Shown: positions 1-64,000 of the stretch, one piece after another | How the letters are laid out: the number at the start of each line of letters is the position of its first letter | Position numbering within the stretch: position 1 is the first letter of the stretch | DNA from: a virus | Taxonomy: Duplodnaviria > Caudoviricetes | Virus record (IMG/VR): IMGVR_UViG_3300029286_001711 | Length of the DNA stretch: 64,000 nucleotides | Direction: 5' to 3' (one strand) | Program-made: the position numbers and the translations under genes | Notes under the pieces: model-generated | What the model was told of the DNA's origin: nothing | Database searches by the model: none | Seen by the model: the letters and a program-made list of their open reading frames with translations, nothing else

Positions 1-1502
1 ATGGAACCCATAAATTCAGTGATTTTGGTTGTCAAAACATCAACGCCGGGTTTAAGATATTCCTGTAAAGCTTGTAACAAAGGCCATGTTGCCATCATTA
101 ACTGATCTAACACACCCTGCCACTGTTGTCTCATACTAACAGCATCCTTCTGACTTTTATCAGCTAATTTTCTTTTTTCCATTAAAACTTCAGCATCACC
201 CTTAGTAAGTTCAGACAGTTTTTTTATGTTAGCAGTACCATCTTTATTAAACCCTACTTGAATTGTACCGTCAGCATCAGCTAACCCACTTAACATATCT
301 ATCTGTTCTTGATCTAATCCCTTACCTTTTAATAAACCCTCAAACATGTTTATTTTAGCACCCTGTTTAGCTGTTTTCACTAACTCTTCATAACTAATAC
401 CTAAAGCGGCACCAGCTTCTTTTAACCTATCTAATTCATAGGCGTTAACCTTCCACTCACCCGTGGTTTTATCAAAAGTTGCTGAGGCTGTCGCAGCCTT
501 AGTTAAACTTTTAGCCAACTCCTCTGGTGAATTACGTGCTTTATACATTAATTGGAATGGGTCACCTAATGAGGATAACGAACCACCTAAGACTTGTAAT
601 TGGGCCGCGGCCTCAATAGCACCCTCGGGTCTGAATACTTTATCAGCTACCGCTGCCACAGAATTCATATCTAATTTATATTTCTCAGAATATTTGGACA
701 TTGCCATCATTCCTTTAACACCGTTCTTAAAGTTTAATTTATTCATTAAACCTAAATTTGATTGAAAACTTTTAAGTACCTTGGCTGAGTTAACACCTAT
801 TGATTCAGCATCAGAAGAAAGTTGTGTTACCAACTCAACAGACTTTGTCGCTCCCAAACCAAACGCCTCCATTTGAGCTGCCATTTGAGAAATACCATCA
901 ACACCCAAACCAGTTTTGGTTCCTAGTATAGCCATATTCTCAAGGGCTTGTTCACTTAATATAACGGAACGACCTAATTCGTCAGAATAAGAACCTTGTG
1001 CCTCAGCTAGAGCTGTAGCAGATACACCCCACGCAGCGGTTTTCATTCCGGCATTAATGATGTTGGTTTGCATGACACTCATCCTTTGACCAGATATACC
1101 CATGGTATTAGCTGTTTTACGAACAGCCTCATCAAAATCAAACCACTTAGTTAAAATATTACCTACTACACCTAAAAACTGTTTGTCTAAAATGTTAGCG
1201 CTAGCTTTAAGTAGGGAACCTTGTTTCCTTAATTCTTTATTAACTTCTAATAGTTGGTCGTATTCTTTTCTTAAAACCTTAGCCTTTTTTAACGACTCCT
1301 TTGTACCCTCTTTTTCTAATTCGAGGATTTCTGCTTGCATTGTTTTAAGTTCTTTCCATATCTTACCAATCTTTGCTTGCCATTCAGCATATGATTGTAT
1401 GGAGTCTACCTGACTCTTAAAGTTCTCCTTAATGTCTTGTTGAATTTTGAGAAACTCTATTTCGTCCTTTTTGTTTCTTTTAAAGTTACCTTCGTTCGCC
1501 AT
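1..1502 (-). CDS. Tape measure-like protein (5' part; runs off window start)
   Basis: Not in ORF track. ATG at 1502-1500 overlaps the upstream stop (TAATG). Frame checked open at the window edge: MANEGNFKRNKKDEIEFLKIQQ...; helical, Ala/Leu/Lys/Gln-rich; downstream of the tail chaperone gene. Confidence 0.7.
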   Translation of the reverse strand, partial: MANEGNFKRNKKDEIEFLKIQQDIKENFKSQVDSIQSYAEWQAKIGKIWKELKTMQAEILELEKEGTKESLKKAKVLRKEYDQLLEVNKELRKQGSLLKASANILDKQFLGVVGNILTKWFDFDEAVRKTANTMGISGQRMSVMQTNIINAGMKTAAWGVSATALAEAQGSYSDELGRSVILSEQALENMAILGTKTGLGVDGISQMAAQMEAFGLGATKSVELVTQLSSDAESIGVNSAKVLKSFQSNLGLMNKLNFKNGVKGMMAMSKYSEKYKLDMNSVAAVADKVFRPEGAIEAAAQLQVLGGSLSSLGDPFQLMYKARNSPEELAKSLTKAATASATFDKTTGEWKVNAYELDRLKEAGAALGISYEELVKTAKQGAKINMFEGLLKGKGLDQEQIDMLSGLADADGTIQVGFNKDGTANIKKLSELTKGDAEVLMEKRKLADKSQKDAVSMRQQWQGVLDQLMMATWPLLQALQEYLKPGVDVLTTKITEFMGS

Positions 1503-3373
1503 TATCTATTTTTTAGTATTAAGACCCCTTCAAAAGGTTCTTGTGGATAACCCAAAGCTTTCTTACCTATTAAAACATCAATAGGTTTAGAAGAGGTCCA
1601 ATTAATTAGACCACCATCTTTTGGTTTTACCATTAAAAACCCATCACCAGATCCTGATTTTTTGATAATGATAGAAAAGTTTTCACCTTTATCACCACTC
1701 ATACTTTTTCTAATCTCTAGGTTTTGATCACCCTGATTAAATAAATTTATTATTTCTTTTACGTTTAAATCGGAAGGGGTATCAGATTTTTCAACATCAT
1801 ATAACCTACCAATAACTGGGTAAAATTTCTTATCCTCCATTGAGGTATTGGTTAACGGCTTACCTTGTTCACCCCCTTTACCCCCACCGCCATAAGTGGT
1901 CTCAATATCACCATCTTTTTTAGCTTTACCCTTTGGACCTAAAACTATACCCTTTAAATATATTTTTGCTGTTGTATTAGATTTTTTTTGATCTTCGTCA
2001 GCTTCAAATATTAACTCTGTATTATCTGATATGTAACGATAAAAATCTTCTGCCACTCCAGTATTTGACATTGACGCCTTTGGCATGTTTTTTACTTTCA
2101 CATTCTTACCACTATTTTGTTTCCCATTACCTTTAATCATTTCGGATAGTTTTGAAAAACTAACTAAAAAGTTTTTAAAACTTCCTACTAATTTTTTCCA
2201 AAGTTGTTTTCTTGTTTGTACATCGGCAATACTAGTTTTACCCTTAGTAGCTATAAAGTATAGTTGTTTATAGAAATCTTTAATAACTTGAAAAGTTTGT
2301 GAGTTTCTACCATTTTTTGCTACCTTAGCGAAAATAGAAAAAACATCGAACATAAAATTCTGTAGGTTTAGTTTAACCTTTAAATATTTTCTTTGATTAC
2401 CAGACATTGAAGTTGGTGCTTCTAATAACCCTTGTGATTTTAAACCCTTTAAGGCTGTTAAAAGTGGTTGTTGATTTATTTTAATAGATTTTGTCCCATC
2501 AATAATAGCATCTAAAAAAATCTTTTGGAATTCTGGGTCGTCTTTGTACGCTGTTAATATGTTAAACCAACGAGCTTTATCTTTCGTACTGGAAAGCTTA
2601 GCGTTAACCTCCTTTAAATCTTTTCCGTTATAAAAATTACCTTCCTTTTCATTCTGAGTAGAATTATTATCTTCTCCACCTTTTTTAATATTTTTTCTAT
2701 TAACGATAACGGTACCACCCTTACCATCACCTATCGTAAAATTATCACCGTCTATTTTAGTAATACCACCTTTACCGTTCTCTCCACCATCAGTTGTAAA
2801 ATCAACCGTATCACCCACTTTGTATTCCTCACCCTCTGTTTCTAAATCACCACTTTTTATTGTGGTAACAAAAGAAGGACCAAACTCTACCGTATAAAAT
2901 TTACCCTCACTTTCACCCACAGCTAAAGCAATTATTTTTTTCTTGGTACCTGGTAATACAGTATAGACCTCATTACTTTCAGTAAATTTTATTAAAAAAG
3001 TTGATTCACTATTTTGTGGTTTGAATTCTAAAATTAAATTATTAGAATCTTTAACAACCCTAGCTAATCCAGTAAATGTTTGTGATTTTGGTAGTGTTAG
3101 TTCCTCTGGGTTATCTAATAAATCCTGTAAAACGTAACTTAATTTAAAAGGTTCAACAGATAATTGTTGTATTGAAAAAATAGTGTCTAGTTCTGGTAAA
3201 TTAACACCCATACGAGCCATTATTTCTTTAGCTCTTCCAGCGGCCATCTCACCTCTAGCTCCAGATGCTGCAGCCTCATCACCAGTAACTGAAGTTGGTT
3301 TAGCTTCAGTCATGATATATTCTAACAGTATCTTGTCTGATGTGACTTTTTTAATTAAGGTATTAATGCTCAT
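1502..3373 (-). CDS. Hypothetical virion/internal protein, 623 aa
   Basis: Long ORF with own late-type promoter. N-terminus has a ..KILLE|YIMTE|A leader-like motif; Gly-rich KOW/SH3-like segment (YKVGDTVDFTTDGG). Confidence 0.8.
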   Translation of the reverse strand: MSINTLIKKVTSDKILLEYIMTEAKPTSVTGDEAAASGARGEMAAGRAKEIMARMGVNLPELDTIFSIQQLSVEPFKLSYVLQDLLDNPEELTLPKSQTFTGLARVVKDSNNLILEFKPQNSESTFLIKFTESNEVYTVLPGTKKKIIALAVGESEGKFYTVEFGPSFVTTIKSGDLETEGEEYKVGDTVDFTTDGGENGKGGITKIDGDNFTIGDGKGGTVIVNRKNIKKGGEDNNSTQNEKEGNFYNGKDLKEVNAKLSSTKDKARWFNILTAYKDDPEFQKIFLDAIIDGTKSIKINQQPLLTALKGLKSQGLLEAPTSMSGNQRKYLKVKLNLQNFMFDVFSIFAKVAKNGRNSQTFQVIKDFYKQLYFIATKGKTSIADVQTRKQLWKKLVGSFKNFLVSFSKLSEMIKGNGKQNSGKNVKVKNMPKASMSNTGVAEDFYRYISDNTELIFEADEDQKKSNTTAKIYLKGIVLGPKGKAKKDGDIETTYGGGGKGGEQGKPLTNTSMEDKKFYPVIGRLYDVEKSDTPSDLNVKEIINLFNQGDQNLEIRKSMSGDKGENFSIIIKKSGSGDGFLMVKPKDGGLINWTSSKPIDVLIGKKALGYPQEPFEGVLILKNR

Positions 3374-3407
3374 AATGATTTCTTTATAAATATCACTTAA
3401 ATTAAAA

Positions 3408-3425
3408 ATGGGACTTTCGTCCCAT
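3408..3425 (-). terminator. Rho-independent terminator
   Basis: Minus strand ATGGGAC-GAAA-GTCCCAT followed by TTTT, just after the stop at 3429. Confidence 0.85.
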
Positions 3426-3428
3426 CTT

Positions 3429-3630
3429 TTATCTTGATTTTCCTTTTGTTTTAGCTTTGTCGTATTCTTTCTTTTGTTCTTCTAATTCTTGTTGCCACAT
3501 GTCGAGATAGATTCTTCTTTCCCAGATTGGCATACTTAACGTTGATTCGTAAGAAAATCTCATATGTTTTACCATATAATATATTTCTCTTTTAAGACCT
3601 AAATTATACTCTGACGTTAGGCCAAAAAAA
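3429..3630 (-). CDS. gp51-like / gpT-like chaperone extension, probably made by frameshift from the upstream gene
   Basis: FFGLTSEY...YMVKHMRFSYESTLSMPIWERRIYLDMWQQELEEQK resembles the T4-like gp51 motif; it begins at the T7 run in the +1 frame of 3604..4383. Confidence 0.7.
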
Positions 3631-4383
3631 GTTGAGTCCGAGGGTAATTGGAGCTTGAAATGTGCCTGTCGGTCCCTCCACTTCGGCCGACATCTCAATT
3701 CCTGGTTCAATGTTATCTGAATATTCTCTAAATTTAAGAGAATCGAATGCTGGCATCACATTAACGAATTGTTGAATGTAATTAGAATCCCTATTACCAT
3801 CAACTTCTTTAATTTGTGCTTGTAACCTATATGTTAATGTGTTTGAAATTTGAGACTTTGTTGCTTTCTCATATTTATCAGCCCTATTAACAATAGAACG
3901 TTCATCACCAACAGTTAATAATGTAAATTTAATTTTTTTCTTACTTCTAGGTAAATCAAAAGAGAACTCACCTCTTTCATCTGGTGTTACACCATCTGGT
4001 AATTCTTTTGAGGCTAAAGCACTTAAATCGAATTCATGTTCAAATTCAACACCACTTGTAGGATCTGTTATTTTAACTGGGTACATCTCACCGTATCCTG
4101 TTGCTCTTAACCAAATCATAATGGCGTTTCTATCGCCAACTAATAATTGGTCGAAAGGTACTGGGGATTCTTTAATCTTTCTTTCTAACAATATTTCAAT
4201 GGCTTTACCATTCTTAATTAAGTTAGGTGATGTTAGGATGTTCTCATCCATTGCTGTCATATATTCCACTTTAACTGTACCAACCTGTCCAGGATACAAT
4301 AACCCCTTAGATGGTAAAGGTAGAACGTCAAACGGAGCTTGGAATTGAATATCTTGAGCTTGTTGTTGATTTTGTTTTGACAT
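3604..4383 (-). CDS. Baseplate hub / tail assembly chaperone (T4 gp26-like)
   Basis: FDVLPLPSKGLLYP...VEYMTAMDENILTSPNL...ends LNFFWPNVRV; position upstream of tape measure. Confidence 0.7.
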   Translation of the reverse strand: MSKQNQQQAQDIQFQAPFDVLPLPSKGLLYPGQVGTVKVEYMTAMDENILTSPNLIKNGKAIEILLERKIKESPVPFDQLLVGDRNAIMIWLRATGYGEMYPVKITDPTSGVEFEHEFDLSALASKELPDGVTPDERGEFSFDLPRSKKKIKFTLLTVGDERSIVNRADKYEKATKSQISNTLTYRLQAQIKEVDGNRDSNYIQQFVNVMPAFDSLKFREYSDNIEPGIEMSAEVEGPTGTFQAPITLGLNFFWPNVRV

Positions 4384-4492
4384 ATTAAAAACTTTTTTTA
4401 ACTTTGTTATTCAGAATAACTTTAAAACTATATCTATAATTGTAAAGGTTCTATAAATAAATACATTATTTTCGGTTTTTTCTCGTGAAAGA

Positions 4493-4524
4493 TTTGTTCT
4501 TTCTGAGAATTATTATTATCTTTA
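4493..4524 (+). promoter_or_regulatory. Bacteroidota-type housekeeping promoter
   Basis: TTTG(4493-4496)-N20-TATCTTTA(4517-4524), one mismatch to TAnnTTTG, 21 nt before the ATG at 4546. Confidence 0.6.
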
Positions 4525-4545
4525 CGTATAAATCTAAACAAACAT

Positions 4546-5565
4546 ATGAAAATGACAGAAGATAAACTTAATCGTTTAAAAGAAGTGCTTTCAGTTCCTA
4601 CTTATTCTAGGGATGAAGCACTCATGATTGAGTATTTGAGAAAGACGTTAACAGAAAAAGGGTATGAACCGACCGTTGACGAGTGGGGGAATGTTTATGT
4701 GACGAAAGGTACCGCAGAATGGTATCCTTGTTTTATTGCACACACAGACACAGTACATAAGGTGAATGAAAACTTAGTTATCATTCAGGAAGAAAAGAAT
4801 GGTGAAACTATTCTTAGAGGTATCGATAAAACGAACAACATGCCATCAGGATGTGGTGGTGATGATAAATGTGGTGTGTACTTATGTCTTGAAATGTTAG
4901 ACACATTACCAAACGTTAAAATAGCTTTATTTGTTTCGGAAGAAATTGGTTGTAAGGGTAGTCAATACGCTGACCCAGAGTTCTTCAAGAATGTTGGTTA
5001 TGTAATTCAATACGATTCTCCTGAAGGGGATTCAATGAGTTTAACATTAATGGGTAGATACTTGTTCAACCAAAAATCAGAATTTTCTGATAAGGTTTCT
5101 GGTTTAATCAGAGAACATGGTATTACAAATTGGGCTTATCACCCTTATACCGATGTTTGGCAAATATTTGAGAAATTTAACATCGCATGTTTGAATTTAG
5201 CAGCTGGTTATTACAGAATGCATTCTGACAATGAATATGTAAAAGTTGATGATGTTCAAAACGGTTATGAACTTGGTTTGAAATTACTTGAACAACTAGG
5301 TGAAAACAGATACGAAAACCCAAAAGAAGAAAGAACATATTCTTGGAATGGTGGTTACGGTACTGGTAGTTATAAAAAGACCCAAAAACCCGATACTGGT
5401 GGTCAAAAACTTCTTACTGAAGGTAAGGAGAAAGATGGTGATGAAAAAGAATATGATGATTGGGCCGACCTTTTTAATAGTGGTGAGTATCTATATACAA
5501 ACCGTGATAAGGGTGGATCTTCTTATTATGGTCGTCACTGGGATGAAGACAGATTTAATTGGTAA
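4546..5565 (+). CDS. Zinc metallopeptidase, M28/M20/M42 clan
   Basis: Metal ligands AHTDTVH, GGDDKCG, SEEIGCKGS, YYRMHSDNEY; acidic low-complexity C-terminal tail. Confidence 0.85.
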   Translation: MKMTEDKLNRLKEVLSVPTYSRDEALMIEYLRKTLTEKGYEPTVDEWGNVYVTKGTAEWYPCFIAHTDTVHKVNENLVIIQEEKNGETILRGIDKTNNMPSGCGGDDKCGVYLCLEMLDTLPNVKIALFVSEEIGCKGSQYADPEFFKNVGYVIQYDSPEGDSMSLTLMGRYLFNQKSEFSDKVSGLIREHGITNWAYHPYTDVWQIFEKFNIACLNLAAGYYRMHSDNEYVKVDDVQNGYELGLKLLEQLGENRYENPKEERTYSWNGGYGTGSYKKTQKPDTGGQKLLTEGKEKDGDEKEYDDWADLFNSGEYLYTNRDKGGSSYYGRHWDEDRFNW

Positions 5566-5567
5566 AC

Positions 5568-5595
5568 AAAAAAGGGACTTAAAAGTCCCTTTTTT
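5568..5595. terminator. Bidirectional terminator
   Basis: AAAAAAGGGACT-TAAA-AGTCCCTTTTTT, perfect 12-bp inverted repeat between convergent genes. Confidence 0.9.
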
Positions 5596-5597
5596 AA

Positions 5598-6236
5598 TTA
5601 TTCATTACTACTTCTTTTATACTCGGCAAATTCATCATCGTGTTTTTTGATTGTTTTACCAACAACACCACCTGCGGCAGCTGCCGCAACAACCCAAATT
5701 AAAGGTATTAAATAAGTTTTAGGGTCTTCAAGGTTACCACCACCAGTCATTACACCAGCACTAAATAAAGAACCAAGAACAGTCCCGAGAGTACCACCTA
5801 TACCAGCACCACTCAATGGTGTAACTTTACTGCCCATTAAATAATCGTTTTTATCTTCTTTCTTTTCAACCTCTGAATCGGAAGATTCGATATCACCTTT
5901 ATATGTTGGTAATGGTTTATCTTCAACTTCATTAACTGAATAACCTTCTGAAATAGAATCTACAGCTGGTTTTACAATGGAATCAATAGATTCACCATGT
6001 TTTATTGCTTTTACTGACTGAACTAAAACCTCTTTTGGTACACCCATTGAGATTAATTCTTTGATGGCTTTTTTAAGGGTTTCTGGGTCTGACGCTAAAT
6101 CTTTAGCGATATCTTGTACTTCTTTATTTTGTGATAAAGAATAATCCTCTTTTAATAATCCCTTAGATTTTAAGTAAGAATTTTCCACCCTTTGATTGGC
6201 TTCCATAATTACTTTTAATTTATCTTGTTTTCTCAT
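5598..6236 (-). CDS. Hypothetical protein with C-terminal hydrophobic hairpin
   Basis: 212 aa; N-terminal ...KGLLKE| motif; two Gly/Ala-rich hydrophobic segments near the C-terminus; late-type motif at 6249-6256. Confidence 0.75.
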   Translation of the reverse strand: MRKQDKLKVIMEANQRVENSYLKSKGLLKEDYSLSQNKEVQDIAKDLASDPETLKKAIKELISMGVPKEVLVQSVKAIKHGESIDSIVKPAVDSISEGYSVNEVEDKPLPTYKGDIESSDSEVEKKEDKNDYLMGSKVTPLSGAGIGGTLGTVLGSLFSAGVMTGGGNLEDPKTYLIPLIWVVAAAAAGGVVGKTIKKHDDEFAEYKRSSNE

Positions 6237-6257
6237 TGTGGTTTTATTTATAAATAG

Positions 6258-7631
6258 TTATAACATTTGATATGTTAGGTATAATCCTGGAAAGTAAGCT
6301 GCGATTTCACGTCTCTTAGTCCAATGGTCAATGTTTTCTAAATGTTCGTATTGTTGACCCCAAAGATAATCATAGGGTAAACTTTGTGAGTATTCTATTA
6401 ATTTTTTACCAATACCTAACCCTTTATACTCTGGGTCAATACCTAAAGCCACGCCCTCAACACCATCTAAATTTTGGAATTCCATTGGATTAACCTTAAT
6501 TGAACCTGGGTTTTTTTCTTCACATTCTTCTGGCGAGTAACAATTATAATCTCTTTGCATATAGTGTAACATATAATCAGCAATTTGATTTTCAGCTAAA
6601 AAATAAAATCCAACCACCTTACCTTGATAAGTTGCTTTAACAGATATATCCCAATCGGTGGCCTCAGAAAGGTATTTTATTAATGCCTTTGGTGTCATTT
6701 GACCCTCAAAAACCTTCAAACCAACTCTTAAGGCGTCAAGAATCTCATCTTCATCTTCAAAATTAGATATTTCTATTCCTTCAGAATATGTTTTTTTATC
6801 TTCTGGAAATTCTATTTCTAATTGGTTTGGATCACCATCAACCTCTTCCTCCTCATCACTAACATAATCATCACCATCTTTTAACCAACTAACAAATTCT
6901 TCTGCAAATTGTTCAATAGATAAATCCGTTACATCAACCTCATTTGAAAATTCTTGTACTTCAGCGACATTTGCTGTAACCCCATGAACAGATTGTAGTT
7001 CATGAATAAAATAACTAATATCCTCGTCAGTCCAATCCTCCCACCATTCTTTTTCGGTGGTTTCAGATTCTTCTGTCATAAAATCTTCTCTCTCATCTTC
7101 TGGAAACTCTTCATCTTCTATATCATCATCTGGATATATATCTTCATTGGCATTTGTTATTTCATAATAAAAATATTCACGTATTTTGTCTCTACCAGAG
7201 AACCAAATCTCATCAAATCCATCAATTTCATAAAGTAATCTACCCAACCAAGGATCGTTTACCATAAGTGTATCATGGTCATAATCAACAACAATAATCC
7301 AATGTGGTGTTCCTTGAACGTTTGCTCTAACAACACAAGGGTGTCCTTTGTCGATAGAGTCTTTAAGTGATTGATAAGGATCTTCTTCACTCATATGTTC
7401 AATATATTCAATACCCATGTATTTAAGACCTTTGACCATTCTATCAGGAGGTGTTCCAACAACCCAATCAGTACCACAAGCACGACATATATCAGATATT
7501 TTAAACCTGTTACCAACAAAAAAATCGTGAACCATCTTTAAACAAGTCGGACCACAACTATTTCCTGTTGGTTGATAGTGATGTGGGACTTGTATTTCGG
7601 ATAATATTTTTTTAATTCTACTCCTCACCAC
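6258..7631 (-). CDS. C39-like cysteine peptidase - acidic linker - GNAT acetyltransferase fusion
   Basis: QPTGNSCGPTCL (Gln, Cys), PHWIIVVDYD (His), VNDPW (Asp); C-terminal VALGIDPEYKGLGIGKKLIEY acetyl-CoA motif A; GTG start. Confidence 0.75.
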   Translation of the reverse strand: MVRSRIKKILSEIQVPHHYQPTGNSCGPTCLKMVHDFFVGNRFKISDICRACGTDWVVGTPPDRMVKGLKYMGIEYIEHMSEEDPYQSLKDSIDKGHPCVVRANVQGTPHWIIVVDYDHDTLMVNDPWLGRLLYEIDGFDEIWFSGRDKIREYFYYEITNANEDIYPDDDIEDEEFPEDEREDFMTEESETTEKEWWEDWTDEDISYFIHELQSVHGVTANVAEVQEFSNEVDVTDLSIEQFAEEFVSWLKDGDDYVSDEEEEVDGDPNQLEIEFPEDKKTYSEGIEISNFEDEDEILDALRVGLKVFEGQMTPKALIKYLSEATDWDISVKATYQGKVVGFYFLAENQIADYMLHYMQRDYNCYSPEECEEKNPGSIKVNPMEFQNLDGVEGVALGIDPEYKGLGIGKKLIEYSQSLPYDYLWGQQYEHLENIDHWTKRREIAAYFPGLYLTYQML

Positions 7632-8064
7632 TTATAATTTGATTGCGTAATTCTTCAATTGTTGAATTTAGTTCATCTATTTGACTTTTTAGGTCATCAA
7701 TTTCTTCCTGCCTTTCTTCCCTACCCTCTTCACGTGCTGTATCTTCTCTATCAGAAACCACATCTTCATATACATAATCGTCACAACATCCATCACAACT
7801 ATAGTCGTAATTATCTTGCGCGTAAGTGTATGTATTATCAGCTTGTTGATATACGTATTCCCCAATTTCTTTTAATTTTTCTAAATCGTGGACACCAGCA
7901 CCAATCAACATTTGATAAAGTCCCTCACCCCCAAAGTCATAATCATGGTCAGCTTTTATGAAATCTTTTTTAATCTCTTTTTCGGCAATATGAACATCAA
8001 GATCCTTAACCCATTCAAAATGGTCTTCCTGTTCTTTTAATATTTTCTTAATTAAATCTCTCAT
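7618..8064 (-). CDS. Leader-bearing acidic protein, paralogue A
   Basis: MRDLIKKILKEQEDHFEW; CDGCCDD motif; C-terminal coiled coil. Confidence 0.8.
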   Translation of the reverse strand: MRDLIKKILKEQEDHFEWVKDLDVHIAEKEIKKDFIKADHDYDFGGEGLYQMLIGAGVHDLEKLKEIGEYVYQQADNTYTYAQDNYDYSCDGCCDDYVYEDVVSDREDTAREEGREERQEEIDDLKSQIDELNSTIEELRNQIISGEE

Positions 8065-8075
8065 TAACCTTCTTA

Positions 8076-8567
8076 TTAATTTAAATCATCGTTACTACCA
8101 GCTAATCTAGCCTGTAATTCTTCAATTTGTTCTTCTAATTCCTCAATTTTATCTTGCATTTCAGATTTTCCTGCTTCATAACCCGTCTCTTGACCCTCCT
8201 CATAACCTTCTTCACGAGCCTCTTTTTCTTTTTCTCTCACATCATCGATATAATACATGTCATCACAACAATAATCACAACCACAGTCATTTTGTCCACT
8301 ATCATATCCACTATCATAAGCTCTATAATAAGAACGACTAAATTCCTTTTTAATTTCCCTACCGATTTCAGTTAAATCTTCTGGTCTTGTGATACCCTTT
8401 TCTATTAATAAAGGTACCATTTCACTTACAAAATCGGTACTATATTCGTAATCCATATCTCTAAAAGGTTGTATAACAAGTTTTTCAGCCTCACTAGGGT
8501 TTATATCTTTCACCCAGTCAAACTCGTTTTCTTGTTCCTTTAATATCTTACGGATTAAGTTTTTCAT
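8076..8567 (-). CDS. Leader-bearing acidic protein, paralogue B
   Basis: Start revised to ATG 8567 (MKNLIRKILKEQENEFDW), 5 nt after the late motif; CGCDYCCDD; GxxxG repeats; coiled coil. Confidence 0.8.
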   Translation of the reverse strand: MKNLIRKILKEQENEFDWVKDINPSEAEKLVIQPFRDMDYEYSTDFVSEMVPLLIEKGITRPEDLTEIGREIKKEFSRSYYRAYDSGYDSGQNDCGCDYCCDDMYYIDDVREKEKEAREEGYEEGQETGYEAGKSEMQDKIEELEEQIEELQARLAGSNDDLN

Positions 8568-8595
8568 TTCTTTATAAATATCGATGGAATCATAA

Positions 8596-8624
8596 AAAAT
8601 CCCCACCTTTTGAGTGAGGATTTT
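8596..8624 (-). terminator. Terminator after tail tube gene
   Basis: Minus strand AAAATCCTCAC-N7-GTGGGGATTTT(T) with one G-U pair. Confidence 0.75.
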
Positions 8625-8645
8625 GTATAATTTGTTGTAAAATAA

Positions 8646-9134
8646 TTAGAATACGTGAATAGCTCTATCGAAACGTAAAGTTCCAGTAATTTCAGCAATT
8701 TCAGAAGTTGAATAATCTAACCCACCAAAGTCAACGTTTGTTAACATTGTACCTTGAAGAATCCATTTTTCAATTACAACACCTGTTGGGTCTAATAATT
8801 CTAATTCAATGTCTTTCTTATAACCAGCTGCATAACCTTGACGACCTGTTACTGATTCAGAGTGAAGACGTACCCACTCCATAATTGCTTGTGCCGCTGA
8901 AGGACCAATTGGGTCACGGAATGTAACGTCAATAGTATCCCAAGTAAAACGACCAATTACCCAAGTTGATGTGTTAAGAAATTGAATTTCTGTTTCCTCT
9001 TGAGAAATTTTAGGTCTTGATGCTGTTTTCACAAACCACTCTTGAATTCCAAGAGGTGAAGGGAATCTAAGTATGAATCGGTTCTGCTTTTTTGGTTCGT
9101 AAGGAACCGGCATCCTCATTAGTAAATCTGCCAT
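8646..9134 (-). CDS. gp19: Tail tube protein (T4 gp19-like)
   Basis: YEPKKQNRFILRF...GRFTWDTIDVTFRDPIGPSAAQAIMEW...YKKDIELELLDPTGVVIEKWILQG...LDY. Confidence 0.9.
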   Translation of the reverse strand: MADLLMRMPVPYEPKKQNRFILRFPSPLGIQEWFVKTASRPKISQEETEIQFLNTSTWVIGRFTWDTIDVTFRDPIGPSAAQAIMEWVRLHSESVTGRQGYAAGYKKDIELELLDPTGVVIEKWILQGTMLTNVDFGGLDYSTSEIAEITGTLRFDRAIHVF

Positions 9135-9201
9135 AGTAATGTCTTTTTGTTTAAGTTGTTATCTTTTTATTATAAATATGCTCTATTTTATTTTTAGCAG
9201 A

Positions 9202-9232
9202 TTGACTGCTAATTTTATTATAAATATCATTG
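9202..9232 (+). promoter_or_regulatory. Bacteroidota-type promoter for clpP
   Basis: TTG(9202-9204)-N20-TATCATTG(9225-9232), one mismatch. Confidence 0.5.
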
Positions 9233-9254
9233 TTTAAACAAAATTTATATAAAC

Positions 9255-9959
9255 ATGTTAAACGAATTCGAAAAATTTGCAATTAAAGACCAAGGGGTTG
9301 GTTCTAACACGTTGCACGCTTACCAAAACTTTATGTCAGAGGTTCCTGTGACAATCCAAGGTAGTATGACTCCCTATGTCTTGGAAGAAAGAGAAATGAG
9401 AGCAACACAAATTGATATCTTTTCTAGATTGATGATGGATAGAATCCTATGGGTTGCTGGTCCAGTAAATGATAGAATGTCTACGGTTGTACAGGCACAA
9501 CTTTTATTCTTAGACCAACAAGACCATAAGAAAACCATTACGATGCATATAGACTCACCTGGTGGGTCTGTGAAGTCAGGTTTGAGTATTGTTGATGTAA
9601 TGGAATACATCAAAGCCCCAATCGCCACCATTAATACTGGTATGGCGGCATCAATGGGTTCAGTTTTATTGGGAGCTGGAACAAAAGGTATGAGAAGTTC
9701 CTTAAGATTCTCAAAAACAATGTTACACCAATCAAGTGGTGGAGCAATGGGTAATATCCAAGACGCCCGTATCACAATGAAAGAATGGGAAAAAACCAAT
9801 GAAATTCTTTTTGAATTATTGGGTGGTTATTGTGGTAAAACTCGTGAACAAGTTGCTGACGATGCTTCACGTGATTTATGGTTATCAGCAGACGACGCTT
9901 TAGCGTATGGAATTATTGATGAAGTTATTAAACCTTTACAAAAAACAATTAAAAAATAA
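9255..9959 (+). CDS. clpP: ATP-dependent Clp protease proteolytic subunit
   Basis: DIFSRLMMDRIL, IDSPGGSV, GMAASMGS (catalytic Ser), TMLHQ (His), RDLWLSADDALAYGIID. Confidence 0.95.
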   Translation: MLNEFEKFAIKDQGVGSNTLHAYQNFMSEVPVTIQGSMTPYVLEEREMRATQIDIFSRLMMDRILWVAGPVNDRMSTVVQAQLLFLDQQDHKKTITMHIDSPGGSVKSGLSIVDVMEYIKAPIATINTGMAASMGSVLLGAGTKGMRSSLRFSKTMLHQSSGGAMGNIQDARITMKEWEKTNEILFELLGGYCGKTREQVADDASRDLWLSADDALAYGIIDEVIKPLQKTIKK

Positions 9960-9963
9960 TAAG

Positions 9964-10425
9964 ATGAAAAAATTTTTAGCATTAATAGTAGGGGTTCTAT
10001 TCTTAACTTCTTGTAGTAACAACTATTCAAACGGTGAACGTATTGGAACAGTAAACAAACTTGCCAAGAAAGGTCTTATTTGGGATACATGGGAAGGTCA
10101 CCTTAACATTACCCAAACAGGAATGACCTCAACAGATAGTTGGGATTTTTCGATTGATAATGATAACGAACCAGATGGGTTGGTGGCACAATTGGATAGT
10201 GCGGCTGAATACGGTTGGAAAGTTAAACTTACATATACTCAAGTGTCTGGATGGAATTGGCTTGGTAATCGTGGTGAGACGGATTATTTTGTTAATAAAA
10301 TGGAAGTTCTTGAGAAAAATTTTGGAAACACCTTTAACGGTAAATCAGAAAATCCAAAAGAAGTTACTGGAAAAGTTATTGACACAATATATGTTGTCAT
10401 AGTGGATAAGAGTAGATTAAAATAA
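9964..10425 (+). CDS. Lipoprotein
   Basis: Start revised to ATG 9964; MKKFLALIVGVLFLTS-C signal peptide with lipobox; YSNGERIGTVNKLAKKGLIWDTWEG. Confidence 0.8.
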   Translation: MKKFLALIVGVLFLTSCSNNYSNGERIGTVNKLAKKGLIWDTWEGHLNITQTGMTSTDSWDFSIDNDNEPDGLVAQLDSAAEYGWKVKLTYTQVSGWNWLGNRGETDYFVNKMEVLEKNFGNTFNGKSENPKEVTGKVIDTIYVVIVDKSRLK

Positions 10426-10448
10426 AGACGTTCGACACGTTATAAAAC

Positions 10449-10480
10449 AAAAAACCCTAACAGTAATGTTAGGGTTTTTT
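10449..10480. terminator. Bidirectional terminator
   Basis: AAAAAACCCTAACA-GTAA-TGTTAGGGTTTTTT, 14-bp perfect inverted repeat. Confidence 0.9.
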
Positions 10481-10497
10481 TATATCTAATAATTTAA

Positions 10498-11124
10498 TTA
10501 TCCACCTACTACTCCACCTGGTCCACCAAGTTTAGAACCTAGACGTTTAAATTCTTTTTCTTCATCGTTCCATTCAGCGTTTTTACCGTTACCAGCAAGG
10601 ATAGGAAGACCAGCGTTAGCTTTCATAAATTTCATAACAGCGTTTTTGAAATCTTGAACATCACCGTTAGCATATGCTTTTGACATCTTTTCAGCGTTTT
10701 TAACATAAACTTGGTTCCAAGCTTGTTCAGCTTTCTTTTGGTCCCATCTGTGACCCATCCATTTCATAAGTTTGTCCCACATTTCACCAACACCCTCGTT
10801 CATTAATTCTTTGCTATAGTGTTCTCTAACCATTTTGGCTTTGTTTGAATGGGTTGCTTTAGCTGAAGACATATGTTTTTTTGCGTCAGCTGCTTGAGGT
10901 AATTTCTTTTGAAGTTTTCCTGCCGCAGGAACCCCTTCACCTTTTTCTACCATCTTACCTGACATCTTATTTTTAATGTGTTTTTTTGCCTCAGCACCTT
11001 GTGAAGGGATGTGGTTCTTAACTGGAGCCTTCTTATTGTTAATTGAAGCTGCCTCCATAACAAAGTTCTCAACTACTCTTTCAAGTTGTTCTTTGTTGAT
11101 TCTATATCTTTTTACAGTTGCCAT
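10498..11124 (-). CDS. Basic hypothetical protein, probable head-internal
   Basis: Leader-like N-terminus (..NFVME|A); internal repeat PSQGAEAKKH / PQAADAKKH. Confidence 0.75.
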   Translation of the reverse strand: MATVKRYRINKEQLERVVENFVMEAASINNKKAPVKNHIPSQGAEAKKHIKNKMSGKMVEKGEGVPAAGKLQKKLPQAADAKKHMSSAKATHSNKAKMVREHYSKELMNEGVGEMWDKLMKWMGHRWDQKKAEQAWNQVYVKNAEKMSKAYANGDVQDFKNAVMKFMKANAGLPILAGNGKNAEWNDEEKEFKRLGSKLGGPGGVVGG

Positions 11125-11131
11125 TTTTGTT

Positions 11132-11320
11132 TTAGTATTTGTATTTGAAGTTAGTAAGCTTATTAAATTGAGCTAATTCTTTCTTAAAATCTTCAGTAAG
11201 AACTTCAGCTTTAACCTTTGATTCTGTAACAACCTTTTTTTTAGGAGTTTCAATGCCTGCCTTTTTAAGGGTACTTTCAATAAGTACATCAAGGTCTTTC
11301 TTTTTAACAATTTTTGACAT
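11132..11320 (-). CDS. Small prohead-core-like protein
   Basis: 62 aa with several (L/V)xE motifs (LIES, VTES, LTED); late motif at 11335-11342. Confidence 0.7.
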   Translation of the reverse strand: MSKIVKKKDLDVLIESTLKKAGIETPKKKVVTESKVKAEVLTEDFKKELAQFNKLTNFKYKY

Positions 11321-11355
11321 GTTTTTTGTTTTTATATAAATATGTTTATATTAGT

Positions 11356-11385
11356 AAAAGAACCTATTTTTACATAGGTTCTTTT
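11356..11385 (-). terminator. Terminator after tail sheath gene
   Basis: AAAAGAACCTAT-N6-ATAGGTTCTTTT inverted repeat. Confidence 0.85.
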
Positions 11386-11394
11386 TATAATTTA

Positions 11395-14164
11395 TTAGAT
11401 ATTATCAAATGATGCTCCAGTTGTAGTTACGTTGAACTCGATAATAATGAATTCTAATGATGGGATAGGTTTTAAGAAAATCTTACCTCTCATTTCATTT
11501 CTATCGATTTCTTCTGGGTCGTTAGATAATTGTACCCTAAAGTCTGCTAAACCTCTTTCTTTTCTGATATTATCCAAGATTGGGTTTACTAAGTTCAAGA
11601 ATTGATTTCTAACGATTTGGTCATTTTGTTCGAATAACAATCTAACACCAACTGCTGTAATTAATTTACGAGCTTGTAATAATAATCTTCTGATATTTAA
11701 TCTGTCAAGAACAGAATCTTTAACCTGTAAGTTTTTATTACCCCAAATTACAACACCCACATCTGAGAAAGTTGCCATTGGATTAACACGTCCTTCATAT
11801 AAAGTATCTCTATCATCTTCAGTTAATTTAATTCTAGCTTGAATAGCGTTTGTAAGACCTCTATTGTAACCAGCTACTGCGTACCAAGGGAAAGCGACAT
11901 TATCGGTTAATGCAATATTCTTACAAACTTCTAATGTTGGTGGTAACCAAATGTTAACAGTATTTTCAGTGTCTCTTTTCTTGTACCCAAGGCCAGTATG
12001 TGGCTGTGTAGTTAGAATCAATATCCGCTGCGTCTAATAAATTAACAAGTGCATCTGCCGTATCAATTGATACAGAATTAAATCCAATACCCACTAATTG
12101 GTCAGCGGTATCATAAGTAACATTCTCAGGAGAAGTTACAATATAAACTGAGTCAGCTCTTTCTTCTTCGATTAAATCGATTGTTTCTTGAACAAGATAG
12201 TTGTTATCAGTATAGTCAATCCCAGGAGATGCGAACACGTTAATGTTAACCGCTTCAGGGTTTTTAAATGTATTGATAGCGTTCCAATAAGCGTATAAAT
12301 CGGATGTACCGTCTTGTGGCCCTAATTGGATAAATTGTCCTTGTGCTACACCAGTTGTGAAACCAACTTTACCAACTCTATATCTATCAGTATTAGTCCT
12401 ACTTCTTCTGTAACAATCCCAACCATCAAATCCAAGATACGGAACGAAAGTGAATTTTCTTGCTGAAATACTTTCATAATCAGTACCTTCGATACCCACA
12501 CCATCTCTGAATTGGTAAAGACCACATTCAAAATTACCAGCTACAGTAGCTCCACTATCCATGTGGAAACCTTTAGTTGTTGCTGTCCAATAGTTATCAC
12601 CGTTCGTTAAACCTTTCCAGTTAAACATATCTTCGTCGATACCTAAAGTATCAGTAATACCAAGGTATACCTTTTTAATTCTTTCATTCTCAGGGAAGTA
12701 TTGAATCTTATAGTCAATCATCGGAGCTAATGCAGTACCGTTAGTACCTACATAATTACTTACGATATAACCTTCAAAACCAGCTGTGAAAGCGTCAATT
12801 GGTGCGTTAGCGTTCATAACCAACATTACGAATCTACTGTTTAATACGTTTTCTCCATCAGCGGTACCGATTCTTCTTGCAACATAGTTGTTTGAAGATG
12901 GGTCCATGTTACACTTAGGGTAACTTTCGAGGATAGACGGTCTTGCGTCAGTATCATTCCATTGTCTAATAATAATATCAAACTCTTTTGTATCTGGCTT
13001 AATATTTTGAATAGAGATTTTTATTTCTTGATTTGCTGATGAACCATCAGAAATTGAAATAAATTTAAATAATTTAACAACAACATTACCTCGTAATTCA
13101 GATACAACCCAAGGTGTTTCTGGTGTTTGATATTGTTGTTTATAGTTACTATTATATGGTATATAAATTAAATCTTCTTTTAAACCCATAATGTAACCGT
13201 TATCAATTAAATCTTGTGTGTTGTTAGTATAAATTTCATCAACATAAACTAAACTACCTCTATCGTGACAATCAACACCTAATACTCCAGGTATGTAATT
13301 TCTACTTGTTTTATCAAGAGATACATCATATGTGAAAGTACTACCAGTTAAACCTACTGAGGATGCTGATAATACAAATTGTCCTAAAGGATTTGTTAAT
13401 GCTCCTGTCATATTAGCAACTAAACCATTAATCGATTGGTCTGTACTCCAATTTAGGATATCACTAATATATCTACCTCTAGATCTTAAAACCGCTAATA
13501 CCATACCTTCATATGCTGTATAAGCACTTGCAATGTAAGTTGTAACAGTACCAGAAATAGTACCACTTAATCCAGATAAATTTGAAAGAAGTACCGTTGC
13601 TGAAACACCAGTAAATGAACCAGCTTGTTTACTGAAAACAATACCTTGTGGGTATGTTACCGAAACACCTGGTACGTTAGCTGTTGTTAATGTTGGACCA
13701 TTAGGAAATAAACCTAATGTGTATAAATATTGTGCGTTAATATTTGTGATATTCGCGTAAGTACTACCAGTAAAATCAGCAGTAAATAAGGTTGTAACAC
13801 CAGTAATAATTGTTGTTGGGTCGTAACCAGCTTCAGAAACTACTGCCCAAGCATCACCAGCGTCAAAACCAGTTAATCCTAGAGTTCTAGTTACGAATAA
13901 TTGATTTGATTCGGTTAAATAACTTTTTGCAATATAAGATGTCTCATATTTTGGTTTACCGTTATCAAATTTTTCTGGATTTAAACCACCGAAAATTGTT
14001 AAATATTCATTATAATTTGTAATGAATATTGGTTCGAAAGCTGGTCCTTTGACAGTCTCACCTGCGAGACCCAATGTAGTTACACCAACTTGTTGTGCTA
14101 CAAAGGTTAAATCTTTTTCTGATGTAAATACACCTGGTGATACAAATACTTTTTGTGAAGCCAT
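11395..14164 (-). CDS. gp18: Tail sheath protein (T4 gp18-like), split by a single-base frame break at ~11976-11979
   Basis: N-terminus SPGVFTSEKDLT; C-terminal part WYAVAGYNRG, RVNPMATF, VIWGNKNLQ, LDRLNIRRLL, EQND. Removing one A joins YWPWVQ-E-RDTEN into ~922 aa. Confidence 0.9.
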
Positions 14165-14260
14165 TATTGTTTTTATTTTTTAAAGAGTTATTTTCTTTTT
14201 ATTATAAATATTAGCTTCTTTTTCAAAAGTTTTTTAAAGTAAAGAATAAATCTGTATTAG

Positions 14261-14294
14261 TATGACTAGTGTAATACTTTTATATGACTAGTGT
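14261..14294 (+). repeat. Two 12-bp direct repeats TATGACTAGTGT (22-bp period), candidate operator
   Basis: Identical copies at 14261-14272 and 14283-14294, each with the palindrome ACTAGT; abuts the late motif at 14297. Confidence 0.8.
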
Positions 14295-14313
14295 GATATT
14301 TATGTAATAATAT

Positions 14314-14496
14314 ATGTTAAAAAGAGATAAAAATATTAAGATAACTACCACGACACACGAGTTATTAAAAAACTATTGTGAAGATAATGGTTTAAGAATG
14401 TTTGCTTTTGTAGAAAAATTAATTCGTGAGGGTTGTAAAGAAAAAACAAATACTGTTAAAATAAAAAAAGATATCTACGGTGACGAACTATCTTAA
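14314..14496 (+). CDS. Small ribbon-helix-helix-like DNA-binding protein
   Basis: KNIKITTTTHELLKNYCEDNGLRMFAFVEKLIRE fits the beta-strand/helix/helix RHH pattern. Confidence 0.65.
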   Translation: MLKRDKNIKITTTTHELLKNYCEDNGLRMFAFVEKLIREGCKEKTNTVKIKKDIYGDELS

Positions 14497-14644
14497 GTCT
14501 ACCAGTACCACAATTAATAATATTTCCGTCTACAGTTAAATCACCCGTTATGTTTAAAGTTGAGGCAGAAAGTATTTGTTGTGCTCCAGATGGTTCAACA
14601 ATAAAAATTTTAGTTATATCACTATTTCCACAAAAATCTGTCAT
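14456..14644 (-). CDS. Short structural-type ORF, possibly truncated
   Basis: TAATG-coupled to the upstream gene; N-terminal 48 aa look like tail-fibre-type sequence; the last 14 aa are antisense to the RHH gene. Confidence 0.5.
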   Translation of the reverse strand: MTDFCGNSDITKIFIVEPSGAQQILSASTLNITGDLTVDGNIINCGTGRLKIVRHRRYLFLF

Positions 14645-15684
14645 TATAATGGTACTGTTCCTCTTAGTATTAACTCAGATAACTGAGTAGAATTAGTTCT
14701 TACTATACTTATGCTAATCATGTCCGTTTCGGTAACAGAAAATGGTACCGAAGTTGGGATTGAGTTAATATAGAATGTGATTGATGAAATGTTATTCGTA
14801 TCAATAGATGTAAAACTAGCTACTGAATCAGATTGAAATGTTATAGTCGTTGGTGAACTAGGTAGAAATTGTATGATAAAACTTACGGTCTTATCATTTT
14901 TAGTTTCATCTTTAATTTTATTAACGACAACTTTAGGCTTTTTAGATTCAACCTCATAAGAAAGTATTGCTCTTTCTAGACCTGGTTTAATCTCAAATTC
15001 ATCCTCATCTAAAATATATGCCGCCATTCTTAATTCGTATGTTTGAACATAATATCGTTTACCCTCAATATCATCTATTGTTGATTCGTCACCAATACTT
15101 TCTAGATAAATAGGGAAGTAATGACCCTTTATATTGACATATGCTTGTGCTGAAGCGAAAGTTGTTAAAACCTTTTGGTTTAACTTATTTAATTCATTCA
15201 TTCTGAAGGTGAAAAATCTGATAGTATATGTTAAATCAACTCCAACGGGTTGTGGTATCATATAAACATCTGAACCTTTCTTATTACCATCCCAAGTTGG
15301 AATAGTCATATAGGGAAAAGTTTTTCTAACTGGTATTTTAAAATCAGCTGGATTAGTACCTGGTTGTGCATCTGGTTTTCTAACTACAGATACAAAAGGT
15401 ATTTTAATATTTTTATACTTATCGGAATTTTGCCAAGTTCTTGTGAATTCAGCCCATCTTTGTGCTGTTAAAAAAGTTACTGGAACTTTATTGTCGTCTA
15501 TAACAATACCTAAATCATTACCAACCCAATCAACAAATCCATTATCTAAATCAGCGTGGTCTACACCACGTGGTAAGTTAGCCTTATTTTGGTCATGATA
15601 ATCATCAATATATTTTTTAGGTCCCCCATCAAGAGCAACCCTTTTAACATTTAAATCTTTTTTATATTTCTTAGGTAAAGCCAT
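14644..15684 (-). CDS. Conserved virion protein, tail completion/terminator (gp15-like) candidate
   Basis: 346 aa upstream of sheath; IPFVSVVR, PQPVGVDLTYTI motifs; assignment from synteny. Confidence 0.5.
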   Translation of the reverse strand: MALPKKYKKDLNVKRVALDGGPKKYIDDYHDQNKANLPRGVDHADLDNGFVDWVGNDLGIVIDDNKVPVTFLTAQRWAEFTRTWQNSDKYKNIKIPFVSVVRKPDAQPGTNPADFKIPVRKTFPYMTIPTWDGNKKGSDVYMIPQPVGVDLTYTIRFFTFRMNELNKLNQKVLTTFASAQAYVNIKGHYFPIYLESIGDESTIDDIEGKRYYVQTYELRMAAYILDEDEFEIKPGLERAILSYEVESKKPKVVVNKIKDETKNDKTVSFIIQFLPSSPTTITFQSDSVASFTSIDTNNISSITFYINSIPTSVPFSVTETDMISISIVRTNSTQLSELILRGTVPL

Positions 15685-15687
15685 TTA

Positions 15688-16206
15688 TTAATAATTTGGT
15701 AAAAACTCGTTAGCGTCAGCTGTAATACAGGTGATTGTTCTATAATACCCCTTATACCCAATTCTTGTATGTGCGTTATCTGAAAATATCTTACCATCAT
15801 TGTTAACTGTAAAATATTTTATATTATCTTCTCTATCGGAATAACCGATATAATCACCGTAACTAATTTCAGCACTTAATTCTTCTAATTGTTCTTGAAA
15901 AATATGGAATTTAAATTGGCCGTAATCCAGATACCTATTCATACCTTCAGAATAGGTTTTATTCTCAGCCTCATCTAAGGCTAGTTTAACTCTTAATTCT
16001 TTAGGTGCTTTAAATCTAATTTCATTTGTTTTAGCTTCTCCATAAACATCATCAGTTTGTGTTTCTTTCCTATCTACTTGAAATAAAACAACCACTATGT
16101 TTAAGTCACCCTCGACATATTCACGAGACATTTCGTTTTCAATACCGAAATCAATCTCATCAAAAAATTTGCCCATCCTATTTATAGGGAATTTACGCTT
16201 AACCAT
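15688..16206 (-). CDS. Neck / head-closure protein (gp14-like) candidate
   Basis: ATG at 16206; TDDVYGEAK, ISYGDYIGY motifs; late motif at 16224-16231; synteny. Confidence 0.5.
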   Translation of the reverse strand: MVKRKFPINRMGKFFDEIDFGIENEMSREYVEGDLNIVVVLFQVDRKETQTDDVYGEAKTNEIRFKAPKELRVKLALDEAENKTYSEGMNRYLDYGQFKFHIFQEQLEELSAEISYGDYIGYSDREDNIKYFTVNNDGKIFSDNAHTRIGYKGYYRTITCITADANEFLPNY

Positions 16207-16290
16207 ATGCACACTTATATTTTAATAAATATTTGAATATGTACCATTTTCTTTATTTTCCACAGTCAAACACTATATTTATTTTGTCAT

Positions 16291-18132
16291 ATGGTGGATC
16301 TAACCAAATTAAAGAATAAAACGACATTAGATAGAATTCGAACCTACGAAGGAACTAATGAACATATCTTAAAAATGAAGAAAAAATTAGATATGGATGG
16401 GTTTTTCTTGCTCACACCTAGTCAAATAAGTTACATTGAAGAAAATTTTGAAAGAGAACCAATTGATATCAATAAAGTTGTTGATATAGCACCATACTTA
16501 GGTGAACAACTAAAAGAAAAATACAAATTAAAAAACGTTCCAGAACGTGTTTTCATAGAAAAACTCTTAGCTGAGAGTGATAAATCATATCATATTAGAG
16601 GTAAGTTATATAAAAACCAAAAAGAATCAGCATTATACTATCTCCCAAAAACACAAGTACATACAGACTTATTTGAAGAGAACCTAGATGATGTTACAAT
16701 AGATTTTGAAAAATACATAGAACTAGATAAGAAAAATAGGGTACCGTTTAAACATCAAGAATCGGGTATTAAATTTTTATATAAGAAAAACAAATGTATT
16801 TTAGCTGATGATATGGGTTTGGGTAAAACCTTTATGTCAATTGTGTCGGCTCTAGAAGTTAAAGCTGAGAAAGTATTAGTTATCTGTCCAGCAAACGCTA
16901 AAATTAATTGGAAACGTGAGATTATGAATTTTGTTGATGAAGATGAAATTTCTATAATCAAATCTGGACATTGGGACCCTAAAAGGTTCACTATCATTAA
17001 TTACGATATATTAAATAAATTCCATACATTAATTGACGGTAGAAAAAAATATAAGGACTATGAAATTAAAAGATTTCTAGTTGATGAGGGATTTGATTTA
17101 TTAATATTAGATGAGGCTCATTATGTTAAAAACCCAAAAGCAGATAGAACTAAAATTGTAAATGAGATTGCTAAACCAATTAAAAGAAGGTGGTTATTAA
17201 CTGGAACACCAATAGCTAATCGTCCAATGGATTATTATAATTTACTACACCTTTGTGATTCCCCTGTAACATCAAATTGGCAATTCTTCGCTTTTCGTTA
17301 TTGTGCGGCAAAAAAATTCAGGAAAAAAACTAAATTAGGTAAGGAGAGAATTATTTGGATTACTGACGGTGCTTCAAATTTAGAAGAGTTACATAAAAGA
17401 ACTACAAATTTGGTTTTAAGAAGAAAGAAAGAAGATCATCTAGATTTACCACCTAAAATTATATCACCTTATTATGTTGAGGTTGATGATAGAAAAAGAT
17501 ATGAATCTGTTTTCGAAGAATATCTTGAATGGGCAAAAAGTGAGGGTAAGAATCTTGGTGCTGGTAGACATATGGTTGAATTAGTGGTTTTACGTAAATT
17601 TTTAGCTATGGAGATGGTTCAACATACAGTCGAATTAGCTGAAAAGGCTATAGAAGAAGGTCATAAAGTTATTATTTTTACCTGTTTCACGGATTCACTT
17701 CTAGAATTAAAACGTAGACTTGGTGATATTGCCGTATGCCATCACGGCCCAATGAATGAAAAAGAAAAACAAAAATCTATTGACTCTTTCCAGGGAGATG
17801 ACAGAATAAAAGTATTCATAGGTAACATAATTTCAGCTGGTTCAGCTATTACACTAACCGCAGCTTCAGAAGTTATCATGAATGATTTAGATTTCGTACC
17901 CGCTAATCATAGTCAAGCAGAAGATAGATGTTACCGTATTGGACAAGATAAAACAGTAAATGTTTACTATCCATTATTTGAGAACACAGTACAAACTATG
18001 ATATTCGATACCCTCCAAAGAAAACGTGGAATTATCAATACTGTTATGGGTGAAGAACACCAAGAAATGGATATTATGACAGATTTCATGGATTTAATAA
18101 AAACTTCCGTTAAGAAACACAACTTTATCTAA
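16291..18132 (+). CDS. SNF2-family (SMARCAL1/HARP-like) helicase
   Basis: LADDMGLGKT, ILDEAHY, LTGTPIANRP, AITLTAAS, QAEDRCYRIGQ. Confidence 0.9.
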   Translation: MVDLTKLKNKTTLDRIRTYEGTNEHILKMKKKLDMDGFFLLTPSQISYIEENFEREPIDINKVVDIAPYLGEQLKEKYKLKNVPERVFIEKLLAESDKSYHIRGKLYKNQKESALYYLPKTQVHTDLFEENLDDVTIDFEKYIELDKKNRVPFKHQESGIKFLYKKNKCILADDMGLGKTFMSIVSALEVKAEKVLVICPANAKINWKREIMNFVDEDEISIIKSGHWDPKRFTIINYDILNKFHTLIDGRKKYKDYEIKRFLVDEGFDLLILDEAHYVKNPKADRTKIVNEIAKPIKRRWLLTGTPIANRPMDYYNLLHLCDSPVTSNWQFFAFRYCAAKKFRKKTKLGKERIIWITDGASNLEELHKRTTNLVLRRKKEDHLDLPPKIISPYYVEVDDRKRYESVFEEYLEWAKSEGKNLGAGRHMVELVVLRKFLAMEMVQHTVELAEKAIEEGHKVIIFTCFTDSLLELKRRLGDIAVCHHGPMNEKEKQKSIDSFQGDDRIKVFIGNIISAGSAITLTAASEVIMNDLDFVPANHSQAEDRCYRIGQDKTVNVYYPLFENTVQTMIFDTLQRKRGIINTVMGEEHQEMDIMTDFMDLIKTSVKKHNFI

Positions 18133-18183
18133 TGATGTTCTAAACATTAACTATTCGGCGATATTTATGAATAAAAGTCGAAC

Positions 18184-19320
18184 ATGTCACTTGTTATAGA
18201 AGAAGCGGAAAAACAGAAAGTATTTCGTCAAGTTAAACATAGATTAGGAGCACCACTCAGGAAAGTTGAGTTGGATGACGAACAAATGTGCACCCTATTA
18301 GAAATCGCTGTTGAAGATCATTCGTCTTATATAAACGAATGGTTAATTGAAACTCAATGGTCATCTTTAGATGGTATCAATTTAGATACTGCAGATTTAA
18401 CCAAAGCTTTAACAACTAGAGGTTTAGGTTATGAAGATTCATTTACATATGCCTATTCAAAAATTGTTGGTCTACAAGCTCGTGGACCTTGGGAACTTAA
18501 ACAAGATTTTGTTTCATTAAGAAACGGTCAACAAACATATTCTATCCCAGCTGGTAGAGAGTTAAATGAGGTATTATATTATCAACCACCAACTGTAGAT
18601 TTAGCATTATTTTCTAGTAATGGATTTGGTGGGGGTTATGGTGGTTTTGCTGCCGGTTTCGGTGGCGCTCAATTTGCCGGCGGTGGATTTGGTTATGGTG
18701 GTTCTTATTTAACCACATCTTTTGATATTGTATTAAGAAACGCTGACTATAATTTAAAACAAAGATTAATAAGTTCAGATTTAATTTATAGGTTAACCGC
18801 TGGCCCAAACGGGACTAGATTACTTCACCTAATTCCAACTCCAGGTAGTAGAGTTGCTTTTGGTGGAATAGGGTTAAACGGTCAGTCTGTTAACAACGCT
18901 AGAGTATGGTATTGGTATTACGAAACCACATCTGACGAAGAAAGACAAAGATGTTTAAACGCAAATAAAGATATTGTTAAATTACCATCTGACGTTCCTG
19001 TCGATGTAGTTAATTTTAGTGAATTAAATACACCATCTAAACAATGGGTAAGAGATTACTTTACTGCTTTATGTAAAGAAACTTTAGGTAGGGTTCGTGG
19101 TAAATTTGGTGGTGTACTAGGTGTTACTGACGCTGAAGTAACTATGGATTATGAATCACTATTAAGTGAATCAAAAGAAGATAGAGTAGCTCTAATGGAG
19201 AGACTAAATGAGAGATTAGAAAGATTAAGACCAGAAGCTATGTTAACACGTAAAGCTACTGAAGCTGAAATGTTAAATAAAGCATTACAATATAGACCAT
19301 TAGGTATTACAGTAATATAA
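18184..19320 (+). CDS. Neck protein (T4 gp13-like)
   Basis: VKHRLGAPLRKVELDDEQMCTLLEIA; LGRVRGKFGG..; late motif at 18162-18169. Confidence 0.7.
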   Translation: MSLVIEEAEKQKVFRQVKHRLGAPLRKVELDDEQMCTLLEIAVEDHSSYINEWLIETQWSSLDGINLDTADLTKALTTRGLGYEDSFTYAYSKIVGLQARGPWELKQDFVSLRNGQQTYSIPAGRELNEVLYYQPPTVDLALFSSNGFGGGYGGFAAGFGGAQFAGGGFGYGGSYLTTSFDIVLRNADYNLKQRLISSDLIYRLTAGPNGTRLLHLIPTPGSRVAFGGIGLNGQSVNNARVWYWYYETTSDEERQRCLNANKDIVKLPSDVPVDVVNFSELNTPSKQWVRDYFTALCKETLGRVRGKFGGVLGVTDAEVTMDYESLLSESKEDRVALMERLNERLERLRPEAMLTRKATEAEMLNKALQYRPLGITVI

Positions 19321-19321
19321 T

Positions 19322-21931
19322 ATGCCATTTTTTACAAGACCCAATTTTGAAGATAGACAACAGGTTCAATATAGTGGTAACACTATATCCTTATCTGGTA
19401 AAACCCATATAAATAGTACGGGGTACCTTCAAATAAATGCTCCAGTATTAGATTTTACGGGTAGTACATCAGCTAGTACACAATATATTTTAGCTGGATT
19501 ATCTGGTTATCGTAATTATGGTGAATTAACCTCACTAATAGTTAAACCCCCAATTCAATTAATAAGTGGTACGTCAGCAACTACAACAGTAAACGTTACA
19601 GGTTACATCTTAGGTGGTTTGGACGCACAAGGGCACGTCTCTTGGTTTCCTGCCTCATATTTTTTAACGGGTGGAACTAGTGGTGGTGGTAGTGGGACTA
19701 CATATGTTTATGTACAATTTACAGGTAATACTTCAGGTGATTGTATTACCGATATGTGGGTATCAAATATTCATAGTTGTGGATTAGCACCGGCATCCTT
19801 ACATATTCAACCTGTAAATACAAATCCCGTATTAATAGGTGAAAATGGGGCTCATGTGGCTATCGGTTCACCAAGTTTTAACCCCCAAACAATACTTCAT
19901 CTTAAGGGTGAGGGTACGGGTATGTTTAATACTTTTAGAATCACTAGTAGTGCGTCTTTAGACCATTTAGATGTAACCGACAACGGTCAATTTACTTGGG
20001 ATAATACAGCTTCATTAGTGATTAGAACTGGTGTAACTATAACTATAGAAACTGGTCCAGTTGCTGGATATGTTTTAACTTCTGATACTTTTGGTGGTGC
20101 AACTTGGCAACCAGCTCCTTCTGGTACTGGAACAACTATTGTACAATTTACAGGTAATACTTCAGCAAGTTGTATTACTGACCTATATGTTCATAATTTA
20201 TATGGATGTTCACCTATAAATGTAAAAGACAGTTTGGTGATGGGTAGTAATAAAATTATCCAATCATTAGGTACTACTAGTCAATTAGCATTAAATGATG
20301 ATAGTTTATTATTAGATACAGAGAGTGGTACAACAACTGGTTTCCATCTCGCAATGTCAAAAAATCCTTTTGGTGGTCAGTTAAATGTTGGTCATGGTTT
20401 TACCAATGTTATTACAGTATTCGAACCTAGCATATCTATCCCAGGTGGTGGTGTTAGTATATTAGGTGGTGATTATGTAGCCGCTAGTTCAACATCACTC
20501 CAATTTCAAGGATCTTCTTACGCTTTTTTAAAGGGGGATGCTTATAGTTTCCTTGGGGGTTCTGGTATTGAAGGAGATATTATAGTTGCTGACAACACTG
20601 GGTTAGATACACAATCAAAAGATAATAGACCAACAGCGGGAAGTTTTATATCAGCACAAAACGCAACAATACGTAGTGGATCGAATAATTCAGCTGTATT
20701 AGGTGGTTACGGATTAACAGCTTTTACCGCTAATACCATTTATTTAGGTAATAGTGTTAATATTAATAATAAATTCACATTACCCAATATAGACGGAACT
20801 GTTGGTCAGGTAATGACAACGAACGGTGCCGGAATTGTAACTTGGCAAACAGTAGCGTCAGGAAGTGGTGGAACTGGGGTTATCTCTGGAATGACATCAC
20901 CTTATATATTTGGGCCAAACACTTACGATATTGTAACACTTTCAGGAAACAATTTTACCCTTTCAAATAGGGCTTTGGTATTAGGTGGATTATCAAATAT
21001 TGTTCAAGGGATTGCCTCATCAATCATTAATGGTCAGTCTAATACTATAACTGGTAGTCCTAGATCTACAATTGTTAATGGTACCACTCATTTAATTAGT
21101 AATAGTGCAAATAGTACAATAATAAACGGTCTTACTAATACAATTGATGGTCCTATATTCCCATCAACATATAGTTTAATTGGTGGTGGTAGTACAAATA
21201 TAATTACTAATTCAAGATATAGTTTAATTGGTAATGGTTTTGGTAATGATATTACAGTTTTAGGTATTTTAGGTGGTTGGAATTCCATACTTAACGGTGA
21301 AAGTAATTCAATTTCAGCCGCGGTTAATTTTTCAACTATTTTAGGTGGTACCAATAATACAGTAAATTATACATACTCAACCATTGTGGGTGGTACCAGT
21401 AATATAGCCGCTAACCCCAACACTTTTATACTAGGTTCAAACATAACAACAACAACACCCGATACAACGTATACAGAAAAAGTTGTTGCTGGGGCTAGTA
21501 GTGTTAACGCTTATGTAGGTCATTTAAATGTTAATGATTATAATACTTATGGACCTATAAGACCTAATTTTATTACAGAATTATTAACATCTGGTAATAC
21601 TACTGGTGGAACATATAATATATACATACCTTCTGGTTGGACAGTAACAGATATACAAGTATATACAAAAACAACTGATCTATCTATATTCGGTGCTTCA
21701 GTCGGTACGATTGGGGGTATATGGAGTCCTTCTGGTTGGACAGGTTTTATACCAACACACAATATCATCACATTATTTAGGACAACACTTGAAAACGGTC
21801 CACATTATTTCCCAAATCCAGATTTAGCGACCATCTACTTTGTAGACGTGGGAGCATCACCACAAGCACTAACCACAGGTGAGTATAAGGTATTAATAAC
21901 CTATTGGAACAATCTTGAATTAGCTCTTTAA
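19322..21931 (+). CDS. Tail fibre-like virion protein, 869 aa
   Basis: Ser/Thr/Gly-rich; repeated G.VL...G..TW modules; SxIxGGxxN beta-roll repeats; duplicated FTGNTSxxCITD module. Confidence 0.7.
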   Translation: MPFFTRPNFEDRQQVQYSGNTISLSGKTHINSTGYLQINAPVLDFTGSTSASTQYILAGLSGYRNYGELTSLIVKPPIQLISGTSATTTVNVTGYILGGLDAQGHVSWFPASYFLTGGTSGGGSGTTYVYVQFTGNTSGDCITDMWVSNIHSCGLAPASLHIQPVNTNPVLIGENGAHVAIGSPSFNPQTILHLKGEGTGMFNTFRITSSASLDHLDVTDNGQFTWDNTASLVIRTGVTITIETGPVAGYVLTSDTFGGATWQPAPSGTGTTIVQFTGNTSASCITDLYVHNLYGCSPINVKDSLVMGSNKIIQSLGTTSQLALNDDSLLLDTESGTTTGFHLAMSKNPFGGQLNVGHGFTNVITVFEPSISIPGGGVSILGGDYVAASSTSLQFQGSSYAFLKGDAYSFLGGSGIEGDIIVADNTGLDTQSKDNRPTAGSFISAQNATIRSGSNNSAVLGGYGLTAFTANTIYLGNSVNINNKFTLPNIDGTVGQVMTTNGAGIVTWQTVASGSGGTGVISGMTSPYIFGPNTYDIVTLSGNNFTLSNRALVLGGLSNIVQGIASSIINGQSNTITGSPRSTIVNGTTHLISNSANSTIINGLTNTIDGPIFPSTYSLIGGGSTNIITNSRYSLIGNGFGNDITVLGILGGWNSILNGESNSISAAVNFSTILGGTNNTVNYTYSTIVGGTSNIAANPNTFILGSNITTTTPDTTYTEKVVAGASSVNAYVGHLNVNDYNTYGPIRPNFITELLTSGNTTGGTYNIYIPSGWTVTDIQVYTKTTDLSIFGASVGTIGGIWSPSGWTGFIPTHNIITLFRTTLENGPHYFPNPDLATIYFVDVGASPQALTTGEYKVLITYWNNLELAL
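19711..20165 (+). repeat. 26-bp identical direct repeat inside the fibre gene
   Basis: TGTACAATTTACAGGTAATACTTCAG at 19711-19736 and 20140-20165; spacing 429 bp = 143 codons. Confidence 0.85.
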
Positions 21932-23863
21932 TGATGGATATAAAAAATAACTATTTTTTTAAAAATTTTGAATCCATAAACATTGTTTACAGTGAGTATT
22001 GGGATTTCAATTTAGCTAATGATAGATTAGGTGATTGTTATGGATATGCCACAAATTGTAAGGATTCTTGTAAATATAGTATTATAGAAGACGGTTTAGT
22101 TGTTTGGTTTGATACTGATAATTCTAATACTACAATAGACGGTACATCTTTAACCTCATTAATTGAATGGTCTGGTAGAACCATAACGCCATCTTCAGGA
22201 TTTACATTAAATGATTGGGGATTAACAGGTGTTGATAATGGTCGAGTATCATGTCTTTCTGGTGAAACTTTAGTTATAACTTCAGCTAGTACTAAATTAG
22301 TTTTATATCCTGTAACAGCCTATACCGTTAGTTTTAACTTTTCTGGTTGTAGTTCTGGGATGACTGGTTGTACTTCAGGTTGTACTGTAGGTCCTGGACA
22401 ATATGTTTACCCTTGGATGTTCCATCAAAATACGATGACGCCTGAAGGTTGTCCTGTAGGTAATACTATTTGTTTAGATGGTGGGTTTTATCAAGGATTT
22501 TTTAAATTAGATAGAGATGTACCGGCACCGATATTAGTAGAACATATAGATTCTTGTTGTCGTACTGGATATACTTTAACATCCGTTTCGGCAACAACGG
22601 CTTGGCAAGTTATGCCAACCGATTTTCCTGTTGGGTGGTCAATGGAAACTTGGATTCAATCAAATAACGGGTTTTGTCAGTGTATTTCAGGATTTACAAG
22701 TGGTACTACTTCTGGTAATACTGGAACTACTTTTTGTGTGACAGGTACAACACTAAATGATATCTACCCAAATAATAAGAATTTTTTCTTCTATATCGGT
22801 ACTCGTGCTGAAAATAAATTTTGGGATGATTTTTCTGGTGAGACTGGTCTAAATACGACAACTGGAATACCATTATCACCATCAGCAGCTAAAGCTTTTG
22901 AAGAACATATTTCAGACGGTAGTCAAAGTTGGTTTAATATAAAAACACCGTGGGCCTGTAACTGTAATTGTGTTTGTACTGGATGTACAAATAATAGTTG
23001 TTGTGGTGTTGAAGAAGGTCCGATTGATCCTAACATCATAACTGGTGGTCAAAATTGGTTTAACATTTCATCACCTTACAATAATAGTTGTTGTAATTCT
23101 ACTAGATGTTTTCCAAATGAAAGTAGTATTACCACTGGTAGAACTTATTCATATTGTGACCAACTATCTGAAAACGCTTTAGGATTTAGAATTACTGACG
23201 ATGGTAGAATTGGTTATAGAAAAATGACAGTATCTGGTAGTTGTTATAATAATAAATACAGAATTACTGGTACTATGATGGAAGAGGGTTATTCAGAACC
23301 TAACGTTATTCCATCGGGAACAAGTTGGAATCATATAGCTGTAACATATACAGCTGGTAGTGGTATAAAAAACACTTTACCTTCAGGTACGTTAAAATTT
23401 TGGGTTAATGGGTTAGTAAAATATAAGGTAGATGATTTTATTGGTCTACAACTTAGAGCTCTTAACGAATGGAGTGATAAACAAATTGGGGTACCATTTA
23501 ATATGAGTTGGGGTGGTGGTACTCAGGGTTTAATCGAAAGTCAAACTTTTGGTGGACCAGACTATTCTGATAGAGGTCTATGGTTACAACAAAATTTTGC
23601 AGGTAGTTTCGAAGGTGAACTATCTCAGTTAAGATTCTATGAGAAACCTTTAAATGTTTTGGAAATAAGAAATAACTTCTTTGTTGATTGTAGAAGATAT
23701 TGTAGACCCGATACTTTTGGTGGTTCTCATATCGTACAACCTAACTCAGAATTTTGCGGTCAATGTAAAAGTGGACCATTACCACCGTACATTTTTGATA
23801 GTTGTTGATGAAAACGGTTCACCAATAATCACAGATAACGGGTTTGGAATAACTTGGGAATAA
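21931..23863 (+). CDS. Cys-rich LamG/concanavalin-like virion protein (in-frame stop at 23808; probable +1 continuation to 23863)
   Basis: WNHIAVTY, LKFWVNG, FEGELSQLRFYEKPL LamG signature; the +1 frame after the T5 run gives IVVDENGSPIITDNGFGITWE. Confidence 0.75.
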
Positions 23864-23879
23864 AAATAAAAATAAAATA

Positions 23880-24755
23880 ATGGCGAATAGAAAAATATGG
23901 GAATTTCCTGAAAATATTAATCCCACCAGTGGGAATGAATTTATAATAGATAACAATCACGTAACCCAAAAAATATCTTTGAGTGGGTTAACTAGTTATT
24001 TAAATACGGTATTAACACCACTACCAAACAACCCTTATGATTTTTACTTAGACGGTACGGTTGCAGTTGGTGGTGATGGTTCAATTGAACGTCCATTTAA
24101 AACACTTACTGAATTAAATGATGCTGTTCTATTACTTCCACCAAACGCCAATCTTTACACCGCGTACGTATTTCCTGACCCTAATGGGTACGGAAACGAA
24201 GTTGTTGGTACTTTAAACATAGCAGAAAATTTAAACTTAATTGGCATATCTGCGCCTAATACTACTATTAATTGTGCAATTAATTTTACCTCTACGGGTT
24301 TAGGTAGTGGCTCTAATGTTGTTACTTATAAAAATATAGCATTAACTAGTATACTTACTTTAGATTTAACATTATCAACATTTGCTTTTATTTCTTTAAT
24401 TGATGGGCAATATAATTTAACACGAGTAGATAACAATGCTAATGCTAATGTTAATTTAAAAGGGGGGTTACTAATTACTAATATTAGTGGGAGTGGTAGG
24501 GTAACTTTATCGAGTTGCCTAATTTTTGGAGATGTAAACTTATCTCGTGGGGCAACTTTATATTGTGTGAACACACAATTATATGGTGGTATTTTTAAAC
24601 TCTTTGGAAGCTGTACTTTAAAAACATTAAGCACTTTAAATCCATTAGCGGGTTATGTTGAAGGAACTGTTGATATTTCAGGTACTCCAACTTGGCTTAC
24701 AGACGCGGCAAGTGACACTGCTTTTACAGGTGTTGTAAATAAAACTGTTTATTAA
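23880..24755 (+). CDS. Hypothetical virion appendage protein (beta-helix-like)
   Basis: N-terminal RKIWEFP..QKISLSGL attachment-type motif; Asn/Thr/Leu-rich repeats. Confidence 0.6.
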   Translation: MANRKIWEFPENINPTSGNEFIIDNNHVTQKISLSGLTSYLNTVLTPLPNNPYDFYLDGTVAVGGDGSIERPFKTLTELNDAVLLLPPNANLYTAYVFPDPNGYGNEVVGTLNIAENLNLIGISAPNTTINCAINFTSTGLGSGSNVVTYKNIALTSILTLDLTLSTFAFISLIDGQYNLTRVDNNANANVNLKGGLLITNISGSGRVTLSSCLIFGDVNLSRGATLYCVNTQLYGGIFKLFGSCTLKTLSTLNPLAGYVEGTVDISGTPTWLTDAASDTAFTGVVNKTVY

Positions 24756-24835
24756 TTAAATGGTGATAAGATATTTAATACCAGGTTTATTATCAATTAT
24801 ATGAACAATAGTTTAAAAACTAATATTTATTAGAT

Positions 24836-25225
24836 ATGGCACAAAACTTTTTTATAAGAAAAAATTCAAACTTACCTCTATTAAAATTAAAGGTAATTAA
24901 CGACGGTAGACGTGATTTTCGTAAAATTTACGACCGTTTAGAAAATGCTGCCATCACATTCTCAATGATGGACGATAAAGGTGTCTACAAAGTGTTCAAT
25001 AAACAGGGGTTATTACTTCCAGTTGATAAAGAAATTTGTCAAGAAGATGGTGAATACTACCTTGGTTATAAATTCAATGTTAAAGACACAAACATGGCTG
25101 GTTGTTATCGTGCTGAATTCAGAATCGACTTCTTAGATGATGGATGTTCATTAATTGTACCAATCAGAGAAGACCTTTTCGTAAATGTACTTGACAGTTT
25201 TACTAACGCTAAAATAGTCTGTTAA
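24836..25225 (+). CDS. BppU-N-like immunoglobulin-fold virion protein
   Basis: FFIRKNSNLPLL...ITFSM...YKFNVKDTNMAGCYRAEF; late motif at 24824-24831. Confidence 0.55.
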   Translation: MAQNFFIRKNSNLPLLKLKVINDGRRDFRKIYDRLENAAITFSMMDDKGVYKVFNKQGLLLPVDKEICQEDGEYYLGYKFNVKDTNMAGCYRAEFRIDFLDDGCSLIVPIREDLFVNVLDSFTNAKIVC

Positions 25226-25314
25226 GGTTTACAAATCCCCAAATTTTTACGATTTTTTAAGTATATTAATTACATAAAACGAGTGGTAACTGTGCCCATC
25301 CCAAACAGAATCTT

Positions 25315-28227
25315 ATGAAAAAAGAAAAAGAACCTATTCTTCAGGCAACGCCTGAGGATATCAAATTGTTCCTTGAAGGACATGACCCCGAAAAATACAT
25401 CGTCGCAATAGAGTTAGACCAAACAGGTGATTGGTCGGTCGACGAATCTAATAGAGTTTACACTTTCATCGATGACCCTAAAAAGGGTAAGATGATAAAA
25501 ACCCAAAAATTTACACCCTTTTTATGGACTAAATCACTTAGAGGCAGTGGCTTTTACGGTGATGATATTGAAAAAATGCGTAAAGAGGCTAAGAAGTACG
25601 GTATTTTTACTGAGAAACTTAGAACAGATGATAATGAACGTCTTGAAGACGGATTTAAATTCATTGTTAAAACAACTGGAACTTATAGAGATTTAATAAA
25701 CTTCTTTAAACGTGGTGGTTTAGATCCTTGGAAGAGAAAAGACATGATTCAATTAATCCAACCGATTGAACAATTCATGATTCAAACAGGTAAAAGATTA
25801 TTTAAGGGTTGTGAAGAATATAACGATATACACAAGTTGGTATTTGATATTGAGACAACCTCTTTGGATCCAGAATCTGGACACATATTCTTGATAGGGA
25901 TAAAAGATAATCGTGGATATAGACAAATAATCGATTCTTATAATGAAGACGGCGTTTGGTCTGAAAAGACAGAACGTAAAATGTTAACTAAATTTTTCGA
26001 AATATTAACAGAACGTAATGCTTCAGTAATAACTGGTTATAATTCTGAGAATTTTGACTGGTATTACATATTAGGTAGAATGAAAATTCTAAATATGACT
26101 ACCGAAACATTTAAGTTTAGTAAAAGAGGTGATAAAACAACAACTATTGAATCCAAAGGTGTTATAAAAACCAGACATCCAGAAATCCCGATGGTTCGTA
26201 AAACAGCATCACTTAAATTAGGTGCTGAACTTGAAAATTACGAACAAACAGTTATGTGGGGTATTAATATTTTAGATACACTACATAGGGTTAGACAGGC
26301 ACAGGCTTTAAATTCTAATATTAGAGAGGCTGGATTAAAATACATAGCAAAAGAAGCTAAAGTAGAAAGACCAACTCGGGTTTATGTAGATGGTGGTCAA
26401 TTAGGTAAAATATGGACTGAAAATAAAAATTATAACTATAACCCAACAAGTGGTCAGTGGTACGACTTAGACGGTGTAAAACCAAGTCCTAAAACTCATG
26501 AAAATAAGAAGGGTGAAATGGTTGTAATTGACGGTTATGAAGATAAGTGGGAGATTAAAGATGGTAGATTTTTAATTACAGAATACTTAACGGATGACTT
26601 ATTGGAGACTGAACAAGTAGATGATATCTACACTCAAGCTGGTTTCTTAACGTCATCTTTAGTTCCGACAACTTTCGGACGTTCAATTACAATGGGTACG
26701 GCTACGTTATGGAAATTATTAATGATGGCTTGGTCTTATGAAAACGGTTTAGCATTACCAGATACATCACCTAAACGTGATTTTGTTGGTGGTTTATCTA
26801 GGTTACTACATTTAGGGTATAGTAGAAAGGTAGCTAAATTTGACTACGCATCACTCTACCCGTCAATTCAATTAACACACGAAGTATTTCCTGTTAGTGA
26901 TATAACTGGTGCGTTAAGAGCTATGTTATTATACCTTTATGATACCCGTAACAAATACAAAGGGTTGATGAATGAAGCTGCGGCAGCTGGTAATCAGATG
27001 TTGGCATCGAAATATGATAAAAAACAATTACCGATTAAGATTTTAAATAACTCCGCTTTTGGTTCTATTTCAGCACCATATATTTTCCCTTGGGGTGATA
27101 TCGATATTGGTGAACAAATTACCTGTACGGGTAGACAATATCTTCGTACAATGATTAAATTCTTTATGGATAGAGGTTATACTCCATTAGTATTAGATAC
27201 CGATGGTGTTAACTTTTCATCACCAGAAGATGTTGATTCACGTAAATACCTTGGTAAAGGATTACATCGTTTCGTTAAAAAGGATGTGGTTTATGAAGGT
27301 ATTGAAGCGGATGTTGCTGAATATAATGAAAGATTTATGTTTGGTGTTATGGGATTAGATATTGATGAAATTATGGATTCAACTGTTAACTTCTCAAGAA
27401 AGAATTACGCTATTTTGAAACAAGGTGGTAAAGTAAAATTCACTGGTAATACAATTAAGGGTAAAACAATCCAAAAATATATTGAAATATTTTTACATAA
27501 AGCCATTAGATTGTTACTAGATGGTAAAGGGAAAGAATTTGTGGATTATTACTATGAATATCTAGAACGTATCTATAACAAACAAGTTCCTTTAATTCAT
27601 ATCGCGAATAAAGCTAAAGTTAAAAGAAGTATTGAGTCATATCGTAAGAGGGGTGTAGATAAAAATGGTCGAGATTTACCTAGACAGGCTCATATGGAGT
27701 TAATTATTAGAGATAACATTCAAACTAGTTTGGGTGATACAATGTATTATGTTAATAATGGAACACGTAAGTCACATAACGATATTTCATTGAGTAGGAC
27801 TAAAAAGGATCCACCAGAGGGTACTGTTAAATTTAATTCCTATTTAATCACTGAAGAGGAGATTAAAAAGAATCCAGATTTAGTTGGTGAATATAACGTT
27901 CCAAAATATATTGAATCTTTTAATAAAAAAGTGGAACCACTTTTGGTTACTTTTCCATTACATGTTAGAGAATCACTTTTAATCGAAGATCCTGAATTTA
28001 AGCAATATTTCACATCTAAAGAGTTAGAACTTGTTGGCGGAATTCCGACAAAACCTGAAGACCAAGATACACTTGAAGGGTTAATGACTATGAGTGACGC
28101 TGAAATAGAGTTTTGGAGAATTAAAGGTATTTCACCTGAATATATGAATAAGGACCGTTTCAAAGATATGGAAGAATCTGTTATTGAGAACGAAGAAAGT
28201 ATTGGGTTAAAAAGAAACATTGGGTAA
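25315..28227 (+). CDS. Family B DNA polymerase
   Basis: ExoI VFDIETT, ExoII GYNSENFD, ExoIII YLTDD; motif A FDYASLYPS, motif B KILNNSAFG, motif C LDTDG; no intein seen. Confidence 0.95.
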   Translation: MKKEKEPILQATPEDIKLFLEGHDPEKYIVAIELDQTGDWSVDESNRVYTFIDDPKKGKMIKTQKFTPFLWTKSLRGSGFYGDDIEKMRKEAKKYGIFTEKLRTDDNERLEDGFKFIVKTTGTYRDLINFFKRGGLDPWKRKDMIQLIQPIEQFMIQTGKRLFKGCEEYNDIHKLVFDIETTSLDPESGHIFLIGIKDNRGYRQIIDSYNEDGVWSEKTERKMLTKFFEILTERNASVITGYNSENFDWYYILGRMKILNMTTETFKFSKRGDKTTTIESKGVIKTRHPEIPMVRKTASLKLGAELENYEQTVMWGINILDTLHRVRQAQALNSNIREAGLKYIAKEAKVERPTRVYVDGGQLGKIWTENKNYNYNPTSGQWYDLDGVKPSPKTHENKKGEMVVIDGYEDKWEIKDGRFLITEYLTDDLLETEQVDDIYTQAGFLTSSLVPTTFGRSITMGTATLWKLLMMAWSYENGLALPDTSPKRDFVGGLSRLLHLGYSRKVAKFDYASLYPSIQLTHEVFPVSDITGALRAMLLYLYDTRNKYKGLMNEAAAAGNQMLASKYDKKQLPIKILNNSAFGSISAPYIFPWGDIDIGEQITCTGRQYLRTMIKFFMDRGYTPLVLDTDGVNFSSPEDVDSRKYLGKGLHRFVKKDVVYEGIEADVAEYNERFMFGVMGLDIDEIMDSTVNFSRKNYAILKQGGKVKFTGNTIKGKTIQKYIEIFLHKAIRLLLDGKGKEFVDYYYEYLERIYNKQVPLIHIANKAKVKRSIESYRKRGVDKNGRDLPRQAHMELIIRDNIQTSLGDTMYYVNNGTRKSHNDISLSRTKKDPPEGTVKFNSYLITEEEIKKNPDLVGEYNVPKYIESFNKKVEPLLVTFPLHVRESLLIEDPEFKQYFTSKELELVGGIPTKPEDQDTLEGLMTMSDAEIEFWRIKGISPEYMNKDRFKDMEESVIENEESIGLKRNIG

Positions 28228-28269
28228 ATAATTGGTTTTTCTTTGATATTTATAAAGAAAACGGATTAT

Positions 28270-28974
28270 ATGATTAATTGGATAAAAGAATTTGTAGGCC
28301 AAAGTGGTGTTAGAATAGGTAGTAACAATGTTAAATTGAGTGTCGACAATTCTGTATCAGCCTCAAATAGTACAATTGACCCGATGTACAACCCCGAAGA
28401 TGGTGATCAACTTAAAAACGCTACTGCACAACAACGTCAACAAGGTTATAGAAAATTCCCATGGTCTTTAGTACCGATGCCAGCCCGTACGGTTGGTTTA
28501 TCTACATCAGTATCTTCTGAACCGTCTTCTGGGCCAACATATTCTTATATGGATGACACTGAAGAGGTTTTAACACCATCACAAAAAGTGAGAGAAAAAC
28601 AAAAATGGCCTGGTAAGAGTAATAAAAAACCGTCACCAGTACAGAAACCAAAAACTTCACCTTTCACTAATAACCCTAAAGAGAAATTAAAAGAAGCTTC
28701 CAGAAAAAAAATGGAAGAATATGTTGAAGATATTATTAGTAAAAAAAATCTATCTAAAGATGTTCTAAGTAAAAACGGTATTCCAGATGTTGACAACATA
28801 TCTGAAGATAACCCAGTTTTAGTTAGAAAAGTTAAAAGTCTAATCGATATCATCGAAAAGAACCAAGCCACAGGTGAACAAAAAGGTATGATATTGAATT
28901 ATTTAATCAATAATATCGGTACTGTAGACATCCCAGCTGAATATAAACAAGAAATGTTGAAAAAATTAAGATAA
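28270..28974 (+). CDS. Hypothetical late protein
   Basis: Start revised to ATG 28270 downstream of the late motif at 28247-28254. Confidence 0.75.
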   Translation: MINWIKEFVGQSGVRIGSNNVKLSVDNSVSASNSTIDPMYNPEDGDQLKNATAQQRQQGYRKFPWSLVPMPARTVGLSTSVSSEPSSGPTYSYMDDTEEVLTPSQKVREKQKWPGKSNKKPSPVQKPKTSPFTNNPKEKLKEASRKKMEEYVEDIISKKNLSKDVLSKNGIPDVDNISEDNPVLVRKVKSLIDIIEKNQATGEQKGMILNYLINNIGTVDIPAEYKQEMLKKLR

Positions 28975-29486
28975 TGGCAAACAGTTCATTACAGGGATAC
29001 ACTTGGAATATACCAGAAAAGTTATATAACCATCTTCAACGTATTATGAATGCGTATAAAGGTGCTAAAAATGTTGAAGGTTATAAAAGGCTTGAAACTA
29101 TACTATCAAATAAAAAAATTAGTTATGAGAATCTTAAATTAATTAAGAATTTTTTTGACACTTTTGGTGGTACTATAAATGACACTGTTTATGTTCTGAA
29201 CGGTGGTACTAAAATGAAAGGTTGGGTTAATGACACATTATATAAAGCTAGAGAGGGTATTAAAAACCCTAAAGATGTTAAAATGAAATCTGGTATGAGT
29301 AATCAATTTCAAGATACTCACACAAAAGATGGTATATCAACAAATGATGTAAAAATAAAAAAACAAAAAGTAAGTTCTTCTTCTCGTAAAATTTCCGATA
29401 ATAAAGGTATTTATGAGATCAAGATAATGGAAAACATAATAAGCATCTTTGATAAAAACAAACAATTATGGCACACAGACAAGTAA
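28974..29486 (+). CDS. Hypothetical basic protein
   Basis: TAATG-coupled ORF, 170 aa. Confidence 0.75.
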   Translation: MANSSLQGYTWNIPEKLYNHLQRIMNAYKGAKNVEGYKRLETILSNKKISYENLKLIKNFFDTFGGTINDTVYVLNGGTKMKGWVNDTLYKAREGIKNPKDVKMKSGMSNQFQDTHTKDGISTNDVKIKKQKVSSSSRKISDNKGIYEIKIMENIISIFDKNKQLWHTDK

Positions 29487-29818
29487 TATCACCAGTATTG
29501 ACAAATCCAGACAGTGTTCAGGATATGGGACCAGGTGGGGTTTTAAACCAATTACCAAGTTTAAAAGAATCGGCTGATGCTGAAAGGAAGAAACTAACGG
29601 TTCTTAATGATTATAAGGACAACGATAATGACAGATACAACGCTCAACACGTAAATGCGTTAAGTGATAATGATGAACATGGTCGTGGTGAAACCAACAA
29701 CCAAGTAGGTACTAGAACCGATATTTTAACTAAAAATACTTTATTGTATTCGTCGGGTAATAAATACAAACCTGGTATGGGATATAATAACAAAAACTTC
29801 CCTGAAGAACATTGGTAA
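29468..29818 (+). CDS. Hypothetical protein
   Basis: 116-aa ORF in the same operon. Confidence 0.7.
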   Translation: MAHRQVISPVLTNPDSVQDMGPGGVLNQLPSLKESADAERKKLTVLNDYKDNDNDRYNAQHVNALSDNDEHGRGETNNQVGTRTDILTKNTLLYSSGNKYKPGMGYNNKNFPEEHW

Positions 29819-29819
29819 G

Positions 29820-30203
29820 ATGAAACTTTACTCTATCTTAAATGAAGTTATTTTAGAGGCAGCTAGTAGAATGGAAGTAGAGAGGGCGATAACAAATCAC
29901 CAACCAATCAGAATCTATTATCAAGGCGACGATACTATTAACGCAGGTGAAAGGGATATCGAACCTTATGTATTAGGTCTTTCAAAAGCTGGCAACCCTA
30001 TACTTCGTGCATATCAATATAGAGGTGTTACAGATACTGAACAACCAGGATGGAAGACTTTTTTATTGGATAAGATTAGGGATTGGGATGAAGTAAGTTT
30101 TCCTTTTAGGTCACCTATTTCAGATAGATCACGTAACGCACAAAAATATAATGATAGAGGTGATAAGAGTATGATAACAATTTATAAACAAGCAAGGTTT
30201 TAA
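29820..30203 (+). CDS. Stand-alone WYL-domain protein
   Basis: IRIYYQG...RDIEPYVLG...ILRAYQ...GWKTFLLDKI; N-terminal ILNEVILE|A leader; no HTH domain. Confidence 0.75.
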   Translation: MKLYSILNEVILEAASRMEVERAITNHQPIRIYYQGDDTINAGERDIEPYVLGLSKAGNPILRAYQYRGVTDTEQPGWKTFLLDKIRDWDEVSFPFRSPISDRSRNAQKYNDRGDKSMITIYKQARF

Positions 30204-30204
30204 T

Positions 30205-30870
30205 ATGAGTATGGATCCTAAATTAATGGAAATTTTAAAGAAAGCTAAACAGATAGATAAGGCTGCTGAGAAATTCGATGGGAGTGCCCCTAAAAAATCA
30301 AATTCAAGAGGTTTAATGGACCAAATTAGTGGTGACCAATTAATTACCGCTGAAGAAATGGCACACAGTGGTGGTAGAATGATGGAATCATCAGTAACTA
30401 ACATAAAAAAGGATATTGGTAATCCATCATATAATTCCGATGTTAAAAATTCCAAATTGCCACCAGCAATAAAAAGAGCAATGTTGGAAAATCCGATACC
30501 ACAAGGTGATATTAATTACGGAACTGGTGTGGATGAAGAAGCGATTAGACAAATAAGAGGTTCTGATAGTATATCTGAAACTAATCGTCCTTATTATAAT
30601 GAAGAAGATGAAACTGACATGTATGATAAACCTGTTAGAAGAACTGAAACAAAAAAGAAAGTTATAAGAGAACAGATTAGTCAACCTATTGATATTGACG
30701 AATCTTATATTAGAAAATTAATAGCATCTGAAATAACTAAAGCCCTACCTAAAATTATTGAACACTATTTTGATAGTCGTTTAGTTAAAGAAAATGTACA
30801 ATTTAAAGCTGGTAGTACCACCTTTTCTGGTACGGTAATGCCAATGCCAAAAGTAAAAGGAAAAGGATAA
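30205..30870 (+). CDS. Hypothetical protein
   Basis: 221-aa ORF, mixed-charge, with several xxE motifs. Confidence 0.75.
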   Translation: MSMDPKLMEILKKAKQIDKAAEKFDGSAPKKSNSRGLMDQISGDQLITAEEMAHSGGRMMESSVTNIKKDIGNPSYNSDVKNSKLPPAIKRAMLENPIPQGDINYGTGVDEEAIRQIRGSDSISETNRPYYNEEDETDMYDKPVRRTETKKKVIREQISQPIDIDESYIRKLIASEITKALPKIIEHYFDSRLVKENVQFKAGSTTFSGTVMPMPKVKGKG

Positions 30871-30892
30871 TTCTAAATTAAAAAAACTAATC

Positions 30893-30949
30893 ATGGAAAA
30901 AGGTTGTGGATGTAAAGGTAAAAAAGGTACACCGAAAGGAAAAAGTTAA
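30893..30949 (+). CDS. 18-aa basic microprotein MEKGCGCKGKKGTPKGKS
   Basis: Not in ORF track; A-rich leader, ATG, TAA, then a terminator. Confidence 0.55.
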   Translation: MEKGCGCKGKKGTPKGKS

Positions 30950-30973
30950 TTAAAAACCCTTTACAAAAAGTAT

Positions 30974-31003
30974 AAAAACCGTCATTTTTATGTGACGGTT
31001 TTT
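30974..31003 (+). terminator. Terminator
   Basis: AAAAACCGTCA-N8-TGACGGTTTTT followed by more T. Confidence 0.85.
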
Positions 31004-31033
31004 TTATTTACAACAAATCGTCTTAAAAAATAT

Positions 31034-32350
31034 ATGAGCCAAATTAAAGTTTTAGTAATCCCTTCGGATCGTAGTGGTGTTTCGATGTTTAGATCAGTTG
31101 ACCCACATTTAAAATTACAAGAATTATACCCTAAAGAATTTTTTGTTGATATCGTAACAGCAGGAACTGACACTCTTAATTGGGATGATGATAGCTACTT
31201 AAAGCAATTTAATATAGTACATTTCCATAGAGCTGTTAACACCGTTGTCAATGGACAATTACAACCTGTTTACGGTGATGCTGCGAAGCATATCTTTGAT
31301 AAGCTTAAAAAAATGGGTATCACAACAATTATGGATATTGATGATTATTGGATGCCAACTCCCGATCACCCAGCCTACATGTTATTAAAACAGTCTAAGG
31401 TTGACGAATTAATCAAATCTAATATTAGAATTGTTGATTGGGTTATGACCACAACTGAAGTTTTTGCTAATGAAATTAGAAAGCTTAATAAAAATGTGAT
31501 TGTTGTACCTAACGCTATTGACCCTTCACAGGAACAATTCCAGTGTAAAGATGTTAAGAGTGATAAATTTAGAATTGGTTGGTTAGGTGGTTCTTCTCAC
31601 TTACATGATTTAGGTTTGATAAAACAAGGCTTAAATATTTGGATGAACGGTGAGGGTAAAAATGATACACAATTAGTACTTTGTGGTTTTGACTTAAGAG
31701 GTAATATTACAGAGACAAATCAACAAACTGGTGAGCAAAGAACCAGAAAGATTTTACCTATTGAAAGTGTTTGGTGTCGTTACGAAGAAATGTTCACCAA
31801 TAATTATGGTATACTTTCTCCAGAATATAAAAAACATCTTTTATCGTATAATCAAGATAATGATAAAGCTTACAACGATTCTAACGAACCATACCGTAGA
31901 GTTTGGACCAAACCCATTACCACTTACGCATCTAACTATAATATGTTTGATATTTCCTTAGCGCCAATTAAAGAACATATTTTTAACAAGTGTAAATCAC
32001 AACTTAAGGTTATTGAGGCTGGATTCCATAAAAAAGCGTTAATTGCACAGAATTATGGACCTTACACTATTGATTTAGTCAACGTAATTGAGTATGGTGG
32101 TAAAATAAATGAGAATGGTAACGCCATCCTTATTAACTCAGTTACAAACCATAAAGATTGGTTAAAAGCGATTAAGTTTTTACATAACAATCCAGATATG
32201 ATTAAGAAAATGGGTGAAAATTTATATAATACAGTTAACAGTAGATATCATATCGATGTTGTTACTAAGAATAGAGCTGAATTTTATAAGTCACTCGCTA
32301 ACGAGAAAAAAGAAGAAACAAAAGAAATTGTTGAACAATTAAGTAATTAA
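31034..32350 (+). CDS. GT-B (GT4-like) glycosyltransferase
   Basis: Start revised to 31034; DIDDYW, VVPNAID, RIGWLGGSSHLHDL, KSQLKVIEAG. Confidence 0.8.
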   Translation: MSQIKVLVIPSDRSGVSMFRSVDPHLKLQELYPKEFFVDIVTAGTDTLNWDDDSYLKQFNIVHFHRAVNTVVNGQLQPVYGDAAKHIFDKLKKMGITTIMDIDDYWMPTPDHPAYMLLKQSKVDELIKSNIRIVDWVMTTTEVFANEIRKLNKNVIVVPNAIDPSQEQFQCKDVKSDKFRIGWLGGSSHLHDLGLIKQGLNIWMNGEGKNDTQLVLCGFDLRGNITETNQQTGEQRTRKILPIESVWCRYEEMFTNNYGILSPEYKKHLLSYNQDNDKAYNDSNEPYRRVWTKPITTYASNYNMFDISLAPIKEHIFNKCKSQLKVIEAGFHKKALIAQNYGPYTIDLVNVIEYGGKINENGNAILINSVTNHKDWLKAIKFLHNNPDMIKKMGENLYNTVNSRYHIDVVTKNRAEFYKSLANEKKEETKEIVEQLSN

Positions 32351-32352
32351 AA

Positions 32353-33081
32353 ATGAAAATGAGTAAGGTACCACAAGAGAATAATTTTGATGAAAACAAA
32401 TTATTATTTCTTGAGATAGCCACGGTTTCACACGAAAAATCCTATTCTGATTTAGAGAAAAATAACCCTACTATAGCAAAAATATTTGCTGATAGTAGGT
32501 TTTCTCTTGCAGAAAGATTTCCCGATTTCAAATCTGGCATAGAAGAGAATAGAATTGATTCTAAATTTTTGTATGAAAAATGTGCAGGAATTTACCCAGA
32601 ATTTGGTAGAATCGTTTGTGTGAGTCTAGGGGCTTTAGATTCTAAGGGTGAAATTAAAATCACCACCTTTACTGGTAGTGAAAGAGAGATACTTTTAAAA
32701 ACTAGAACCGTTCTAAATACGGCAGCTTCGAAATATACCCTTTGTGGACATAATATAAAAAGTTTTGACTTACCTTACTTAGGTAAAAGGTACTTAATCA
32801 ACGGTTTAAGACCACCTTCACTACTCCCAACACATGAAACTAAACCTTGGGAGATAAAAGCAATAGATACAAGAGATATTTGGACTTTTAGTGGATTTAA
32901 AAGTTTTAGTTCATTACATTTAATAGCCAACTTAATGGGTATTGAAGTTACTTCATATATTAAAGGTGAAGATATCAGTAAACTGTTTTGGGATGGTGAA
33001 CTAGATAAGGTAATGGAATTTTGTGAATCTGAAATAAAAATAACAATAGAAATTATAAAAAAATACAATTCTTATGAGTAA
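32353..33081 (+). CDS. PolB-type 3'-5' exonuclease homologue, catalytically degenerate
   Basis: EFGRIVCVS, GHNIKSFDLPYL, KPWE..IDT; ExoI reads EIAT, ExoIII reads FCESE. Confidence 0.75.
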   Translation: MKMSKVPQENNFDENKLLFLEIATVSHEKSYSDLEKNNPTIAKIFADSRFSLAERFPDFKSGIEENRIDSKFLYEKCAGIYPEFGRIVCVSLGALDSKGEIKITTFTGSEREILLKTRTVLNTAASKYTLCGHNIKSFDLPYLGKRYLINGLRPPSLLPTHETKPWEIKAIDTRDIWTFSGFKSFSSLHLIANLMGIEVTSYIKGEDISKLFWDGELDKVMEFCESEIKITIEIIKKYNSYE

Positions 33082-33691
33082 TGATATGAATGAATACATT
33101 AAGGAATTAAAACAATTAAAATCCTTAAACCTTCTACCCCCAGAGGAGTTAGAAGAATTAGATAAATTAATTGCAATGATGGAAAGTTCCGATGTTCTTG
33201 GACTTACCCAGGAAAGTGATTATAGCGATTATAAATTACCAATTAAATTTGTTAATACATCGAAAAATCCAGACCCTAATTACGCAAAAGAAGGTGATTC
33301 AGGTATGGATTTAAGAGCTGAATTAACTGAGGTTGGTGGTAAATACGTAATGAAACCTTTTGAGAGGGCTTTAATCCCTACTGGTTTATATTTTGAGTTA
33401 CCAAACGGTTATGAGTTACAAATTAGACCTAGAAGTGGTCTTTCATTTAAAACAGGTTTAATGGCGATTCTTGGAACTGTTGATACTGGTTATCGTGGTG
33501 AGGTTAAAGTTATTTTAATCAATCTTAGTGATAAGGAATGTGTTATCGAACAAGGTGAAAGAGTTGCACAAGGCGTTATAGCACCAAGAGTTAGTAGTGA
33601 CTTTGGTAAGTTAATAAAATTAGAATCAACGAGTGAACTTTCTCAAACCGAAAGAGGTGAGAACGGATTCGGTTCAACAGGTAAGAAATAA
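33074..33691 (+). CDS. dut: Trimeric dUTPase
   Basis: All five motifs: GMDL, RSGLS, GTVDTGYRGE, ERVAQ, RGENGFGSTG. Confidence 0.95.
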   Translation: MSNDMNEYIKELKQLKSLNLLPPEELEELDKLIAMMESSDVLGLTQESDYSDYKLPIKFVNTSKNPDPNYAKEGDSGMDLRAELTEVGGKYVMKPFERALIPTGLYFELPNGYELQIRPRSGLSFKTGLMAILGTVDTGYRGEVKVILINLSDKECVIEQGERVAQGVIAPRVSSDFGKLIKLESTSELSQTERGENGFGSTGKK

Positions 33692-33996
33692 TGGGTGGAT
33701 ATAGACCAATGCCGAAGTATTTGACAATTAAACCTTCACATATTGAAGGGTTAGGTCTTTTTGCTATCGATAACATTGATAGTGATTTTAGAATCGGTGT
33801 TACACACATAAGAGACAATAGATTTCAAGATGGTTATTCAAGAACACCTTTAGATGGGTTCTTTAATCACTCAGAAACACCAAATTGTAGGGTTGTATAT
33901 GAAGATGATTTTATTTTCTTAGAAAACATTAAAGAAATTAAAGAAGGTGAGGAGTTAACTGTCCAATATACCTTCTATAACCCAAATAAAGAATAA
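33691..33996 (+). CDS. SET-domain protein (lysine methyltransferase-like)
   Basis: SHIEGLGLFA, FFNHSETPNC, IKEGEELTVQY. Confidence 0.85.
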   Translation: MGGYRPMPKYLTIKPSHIEGLGLFAIDNIDSDFRIGVTHIRDNRFQDGYSRTPLDGFFNHSETPNCRVVYEDDFIFLENIKEIKEGEELTVQYTFYNPNKE

Positions 33997-33997
33997 T

Positions 33998-34489
33998 ATG
34001 TCAGTAGTTGCGGTAAAAGTAGAGAAAAATAAAATCACCATAGGTGCTGATAGTATCTTAGTTTCTGGGTATACCCAAGAAAAAGATAAATTAGCTAAAT
34101 TATTCCAAAATGAATGGATGGTGGTAGGAGATGTTGGGCAAGCCCAAGAAGGTGCTTTATTTCAAATATTCTCACAAACTAGAAAACCAAGAGAATCTTC
34201 GGTTTATGCTATGACTGAATACATGTTTGAGTTTTATTCTTGGATACGTGAAAAAACTGAAGCAACTGAGTTACATAACAGTTATATCATCATCTTCCAA
34301 GATAAAGTATTTTTGATTGAGGGTTTCTTTGTGAAAGAGGTTAGTGATTACGCGGCTATTGGAGCTGGAATGGATTTCGCGTTAGCGGCATTATATCTGG
34401 GTTCAAGTGTGAATGATGCTATTAAAACATCATGTCATCTATCGATTTTATGTGAAGAACCAATTAATATTATAGAAATTAAAAAATAA
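33998..34489 (+). CDS. HslV/proteasome-beta-like Ntn hydrolase
   Basis: (M)SVVAV...IGADS, AAIGAGMDFALAAL; Ser at position 1 after Met removal. Confidence 0.65.
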   Translation: MSVVAVKVEKNKITIGADSILVSGYTQEKDKLAKLFQNEWMVVGDVGQAQEGALFQIFSQTRKPRESSVYAMTEYMFEFYSWIREKTEATELHNSYIIIFQDKVFLIEGFFVKEVSDYAAIGAGMDFALAALYLGSSVNDAIKTSCHLSILCEEPINIIEIKK

Positions 34490-34498
34490 AAATAAAAA

Positions 34499-34675
34499 AT
34501 GGAAAATTTATACGATTATTACTTCCACTACAACAACTATACAGGTGAGTGGAATGCCTTTTCAAGAGAAGAATGTTACATGGGTGGTACCAAAACAAAA
34601 AAGAAAATCTATACCAATAGAGACCTAAATAAATTAATCGACGAGATTAAGAATTTAGAGTTTCAATTAGTATGA
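34499..34675 (+). CDS. Small hypothetical protein, 58 aa
   Basis: Not in ORF track; MENLYDYYFHYNNYTGEWNAF...; ATGA overlap with the next gene. Confidence 0.65.
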   Translation: MENLYDYYFHYNNYTGEWNAFSREECYMGGTKTKKKIYTNRDLNKLIDEIKNLEFQLV

Positions 34676-36273
34676 TTAGTATAGTTTACTCTACCCGCAG
34701 TATTAATAAACAATTTCAAGAACACATCAAGAAAACTATTGGTGTAAAAGATTATGAGATTGTTGAAATCATCAATAACGGAGATAAGTCTTTAACTGAG
34801 TGTTACAACTACGGTTTAGATAATACAAAAAACAAAATTGTAGTATTTTGTCATGACGATATTATTCTAAAAGAAGGGTGGGGTAAGAAAGTTATCAAAC
34901 ATTTCAATAACACCGATTATGGTGTTATTGGTATGGCTGGTACCACTGATATGTCCGAAATTGGTCGTTGGTGGCAGGATTCAACTAAAATGGTTGGAAT
35001 TGTTTCACATACTAATGAAGGTAAGACCTGGGAGAATAAGTACTCCAACAACTTTAGTGATGAAATTATTGAGACCGTCATGTTAGATGGTCTATTTTTT
35101 GTTGCCCATAAAGATAGAATTAAAAATAGGTTTGACGAGTCCTTCAAAGGATTCCATTTCTACGATGTAGATTTCACTTTTAACAACCATTTGAGTGGAG
35201 TTAAGGTTGGTGTTATGTTTGATATTAAAATCACCCATAAATCAATGGGGGCAACTAATGACGAGTGGGAAAAAAATCGTGAACAATTTATTGAAAAATA
35301 TAAAGAAAAATTACCACACAATATTAAACCAGAACTAAGGTTTGAGACTAAATCAAAAAACCTTAAAGAAGGGCCTAAACTTGGGATTATAATTCCGACT
35401 AAAGGTAATGTTCAAATGTTAAAGGATTGCATCAATTCAATCTATAAACAAGGTGGTTATCCTGGCACTAGAATAACAATTTATGTAGCTGATACAGGTT
35501 CTACCCCAGAAGAGAAAAAAGAAATCGAACAGTTCTGCTCAAGTCAAAAATTCCTTTCAGATAGACATGGTGATGCAAGATTTATTGAATACGATTTCTA
35601 TAATTTCGCTGTTATCAATAATGATGTAGTTGAAAACCACATCGAAAAAGATACTGAAGTTTTACTATTTTGTAATAATGACATTAAACTTGTTAATAAC
35701 GCAATCGAACGTATGATTGATGTTTATAATAAGAACAAGAAAAATGTTGGTACTATAGGTGCACGTCTTCATTATGGGGATAACACGGTACAACATTCTG
35801 GTATTGTTATGTTTGTTAGACAAGATGCGGGTATTGGTGTTACACACCATGGTTTAAGATCTTATCATACATACCATGATTGTTTAATCAGAAATGTTTT
35901 TGGTAATACTGGTGCATTCTTGATGATTAATAAAAAACTGTTCGATGAAATTGGTGGTTTTAATACGAATTATAGAGAATGTTTTGAAGATGTTGAATTA
36001 AATGTTCAATGTATAAATCGTCATAGAGAAAATATTTTTGTTGGTGATGCTGTTTGTTATCACTATGAAAGTCAGACAAGAAATAAGAGTGAAGAAAAGC
36101 TTAAACGTGAATCGGAAGACTACACAAAAAAGTTAATCCCATTTATATTGAACAATAAAAGAACATATAATTACTTCACAAACATTAAAGCAAGAGATTT
36201 CGAAGCTTTAATGGAAAGAAGTAAACTTTTAAAACAGGGAGATATAGATAATGCGTTTAGGAATTTCGTATAA
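34672..36273 (+). CDS. Two-domain GT2-like glycosyltransferase
   Basis: VFCHDD (domain 1); IIIPTK, LLFCNND, TGAFLMI, FEDVEL (domain 2). Confidence 0.85.
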   Translation: MISIVYSTRSINKQFQEHIKKTIGVKDYEIVEIINNGDKSLTECYNYGLDNTKNKIVVFCHDDIILKEGWGKKVIKHFNNTDYGVIGMAGTTDMSEIGRWWQDSTKMVGIVSHTNEGKTWENKYSNNFSDEIIETVMLDGLFFVAHKDRIKNRFDESFKGFHFYDVDFTFNNHLSGVKVGVMFDIKITHKSMGATNDEWEKNREQFIEKYKEKLPHNIKPELRFETKSKNLKEGPKLGIIIPTKGNVQMLKDCINSIYKQGGYPGTRITIYVADTGSTPEEKKEIEQFCSSQKFLSDRHGDARFIEYDFYNFAVINNDVVENHIEKDTEVLLFCNNDIKLVNNAIERMIDVYNKNKKNVGTIGARLHYGDNTVQHSGIVMFVRQDAGIGVTHHGLRSYHTYHDCLIRNVFGNTGAFLMINKKLFDEIGGFNTNYRECFEDVELNVQCINRHRENIFVGDAVCYHYESQTRNKSEEKLKRESEDYTKKLIPFILNNKRTYNYFTNIKARDFEALMERSKLLKQGDIDNAFRNFV

Positions 36274-37033
36274 CTTATTTGACGGAGAAGAACTATTAGA
36301 AGGGTCAATAAGACAAATAAGGGAACATGTGGACTACGTGAGTGTAGTTTATCAGACAGTTTCAAACTTCGGTAACCCCTGTGATTCGAGATTAGTTCCG
36401 TTGTTGGAAAAATTAAAATCAGAAGGTTTAGTAGATGAATTATTTGAATACTCACCTAAAGTTAATAAAGGTGGGCACTCTAATGAAATTCAAAAAAGAA
36501 ATATAGGGTTATCCCTGTCTCAAGGTGCCGGATGTACACATCATATGTCCATGGATTCTGACGAATATTATCTACCATCAGAATTCGAAAATCTCAAAAA
36601 AAATATAATAGAGGGTGATTATGATTCATCTTATTGCCAAATGCAAACATACTATAAAAGTTGGGAGTATTCATTAGACCCAGCTGAAGAGTATTATGTT
36701 TCCTTAATCTTTAAAATCAAATCAGAGTCAAGTTACGTAATTGGAGCACCAGCTCCAGTTTTAGTAGATCCTACAAGAAGGTTAGTACCTTCAGATAGAC
36801 CTATAGTTCTAAAGAGGGAACAAATTCAAATGCATCACGGTTCTTATATTAGAAATAATGTAAGAGTTAAGTTACAAAACAGTTCAGCTTCCGTTAATTT
36901 TAATAATGATATCGATAGAATTGTTAATCATTATGATAATTGGATATATCCTAATAAAGTTTTATGGGGCGGGCTACCAAGTACATTACATAAAGTTAAA
37001 AAAGTAAAAAATCTATTCGAAAATGTTAAATAA
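36251..37033 (+). CDS. GT-A glycosyltransferase-like protein
   Basis: EIQKRNIGL, MSMDSDEYY DxD motif. Confidence 0.65.
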   Translation: MRLGISYNLFDGEELLEGSIRQIREHVDYVSVVYQTVSNFGNPCDSRLVPLLEKLKSEGLVDELFEYSPKVNKGGHSNEIQKRNIGLSLSQGAGCTHHMSMDSDEYYLPSEFENLKKNIIEGDYDSSYCQMQTYYKSWEYSLDPAEEYYVSLIFKIKSESSYVIGAPAPVLVDPTRRLVPSDRPIVLKREQIQMHHGSYIRNNVRVKLQNSSASVNFNNDIDRIVNHYDNWIYPNKVLWGGLPSTLHKVKKVKNLFENVK

Positions 37034-37676
37034 TTTTTTTGATAAAATATACTGTATAAATCTTGACAGAAGGGCCGATAGATGGGAAGAGTGTCAAAAG
37101 ATATTCACCAAATTAGGACTAGAAGTAGAAAGATTTTCTGCTGTTGACGGGAAACAGTTAACATTACCACAGGGTAGTGTTTATAATGCTGAGATAGCTG
37201 GAGCTATGAGTCATACTAACGTTTTAAAATACGCTAAAGAAAAAGGGTATAAAAATATTCTAATATTAGAAGATGATGTTGAATTTCACCCAGATACTAA
37301 CATACTATTTGAAAACTTCAGTAAACAACTACCCAAAGATTGGGAAATGATATTCTTTGGTGGTAACCACGTAGGTGGTGCCGCACCTGTATCTGAAAAT
37401 GTACAAAGATTATTTGGTAGTTACGCTATTCACGCTTATGGTGTTAAGGAAGATGTTTATGATATTGTAATTAAATTCATGTCTGACAAAATAGATATGG
37501 TGTTTAATAACCAAACAACTAAATATACACCTTCTGTAGCTGCAGATTATTTTATGGCCCAACTACATAAAACATTAAATGTTTATGGATTTAAAAATCC
37601 ACATTTAGCCTGGCAAAGAACCGATTTTTCAGATATTCAGGGAGCTGTGATGAATTATGATTTTCTGAAAAAATAA
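37023..37676 (+). CDS. GT25-family glycosyltransferase
   Basis: KIYCINLDRRADRW, ERFSAVDG, ILILEDD. Confidence 0.85.
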   Translation: MLNNFFDKIYCINLDRRADRWEECQKIFTKLGLEVERFSAVDGKQLTLPQGSVYNAEIAGAMSHTNVLKYAKEKGYKNILILEDDVEFHPDTNILFENFSKQLPKDWEMIFFGGNHVGGAAPVSENVQRLFGSYAIHAYGVKEDVYDIVIKFMSDKIDMVFNNQTTKYTPSVAADYFMAQLHKTLNVYGFKNPHLAWQRTDFSDIQGAVMNYDFLKK

Positions 37677-37677
37677 A

Positions 37678-38424
37678 ATGAAAAAGGCAGTTATATTTGC
37701 TTCATATATCCCCAGTAAAGATAAGGTTTACATTGGTGAAGAATTTCTAAATTTCTTCGAAAAAAACTATGTTGACTATGATGTGTATGTTGGGGTTAAT
37801 CCTTCGTGTGAAGAATGGATTACAGTTTTAAATCAAAGAAACATTAAATATAAAATCACACCAGAAGAACTTGTAGTTAATTCTGATGTTTCATCATATC
37901 AATCCGCTTTAAGTTTATTGAAAGAGTCAAGTAACGAATATGATTTATATGTATTTGCACATACTAAAGGTGTAACATCTGATGCACACACCTTTAGAGC
38001 ATATGTTTTTGATAATTTTTTAGGTAAAAATAAAGAAATTGAAAGACTTTTTGAAAACGATTCAGAAATGGGTCTGTTCTCTCCTTGGTTTGGTATTTGT
38101 TCAACTAAAGGATCTATTCAAAGTTCTTTAGATACTTTTTTAGGTGAAAGTGAGTGTAAAAACACAGATTTTATGGTGAGCTACACTTTTTACGCTATTA
38201 AAGGTAGTATTATTAATGATTTTATTAAAAAAGTTAAACCTATTTTTTGGGATAAAAGAATAACGGATATTGAATACCCATACTATAGTCATGTGGTTTT
38301 AGGTAGTCACATATATTGGAATTTCAACGTCATGGGTACATTAAAAAATGATATATATTTTTTCGAAAGGGATTTCCCGATGATTGTCGAAAGATATTGT
38401 CTTAAAATAACTAATAAATTATAA
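37678..38424 (+). CDS. RgpF-like glycan biosynthesis protein
   Basis: YVFAHTKG motif, FFERD C-terminal motif. Confidence 0.5.
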   Translation: MKKAVIFASYIPSKDKVYIGEEFLNFFEKNYVDYDVYVGVNPSCEEWITVLNQRNIKYKITPEELVVNSDVSSYQSALSLLKESSNEYDLYVFAHTKGVTSDAHTFRAYVFDNFLGKNKEIERLFENDSEMGLFSPWFGICSTKGSIQSSLDTFLGESECKNTDFMVSYTFYAIKGSIINDFIKKVKPIFWDKRITDIEYPYYSHVVLGSHIYWNFNVMGTLKNDIYFFERDFPMIVERYCLKITNKL

Positions 38425-38427
38425 ATT

Positions 38428-39225
38428 ATGTCAACATTAAGTTTTTCTAACATCGGAACATATGGTTGGTACGGTAACCAACTATATCAAATTGCCTCAA
38501 CAATAGGTATAGCAAATAAAAACGGTATGGATTATTTATTTCCAACTTGGAAGTATTCCAAATATTTTAAAAAAGAGTTACCACAATTACCTAAACCAGA
38601 ATTGGATTTGATTAAAGGCGGTTATATAGACAGAGAAGGACCCCATCACTTTGAAGAAGTTATTATACCAGATAAAACAAAAAACTGGGATATTGGTGGT
38701 TATTTACAGTCGGAAAAATATTTTGAACACTGTAAAGATTTAGTTTTTTCTTATTTAGAACTGAAAGATGAATATAGTGATTTTATTAAAACCACTTTCG
38801 ACCCAATTTTATCCAAAAAAAATTGTGCAATACATGTTCGTAGAGGTGATTACGCTAATTTTCCAGCGTACCACCCAATGTTAGGTATGGATTATTATAA
38901 TAAAGCTATGAGTCATTTTGATGATGATACTTTGTTTATTGTATTTTCTAACGATATGGATTGGTGTAAAGCTAATTTTATCGGTGATAAATTTGTATTC
39001 ATCGATGGTGGTGATAAGACCCTAGGTGGTGATGTGATAATTGAACATAACTTAATGTCTATGTGTCAAAATATAATTACAGCCAATAGTTCATTTTCAT
39101 TGTGGGCTTCAATTTTAAATAAAAATCCTGACAAAAAAATAATATGTCCATCAGTCTGGTTTGGTCCGGCATTAAGAGGTCATAGATTGGAAGATACGTA
39201 CCCTAAAAATTCAATAATAATTTAA
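38428..39225 (+). CDS. GT11 alpha-1,2-fucosyl/colitosyltransferase-like
   Basis: GxxGNQLYQ, GYLQSEKYF, AIHVRRGDY, ANSSFSLWA. Confidence 0.9.
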   Translation: MSTLSFSNIGTYGWYGNQLYQIASTIGIANKNGMDYLFPTWKYSKYFKKELPQLPKPELDLIKGGYIDREGPHHFEEVIIPDKTKNWDIGGYLQSEKYFEHCKDLVFSYLELKDEYSDFIKTTFDPILSKKNCAIHVRRGDYANFPAYHPMLGMDYYNKAMSHFDDDTLFIVFSNDMDWCKANFIGDKFVFIDGGDKTLGGDVIIEHNLMSMCQNIITANSSFSLWASILNKNPDKKIICPSVWFGPALRGHRLEDTYPKNSIII

Positions 39226-39226
39226 T

Positions 39227-40006
39227 ATGACAATCAACGAATTAGCGATAAAAAATAATACAGATAAAAGTAGTTTAGACCATAATTACGCACCACTTTA
39301 TCAAATGTATTTTGATAAGTTTGTTAAAGATCCTAAAAAAATATTAGAGTTAGGTGTTTATAGTACAAGCACTATACCAACAATTGAAACTGCCGCGGCC
39401 TCTTTGAGAACTTGGTCGGAATATTTTCCCGATACTAAAATATATGGTTTAGATATTAGTGATTATAGTATGATTAATAAAACTAAACAATTCCCAAACA
39501 TTGAAATATTTGCTTGTAACGGTGAAATTATTACAGAAAATGATTTCAACCAAATCACACATCCCTGGTTGAAAGAATTATATGTTCGTCCAGAAATGGT
39601 TGGTGGTAGGATTGGGTTAGAAAAGGTGATAGAGAAATTCGGATCGGAATATGATATTATTATTGACGATGGCCCACATACAATGTCAAGTCAACAAATA
39701 TTCTTAAAATACATGTTTAAACATTTAAAATCTAAAGGTTTATTTGTTGTAGAAGACTTACATACTAGTAGGAGTATGCAAATTGACCGTAGTGGTAAGT
39801 ATCAGTTTAATTCTTGGCCATATACGGAAAAAAACACACTTTGGATGTTTGAAAATTTCTTAAGAACTAGAAATAAAACAGGACATGGTAAAATTGAGTC
39901 AGATTTTATGACAACCGAAGAGGCGGAGTATTTAGAAAACAATATTGCTGAATTATATATTGAAAAAGGTACTTATTCTGAAATAACGTTTATTATAAAA
40001 AAATAA
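39227..40006 (+). CDS. SAM-dependent (sugar O-)methyltransferase
   Basis: TDK..HNY, ILELGV, IIIDDGPH, VVEDLHTS. Confidence 0.8.
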   Translation: MTINELAIKNNTDKSSLDHNYAPLYQMYFDKFVKDPKKILELGVYSTSTIPTIETAAASLRTWSEYFPDTKIYGLDISDYSMINKTKQFPNIEIFACNGEIITENDFNQITHPWLKELYVRPEMVGGRIGLEKVIEKFGSEYDIIIDDGPHTMSSQQIFLKYMFKHLKSKGLFVVEDLHTSRSMQIDRSGKYQFNSWPYTEKNTLWMFENFLRTRNKTGHGKIESDFMTTEEAEYLENNIAELYIEKGTYSEITFIIKK

Positions 40007-40048
40007 TAATAATAGTAATAATTTAAAAACAAAAAACAAAAAACAAAA

Positions 40049-40822
40049 ATGAAAACATCAACATCAATATCCGATTATTTTTCCTATAAAAATGTCTGTT
40101 TAGAGGCATCTAAAAATGAAGAAGCCTTTTCTAAGTTTAAACAAAATTCTGAGTATACAACAATTTTAGAACACACAAGTAAGGAATACGGTCAAAAATA
40201 TATAGATTTTATATTAAAAACTGGATTAGATTTATCTAAAATTAATAAATTTAAAGAAAATGACGAACAGGGCAATCCAACAAAAGTTGAGTATTTGGAT
40301 CCGTTTGGATTAATATCACCATCCACATTGAGGTATGTTAAAGTTTTAAGTGAGTTGGAGAGTATTTTTGGTTCTTTAGCTAATAAAAAAATTGTAGAAA
40401 TCGGTGTTGGTTATGGTGGACAATCTAAACTAATTATGGATTATTTTAATATAGATGAATATAATTTTGTTGACCTACCAGAGGTTTTGGGTTTGACTAA
40501 AAAATATTTAGAAAAATATGGTTATAAAAATTTAAACTATTATACATACGATAGTTTACCAGAAAAAAATTATGATATTGTAATTTCTAATTATGCATTC
40601 ACTGAATGTAATAAAGGTATTCAAAAAATATATTTAGAAAAAATTATTAATAAATCAAAATCTGGTTATATCACTGGAAATCAAATTGGTCACCATTTTA
40701 ATGTTGATATGATGAATAGAGAGGAAATAAAAAACGCCATACCTAATTCTAAACTTATCGCTGAAGTTCCATTAACTCACCCCAATAACTATATTTTAAC
40801 TTGGGATAATCATGGTGATTAA
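40049..40822 (+). CDS. Putative sugar O-methyltransferase
   Basis: PSTLRY, VEIGVGYGG, VDLPEV, ISNYAFTEC. Confidence 0.75.
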   Translation: MKTSTSISDYFSYKNVCLEASKNEEAFSKFKQNSEYTTILEHTSKEYGQKYIDFILKTGLDLSKINKFKENDEQGNPTKVEYLDPFGLISPSTLRYVKVLSELESIFGSLANKKIVEIGVGYGGQSKLIMDYFNIDEYNFVDLPEVLGLTKKYLEKYGYKNLNYYTYDSLPEKNYDIVISNYAFTECNKGIQKIYLEKIINKSKSGYITGNQIGHHFNVDMMNREEIKNAIPNSKLIAEVPLTHPNNYILTWDNHGD

Positions 40823-41603
40823 TATGGTGGGAGGTGGATTTCAACATGTTGATTGTTCGTCCGCACATAACATAAATAAACATGTTAAATGGGTTAAAGA
40901 TGGTAGTTCTAATGTTTCAATTCATATTGATTGGGCCATTTTAGACGGTTGGGGTGATAAATCAAAAAAGAAATACGCTTGGATTGCAGAATCTAGTGCT
41001 ATTAATGTTAAGTTAATAGAAAAAGTTATTTCCAGTATTGGTACTATAAATGAAGAGTATGAGTTAATTTTCACACACGATAAAAGATTATTGGATTTAA
41101 GCCCTAAAATGAGATACGCAATTCCAAACGCATGTCCTTGGGTAAAAGATATTGGGATACACTCAAAATCTAAATTAGTTTCTATGATTGCCTCTTCTAA
41201 AAATATGTGTCCAGGACACAGTTATAGATTGGGTTGGGTTAATAAACTTAGAGGTAAATTAGACCTTTACGGATCGGGACATGGTTATTTACCAACTAAA
41301 GATGCTGGGTTTAAAGATTACTATTTTTCAATAGCGATGGAAAATGATAATTACCCATCTATTTTTACTGAAAAAATAACTGACACGTTTGCCATGGGTA
41401 CAATACCTATTTTTTGGGGTAGTCCAGATATTAGTGAATTTTTTAATGAAAACGGTATTATTAGATTAACCGAAGATTTTAAAGTTTCTGATTTATCTGT
41501 CGATTTATATAACTCAAAATTCGAATATGTAAAAGAAAATTTTGAAAGAGCCTTACAGTTACCTACAGCTGAAGACTTTATTTATTTAAACTACTTAAAA
41601 TAA
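40812..41603 (+). CDS. GT10-like fucosyltransferase
   Basis: YYFSIAMEN..IFTEKI.DTFAMGTIPIFWG. Confidence 0.75.
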   Translation: MVINMVGGGFQHVDCSSAHNINKHVKWVKDGSSNVSIHIDWAILDGWGDKSKKKYAWIAESSAINVKLIEKVISSIGTINEEYELIFTHDKRLLDLSPKMRYAIPNACPWVKDIGIHSKSKLVSMIASSKNMCPGHSYRLGWVNKLRGKLDLYGSGHGYLPTKDAGFKDYYFSIAMENDNYPSIFTEKITDTFAMGTIPIFWGSPDISEFFNENGIIRLTEDFKVSDLSVDLYNSKFEYVKENFERALQLPTAEDFIYLNYLK

Positions 41604-42697
41604 TGGATTTTTTTAATACGACAATCTCAGATAAATCTATTGAGTACGTTAATCAGGTATTAACATCTACAATGATTTCAGCGGGTAAAAGAGCTGACTT
41701 ATTTGAGGAAAAATTAAATATGAAATACGGTTTCCCGAACCCAGTAACATTAAATAGTGGAACCGTCACAATGAGATTAGCTTTAATTGCGTCTGGGGTT
41801 AAAGAAGGTGATGAAGTTATTTTACCCGCTCAAACATTTGTCGCTACGGGTCATGTTATATTACAGTGTGGTGCTAAACCAGTATTCGCTGATATTAATT
41901 TAGATGGTAATATATCTTTAGAATCTATAAAACAAAAAATAACTAAAAAAACTAAAGCAATTATACCTGTTCATTGGGGTGGATACCCTTGTGATATGGA
42001 AGAAATAAATCAGTTAGCTAAAGAACATAATTTAATTGTAATTGAAGATGCCGCACACGCTTTAGGTGCGAAATATAGAAATAAAGAAATCGGTACTTTA
42101 TCAGATTTCACATCATTCTCTTTTCAAGCTATTAAACATTTAACTACTGGTGACGGTGGTTTATTAACATGTCTAAAAGAATCGGATTCTAAATTAGTTA
42201 AAAGATTAAGATGGTTTGATATAGACCGAGAGAATTCTATACCATCAATTTTAGGTGAAAGAGAATATGATATAACAAATGTGGGATTCAAATACCACAT
42301 GAATGATATATCAGCCTCAATCGGTTTAGGTAATCTAGAAACTATTGATACTAAATTAAGTAGAATAAAAAGTATTGCGAAAACTTACGAGAAATCATTA
42401 CAAAACATCCCAGGATTAAAACTTATGGAGTATAAAGACGATAGAGAGTCTTCATACTGGTTATTTCCAATGTTAATTGAACGTAGAATTGATTTCATTA
42501 ACAAACTAAAAGATAATGGTATACCGTCATCTGTCGTTCATTTAGGAATTGATAAGAATACACTTTTTGGTGGCAAAGATTATTCTTTAACCAATCAAAG
42601 ATATTTTGATGATAATCAAATACACATACCGATTCATGATAAATTATTAGATGAAGACGTGAATAAAATAATAGAAACAATAAAAAGTGGTTGGTAA
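41603..42697 (+). CDS. DegT/DnrJ/EryC1/StrS sugar aminotransferase
   Basis: NSGT, IEDAAHALG, FSFQAIKHLTTGDGG with the PLP lysine retained. Confidence 0.9.
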   Translation: MDFFNTTISDKSIEYVNQVLTSTMISAGKRADLFEEKLNMKYGFPNPVTLNSGTVTMRLALIASGVKEGDEVILPAQTFVATGHVILQCGAKPVFADINLDGNISLESIKQKITKKTKAIIPVHWGGYPCDMEEINQLAKEHNLIVIEDAAHALGAKYRNKEIGTLSDFTSFSFQAIKHLTTGDGGLLTCLKESDSKLVKRLRWFDIDRENSIPSILGEREYDITNVGFKYHMNDISASIGLGNLETIDTKLSRIKSIAKTYEKSLQNIPGLKLMEYKDDRESSYWLFPMLIERRIDFINKLKDNGIPSSVVHLGIDKNTLFGGKDYSLTNQRYFDDNQIHIPIHDKLLDEDVNKIIETIKSGW

Positions 42698-43416
42698 TGA
42701 TATTATCTAAAAGAAATTTAAGTGGTTTAATGGGGGTTAACAGTAATGAGAATGAAAATGGTGAGATTTTAATCTGTAAAGACATCATAAACCCAGATTC
42801 AATTGTTATAGATGTGGGTGCTAGAGATTCTGAATTACCCTACATAAATAGTAAAACAATATACCACTTATTTGAACCAATAGAATATAACTTCGAAAGA
42901 TTGGTCTCAAAATTTCGTGGGTTTACTAATGTCAAACTAAATAAGTTATGTCTATCTGACTGTGATGAAACTGTAGAAATCTATAAAGAATCTGAAAGTA
43001 TCAATAAAAGACTTAATTTTAATTATATATGGGAATCCGTTAATCCATCAAGAGTTCAAGATGGAATCAAAGAAAAAATTGAATGTATTAAACTTAAAGA
43101 TTATGTTAAGAATAGTGGGATTAAAAAAATTGACCTATTAAAGATAGATGTTGAGGGTTATGAGTTTAATGTTATTAAAGGGTTAGAAGATGAAATTAAT
43201 ATTGTAGATAATATTATTTTTGAATACAGTATCGGTACCTTTTCTTCAAGTGGGGTTGAATTATCCCAATTATTAGAACTCTTAAAAAATTTCGATTTAT
43301 ATCTAGTTCAAGATGATGGTTTAATTTATTTAGATTTTTCTCAAGAAGGTATGTATAATACTATTCGAAACATATATTATTGTAACATTCTAGCTAAAAA
43401 CAAAAAAAATGGATAA
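42697..43416 (+). CDS. FkbM-family methyltransferase
   Basis: Start revised to the TAATG-coupled ATG 42697; IDVGA, FEP, LLKIDVEGYE. Confidence 0.85.
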   Translation: MILSKRNLSGLMGVNSNENENGEILICKDIINPDSIVIDVGARDSELPYINSKTIYHLFEPIEYNFERLVSKFRGFTNVKLNKLCLSDCDETVEIYKESESINKRLNFNYIWESVNPSRVQDGIKEKIECIKLKDYVKNSGIKKIDLLKIDVEGYEFNVIKGLEDEINIVDNIIFEYSIGTFSSSGVELSQLLELLKNFDLYLVQDDGLIYLDFSQEGMYNTIRNIYYCNILAKNKKNG

Positions 43417-43966
43417 CATATTTTTCGATAAAAGTAAGTTAAAATATTGTGGTAAAAATGTTATTATAGGTAAAACTGTAAGAATAAGAAAACCCGAAGA
43501 ATGCGTTATAGGTGATGACACTATAATTGACGATTTCGCTTATATTTCATGTCCTATTGAAATAGGTAAAAATTGTCACATCGCCTCACACGTATCAATA
43601 TCTGGTGGTGCTGGTAAATTTAAGATGGGGGATTATTCTACAATATCTAACCATTGTTCAGTACATTGTGCCTCTAGTGATTATAGTAAAGTTTCATTAG
43701 ATTTACCTTCAGTTCCGACAGAAGAACAGTTCGGTGGTGAGGTTGGGGTTGTAGAATTGGGGGCTTTTGTAACGGTTGGTGCACATTCATGTATACTACC
43801 AAATGTTTTAATACCAGATGGTTTTGCCTGTGGTGCTCATACTTTAGTAAAAAATCAAGAATTTAAAGAATGGTCTCTTTATGCTGGAATACCAGCAAAA
43901 CTTATTAAAAAAAGAGACTTATCTGAAATAGAGAATAAAAATATTTTCAAAAATTATTATAAATGA
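43409..43966 (+). CDS. Hexapeptide-repeat (LbH) acyltransferase
   Basis: Repeated [IV]G.. hexapeptides; YAGIPAKLIK. Confidence 0.85.
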   Translation: MDNIFFDKSKLKYCGKNVIIGKTVRIRKPEECVIGDDTIIDDFAYISCPIEIGKNCHIASHVSISGGAGKFKMGDYSTISNHCSVHCASSDYSKVSLDLPSVPTEEQFGGEVGVVELGAFVTVGAHSCILPNVLIPDGFACGAHTLVKNQEFKEWSLYAGIPAKLIKKRDLSEIENKNIFKNYYK

Positions 43967-44892
43967 AAAAAATATTAATCTTAGGGGGTTACGGATTTTT
44001 GGGTCAAAACTTAAGTAAGGTTTTTAAAGATTCTAACTATGAAATTCATTTAGAATCAAGAAGAAGTGGTTGTGATATTTTAAATTACGAACAGTTTCTT
44101 GATGTTGTTAAAAAAATTAATCCAGATATTATTATAAACGCTGCAGCTCACGTTGGTGGTGTTGGTTATGTGTCTAAAATTTCAGCTGAAGTTTGTAGTG
44201 ATAATACTTTAATGTTTATCAATATTTTTAAAGTAATAAAAGAAGTTAATAAAAATATTTTATTAATTAATCCATTAGCTAACTGTTCTTACCCTGGTGA
44301 GACATTAGAGGTGTTGGAAGAAAGTCAGTGGTGGAATGGTGTTGTACATGAATCGGTAGAATCTTATGGTAACACAAAAAAAATTGGTTTTATCCTATCA
44401 GAATGTTATAGGAAAGAGTATGGTATAAAAACAGTTAATTTATTAGTACCAAATGCTTACGGTCCTTTTGATTATACTGATGAAGAAAGAACACACGCTA
44501 TGAACGGTATTATTCTTAGATTGTTGAAATCTATTAAGAATAGAGACACTGAATTTATGATATGGGGTTCTGGTACCCCAATCAGAGAATGGGTCTATAT
44601 GGAGGACGTGGCAAGGTTAATTAAAGATATTATAGATAACAACAGTATAGAATTACCCAACCCAATAAACATTGGTCAAGAAATGGGTTTTTCAATTAAA
44701 GACTCTGTAAGTATGGTACAAAACATCTTACATACAAATTTTATCATCAACTACGATTTAACAAAAAAGGAAGGAGCACCTAAAAAAGTGATGTCCAGTA
44801 AGTTGTTTAAAGAATGTTTTCCAGATTTTACATTTACAACACCTGAAGAAGGTATTAAAGAAACTATTAGATATTATGAAAATATTATATAA
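43963..44892 (+). CDS. GDP-fucose synthase-like NAD(P)-dependent reductase/epimerase, paralogue 1
   Basis: LGGYGFLG, NAAAHVGG, YGNTK, WGSGTPIREW. Confidence 0.85.
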   Translation: MKKILILGGYGFLGQNLSKVFKDSNYEIHLESRRSGCDILNYEQFLDVVKKINPDIIINAAAHVGGVGYVSKISAEVCSDNTLMFINIFKVIKEVNKNILLINPLANCSYPGETLEVLEESQWWNGVVHESVESYGNTKKIGFILSECYRKEYGIKTVNLLVPNAYGPFDYTDEERTHAMNGIILRLLKSIKNRDTEFMIWGSGTPIREWVYMEDVARLIKDIIDNNSIELPNPINIGQEMGFSIKDSVSMVQNILHTNFIINYDLTKKEGAPKKVMSSKLFKECFPDFTFTTPEEGIKETIRYYENII

Positions 44893-45736
44893 TTACGCAC
44901 ACAACAGATTTTTAAATACACAAGAAAGATGTACTAAAACAGGTATAGAAGTTGGTGGATTTGATAAGGCTTACCAATTTAGAATTGATGATATCGATAC
45001 TGAATTCAGAAATAAAAACTCATTTATTTTAAATCAACCAAGGGGAGCTGGATATTGGTTATGGAAATACTATTTTGCGGTTAAATTATTGAACGATGAT
45101 TCAGTAAAGGAAGGTGATTATATTTTCTACGCTGATGCGGGTTCTCATTTTATAGATAAGATAGATTATTTAATCGATACTATGGAAAGAGATGGTACAT
45201 CTTTGATGACATTTAGACAAAATCATTTAGCCTATATTTGGACTAAAAGAGATATGTTTTTACTTATGGATGCTGACACACCTAAGTTCACGCATACAGC
45301 CCAAAGAGTGGGTGGTTGGTTTTTATTTAAGAAAAATGAACTCACCAAGAAATTTTTTCAAGAATGTTTAACATATTCTTGTGATGCTAGAGTATTAACT
45401 GATATGCCAAATCAATTAGGCCAACCTAACTATCCTGGGTTTAGAGATCACAGACATGATGAATCTTTAATAAGTATTATGTCAAAAAAATATGATTTAT
45501 TTCCGTATAGGAACCCATCACAACACGGAATTGTCGATGATGTTCACTTCACAAATAACAAATATGGTGAGTTAGGTTATAAAGAAATGGTTGATAAATT
45601 CGGACCTATTTCCACTTGGTTACATAAATATGGTGTTTATTTTCACGGCGAATCTTTAAATCAATATCCAGAATTAGATATTGACGATAAATCTACATAC
45701 CCAACTATCTTAGAACTAACAAGAAACCCTAATTAA
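44876..45736 (+). CDS. Glycosyltransferase-like protein
   Basis: RGAGYWLWK, FYADAG, WTKRD, HRHDES; located in the glycan cluster. Confidence 0.55.
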   Translation: MKILYNYAHNRFLNTQERCTKTGIEVGGFDKAYQFRIDDIDTEFRNKNSFILNQPRGAGYWLWKYYFAVKLLNDDSVKEGDYIFYADAGSHFIDKIDYLIDTMERDGTSLMTFRQNHLAYIWTKRDMFLLMDADTPKFTHTAQRVGGWFLFKKNELTKKFFQECLTYSCDARVLTDMPNQLGQPNYPGFRDHRHDESLISIMSKKYDLFPYRNPSQHGIVDDVHFTNNKYGELGYKEMVDKFGPISTWLHKYGVYFHGESLNQYPELDIDDKSTYPTILELTRNPN

Positions 45737-46356
45737 TGGAAACTATAACAATATTAATACCCACGTACAACAACGCATCTAAAATTGGTAGGTGTATTGA
45801 CTCAGCATTAAATCAAACCTATAAGGACATTAAAATCGTCGTATTGAATGATGGTTCTACTGATAACACTAAAGAGATTGTTGAAGGTTACCTAAAAAAT
45901 CATAATAATATTTTTTATTATGAAAACGACGGTAATAAAGGGCGTGGATATTCAAGAAATAGAATACTAGAGTTATCAGATACAAGGTTGTCCTGTTGGT
46001 TAGATTCGGATGATTATATGGATTTGGATAAAATTAAACAACAATACGAGTATTTTTTAAAAAACGAAAATTGTAATTTTTTGGCAACACCAATGATGTG
46101 TTTATTACCAGAAAATAAAACGATACCAGGTTATTCTGGCTATGATTTTATTAAAAATGTGACTTTATTAAATTTAAGAATGATAAACCACATACCACAC
46201 CCTACTGTTATGTTTAAAACACAAATAGCTAAAGATTTGAAATTTAACCCAAATATGAATAGAGAAGAGGATTGGGATTTTTATATTAGATTATATGAGA
46301 ATGGTTATAAAGTAGACGTGATACCAAATTTACTATATTTTTATAACATGTGTTAA
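45736..46356 (+). CDS. GT2 glycosyltransferase
   Basis: ILIPTYN, VLNDGSTD, WLDSDD, EEDWDFY. Confidence 0.9.
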   Translation: METITILIPTYNNASKIGRCIDSALNQTYKDIKIVVLNDGSTDNTKEIVEGYLKNHNNIFYYENDGNKGRGYSRNRILELSDTRLSCWLDSDDYMDLDKIKQQYEYFLKNENCNFLATPMMCLLPENKTIPGYSGYDFIKNVTLLNLRMINHIPHPTVMFKTQIAKDLKFNPNMNREEDWDFYIRLYENGYKVDVIPNLLYFYNMC

Positions 46357-47287
46357 TGGAAAAAATCATTCTAATTACTGGTGGTTCTGGCCTAGTGGGT
46401 ACAGCACTCAAAAAATTTATACCTAATGCAATTTACGTAGATTCTAAAGAATATGATTTAAGGAAAGAATCTGATGTAATCAAAATGTTTGAAACTATAA
46501 AACCAAATATTGTTATACATTAGCGGCCAAAGTTGGTGGTATATTAGACAATGTTGAAAGACCAGCTGAGTATTTTATCGATAATATATTGATGAATAGT
46601 TTAATGGTTAAATACTCACATCTTTATAACGTAGAAAGATTTTTAACTATGTTAAGTAGTTGTATTTATCCTGACGTTATTGAACATTACCCTCTACAAG
46701 AAAAAGATTTACACACTGGACCACCAACGGAATCTAATTTCTCATACGGTTACGCTAAAAGATGTTTAGCTGTGTTAATAGATTCCTATAATAAACAATA
46801 TGGTACAAAATATAATTACATAACACCGTGTAACCTATACGGTATTGGTGATAAGGATGATGAGAAAAAAAGTCACTTTGTAACTTCATTAGTAAAGAAG
46901 ATATATGAGGCAAATAAAAATAATAATGACCATATTATTCTATATGGTGATGGTACTCCATTAAGACAGTTTATGTATTCTGAAGATTTAGCATACGTAA
47001 TAAATCAAATGTTAGAAAAAAACATATACGATAATTTTAATATAACTACAAATGAAAATTGTAGTATTTCAGAAATCGCTAATATAGCTTTAGAAGCTTG
47101 TGATTCTAAACATCTTAAAATTATTTACGATAAAACAAAACCAAACGGGCAATTCAGAAAAGACATTTCTAATGAGAAATTAAAATCTTTACTTCCCGAC
47201 TTCAAACCTACATCTTTAAGTAGTGGTATAAAAAAAGTTTACAAAAATTATTTATTAAATGATAAAATTAGTCAGCGACACAATTAA
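46356..47287 (+). CDS. fcl: GDP-L-fucose/colitose synthase (Fcl/ColC-like), interrupted by a 1-nt deletion at ~46520
   Basis: N-terminal ITGGSGLVG...VIH* (46356-46523, missed by track); adding one T gives HLAAKVGG and a 310-aa protein with SSCIYP, YGYAK, GDGTPLRQF. Confidence 0.8.
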
Positions 47288-48416
47288 TAGAGAGGATATT
47301 AACGCATTAATTGAGTGGTTACAACAAGAACCATCACCTAAATTAACAAAGGGTAACCTAACTTTTGAGTTAGAAGATAAATGGGCTAAAAAAATTGGAA
47401 CTAAGTATTCGGTATATATAAATTCAGGATCTTCAGCTATTTTACTAGCTCTCGCGGCTTTAAAACAATTAAACAGACTTAAAAATAATAAGATAGTGGT
47501 ACCCGCTTTAAGTTGGGCTACAGATGTTAGTAGTCCAATGTTATTAGGGTTAGAACCTATTATGTGTGACTGTAATCTTGATGATTTGTCCTGTGATTTA
47601 ACTCACCTTGAAGAGATTTTCCAAAAAAATAACCCCTCATCCTTAATTTTAGTTTCACCGTTAGGTTTAGTACCTAAAATGGATGAAATTATATCACTAT
47701 GTGAGAAATACGATGTTATCTTATTAGAGGACGTTTGTGAAAGTATGGGTTCAAAATATAAGAACCAATATTTAGGTAGTTTTGGTTTAGCTTCGTTTTT
47801 TTCAATGTATTTTGGTCATCACCTAAGTACAATTGAGGGTGGATTTATTAACACGAACGATGAAGAATTCTATCACATGTTAATCATGATGAGAAGTCAT
47901 GGGTGGGACAGGGATTTACCAGTTTGGAAACAGAAAGAACTTAGAGAAAAACACAATTGTAGTGATTTTGAAGCTTTGTATACGTTTTATGTACCAGGGT
48001 TTAATTTAAGGTCAACCGATTTACAAGCGTTTATTGGTTTAAGAGCTATAGACAGATTAGATGATTACGCCGAAAAAAGAAACAAAAATTTCTTTTCATA
48101 TATCGGTGGTATTGTGGGTAATAGAATTGATATTAGGGTAGATGAGGGTGACTTTATATCTAGTTTTGCTATACCTGTTGTTAGTGAACATAGGGAGTCT
48201 ATTGCTGAAGAATTAATACAAAACGGTATAGAAGTTAGACCCTTAATTGCTGGTAACATGGCAAATAAACCAATGTGGTACGAAAAATACGGTAAAGTTA
48301 ATTTACCTAATGCAGATATAATTGATAGAATGGGTTTTTATCTACCTAACCATCAAGATCTAACAGAAAAAGATATTCAAAAAATAACTACTATTATAAA
48401 TAAACATCATGTATGA
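47259..48416 (+). CDS. colD: ColD-like GDP-4-keto-6-deoxymannose 3-dehydratase
   Basis: DegT fold with His at the PLP-lysine position (FSMYFGHHLSTIEGG) and RSHGWDRDLP. Confidence 0.75.
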   Translation: MIKLVSDTINREDINALIEWLQQEPSPKLTKGNLTFELEDKWAKKIGTKYSVYINSGSSAILLALAALKQLNRLKNNKIVVPALSWATDVSSPMLLGLEPIMCDCNLDDLSCDLTHLEEIFQKNNPSSLILVSPLGLVPKMDEIISLCEKYDVILLEDVCESMGSKYKNQYLGSFGLASFFSMYFGHHLSTIEGGFINTNDEEFYHMLIMMRSHGWDRDLPVWKQKELREKHNCSDFEALYTFYVPGFNLRSTDLQAFIGLRAIDRLDDYAEKRNKNFFSYIGGIVGNRIDIRVDEGDFISSFAIPVVSEHRESIAEELIQNGIEVRPLIAGNMANKPMWYEKYGKVNLPNADIIDRMGFYLPNHQDLTEKDIQKITTIINKHHV

Positions 48417-48555
48417 AGTGTGGGAAGTAGTCAGAATTGGTGATTGTGACTTTGAACCTTTGCTATTGGTATCGAGAATTGATGACATGGAAGAGGCTAT
48501 AAAAATAAAGAATCAAAATGAAAATTATATTTTAACGGTAAACGTTAGTCAGTAA
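48409..48555 (+). CDS. Small hypothetical protein, 48 aa
   Basis: Not in ORF track; MYEVWEVVRIGDCDF...; fills the gap between colD and phoH. Confidence 0.5.
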   Translation: MYEVWEVVRIGDCDFEPLLLVSRIDDMEEAIKIKNQNENYILTVNVSQ

Positions 48556-48557
48556 CT

Positions 48558-49352
48558 ATGAGTAAAAGAAGACCAAACAAAAGGTTGTCAGATGATGAAC
48601 AAGAAATTGTAAACAATTTTTTATCAGTAAAACCAGAGGAAAATAAAACAATCAATTCAATTAGAGTAGATGTTAAACCTAAAACTGAAAATCAAAAAAA
48701 GTTAGTTCAAGCCATTAAAGAAAAAGAAATTGTAATAGCCTCTGGGTTTCCAGGTACTGGTAAGACATTCTTAGCTTGTGCTGAAGCATTAAAATTATTA
48801 AGAAACCCAGAAAACGCTTTTAAAAAGATAATCTTAGTTAAGTCTGTAACAACACTTAAAGATGAAGAGATAGGATTTCTAAAGGGTACTATGGAAGAAA
48901 AAATGGAACCGTTTATGGATTCATTTTTAGATAATTTTAATAAGATTGTAGGTGAAAGTTTAACGACTAAACTTAGAGAACAAGGATATGTTCAAATAAA
49001 ACCGATAGCATACGTTAGAGGTAGAAGTATTGACAATTCTGTTATTATTATGGATGAGGCTCAAAATATTAGTTTAGACAATATGAGAACATTAATGACC
49101 AGGATTGGTGAAAACTCAAAAATGATTATTTTAGGTGATATCAAACAAAAAGATATTCGTAATAAAAAAGATAGTTCTTTAGAAGTTGTTATAGATAAAT
49201 TTAGAGATAAAAAAAGTTTTGGTATCGTTGAGTTAAGAAATAAAGAAGATATTGTTAGAAATAAGATTATAGAAATAATCGAAGAGGTTTTCGATCAGAT
49301 AGATGAGGAGAAATCTAATAAAGGTGGTAAAAAACAATTATTAAAAGATTAA
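48558..49352 (+). CDS. phoH: PhoH-family ATPase
   Basis: GFPGTGKT, RGRS, DEAQN, GDIKQ. Confidence 0.9.
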   Translation: MSKRRPNKRLSDDEQEIVNNFLSVKPEENKTINSIRVDVKPKTENQKKLVQAIKEKEIVIASGFPGTGKTFLACAEALKLLRNPENAFKKIILVKSVTTLKDEEIGFLKGTMEEKMEPFMDSFLDNFNKIVGESLTTKLREQGYVQIKPIAYVRGRSIDNSVIIMDEAQNISLDNMRTLMTRIGENSKMIILGDIKQKDIRNKKDSSLEVVIDKFRDKKSFGIVELRNKEDIVRNKIIEIIEEVFDQIDEEKSNKGGKKQLLKD

Positions 49353-49353
49353 T

Positions 49354-50013
49354 ATGAAAATAGGTGTATCAATAAACGGTGTGTTAAGAAACTTCTTCGG
49401 TCAGATAGAAAAAACACATACCAAATATTTTAACCCAGAAGATGGTGATGAATTATTTGTTGGTGATTACGATTTAGAAGCGTGGATTACTTTCCCTCAA
49501 GAGGAAGTTGTTAGAAATGAAATTCAATTTAATCCTGATTTTAATGAAAGAGAATTTTTAAAAACAGATGATATGTTAGAAACTGAAAGTGTTACTGACG
49601 ATGAAATAACAGTTGAAGAATTTATTTACGATAAATGTTGTTTGGAAATTTTTGGTTACGCTGAAGAGATGATAGATGGAGCAGTAAATACAGTAAACGA
49701 TTTAAGTTTATTTTCAACTGGTAAACACGAATTTATTATAACAAGTCGTGAGGCTGGTAGATCGGTACCGTCAACATTGTTTTTCTTATCAAAAACTGGT
49801 TGTATGATTCCAGATATTAAATTTACATTAGCTACGACAGACTGTTGGAACCATGTAGATGTTATGATTACAGACCACCCAGAAATTTTACAATCAAAAC
49901 CAGAAGGTAAATTTACTATTAAAATTGAAAAGACTTTTAATGAAAGTATACCCTCAGATTATACAGTAAGATCCGTTAAAGAACTTAGTGGTTTAGACCT
50001 ATTCAATAATTAA
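49354..50013 (+). CDS. HAD/5'-nucleotidase-like protein with degenerate motif I
   Basis: MKIGVSINGVLR (canonical IGIDIDGVL), ITSRE, DVMITDHP. Confidence 0.6.
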   Translation: MKIGVSINGVLRNFFGQIEKTHTKYFNPEDGDELFVGDYDLEAWITFPQEEVVRNEIQFNPDFNEREFLKTDDMLETESVTDDEITVEEFIYDKCCLEIFGYAEEMIDGAVNTVNDLSLFSTGKHEFIITSREAGRSVPSTLFFLSKTGCMIPDIKFTLATTDCWNHVDVMITDHPEILQSKPEGKFTIKIEKTFNESIPSDYTVRSVKELSGLDLFNN

Positions 50014-50050
50014 TATTTACTTATAACATTTAATAGTTAGATATATTTTC

Positions 50051-50428
50051 ATGAATAAATACAGAAGAGAAGAGGACGACTCAGAATTATTTAAAATCGC
50101 AGGTAATCAATATTACTTAGATTTAAACGCGTTAAGTGAATTCATTCACATTGAAAAAACTGAAAGTGTTGACGACATTTTAGGTGAGGCAAAAAAAGAA
50201 TTAGAGGATAGTCAGGAAAGTATTCAAAGTGAAGAAACCTACGCACAACTAATTGATATCACTAAATGGGAAACCACTAAGGTATTAATAGAGTCCATAT
50301 TAACAGAACAAGGTCCTGTAGATGAGGCCATGGGAGTCAAAAAATTAGAGGATCAATTATCAATACCCTTTAAATTATCATTTAACACATTACTAAAATA
50401 TAAAATCATAAAAGAAGATGGAAGATAA
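50051..50428 (+). CDS. Hypothetical acidic protein
   Basis: 125-aa ORF heading the GT-GT-sigma operon. Confidence 0.75.
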   Translation: MNKYRREEDDSELFKIAGNQYYLDLNALSEFIHIEKTESVDDILGEAKKELEDSQESIQSEETYAQLIDITKWETTKVLIESILTEQGPVDEAMGVKKLEDQLSIPFKLSFNTLLKYKIIKEDGR

Positions 50429-51497
50429 CGTAAAAAGTCTCATTGTTGAATCAGTGAGTAAATTAGAGAAGAAAGATTTTAAAATCTATTTCTTCGTCAT
50501 GGATACCAAAGGTAATCCTTTAGCTTCAGTAGCTACAATATATGAACACGCTAAATTATTGCGTGAATTAGGGTATGAATCGTTGATTCTCCATGAAAAA
50601 AATGATTACGCCCCAATGGGGTTATCATTAGGTGATGAGTACGCACAGATACCTCACGTTTCAATAGAAGGTGGACAGTTAAAAGTTAATACACAGGATT
50701 TTATTGTAATACCTGAAATTTTCTCTAATGTTATGGAACAAACAGCAAAGTTACCAAGTAAGAGAATTGTATTTTCACAATCGTATGACTATATCTTTGA
50801 AATGTTATTACCTGGAAAAAATTGGGCAGATTTTGGTATTACCGATGTAATTACTACAACGGAAAAACAAAAAGAGTATGTTGAAAACCTTTTCAGTAAG
50901 AGAGTTAAAGCTGAAGTAATACCTGTGAGTATTCCAGAATATTTTAAACCTTCAGATACACCTAAAAAACCAATCATCGCCATCTCAACTCGTGACCAAA
51001 GAGATTTGGTTAAAATTTACAAAACATTTTATTTAAAATACCCTCACCTTAAGTGGGTGTCATTCCGTGACATGAGAGGTTTACCTAAAGAATCTTTCGC
51101 TAAAGCATTGAGTGAATCTTGTTTAGCTATTTGGATTGATGAAGAATCATCTTTTGGTACTTTCCCTTTAGAGGCTATGAAATCTAATGTACCTGTTTTA
51201 GGTAAAGTTCCTAATATGGTACCAGAATGGATGGATGATAAAAACGGTCTTTGGACTCATGATATTTTAATGGTTGCTGATTTAGCGGCAAACTATTTTC
51301 AAACTTGGTTAGAAGATGGTGAACCACAAGAACTATTTGATGAAATGTCAAAAGCAAAAGAATTATATACCGTTTCAAAACAAAAAGAAAAAATTGAAGA
51401 AGTTTACGGTAAATTTTTCCAAAATAGAATTAACGAACTTAAAGCTATGTTACCAGCTGAAGTTGAAAATAACGTAGAACCACAAAAAACTGTTTAA
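50418..51497 (+). CDS. GT-B (GT4-like) glycosyltransferase
   Basis: VIPEIF, ESSFGTFPLEAMKSNVPV. Confidence 0.75.
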   Translation: MEDNVKSLIVESVSKLEKKDFKIYFFVMDTKGNPLASVATIYEHAKLLRELGYESLILHEKNDYAPMGLSLGDEYAQIPHVSIEGGQLKVNTQDFIVIPEIFSNVMEQTAKLPSKRIVFSQSYDYIFEMLLPGKNWADFGITDVITTTEKQKEYVENLFSKRVKAEVIPVSIPEYFKPSDTPKKPIIAISTRDQRDLVKIYKTFYLKYPHLKWVSFRDMRGLPKESFAKALSESCLAIWIDEESSFGTFPLEAMKSNVPVLGKVPNMVPEWMDDKNGLWTHDILMVADLAANYFQTWLEDGEPQELFDEMSKAKELYTVSKQKEKIEEVYGKFFQNRINELKAMLPAEVENNVEPQKTV

Positions 51498-51498
51498 A

Positions 51499-52290
51499 AT
51501 GATTAATACAACTGTTATATTACCAATCCATAAAATGGATGATACTATTAGTTCTTATTTAGAAAAGGCTATTAAGAGTATCGAAAATCAAAAAGTTAAA
51601 CCAGAGGAATTATTAATTGTAGTTCCAAAAGGGTTAGAAATTAAAGTTGAAACACCTACTGATGTTAAGTTAAGAATTATCGAAAATGAAGGTAATATTG
51701 ATTTCGTATCACAAGTTAATCTTGGTGTTGAAAACGTGAAAACCACATATTTTAGTATTCTAGAAGTAGATGATGAATATTCTAAGATTTGGTTTGATAA
51801 TGTTGCTAAACATATTGAAGCTTATAACGAAGTTGATGTTTTCTTACCGATAGTACTTGATGTATCTGTAGAAGGTAGATTTTTACATTTCACAAATGAA
51901 CCTGTTTGGGCAAAAGAATTTTCGGATAAACTAGGTTTCTTAGACAATGACGCATTACTTAATTACCCAAACTTCCAACTTTCGGGAGCGGTTATTAAAG
52001 TTGAGGCTTTTAAAGCTGTTGGTGGGTTAAAACCAAGTATTAAATTACATTTTATCTATGAGTTCTTATTAAGAATGTCATATTACGATAAAAAGATGAT
52101 GACAGTACCTAAATTAGGTTATAAGAAAACCAATATGAGACCTGATTCACTTTTCTTTAACTACTACAATGGTGAAGAAAAAATTGATACAATCGAAGCA
52201 AGATTTTGGTTTAACACCGCAAGAAAAGAGTGTTATTTTAAAAACGATCGTGGAATAAAATTTGATAGAGAAAATGCTACAATCCAATAA
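51499..52290 (+). CDS. GT-A (GT2-like) glycosyltransferase
   Basis: TVILPIH, FVSQVNLGV, SILEVDD. Confidence 0.7.
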   Translation: MINTTVILPIHKMDDTISSYLEKAIKSIENQKVKPEELLIVVPKGLEIKVETPTDVKLRIIENEGNIDFVSQVNLGVENVKTTYFSILEVDDEYSKIWFDNVAKHIEAYNEVDVFLPIVLDVSVEGRFLHFTNEPVWAKEFSDKLGFLDNDALLNYPNFQLSGAVIKVEAFKAVGGLKPSIKLHFIYEFLLRMSYYDKKMMTVPKLGYKKTNMRPDSLFFNYYNGEEKIDTIEARFWFNTARKECYFKNDRGIKFDRENATIQ

Positions 52291-53063
52291 TGGAAGAGGA
52301 GAAAAAAAGAGGCCGAAAGCCCGCAAAGGATCCTTATTTTGGTATAATACAAGAAGACGCTGTTAAAGAATTCCTATCATTAGGCTGTATGGTTGAAGAT
52401 AAGAGGGCCATAGACGGTTTCATGTGGACTGGTACAACCAAAGAAGAATTTAGACGTAACGAAATATATCGATTACATCTTCAAAGTCCCCTTAATACTA
52501 TGATTGAAAGTATTATTAGGAGATATAAACTTTATTCTAAGAACATGTCTTTTGAGGACTTACACTCAGATACTTTATCATTTTTAATGATAAAATTCCA
52601 TAAATTTAAGCCAGCAAAGAATAAAAAATCATATTCTTATTACGGTACTGTTTGTAAACATTATCTTTTAGGTAAATTAATTAAAGACGATAAAAAACTA
52701 AAAACATTAATTTCATATGAAGACATTTCTTCTGAATTGGAGGAAAATGAAGACCTATCTTATAATATTGACAACCAAGAAGTAGATTTAACATTCTTAC
52801 TGGAAGATATTTGTTCTAGTATTAAAGAAGAATTAGAAAATAAAATTCTAAATGAAAACGAAATCAGAGTTGGCAACGCTTTAATATCAATTTTAGAAAA
52901 TTGGGAGGGTGTCTTCGAAGGTCAAGAGGCGACAAACAAATACAACAAAAATCTTATATTATATTACATGAGAGAAATTACAGCTCTTAGTACAAAAGAC
53001 ATAAGAAACGCAATGAAACGATATAAAACAATTTATAAGTTAATTAAAGATGGTGGTTTATAA
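52290..53063 (+). CDS. Phage sigma factor (gp55-like, sigma70 region 2 only)
   Basis: FEDLHSDTLSFLMIKFHKFKPAKNKKSYSYYGTVCKHYL aligns with sigma region 2.2-2.4; no region-4 HTH evident. Confidence 0.75.
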   Translation: MEEEKKRGRKPAKDPYFGIIQEDAVKEFLSLGCMVEDKRAIDGFMWTGTTKEEFRRNEIYRLHLQSPLNTMIESIIRRYKLYSKNMSFEDLHSDTLSFLMIKFHKFKPAKNKKSYSYYGTVCKHYLLGKLIKDDKKLKTLISYEDISSELEENEDLSYNIDNQEVDLTFLLEDICSSIKEELENKILNENEIRVGNALISILENWEGVFEGQEATNKYNKNLILYYMREITALSTKDIRNAMKRYKTIYKLIKDGGL

Positions 53064-53078
53064 AAAACCACCATTTTG
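53050..53078 (+). terminator. Hairpin/terminator overlapping the sigma stop codon
   Basis: ATGGTGGTTT-ATAAA-AAACCACCAT-TTTG. Confidence 0.6.
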
Positions 53079-53103
53079 ATATTTATAAGCAAATAAACTG
53101 TTT

Positions 53104-53499
53104 ATGGCAAGACCGAAGAAAAAAGAAGTTAAATTAACAACAGATAGTTTTTTATCTATGGCTCAAGAGGCCTATAATGAACTTGTTGAACAAAGAAGTA
53201 CTTGTATTAGAACTATTAACGAAAATAAAACTAAAGTTAATGTCGAAGACATGCATGATTTAGCTAATCTTAATAAAGCAAATACTGATTTATTAAAAAT
53301 TGTCGATACAACTATAGATAAAAAATTAAGTCTAGTTAAGTTACTTAGTCAATTAATCTTTAAACCAGGTTCTAGTACTGGTGAAAATACATCTGATGGT
53401 AACATATCACCAGAAGATATGGTATTGTTAAGGGATCTTTTCAAAGATGACGGTGATAAAAAAGATGACAACGATAAAAAAGACTATAAAATTAAATAA
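53104..53499 (+). CDS. Hypothetical late protein
   Basis: 131 aa; late motif at 53080-53087. Confidence 0.75.
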   Translation: MARPKKKEVKLTTDSFLSMAQEAYNELVEQRSTCIRTINENKTKVNVEDMHDLANLNKANTDLLKIVDTTIDKKLSLVKLLSQLIFKPGSSTGENTSDGNISPEDMVLLRDLFKDDGDKKDDNDKKDYKIK

Positions 53500-54933
53500 A
53501 TGGGGTTCATCAATGATAAACAACAAGCCATTAATAATGTTGCTCTTTTTGAGGTATTAGGAAATTTACCAAAAGGAAGGTCAACATCCTCCCTGCAATC
53601 TGTTATATCAAAAAATAAAAATCTATTACCTTATTTAATCGATTTACTAAGTGTTACTTGTAAAGATAACGCTAAGTCACCCAAGGATAAGGGTAAGTGT
53701 GAGGCGGCAAGAATATTAGTTGAAATATTAATACAATTCTTTCCGGCATTAATTAAAATACTAAAAGAGGGGTTCATCCAGGGTATTAAAGCTGGTTTAG
53801 CTTGTGGGGCTGATTTTACAATACCAAGTCCAACACCAGTTATGACGGTTAAAGTAAAAGAAATCGATTTCGATGGTTTACTTAAAATTAACCCATCTTC
53901 AAGTAATGGTTCAATGTTTTATGGAAAAAATGCCACCACAGATTTTAATTGGTTTTTATATAACCTAATACAAACGGGTGGTTTTGCGTCTTGGAAAAAT
54001 ATATTGGATGTTACGTATTTACCTTTAACACAGGAATTTACAATGCAAATTAATAGTTCTTTTAGTGGTAGGAAATTCGATGATTTTCTAATTGCTTACA
54101 TCAACTCAATGGAACTACTTTCATTAGAAAATATGATGTCTAAATTAATGAATAACTTAACTGGTTCATTAGGTGCTAACCTACCAAATGTTAATGCAAG
54201 TTTAGATTCGTTAATAGCAAAAGAAAAAACTAACTCATTACAAGAAAGAATAACTAGTACCGATCCTTATAAAGAGGAATATCAGACAGATGATAGTTTT
54301 TTCAAATTTAGTAATGATGAGTTATTTGAAATAGAAAATGTCGCTAATCAAAAATATTTAGGTACCATTAATATAGATTTGGGGTGTGGTTTATTAGCTC
54401 TAACTTCAGATCCACAAGTGGTTAAATCAGTGTTTGATGAAGTAAGAAATACACCACCTTCTAAGGTTAATGTTGTTGTTGAAAAATCTATGACAACATT
54501 AAATAATAATTTAACGGTGGGTGTTCCAGAAGAAGATAAGAAAAAATCTAAAGAATCTCTTAATTTTAAATTAATTAATGATTTTCCTAAAGTATTAACC
54601 AATGTTGGTTTAGAACCTAAAATTGTTGCACTATATCAAATATCATCGAAAACTATTAATGACATTACTGTTAAAGCAACTAACGGTTTTGATTATGCTA
54701 AAGCGACCAAAGTTTTTTTTGAGTTCATTTCCAGAGAGTCTTTAGCGGCTTTAATAGAAATTATATTTAAACAAGTTAAACATGAACTCATAAAATTAGT
54801 TGCTGAGATTGGTGTTAAAATTGTTAAAGAACAGGCAAAAATAAAAATGAAAGCAATAGCGAGTATTGTAACTGGTGTTGTTGAAGGTGCAATTATAACT
54901 ATGCCAACGCCTAACACTTCAGAATTCACATAA
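53500..54933 (+). CDS. Hypothetical virion (baseplate region) protein
   Basis: 477-aa ORF in the late operon leading to the spike gene. Confidence 0.7.
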   Translation: MGFINDKQQAINNVALFEVLGNLPKGRSTSSLQSVISKNKNLLPYLIDLLSVTCKDNAKSPKDKGKCEAARILVEILIQFFPALIKILKEGFIQGIKAGLACGADFTIPSPTPVMTVKVKEIDFDGLLKINPSSSNGSMFYGKNATTDFNWFLYNLIQTGGFASWKNILDVTYLPLTQEFTMQINSSFSGRKFDDFLIAYINSMELLSLENMMSKLMNNLTGSLGANLPNVNASLDSLIAKEKTNSLQERITSTDPYKEEYQTDDSFFKFSNDELFEIENVANQKYLGTINIDLGCGLLALTSDPQVVKSVFDEVRNTPPSKVNVVVEKSMTTLNNNLTVGVPEEDKKKSKESLNFKLINDFPKVLTNVGLEPKIVALYQISSKTINDITVKATNGFDYAKATKVFFEFISRESLAALIEIIFKQVKHELIKLVAEIGVKIVKEQAKIKMKAIASIVTGVVEGAIITMPTPNTSEFT

Positions 54934-54935
54934 AA

Positions 54936-55364
54936 ATGGGAAAATGTAAAGAAATAAATCCGAATTGTACGGATTTTAAAAATCCAAATTCAATTTTAGC
55001 CTCTTTGTTAAATTTATTTAAATTACCAACTTCGAGGTCTTCATCCATGCCAACACCTTTGATTTTAGCCTCAACAGCTAGACCTGGATTAAGTCCATCA
55101 AAGGTTGCGGCAAGAATAATTCAGAGACAGGCTGACGCCGGTATACCAGTAGGCCCACTACCAAGTGGTAAAGTATCACCCGCTGAAATAATGGAACGAA
55201 TTAGGATGGAAGAAATTATTGGTGCAATAACATCGGAGATGGTTATTGATGTGGCTGTAAAGCCTGGTACTATTATTCAAGGTACTGGTGGTAACGCTGG
55301 TGGACCAGTACAGGTTGCTGGTAGTGTTGTCGGTATCGCCTCAGGTAATGCAACAGCTAGATAG
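54936..55364 (+). CDS. Hypothetical baseplate-region protein
   Basis: 142 aa; Gly-rich beta C-terminus GGNAGGPVQVAGS. Confidence 0.7.
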   Translation: MGKCKEINPNCTDFKNPNSILASLLNLFKLPTSRSSSMPTPLILASTARPGLSPSKVAARIIQRQADAGIPVGPLPSGKVSPAEIMERIRMEEIIGAITSEMVIDVAVKPGTIIQGTGGNAGGPVQVAGSVVGIASGNATAR

Positions 55365-55366
55365 TT

Positions 55367-55549
55367 ATGGAAAATATTAAAAATAAAGGTAATGTTGAGT
55401 TGACCCAAATTCAAAAAGAATTAGCGACTGAATTCGAATCTGTCAGAAAAGATTTAATTAAAGTTTATGATTATTGGATTTCAGTTGAAAAAAAATATAA
55501 TGAAGTTACTAACGAATTAAATTCAAGATTCGGAATAGATAATAAGTAA
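55367..55549 (+). CDS. Small coiled-coil protein
   Basis: 60-aa ORF in operon. Confidence 0.65.
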   Translation: MENIKNKGNVELTQIQKELATEFESVRKDLIKVYDYWISVEKKYNEVTNELNSRFGIDNK

Positions 55550-55564
55550 TTAAAAAAGGTATAA

Positions 55565-56659
55565 ATGAGTGATCAAGTTTGGGGTAGTGTCACTATAGAC
55601 CAAAAAACTTTTCCCCTGTGGCATTATGGTATTGTTGTTTCTATTGACGATCCTTATGTAGCTGGTAGAATTAGGGTTAGAATAGAAGGTGTCGATAATG
55701 ATATCTCACAATCAAATGAATTATTAGATCCAGATAAAGGTGGACTCCCTTGGTGTCAACCCTTGATGCCGAAATTTATTAATGTTGTACCTATTGTAGG
55801 TGAGACTGTTAAAGTCGCTGTATTTGATTTTCGTAATAAAAAAATAAGAAGAGAATATATAGGCCCTGTAATCTCACAACAAAGACCACCAGAATTACTT
55901 AAGTCACCATTTTTCCCTAATAAATGGCGTGTTGAAGTTGGTAATTACAATGGAGCTTGGACTGAAGATCCTGAATCTTTAGATGGTAGCTGGAAAATAT
56001 ATCCAGATAAAGAAGATATTGCATTATTGGGTAGGAGAAATACTGATATTATTTTAAGAAATAAATCTGAATATGATGAAATAATATTAAGAGCTGGTAA
56101 AATAGATTATAAAGATATTATTGATCCTTCAAATGGTAGTAATAACAGCAATATTTTAGGGGGTAATTTCAAATTAAACAAAGTTAACCCCGCTTACATT
56201 ACAATAAACCACACACTACCACAAACTTTTACATCTACAAATGAAGAGGATGTCACAAAGAAAAAATTAAATTTAGATGATGATAGAACCCACATCAATG
56301 TGGTTGCAGATAAGATTAATCTTATTAGTCACGAAGGTTCGTCAATACGTGGTTACGCACCGGCTATTTTGAAGGGTGATGATGTATTAACCCAACTTAA
56401 AACAGAAAACGATGATTTACATCCGTTACTATATGGTGATGTTTTATGGGATTTTATGACTAAAATGAGAGCCTTTGTTGAGGGCCATATACATCCTTAT
56501 AGTGGGTTACCTCCAGATCCTTCTTTAGTTACATCAGATTTAATAACTTGGTTTAATAATAATATGGGTAAAAAGACGACCAAGAAAAATTTAGATGATA
56601 CACCATATACAGATATTGAAGGTTGTACATTCTTAAGTCGTGGTGTTAAAACTAATTAA
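55565..56659 (+). CDS. Baseplate central spike, gp5/VgrG-like OB-fold (no lysozyme domain)
   Basis: GIVVSIDDP..GRIRVRI, LPWCQPLMP, VPIVGETV; C-terminal HIH metal motif. Confidence 0.8.
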   Translation: MSDQVWGSVTIDQKTFPLWHYGIVVSIDDPYVAGRIRVRIEGVDNDISQSNELLDPDKGGLPWCQPLMPKFINVVPIVGETVKVAVFDFRNKKIRREYIGPVISQQRPPELLKSPFFPNKWRVEVGNYNGAWTEDPESLDGSWKIYPDKEDIALLGRRNTDIILRNKSEYDEIILRAGKIDYKDIIDPSNGSNNSNILGGNFKLNKVNPAYITINHTLPQTFTSTNEEDVTKKKLNLDDDRTHINVVADKINLISHEGSSIRGYAPAILKGDDVLTQLKTENDDLHPLLYGDVLWDFMTKMRAFVEGHIHPYSGLPPDPSLVTSDLITWFNNNMGKKTTKKNLDDTPYTDIEGCTFLSRGVKTN

Positions 56660-56690
56660 ATCCTTGTGATATTTATTATAAAAAGATTTA

Positions 56691-58238
56691 ATGGGAATAT
56701 TACGTTCATACTTCTCCAAAGACAATACAATTGTTAGAAATTCGTCTGTTAATACAGGGAGGAATCCTATTGTGGAGTTATTCCATGGTGGTTCACTTAA
56801 TCCAGATTTATTAAAATATTCAAGATACATTTTCGATGTTGATTTTGAACAAATTATTCAAAAAATAAACACAAAAGAAATTGGTTCTGTTACTAATATG
56901 AGACACGTTCTCAAAATGACTAACACTTCCTGTTTTGACGAAGAACAATTTTGTCGCACTGTTTCATCTTGTATAGGTGATATTAAAAGAGCTACGTGTT
57001 TTGATTTAACACTTTTTGAGGTACCTGAATCCTGGTGTGAAGGTAACGGTTACGATTACACACCAATAAAAGTTTCATGTGCTGACGGTGATAAAACATA
57101 TTGTGAAGGACCTTCAAATTGGTTCCAAAGAGAAAGTTTAATTACGTGTTGGTCAAATGAAGGGATTTATAACGACCCAACCAATTGGTGTTCCAGTTCT
57201 GGAACAACTTCAGGTTCTTCTGGTACAACAGTATGTAGTGGTGGAACTAATTTAGTGGTTGCCACACAACACTTCGACCATGGAGATGAAAACGTATGTA
57301 TCGATATAACAGACTACATTAACGGTCTTATATTGAGTGGATATACAGGTTTAACCTACGGTTTAGGTTTAGCTTTCCATTATCCTTTAGAAATTGCTCC
57401 ATTGGCCGATGCAGAATATGTCGGATTCTTTGGTAGAGAAACGAATACGGTTTATGAACCATTCCTTGAGACAACTTGGGATGATGTTATTAAAGATGAC
57501 CGTAACAAATTCTATTTAAATAAATGTAATGATATATGTCTTTATGTTAACGCAGGTGGACAAGCTGTTAACGCCACTTTTACTGGTGTTACAATATATA
57601 ACCAAAACGATAATGTGTTCATGTCAATCCCACCGTCTGGTATTACACAAATAACAACTGGTGTTTATTCGGTTAATATTTGTGTCGATGATGATCCTAT
57701 CTCTGGATATTGTGGAAATATTCAATTCCGTGATGTTTGGGAAGGGGTTAAAATTGGTAATAAAAAATTAGGTGATGTTGAACTTACTTTCATTGTAAAA
57801 GACGATACTGGATATTATAATATTGGTTCCACTTTAAGTGCTGGTGCTAATGGATTGGGTGTTGGTGATTCAACTAACATGTCAATTTATGACTACGAAT
57901 TCAACGTTACTGGTATTAAATACAAAGAAAAAATTAAGAGAGGTGATACTAGACGAGTTAATGTAAATGTACGTATACCATATCAGTATGACCAATCAGC
58001 TATTATAGATAAAGTTTATTATAGAATTTATATTAAAGAAGGTGGTAGTGTTGAAATAGAATATATCGATTGGCATGAAGTAAGTAGAACTGTAGATGGT
58101 AACTTTTTCTTAGTTGATACATCTTGGTTTATACCTAATGATTATTTTATGGAACTTAAAATTGAATCTGGTAATGAAGTCAGAACTTATCCATCTGTAA
58201 TTCCATTCACAATTGTATCAGAAAAGGATTGGTGTTAA
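56691..58238 (+). CDS. Cys-rich conserved virion protein
   Basis: 515 aa; late motif at 56670-56677; SSSGTTSGSSGTT linker. Confidence 0.75.
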   Translation: MGILRSYFSKDNTIVRNSSVNTGRNPIVELFHGGSLNPDLLKYSRYIFDVDFEQIIQKINTKEIGSVTNMRHVLKMTNTSCFDEEQFCRTVSSCIGDIKRATCFDLTLFEVPESWCEGNGYDYTPIKVSCADGDKTYCEGPSNWFQRESLITCWSNEGIYNDPTNWCSSSGTTSGSSGTTVCSGGTNLVVATQHFDHGDENVCIDITDYINGLILSGYTGLTYGLGLAFHYPLEIAPLADAEYVGFFGRETNTVYEPFLETTWDDVIKDDRNKFYLNKCNDICLYVNAGGQAVNATFTGVTIYNQNDNVFMSIPPSGITQITTGVYSVNICVDDDPISGYCGNIQFRDVWEGVKIGNKKLGDVELTFIVKDDTGYYNIGSTLSAGANGLGVGDSTNMSIYDYEFNVTGIKYKEKIKRGDTRRVNVNVRIPYQYDQSAIIDKVYYRIYIKEGGSVEIEYIDWHEVSRTVDGNFFLVDTSWFIPNDYFMELKIESGNEVRTYPSVIPFTIVSEKDWC

Positions 58239-58252
58239 AACTGTTATAAAAT

Positions 58253-58281
58253 AAAAAACCCCGATTTTGTCGGGGTTTTTT
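58253..58281. terminator. Bidirectional terminator
   Basis: AAAAAACCCCGA-TTTTG-TCGGGGTTTTTT. Confidence 0.9.
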
Positions 58282-58298
58282 TATGCTTTGTTTAATTT

Positions 58299-58754
58299 TT
58301 AATAGAAATAAGGTTTTCCTGACTTTTGAGCGTCCATTCTTTTTCTAGTCATATCTTGTTGTTGATGTTTCATATAATCAACCTTCTTTACTTGTCTCTG
58401 TCTAACCAAGTGATTAGAAATGATTTCTTTAGATTTTCTAACTTTATCTTCAAGTTTACTAAAATCATTAACAATACCGTCGATTTCTTTACTGTAACCT
58501 TCAGCACCAGTTAATTTAGTGTTACATAAATCTTCAAATTTTCTTTTAGCATCTTGAACGACTCTAATAATGTCATCAATTCCAGGTAGTACACCATCAC
58601 CAACTTGTTTTACATTTGGTAATTTTTCTTCTTTTTCCTTTTTTTGAGTTGGTTGACCACCTTGTGCTGGGGCCGGTTGACCTTCATCTTCCTTGATGAT
58701 TTTCTTCACCAATCTTTCTATATCGTTTTCGTTAAGTCTAATTACTTTTTTCAT
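58299..58754 (-). CDS. Leader-bearing coiled-coil protein
   Basis: Start revised to ATG 58754 (MKKVIRLNENDIERLVKKIIKE|); late motif at 58770-58777. Confidence 0.8.
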   Translation of the reverse strand: MKKVIRLNENDIERLVKKIIKEDEGQPAPAQGGQPTQKKEKEEKLPNVKQVGDGVLPGIDDIIRVVQDAKRKFEDLCNTKLTGAEGYSKEIDGIVNDFSKLEDKVRKSKEIISNHLVRQRQVKKVDYMKHQQQDMTRKRMDAQKSGKPYFY

Positions 58755-58777
58755 GTGAAATTCTTTTATTATAAATA

Positions 58778-58808
58778 TTTGGTAGTTAATAAAAAATTCG
58801 TACATTTG
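58778..58808 (+). promoter_or_regulatory. Bacteroidota-type housekeeping promoter
   Basis: Exact TTTG(58778-58781)-N19-TACATTTG(58801-58808). Confidence 0.75.
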
Positions 58809-58812
58809 TATA

Positions 58813-59049
58813 ATGTTAAAATTTAATGTTGGTGATAGGGTTAGAAGGTTGAATGGATTACCATTTGATTGTAGTAACAGTCACGTAGGGAAAGTTGTTG
58901 GGTTGAAAGAATCTTGGGTTGAAATCGAAGGAGAAATCTATACCACCCCACACGGTCACGTAAAGACAAATTATTTTAACCCATATTTTTTAGTTAAAGT
59001 TGAGTTAGCTACAAAATTCATTAAAAAATATAATTTCATTAAAAATTAG
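58813..59049 (+). CDS. Small hypothetical (KOW-like) protein
   Basis: MLKFNVGDRV; follows a host-type promoter. Confidence 0.65.
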   Translation: MLKFNVGDRVRRLNGLPFDCSNSHVGKVVGLKESWVEIEGEIYTTPHGHVKTNYFNPYFLVKVELATKFIKKYNFIKN

Positions 59050-59080
59050 TTGACAGAATCGAATAAAATCAATAAGTTTA
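59050..59080 (+). promoter_or_regulatory. Bacteroidota-type promoter
   Basis: TTG(59050-59052)-N20-TAAGTTTA(59073-59080). Confidence 0.5.
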
Positions 59081-59111
59081 ATATATAAAATAAATAACCC
59101 CGTTTCAAATT

Positions 59112-59870
59112 ATGGCAAAGAAGAAAGATTTAAAGGACCAAAATCCGAAGTTTAGCATCGATTTAATTGATATTTTAGCTGAGAATGACCCATCAGTTAC
59201 AAACAAATATTTACCTTTCATGGTAAAACAAGCTGAGACTTGGATTGATTGGTTAAAAGAAGAATTAAAAACCAACACATTCAAAGAAATGTTTGATATT
59301 GTGAAAGAGTTTGAAGACTTAGCACAAAAGAATTTATTAGAAAATAAGGATATCTATTCTTATAGTAATAACACAGAGATTGTTGATACAATCAAATTGG
59401 CTCGTGAAAAAGTAACCAAGAGTCAGGTTAAAAAGTTTGAAACTGTCACACTTTTTGAAGATGACAAATTTTTGGTAATCCAACCTCTTACCTCACGTAG
59501 TTCTGGTATGTACGGTAAATCTACCAAATGGTGTGTGGCTTCTGACCAACACGATTTCAAAAAGTATTTTAACCAATACACAGAAAACGGTGTTTTAATC
59601 TACGTGATTGATAAATCCGTTAAGGAAGAAGAAACTCGTGAGAAAATCTACTCAAAAGTAGCTTTCCACCACGATAAAACCAAATCTGGTGATGGTGCGA
59701 CGACCATTTGGGACTCTAAAGACGCACAAGTTACAGCTGTGGGTATGATGGAACTTATGGCAAGTTTACCAAAAGAAGTTATAGACGCAGTCTTCACTAA
59801 CTTTAAAGGTAAAACCAATAAAGAGGTGGCCCGTGAAAAAGGGGTAAAAGAAGAATCTAAAAACTTCTAA
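59112..59870 (+). CDS. Hypothetical protein (YGxxTKWC motif)
   Basis: 252-aa ORF; SGMYGKSTKWCV. Confidence 0.75.
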   Translation: MAKKKDLKDQNPKFSIDLIDILAENDPSVTNKYLPFMVKQAETWIDWLKEELKTNTFKEMFDIVKEFEDLAQKNLLENKDIYSYSNNTEIVDTIKLAREKVTKSQVKKFETVTLFEDDKFLVIQPLTSRSSGMYGKSTKWCVASDQHDFKKYFNQYTENGVLIYVIDKSVKEEETREKIYSKVAFHHDKTKSGDGATTIWDSKDAQVTAVGMMELMASLPKEVIDAVFTNFKGKTNKEVAREKGVKEESKNF

Positions 59871-59894
59871 TCTTTAAAAGATATATGATAATAT

Positions 59895-59929
59895 AAAAAA
59901 GGGAGGGTTTACAATACTCTCCCTTTTTT
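59895..59929 (+). terminator. Terminator
   Basis: AAAAAAGGGAGGGT-N7-ACTCTCCCTTTTTT with one G-U pair. Confidence 0.8.
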
Positions 59930-59941
59930 TATTTTTATTAA

Positions 59942-60277
59942 ATGATAAAAAAATCAATTAAAAGTTTTAACTTTGTTGTAAAGAATGATGAAACAATATT
60001 GTTAGGATCATTGAATACAATACCTGATGATAATATTGTGGGCCATCTTTTACAAACTAATGTAGACGGAGTTACTGGTTGGGTAAATACAGTACCTAAC
60101 GATTTTACGGTTAGGTTAGATATACCGAACCATCCAGATCCACAGTTTGTATTACACGCCGATGGTGATGCTATATTTACTGGACGTGTACACTCTTTAG
60201 GTTCTGTAATGTGGAATCAAGTATTAAATAGGTTAGAATTTTGGGACGGAACAAATTGGATACCAATAAACACATAA
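59942..60277 (+). CDS. Hypothetical protein
   Basis: 111 aa ending in WN...LEFWDGTNW. Confidence 0.65.
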   Translation: MIKKSIKSFNFVVKNDETILLGSLNTIPDDNIVGHLLQTNVDGVTGWVNTVPNDFTVRLDIPNHPDPQFVLHADGDAIFTGRVHSLGSVMWNQVLNRLEFWDGTNWIPINT

Positions 60278-60567
60278 TTAGATTTAACGACTTGGTGTTC
60301 AAAAAACACCCAAACGCATCAGCTATATTCACAAACCAAGCAATTGTCGTTCTACCAAACGGTCATAGAATTTCTGTTGTTGGCCCAAGAACAAGTTATC
60401 TTCTTTACGGCCTTGAAGGGGTCGGTACATATGAAATGTTAGGTACTGATTGGGAAGACCCAATTGCCTTTTTAACTGAAGACGAAGTTGACCTAATTTT
60501 GGTTAAATGCCAAAAAGGACCGTTAGATTTAATACCTGAAATAGAAAAACATAGGTTTATTAAATAA
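60277..60567 (+). CDS. Hypothetical protein, possible ATT start
   Basis: No in-frame ATG near the 5' end; ATT at 60277 overlaps the upstream TAA as ATG does in the TAATG junctions. Confidence 0.55.
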   Translation: MRFNDLVFKKHPNASAIFTNQAIVVLPNGHRISVVGPRTSYLLYGLEGVGTYEMLGTDWEDPIAFLTEDEVDLILVKCQKGPLDLIPEIEKHRFIK

Positions 60568-60586
60568 TTCTTCATATCTTTGTCTT

Positions 60587-60853
60587 ATGAAAGACATGAA
60601 ATTCAAAACCCTTAAAGAACAATACACTGAAATGATGGCTAATAAAATAGCTGTTAGTGTTGAGGACTTAACTGACAATGAAAGAAAACTCATTGAAGCT
60701 GGTTATGAGTCTTTTAAGGAAAAACTTGAGGATATTAAAATTATCGGTGATGATTTTAAAAGAGTTTCCGTTGAATTAGCTAACTTAAAATCTTACCAAG
60801 ACGACAGTAATCGTGATAGGTGGTATAAAGATGGTGATGACGATGATGATTAA
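60587..60853 (+). CDS. Hypothetical protein
   Basis: 88 aa; TATCTTTG (-7 element) at 60575-60582. Confidence 0.7.
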   Translation: MKDMKFKTLKEQYTEMMANKIAVSVEDLTDNERKLIEAGYESFKEKLEDIKIIGDDFKRVSVELANLKSYQDDSNRDRWYKDGDDDDD

Positions 60854-61287
60854 TCGTTTATATCGTTTAGATACTGTCTAATACTTCTTCTAAGTACTGG
60901 CGTATTAATTTCACTAAAAACAGTAACAAGTTCTTGGTATAACTTATTAACTAGGTATTTCTTATTTTCGTCAATAAAATAAGGTTTATCATCGACTACT
61001 ATGTAAACTTTATTATCATAGGCTTCAATCATATCGGTTTGCCACCTACCTATAACATAGTTATCTTCTAAATATTTTATCACATTATATTCAACCCCAA
61101 AAGGATCACCAATCCAATCGAAATCATTTTCTTCAGATTCTTTTAAGTATTTTTTGGTGTTATCCACCCCACATTTATGGCAAACATATGGATCATCACC
61201 ACCTTCAGATAATTTCCAAGACCACCCACATTCACAAGTAACTGATTTGACCTCTTCTTTTAATATTTTCTTAATTAAATCCCTCAT
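60850..61287 (-). CDS. Leader-bearing zinc-ribbon protein
   Basis: MRDLIKKILKE|EV, CECGWSW..DPYVCHKCG, second ESEENDFDW motif; late motif at 61294-61301. Confidence 0.8.
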   Translation of the reverse strand: MRDLIKKILKEEVKSVTCECGWSWKLSEGGDDPYVCHKCGVDNTKKYLKESEENDFDWIGDPFGVEYNVIKYLEDNYVIGRWQTDMIEAYDNKVYIVVDDKPYFIDENKKYLVNKLYQELVTVFSEINTPVLRRSIRQYLNDIND

Positions 61288-61308
61288 ACTTCATATAAAT
61301 ATCACGTA

Positions 61309-61336
61309 AAAAAAAAAGGGGGACTTAGTCCCCCTT
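61309..61336 (-). terminator. Terminator after major capsid gene
   Basis: Minus strand AAGGGGGAC-TAA-GTCCCCC followed by a long T run. Confidence 0.9.
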
Positions 61337-61357
61337 AGTTTTTATCTTAAATTAAGA

Positions 61358-63094
61358 TTATCTTAACTCTCTGATATCAAAAGTACGTAAACCGTCAACT
61401 CTGATGTGTCCGTAGAAACGGTTATTAACCATTTTCTTAGCGTAACGAGTCATGATACCTTTAACAGGTACGAAGTTAAACGGATTGTACATTGTAGGCG
61501 TAAGCTGCATCGGCACGTATGGTGCGTAGATGTAACCAGTGTCTAACAATGACTTACCTTTGTGTCCAATCAATACTGAGTATGATGGAGAATATGGGTC
61601 ACGATATACACTGTAACGTCCAGAAAGTGAACCGATTCTCTCGATACCCATGTTATACTGATCTTGCTCAGGAGCTGCGTTTGATACGTGGAAGTACTCT
61701 AAGTCATCCATTACCGCTGATACTTCAGACGATACAACAACGAAGTTAGCACCACCTCTTAAAGTAGCTTTGTGAATTTGAGCTGAGATTTGATTGATAG
61801 CTGTAATCAATGTCTGGTTCCAATCTTTTTGAGTGTAACCATTGTTGTTTGGTAAACGCTTCCAACCGTTGTAATCCCAACGTAATTGCCATGCCGCACC
61901 TTTACGTAAATCCATTAAGATTTCACGGTCAATTTCAGCTGCAACTTGCTCTGATAATAAAGCTGTTAATTCAGCTTCTGCATCAATGTTGTGGAATGCA
62001 CTAACGTCTTGAGCTAATTCAGGAGTCCAAGTAGCTCTTAACTTTCTTTCAGTAACGGAAACTGTTACAGATTCAAGTTCGAACGATACTTCACCCATTT
62101 CTGAAGTCATTTCAAGATCTTCGTACTGTCTCCAAGTAATCGCTACTGAAGCGTTAGTGATTGTAGTTGCTGTGTAGTTAGCTCCGATGTAACCATCAAA
62201 ACTACTTCTTTGACAACTAACACAAGTTGGATGAGTTAAATCTAGGTCGATATTAAGTTTTCCGTCTGGAGTACAAATATCACCATAGTCAACAATACCT
62301 CTACCGTATTTTTGAGTTAACAAACGGAAAGGAACAGTATTACCAACATTAAAAATTACTTGACCATCGATGTCAGTAATTGTTGTGTTTGCGATAACAG
62401 TTAATGAAGCTAAGAAAGATTCAGTATCCATCTCATTTCCATCAGGACCGATTAAACGACCAGGAGCTGAGTTGTTGAAACCAGTTACCTGAACGATTTG
62501 GTTACGTAATGAACCATCTGATGCTGCTGGAGTTTTACCTGCTGTAAGATTGAAACCACCAGTACAAGCTGTCCAAGTTACCGAAGTACCTGAAGCGATT
62601 TTTACTGTGATATTACCTTTTGACTGGTCAAACATACCATCATTATAGAATCTATCGTAAAGATTCTTTGCACAATTACCGAATACTGCTTCTGGACAGT
62701 TAACACATTCTGCTACATACATTGAATTGTGTGTACCATCTGAGTTTCTATCAGAAGTCTTAGGTACGAAGTAGAACAATTTACCGATAGGTAAGTTCAA
62801 AGCTTGTACTGATACGATGTCGTTCGCTAATAATTTAGAGAATACACGTCTAACGATAGGGAAAACTACAGTCTCGAAAGAACCAGTAGATTGACCACCA
62901 GCTGCTTGAGTTGACTCGTTAATAAGAACTGATGCTTGGTTTTCATATAACAAAGCGATGTTCTCTCTAATGTGGCCTTCTAAGCCCTCAAGGAATCCTA
63001 ATGAATCCCATTTGTTTACAGTTGCCTCACGGATAGCCTTTTGGTGCTTTAATCCGATATTACCAACTTCACCTGATTTTAATAAATATCCCAT
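61358..63094 (-). CDS. gp23: Major capsid protein (T4 gp23-like)
   Basis: KWDSLGFLEG, ALLYENQ, VRRVF..LLANDIVSVQ, RKLRATWTPELAQD, EQVAAEIDREI, YAPYVPMQ, TRYAK. Confidence 0.97.
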   Translation of the reverse strand: MGYLLKSGEVGNIGLKHQKAIREATVNKWDSLGFLEGLEGHIRENIALLYENQASVLINESTQAAGGQSTGSFETVVFPIVRRVFSKLLANDIVSVQALNLPIGKLFYFVPKTSDRNSDGTHNSMYVAECVNCPEAVFGNCAKNLYDRFYNDGMFDQSKGNITVKIASGTSVTWTACTGGFNLTAGKTPAASDGSLRNQIVQVTGFNNSAPGRLIGPDGNEMDTESFLASLTVIANTTITDIDGQVIFNVGNTVPFRLLTQKYGRGIVDYGDICTPDGKLNIDLDLTHPTCVSCQRSSFDGYIGANYTATTITNASVAITWRQYEDLEMTSEMGEVSFELESVTVSVTERKLRATWTPELAQDVSAFHNIDAEAELTALLSEQVAAEIDREILMDLRKGAAWQLRWDYNGWKRLPNNNGYTQKDWNQTLITAINQISAQIHKATLRGGANFVVVSSEVSAVMDDLEYFHVSNAAPEQDQYNMGIERIGSLSGRYSVYRDPYSPSYSVLIGHKGKSLLDTGYIYAPYVPMQLTPTMYNPFNFVPVKGIMTRYAKKMVNNRFYGHIRVDGLRTFDIRELR

Positions 63095-63123
63095 TTTTGT
63101 AGGTTTTTTTGTTTTTATTGTTA

Positions 63124-64000
63124 TTATTTTTTATAATTGTATTCCCAAAGTTTCTTCATTTCTTTTAACTCTGGATGTACAAAGACGCTTTGTTCACTAA
63201 TTTGTGATGCCCCACTTGAAGCCGTTTTGTTAATCTTCTCGTCGATTGACTCCTTAATTGGAGCTTTACCACTTGAATATTCCTTCATCAGTTGCTTATA
63301 AATAGACTGTGATTCTTTAATGCTCTTAGCACCATCAAGTCTTTTTAAAATTTCTTGTTTTTCGTCTTTTGTAGTGGAATTCTCAGTAAATAGTCTTACA
63401 GCGTAAGTAAGATTACTATTAAAAACTGCTACTTCTTGAAGTTTAGTTCTGAACTGTTTAAGAGCGTCAACCATTTTATCGTGATTCCCTTTAAGTTCTT
63501 TGTTCTCATTTTCAAGAGTTAGGTTTTTTGTATTTAAACTTGTATTTTCTTTTCTAAGTTTTATAACTTTAGATTCAGTCACACTCTCATGTGTAATACC
63601 CGCTCTAGAACCTTGTCCTTGTTTAATACGCTTGTATTTTAAATTATGAGACATGTAATCAGTATCTTTTGGCCCACTCATGTATGACATATTATCTTCA
63701 TTTTCTTCTTCTTCTTCACCAGCTTCGAATTCCATAGATTCGGTAGATTCGTGTCCATAAGACTCACCATCTTCATCATCATCTACTACAATTTCGTAGA
63801 TGATTCCCTCTTCTAAAGTATCGTTGTCAGTGCCTTCACCTAATTCAAGTTCTGGTTCCATTTCGATTTCAGAAGTTTCAACACTTCCAATTCCTTGACC
63901 ACCACCTGCGTTAAGTTCGATACGATATTCTGAACCAGATTTATTATCTTTTAAGGTTACCATTCCGTTGTCATTTACAACTTCGATTTCATCTTCTGGG
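63124..64000 (-). CDS. Prohead core scaffolding protein (gp22-like), 5' part outside window
   Basis: Frame stays open to 64000; very acidic; coiled coil; VFNSNLTYAVRLF..TTKDEKQEIL; directly upstream of MCP. Confidence 0.8.
   Translation of the reverse strand, partial: PEDEIEVVNDNGMVTLKDNKSGSEYRIELNAGGGQGIGSVETSEIEMEPELELGEGTDNDTLEEGIIYEIVVDDDEDGESYGHESTESMEFEAGEEEEENEDNMSYMSGPKDTDYMSHNLKYKRIKQGQGSRAGITHESVTESKVIKLRKENTSLNTKNLTLENENKELKGNHDKMVDALKQFRTKLQEVAVFNSNLTYAVRLFTENSTTKDEKQEILKRLDGAKSIKESQSIYKQLMKEYSSGKAPIKESIDEKINKTASSGASQISEQSVFVHPELKEMKKLWEYNYKK

Follow-up and report, generated by a model that had tools for sequence, protein, structure and literature searches.

Interchangeable N-terminal leaders on late proteins of uncultured T4-like phages, and their likeness to the capsid-targeting sequences of T4

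Short, portable terminal tags, the cargo-loading peptides of encapsulins, suffice to send unrelated enzymes into an HK97-fold shell. In phage T4, the internal proteins IPI, IPII, and IPIII carry a capsid-targeting sequence (CTS) that is removed by the prohead protease gp21, as are short propeptides of Alt and gp24 (PMC9026906, PMC3012670, PMC5694885). The cleavage motif of gp21 is L/I-X-E, and in T4 a change of its Glu to Asp abolishes the cut (PMC9026906). Then there are the giant phages phiKZ, 201phi2-1, and SPN3US, in which the propeptides of head and ejection proteins are cut by gp175/gp245, diverged homologues of gp21 (PMC5694885, PMC9026906).

The DNA considered here (the window) is a stretch of 64,000 nucleotides from a virus of the Caudoviricetes, IMG/VR record IMGVR_UViG_3300029286_001711. 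An initial annotation of it had claimed that at least ten late genes begin with a basic amphipathic leader that loads their products into the head. Two N-terminal leaders are sharply defined, and each of five window proteins has one or the other; they are called type A (11 aa, M[KR]x[LI]I[KR]KIL[KS]E) and type B (22 aa, MKK[IV][IV]RL[TN]E..[LI]xR[LI]V[KR][KR][VI][IL]xE). The features that matter to the argument are as follows, with G001 denoting a relative of the phage.

5598-6236, minus strand: protein with a third type of leader, MRKQDKLKVIME followed by A (nt 6201-6236), conserved in G001 34690-35082; the C-terminus is a two-segment hydrophobic hairpin (residues 144-197)
6258-7631, minus strand: C39-GNAT protein, comprising a C39 double-glycine-peptidase-like domain, a helical/acidic linker, and a Nat-like GNAT domain; leader MRSRIKKILSE at nt 7596-7628, conditional on a start at the second GTG (7628)
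7618-8064, minus strand: paralogue of 8076-8567; type A leader MRDLIKKILKE (nt 8032-8064), then EDHFEW
8076-8567, minus strand: first gene of its operon; type A leader MKNLIRKILKE (nt 8535-8567), acidic EFDW element (nt 8496-8534), then a cargo with a CxxCC-DD cysteine cluster and a C-terminal coiled coil
8574-8581, minus strand: promoter-like box ATATTTAT, heading the 8567-to-5598 operon
10498-11124, minus strand: diverged type B leader, RINKEQLERVVENFVME followed by A (nt 11053-11124); leader conserved in G001 83023-83622, cargo diverged
11132-11320, minus strand: 62-aa protein with a weaker candidate leader; N-terminus MSKIVKKKDLDVLIE followed by S, conserved in syntenic G001 82457-83011
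58299-58754, minus strand: low-complexity charged protein; type B leader MKKVIRLNENDIERLVKKIIKE (nt 58689-58754); G001 homologue 34262-34690
60850-61287, minus strand: gene directly downstream of the major capsid protein (MCP) gene; type A leader (nt 61255-61287), Zn-ribbon, internal junction LKE-SEENDFDW (nt 61114-61146), C-terminal module
61358-63094, minus strand: T4 gp23-type MCP; candidate maturation sites after LLYE50 and LINE60 (nt 62915-62953)
63124-64000, minus strand: C-terminal part of the scaffold, running off the window; enriched in hydrophobic-x-Glu sites
61295-61302, 58771-58778, 11336-11343, and 3386-3393: further copies of the promoter-like box, at leader genes
14204-14211 and 9172-9179: further copies of the box, at the sheath and tube genes, respectively

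All ten starts named by the annotation are real ORF starts, and eight of them hold up as leaders, five strongly and three by comparison with the relative G001. The strong type A carriers are 7618-8064, 8076-8567, and 60850-61287, joined by 6258-7631 if translation begins at its second GTG, which preserves the 11-residue spacing; 58299-58754 is the strong type B carrier. In 5598-6236, 10498-11124, and 11132-11320 the N-terminus is kept in G001 while the remainder of the protein has diverged, and in the first of these the conserved part is MRKQDKLKVIME, not the KGLLKE that had been pointed out. Two examples fail: 1502-3373 (..KILLE, at 3373) has no partner family, and the WYL protein (29820), whose gene sits in a plus-strand block adjoining the DNA polymerase gene, is conserved at the ordinary ortholog level. 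The cargoes are unrelated to one another, as the annotation had it, apart from 7618-8064 and 8076-8567, which are 40% identical across 86 residues.

The leaders are real and far above chance. A loose 7-residue regular expression, run on the 77 called window proteins, matches five times within their first 40 residues and not once in the 17,668 residues internal to them (Fisher p = 7e-5); shuffled N-termini give a mean of 0.11. With two relative genomes added, there are 30 N-terminal and 11 internal matches (odds ratio 14.8, p = 3e-16). Chance or compositional bias can be rejected as the source, with 0.1-0.5 matches per genome in shuffled N-termini and 5-15 observed. As amphipathic helices, type A and the type B core reach 0.75-0.88, above the 95th percentile of shuffles (0.73); MRSRIKKILSE (0.46) and MRKQDKLKVIME (0.27) are weaker.

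Both leader types are widespread and specific to phages, on contigs that come from freshwater and marine samples; the host is probably an aquatic member of the Bacteroidota. Each occurs at more than 117 viral contig loci, on diverse cargo, and type B is common to 1,505 protein clusters, while 596 Gb of prokaryotic genomes gave only two leader matches. Of 103 type A ORFs, 93 have no Pfam match, and the few matches are mutually unrelated. Leader genes may stand in tandem arrays and are little conserved between relatives. Among cultured T4-like phages that have an S77 protease, the nearest are Flavobacterium phage immuto and Microcystis phage Mel-JY01, and the type A pattern was found in neither; tblastn searches of cultured phages with a 25-aa leader and with a full type B protein gave no match. 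Nor did a search of the literature for the motif strings and for expanded CTS systems turn up anything relevant.

The leaders also change places on a single cargo. Of 81 C39-GNAT homologues, 15 bear type A, 25 bear a leader of the ..RIRxxMGLNE type, and the others bear different leaders or none. A hydrophobic-x-Glu lies 5-8 residues ahead of the conserved QPTGNSCG core in 68 of 76. At least three different leader families, each closing in that motif, are found on this one cargo family, a natural leader swap that is new here. The tags are N-terminal, modular, phage-specific, and, on this cargo family, interchangeable. An AF2 model of C39-GNAT (pLDDT 83) shows the leader as a low-confidence detached helix, followed by coil and then the folded core.

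I propose that the leader is a removable address tag of the T4 CTS kind. A short amphipathic basic helix would dock a late-made protein to the prohead core during head assembly, a gp21-type (Peptidase_S77) prohead protease would then cut past the hydrophobic-x-Glu that closes each leader, and the trimmed cargo would be retained in the head alongside the DNA. The same protease would cut the same motif where it occurs at internal junctions between modules. A greatly expanded version of the T4 system is, I believe, probably what these genomes contain. Docking, cleavage, and retention are what I infer from the sequences. Injection with the DNA, and any effector function, is the most speculative part, and to call the cargoes effectors is speculation. 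The sequence-level predictions of a T4-type CTS that could be tested came out as expected, that of late expression together with the head genes less clearly than the rest. A complex prediction for the first 60 residues of the 8076-8567 protein with the scaffold of the relative L001 scored 0.00 with poorly folded chains, and it weighs neither for nor against the proposal.

Every leader family finishes in hydrophobic-x-Glu. Type A ends in I-L-[KS]-E, with E11 as its candidate cut site, and in type B the candidates are E9 and E22. The search pattern for type B left positions 13-22 free, and they proved conserved nonetheless: position 20 is I, L, or V in 99% of cases, position 21 is variable, position 22 is E in 92%, and conservation ends immediately afterwards. 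An [ILV]-x-E ending with a variable middle residue matches the L/I-X-E logic of gp21 (PMC9026906). The weight of this match is tempered by the shortness of the motif and by its frequency in proteomes where Lys, Glu, and Ile are abundant (about two hydrophobic-x-Glu per 100 residues).

A second element accompanies the first. The annotation had noticed an E-x2-3-F-(D/E)-W motif in three proteins, and there are exactly three, with the motif always directly after LKE. The copy in 60850-61287 is internal, YLKE-SEENDFDW, past the Zn-ribbon. Internal junction copies of this sort retain x-E and DFxW and have mostly lost the basic helix. The acidic DFxW element marks internal module junctions, and this too is new here. 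It would stay on the mature protein, and a simple removable leader would account neither for it nor for the junction copies, which counts against the proposal in its plainest form. Taken together, DFxW and the junction copies suggest polyprotein-like processing.

One might suppose instead that nothing is cut, that the tags stay in place as N-terminal helices for docking or assembly and perhaps bind a common partner from phage or host, a membrane, or one another, with the terminal Glu simply part of the helix. It is too much to ask of such a helix, however, that at least three to four unrelated leader families should have in common only a terminal hydrophobic-x-Glu with a variable middle residue, that conservation should stop exactly at that Glu, and that the junction copies should hold x-E and DFxW, usually without the basic helix. 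Leaders are found on genes of the head module as well. Against this must be set the strong amphipathicity of the leaders, the resemblance of the neighbouring DFxW to a retained short linear motif, and the enzyme-like nature of some cargo, for which no reason to enter a capsid is apparent. In L001, tagged proteins include an enzyme of the CCA-adding or PolyA_pol type and an SprT-like protein, and a superoxide dismutase is also among the tagged cargo; these look like ordinary cytoplasmic enzymes, which would count against capsid loading. On balance, permanent helices seem unlikely.

A candidate for the cleaving enzyme is where it should be. The annotation had suggested looking for a prohead protease gene upstream of the scaffold, and a Peptidase_S77 gene does adjoin the scaffold gene in L001 (E = 1e-28), a relative with 96% identity to the end of the window. 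The protease lies just past the window's edge and so is seen only in L001 and other leader-bearing genomes. It is present in eight of ten large leader-bearing genomes and in all six of those that are at least 82% complete. The MCP and scaffold, of the gp23/gp22-like kind, both lie within the window. The annotation's reading of a LINE site in the MCP is correct (residues 57-60, then S61), and a second site, LLYE50, corresponds in position to the cut in T4 gp23; both are conserved in G001 and in a further relative, G004. Hydrophobic-x-Glu is about twice as dense in the scaffold as in the proteome, and the scaffold sites IKE and PIKE, each followed by S, are conserved across relatives. In G001, the two genes between the protease and the scaffold begin with type B and type A-like leaders, and a segment inside the L001 homologue, ..KIVKEGRINE, can be aligned with the leader at the N-terminus of the G001 protein. 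A gp24-like vertex paralogue, sought in G001 and G004 as a possible leader carrier, was not found there.

Those two G001 genes occupy the place that the core proteins gp67 and gp68 have in T4 (PMC9026906), and many cargoes are small, charged, and of low complexity (58299-58754 and 10498-11124, for example). Perhaps, then, the tags are cut as proposed, and the proteins are transient prohead-core or filler proteins, or zymogens inactive until the head is assembled, and are not delivered at all. T4 has both classes side by side, however, and folded enzymes among the cargo (C39-GNAT, superoxide dismutase), as well as its extreme diversity and rapid turnover, better fit the payload of an arms race. 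I regard this alternative as distinctly unlikely.

The tags may be considered at the level of DNA as well as protein. Strong leaders are restricted to minus-strand units that are co-oriented with the head and tail genes. In the comparison with early and replication genes called for by the annotation, the counts are 5 of 19 against 0 of 58 (p = 6e-4), and the plus-strand genes, which include those for replication and metabolism, have no strong leader. A TATTTAT box precedes leader units as well as the sheath, tube, and baseplate operons; the DNA polymerase, ClpP, PhoH, and dUTPase genes lack it. Genome-wide, the association of box with leader is modest (odds ratio 2.9, p = 0.008).

Might the conserved unit be the DNA itself, a cassette of promoter plus start that is spread by recombination or that tunes the initiation of translation, with the peptide a by-product? 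The box does lie close to the ATG (4-9 nt for type A, 4-19 nt for type B), ATA serves as codon 8 in 87% of type A leaders as opposed to 35% genome-wide, and there are tandem arrays. But about half of type A genes have no box, the remaining codons vary synonymously about as they do in the rest of the genome, the K/R and I/L/V swaps are conservative, leader-like segments lie inside ORFs where neither promoter nor start is needed, and separate leader families converge on the same peptide ending. This explanation is very improbable. N-terminal ClpX signals of the form Met-basic-hydrophobic are known, and the phage ClpP gene (9255-9959), a core gene of the window, G001, and G004, adjoins the leader gene cluster, but the idea that the tags are degrons by which ClpP and a host unfoldase time the removal of late proteins is scarcely credible: it does not account for a terminal Glu that never varies, for the junction copies, for the leaders of the head module, or for the agreement with sites in the MCP and scaffold, and the co-occurrence of ClpP, because it is present in all three genomes, says nothing either way.

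How far, then, does the proposed capsid-targeting system resemble those already described? As in T4, a short N-terminal tag (10-20 residues) ending in L/I-X-E sits on unrelated, fast-evolving late proteins, in the company of a gp21-family (S77) protease and of a gp22/gp23-type scaffold and MCP, and its hydrophobic residues recur at the intervals of an amphipathic helix (PMC9026906, PMC3012670, PMC5694885). The poor conservation of leader genes between relatives is also that of T-even internal-protein loci (PMC3012670). By eye, the tags have no sequence similarity to that of T4, so the relationship proposed is one of functional analogy within homologous head-assembly machinery. The scale is different. 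This one window contains at least three leader families, and relatives contain five or more; tagged genes number in the tens per genome, and protein clusters exceed 1,500, in contrast to three to four proteins in T4. The content differs too, with multi-domain enzymes as cargo and the extra DFxW and junction copies. The present phage, moreover, is known from its sequence alone, from which packaging and cleavage are deduced.

In phiKZ and its kin, many head-internal proteins are processed past Glu at a three-residue motif, the propeptides have multiple sites, and paralogues combine conserved N-termini with diverged bodies (PMC5694885, PMC9026906). Those propeptides, however, are mostly longer than 100 residues with the motif S/A/G-X-E, whereas the tags here have 11-22 residues with P3 hydrophobic, as in T4, in a phage that is itself T4-like and not phiKZ-like. 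With encapsulins the tags share portability, unrelated enzymes as cargo, a short terminal peptide, and a shell of the HK97 fold. Encapsulin tags, in contrast, usually sit at the C-terminus, attach straight to the inside of the shell, and stay on, and neither protease nor scaffold takes part in their loading.

A bolder version of the proposal would make of these elements a two-part loading code. Swappable, removable docking helices (A, B, C, and others) would bring proteins into the proheads of uncultured T4-like jumbo phages, and the retained DFxW, which would always stand directly behind a hydrophobic-x-Glu cut site, would show where one module ends and the next begins. Single proteins and shuffled multi-module polyproteins alike would in this way be cut into separate cargo units of an injectable proteome. 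I offer this tentatively, as possible but doubtful. If it is true, then each phage would inject tens of proteins, and the clade thousands, among them a fusion of C39 peptidase with a Nat-like acetyltransferase, tRNA CCA-adding or repair enzymes, an SprT protease, and superoxide dismutase, a phage counterpart to the effector secretion repertoires of bacteria.

Even if the T4-like reading is wrong, the tags remain an undescribed and very widespread phage-specific N-terminal signal that needs explanation. If they act as in T4, they provide a handle, readable in sequence alone, for listing the capsid-packed proteins of a large group of uncultured aquatic phages, and with it a candidate catalogue of first-strike proteins for anti-defence and host takeover, nearly all of them so far without a known function. 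Ready-made tags for packaging foreign proteins would come from the leader swaps that nature has made on one cargo family. And the internal-protein strategy, known from three or four proteins, would be seen to extend to dozens of swappable cargoes in a single genome, served by several tag families in parallel and perhaps by the processing of polyproteins.

Five of the ten examples from which the initial annotation built its shared leader ending in (L/I/M)-x-E are strong, three hold by comparison, and two (1502-3373 and the WYL protein) are not supported. Each of the ten positions given for the examples does begin an ORF. The leader core was scored with a loose seven-residue regular expression, with shuffled N-termini as the control. 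Five window proteins match, each at its N-terminus, with none in 17,668 internal residues and a mean of 0.11 matches in shuffled N-termini. Two larger relatives were taken whole: G001 (226 kb, major capsid protein, MCP, 76% identical) and G004 (295 kb, 98% complete, MCP 60% identical). Pooled with the window they give 30 N-terminal and 11 internal matches (odds ratio 14.8, p = 3e-16), and several of the 11 are true internal copies or wrongly called starts. A chance origin of the leaders is excluded. Two leader families account for the five strong cases:

7618-8064, type A, M[KR]x[LI]I[KR]KIL[KS]E
8076-8567, type A
60850-61287, type A
6258-7628, minus strand, C39-GNAT gene, type A
58299-58754, type B, a 22-residue leader

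The C39-GNAT gene has the exact 11-residue spacing of type A if it starts at the second GTG, at 7628. Comparison, not motif, supports the candidate leaders of 5598-6236, 10498-11124 and 11132-11320: G001 has genes that keep their first 15-25 residues, the remainder having diverged. The conserved N-terminal piece of 5598-6236 is MRKQDKLKVIME, followed by A behind the candidate cut; the later KGLLKE originally named there is not that piece. At its C-terminal end this protein (minus strand) has two hydrophobic stretches rich in glycine and alanine (residues 144-164 and 173-197), then a charged tail, an apparent membrane hairpin reminiscent of holins or membrane-inserting ejection proteins. As for the two unsupported examples, 1502-3373 is without a partner family, and the WYL protein, in a plus-strand block adjoining the DNA polymerase gene, shows ordinary orthology only. 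That the cargo is unrelated is mostly true: 7618-8064 and 8076-8567 are paralogues, but 60850-61287 has only the leader in common with them.

The window is a fragment of a distant T4-like myophage, AT-rich (GC about 32%), with these head genes:

61358-63094, minus strand, gp23-type MCP, best cultured-phage matches about 40% identical
63124-64000, acidic scaffold protein, C-terminal part, the gene continuing beyond the window end

It also encodes tail sheath and tube, baseplate genes, DNA polymerase, ClpP, an M20/M42 peptidase and a large sugar-modification cluster. ClpP (9255-9959, plus; 64-74% identity) and the peptidase (4546-5565, plus; 40-68%) are core genes kept in the window, G001 and G004, lying amid tail genes on the strand opposite to the leader operon's. 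The sheath gene is split (11395-14164, minus): residues 1-738 of the G001 sheath correspond to ORF 11966-14164 and residues 736-930 to ORF 11395-12021. The frame change, near 11966-12021, adjoins an A-rich run; it may mark a pseudogene or a programmed shift, or stem from a sequencing error. An NAD-dependent epimerase/reductase-like gene (46350-47287, plus) also appears to be in two parts, a 57-aa N-terminal ORF with a GGSGLVG Rossmann start and a 232-aa rest, about 65 nt apart.

For type A, a degenerate pattern at the DNA level finds at least 118 IMG/VR loci holding 150 ORFs. Among the matches listed, nearly all are genuine starts of ORFs, often arranged in tandem, and 93/103 of the non-redundant full-length ORFs have no Pfam match, the rest belonging to unrelated families (Fe/Mn superoxide dismutase, GP88, L5 gp82, LRR, weak Acb1). 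Type A is absent from the two nearest cultured T4-like phages, Flavobacterium phage immuto and Microcystis phage Mel-JY01. The type B pattern, which constrained residues 1-12 only, finds at least 117 loci and, among the matches listed, 131 distinct ORFs; in these the free residues 13-22 are conserved anyway ([IL]15 98%, [VI]16 100%, [ILV]20 99%, E22 92%; 21 variable), and conservation stops directly behind E22. Searching proteins with only the leader region scored gives 1,505 clusters (90-287 aa), all metagenomic hypothetical proteins. The same DNA pattern meets just two MAG contigs, roughly 3 kb each, in 596 Gb of prokaryotic genomes, and the tags are therefore phage-specific. Unbiased BLAST clustering of N-termini from the window, G001 and G004 yields a 61-gene super-family joining types A and B with further G004 types (MKIIITESQ.., ..ISEEEKNRILxMH, MNLQENIxRIKEMMGLxE). 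A literature search found no published description of these tag families.

In T4, the internal proteins, Alt and gp24 carry N-terminal propeptides of 10-20 residues that target the prohead core, and gp21 cleaves after L/I-X-E; residues 4 and 7 of the IPIII tag are important in targeting and residues 8 and 10 in processing, and T-even internal proteins are diverse, the tag being their sole shared part (PMC9026906, PMC5694885, PMC3012670). I propose that the leaders probably work by a mechanism like that of this capsid targeting sequence (CTS). The prohead protease gene that the initial annotation said to look for is seen past the window edge in a relative, L001, an IMG/VR contig found by exact match to 41 nt of the window end and 96% identical to that end over 918 nt. 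Beyond the edge L001 has the full scaffold, a SprT-like gene, the gp21-type protease (Pfam Peptidase_S77, E = 1e-28; PHROG 'head maturation protease', E = 2e-41) and a PolyA_pol/CCA-type enzyme. An S77 protease is present in 8/10 large leader-bearing contigs and in 6/6 of those at least 82% complete.

Strong leaders occur only in minus-strand head/tail units (5/19 vs 0/58, p = 6e-4), and in the window and G001 alike leader genes are the immediate downstream neighbours of the MCP gene. Between protease and scaffold, G001 has two genes, one with a type B leader and the other with a type A-like leader that aligns to an internal ..KIVKEGRINE segment, ending at a candidate cut, in its L001 homologue. 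The MCP does have LINE, at residues 57-60; the mature N-terminus of T4 gp23* aligns near residue 51, directly behind LLYE, with LINE 10 residues later. Both motifs are kept in G001 and G004, and the sequence is variable past LINE. Small MCP-like ORFs apart from the real MCP gene (L144:12635-15095, L146:5533-6154; G001 152.6-155.1 kb, 185.5-186.2 kb) include copies of the N-terminal propeptide with a ..QLINE site. Hydrophobic-x-Glu reaches 3.4-4.5 per 100 residues in scaffolds, against 1.8-2.0 in proteomes, and several scaffold sites kept in 4/4 sequences (MVKE, [IL]KE and P[IV][KT]E, each with S behind the candidate cut) resemble leader ends.

The C39-GNAT protein, with 81 metagenomic homologues, offers a natural leader swap. 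Its conserved core starts ..HIYQPTGNSCG, and upstream stand type A (15), the '..ENINRIRQVMGLNE' family (25), other families, or none, five homologues having short N-termini without the motif. Hydrophobic-x-Glu lies 5-8 residues ahead of the core in 68/76, whatever the leader, and leaderless homologues lack that Glu, which argues that the leaders are, as judged by sequence, add-on modules that can replace one another and share nothing but a helix with a putative protease motif at its end. A permanent docking helix, the main alternative, is unlikely, as it gives no account of unrelated leader families converging on x-E at a fixed junction. The AF2 model from the family alignment (mean pLDDT 83) has confident C39, helical and GNAT domains, residues 2-11 as a very low-confidence helix and 12-24 as coil; Foldseek matches it to the double-glycine peptidase domains of PCAT1 and ComA (TM 0.74-0.87) and to N-terminal acetyltransferases. 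This architecture, in which a helical, acidic linker joins a C39 double-glycine peptidase fold to a GNAT domain nearest Ard1/Naa N-terminal acetyltransferases, suggests a possible enzyme that would cut, then acetylate the new N-terminus. A leaderless C39-family homologue (L269:8191-10900), on a 79-kb phage-like contig, neighbours a PolyA_pol/CCA-type enzyme, an RF-1-like gene, a tRNA-synthetase fragment and an ART-PolyVal domain gene.

An E-x2-3-F-(D/E)-W motif had been reported from three proteins, and exactly three have (D/E/H)F(D/E)W, each time right behind LKE. Over all loci the consensus runs from hydrophobic-x-E through 0-6 residues, most of them acidic, to [DE]-F-[DEG]-W-[VAI]-x-[DE]-[IV]-x-P. 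Directly behind N-terminal leaders there are 39 copies; a further 13 stand at internal junctions, among them:

window 60850-61287, behind the Zn-ribbon
G001 30691-31335
G001 84997-85941
IMG/VR loci L021, L064 and L117

The basic helix is usually missing at internal copies, which would fit one docking helix per precursor and one cut site per module, a scheme that does not explain the conserved residues behind the cut. That the tagged proteins are injected effectors I hold with clearly lower confidence than the CTS-like mechanism. That they are instead processed core or filler proteins seems rather improbable to me, even though sequence data do not tell the two readings apart and T4 has both classes.

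A TATTTAT box stands upstream of leader operons, of sheath and tube, and at the head of four baseplate or tail operons, with none before DNA polymerase, ClpP, M20, PhoH or dUTPase; its genome-wide association is modest only. Copies at window leader genes lie at 8574-8581 and 61295-61302, and the distance from box end to ATG is 4-9 nt in type A and 4-6 or 12-19 nt in type B (IMG/VR loci L002-L118, L151-L229). If the box is a -10-like element, leader-gene mRNAs would lack, or almost lack, a 5' leader. ATA serves as codon 8 in 87% of type A cases, versus 35% genome-wide, an odd fixation that would suit a DNA-level cassette as the conserved unit; synonymous and conservative variation and the internal copies contradict this, and I find it very doubtful. 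It is scarcely credible that the tags are ClpP degrons, which leaves the terminal Glu and the internal copies unexplained.

Functionally the tags would correspond to the T4 CTS and gp21 system, the head machinery of the window phage being homologous. The tags of this clade differ from the T4 CTS in sequence, number of parallel families and scale, and also in cargo type and junction element.
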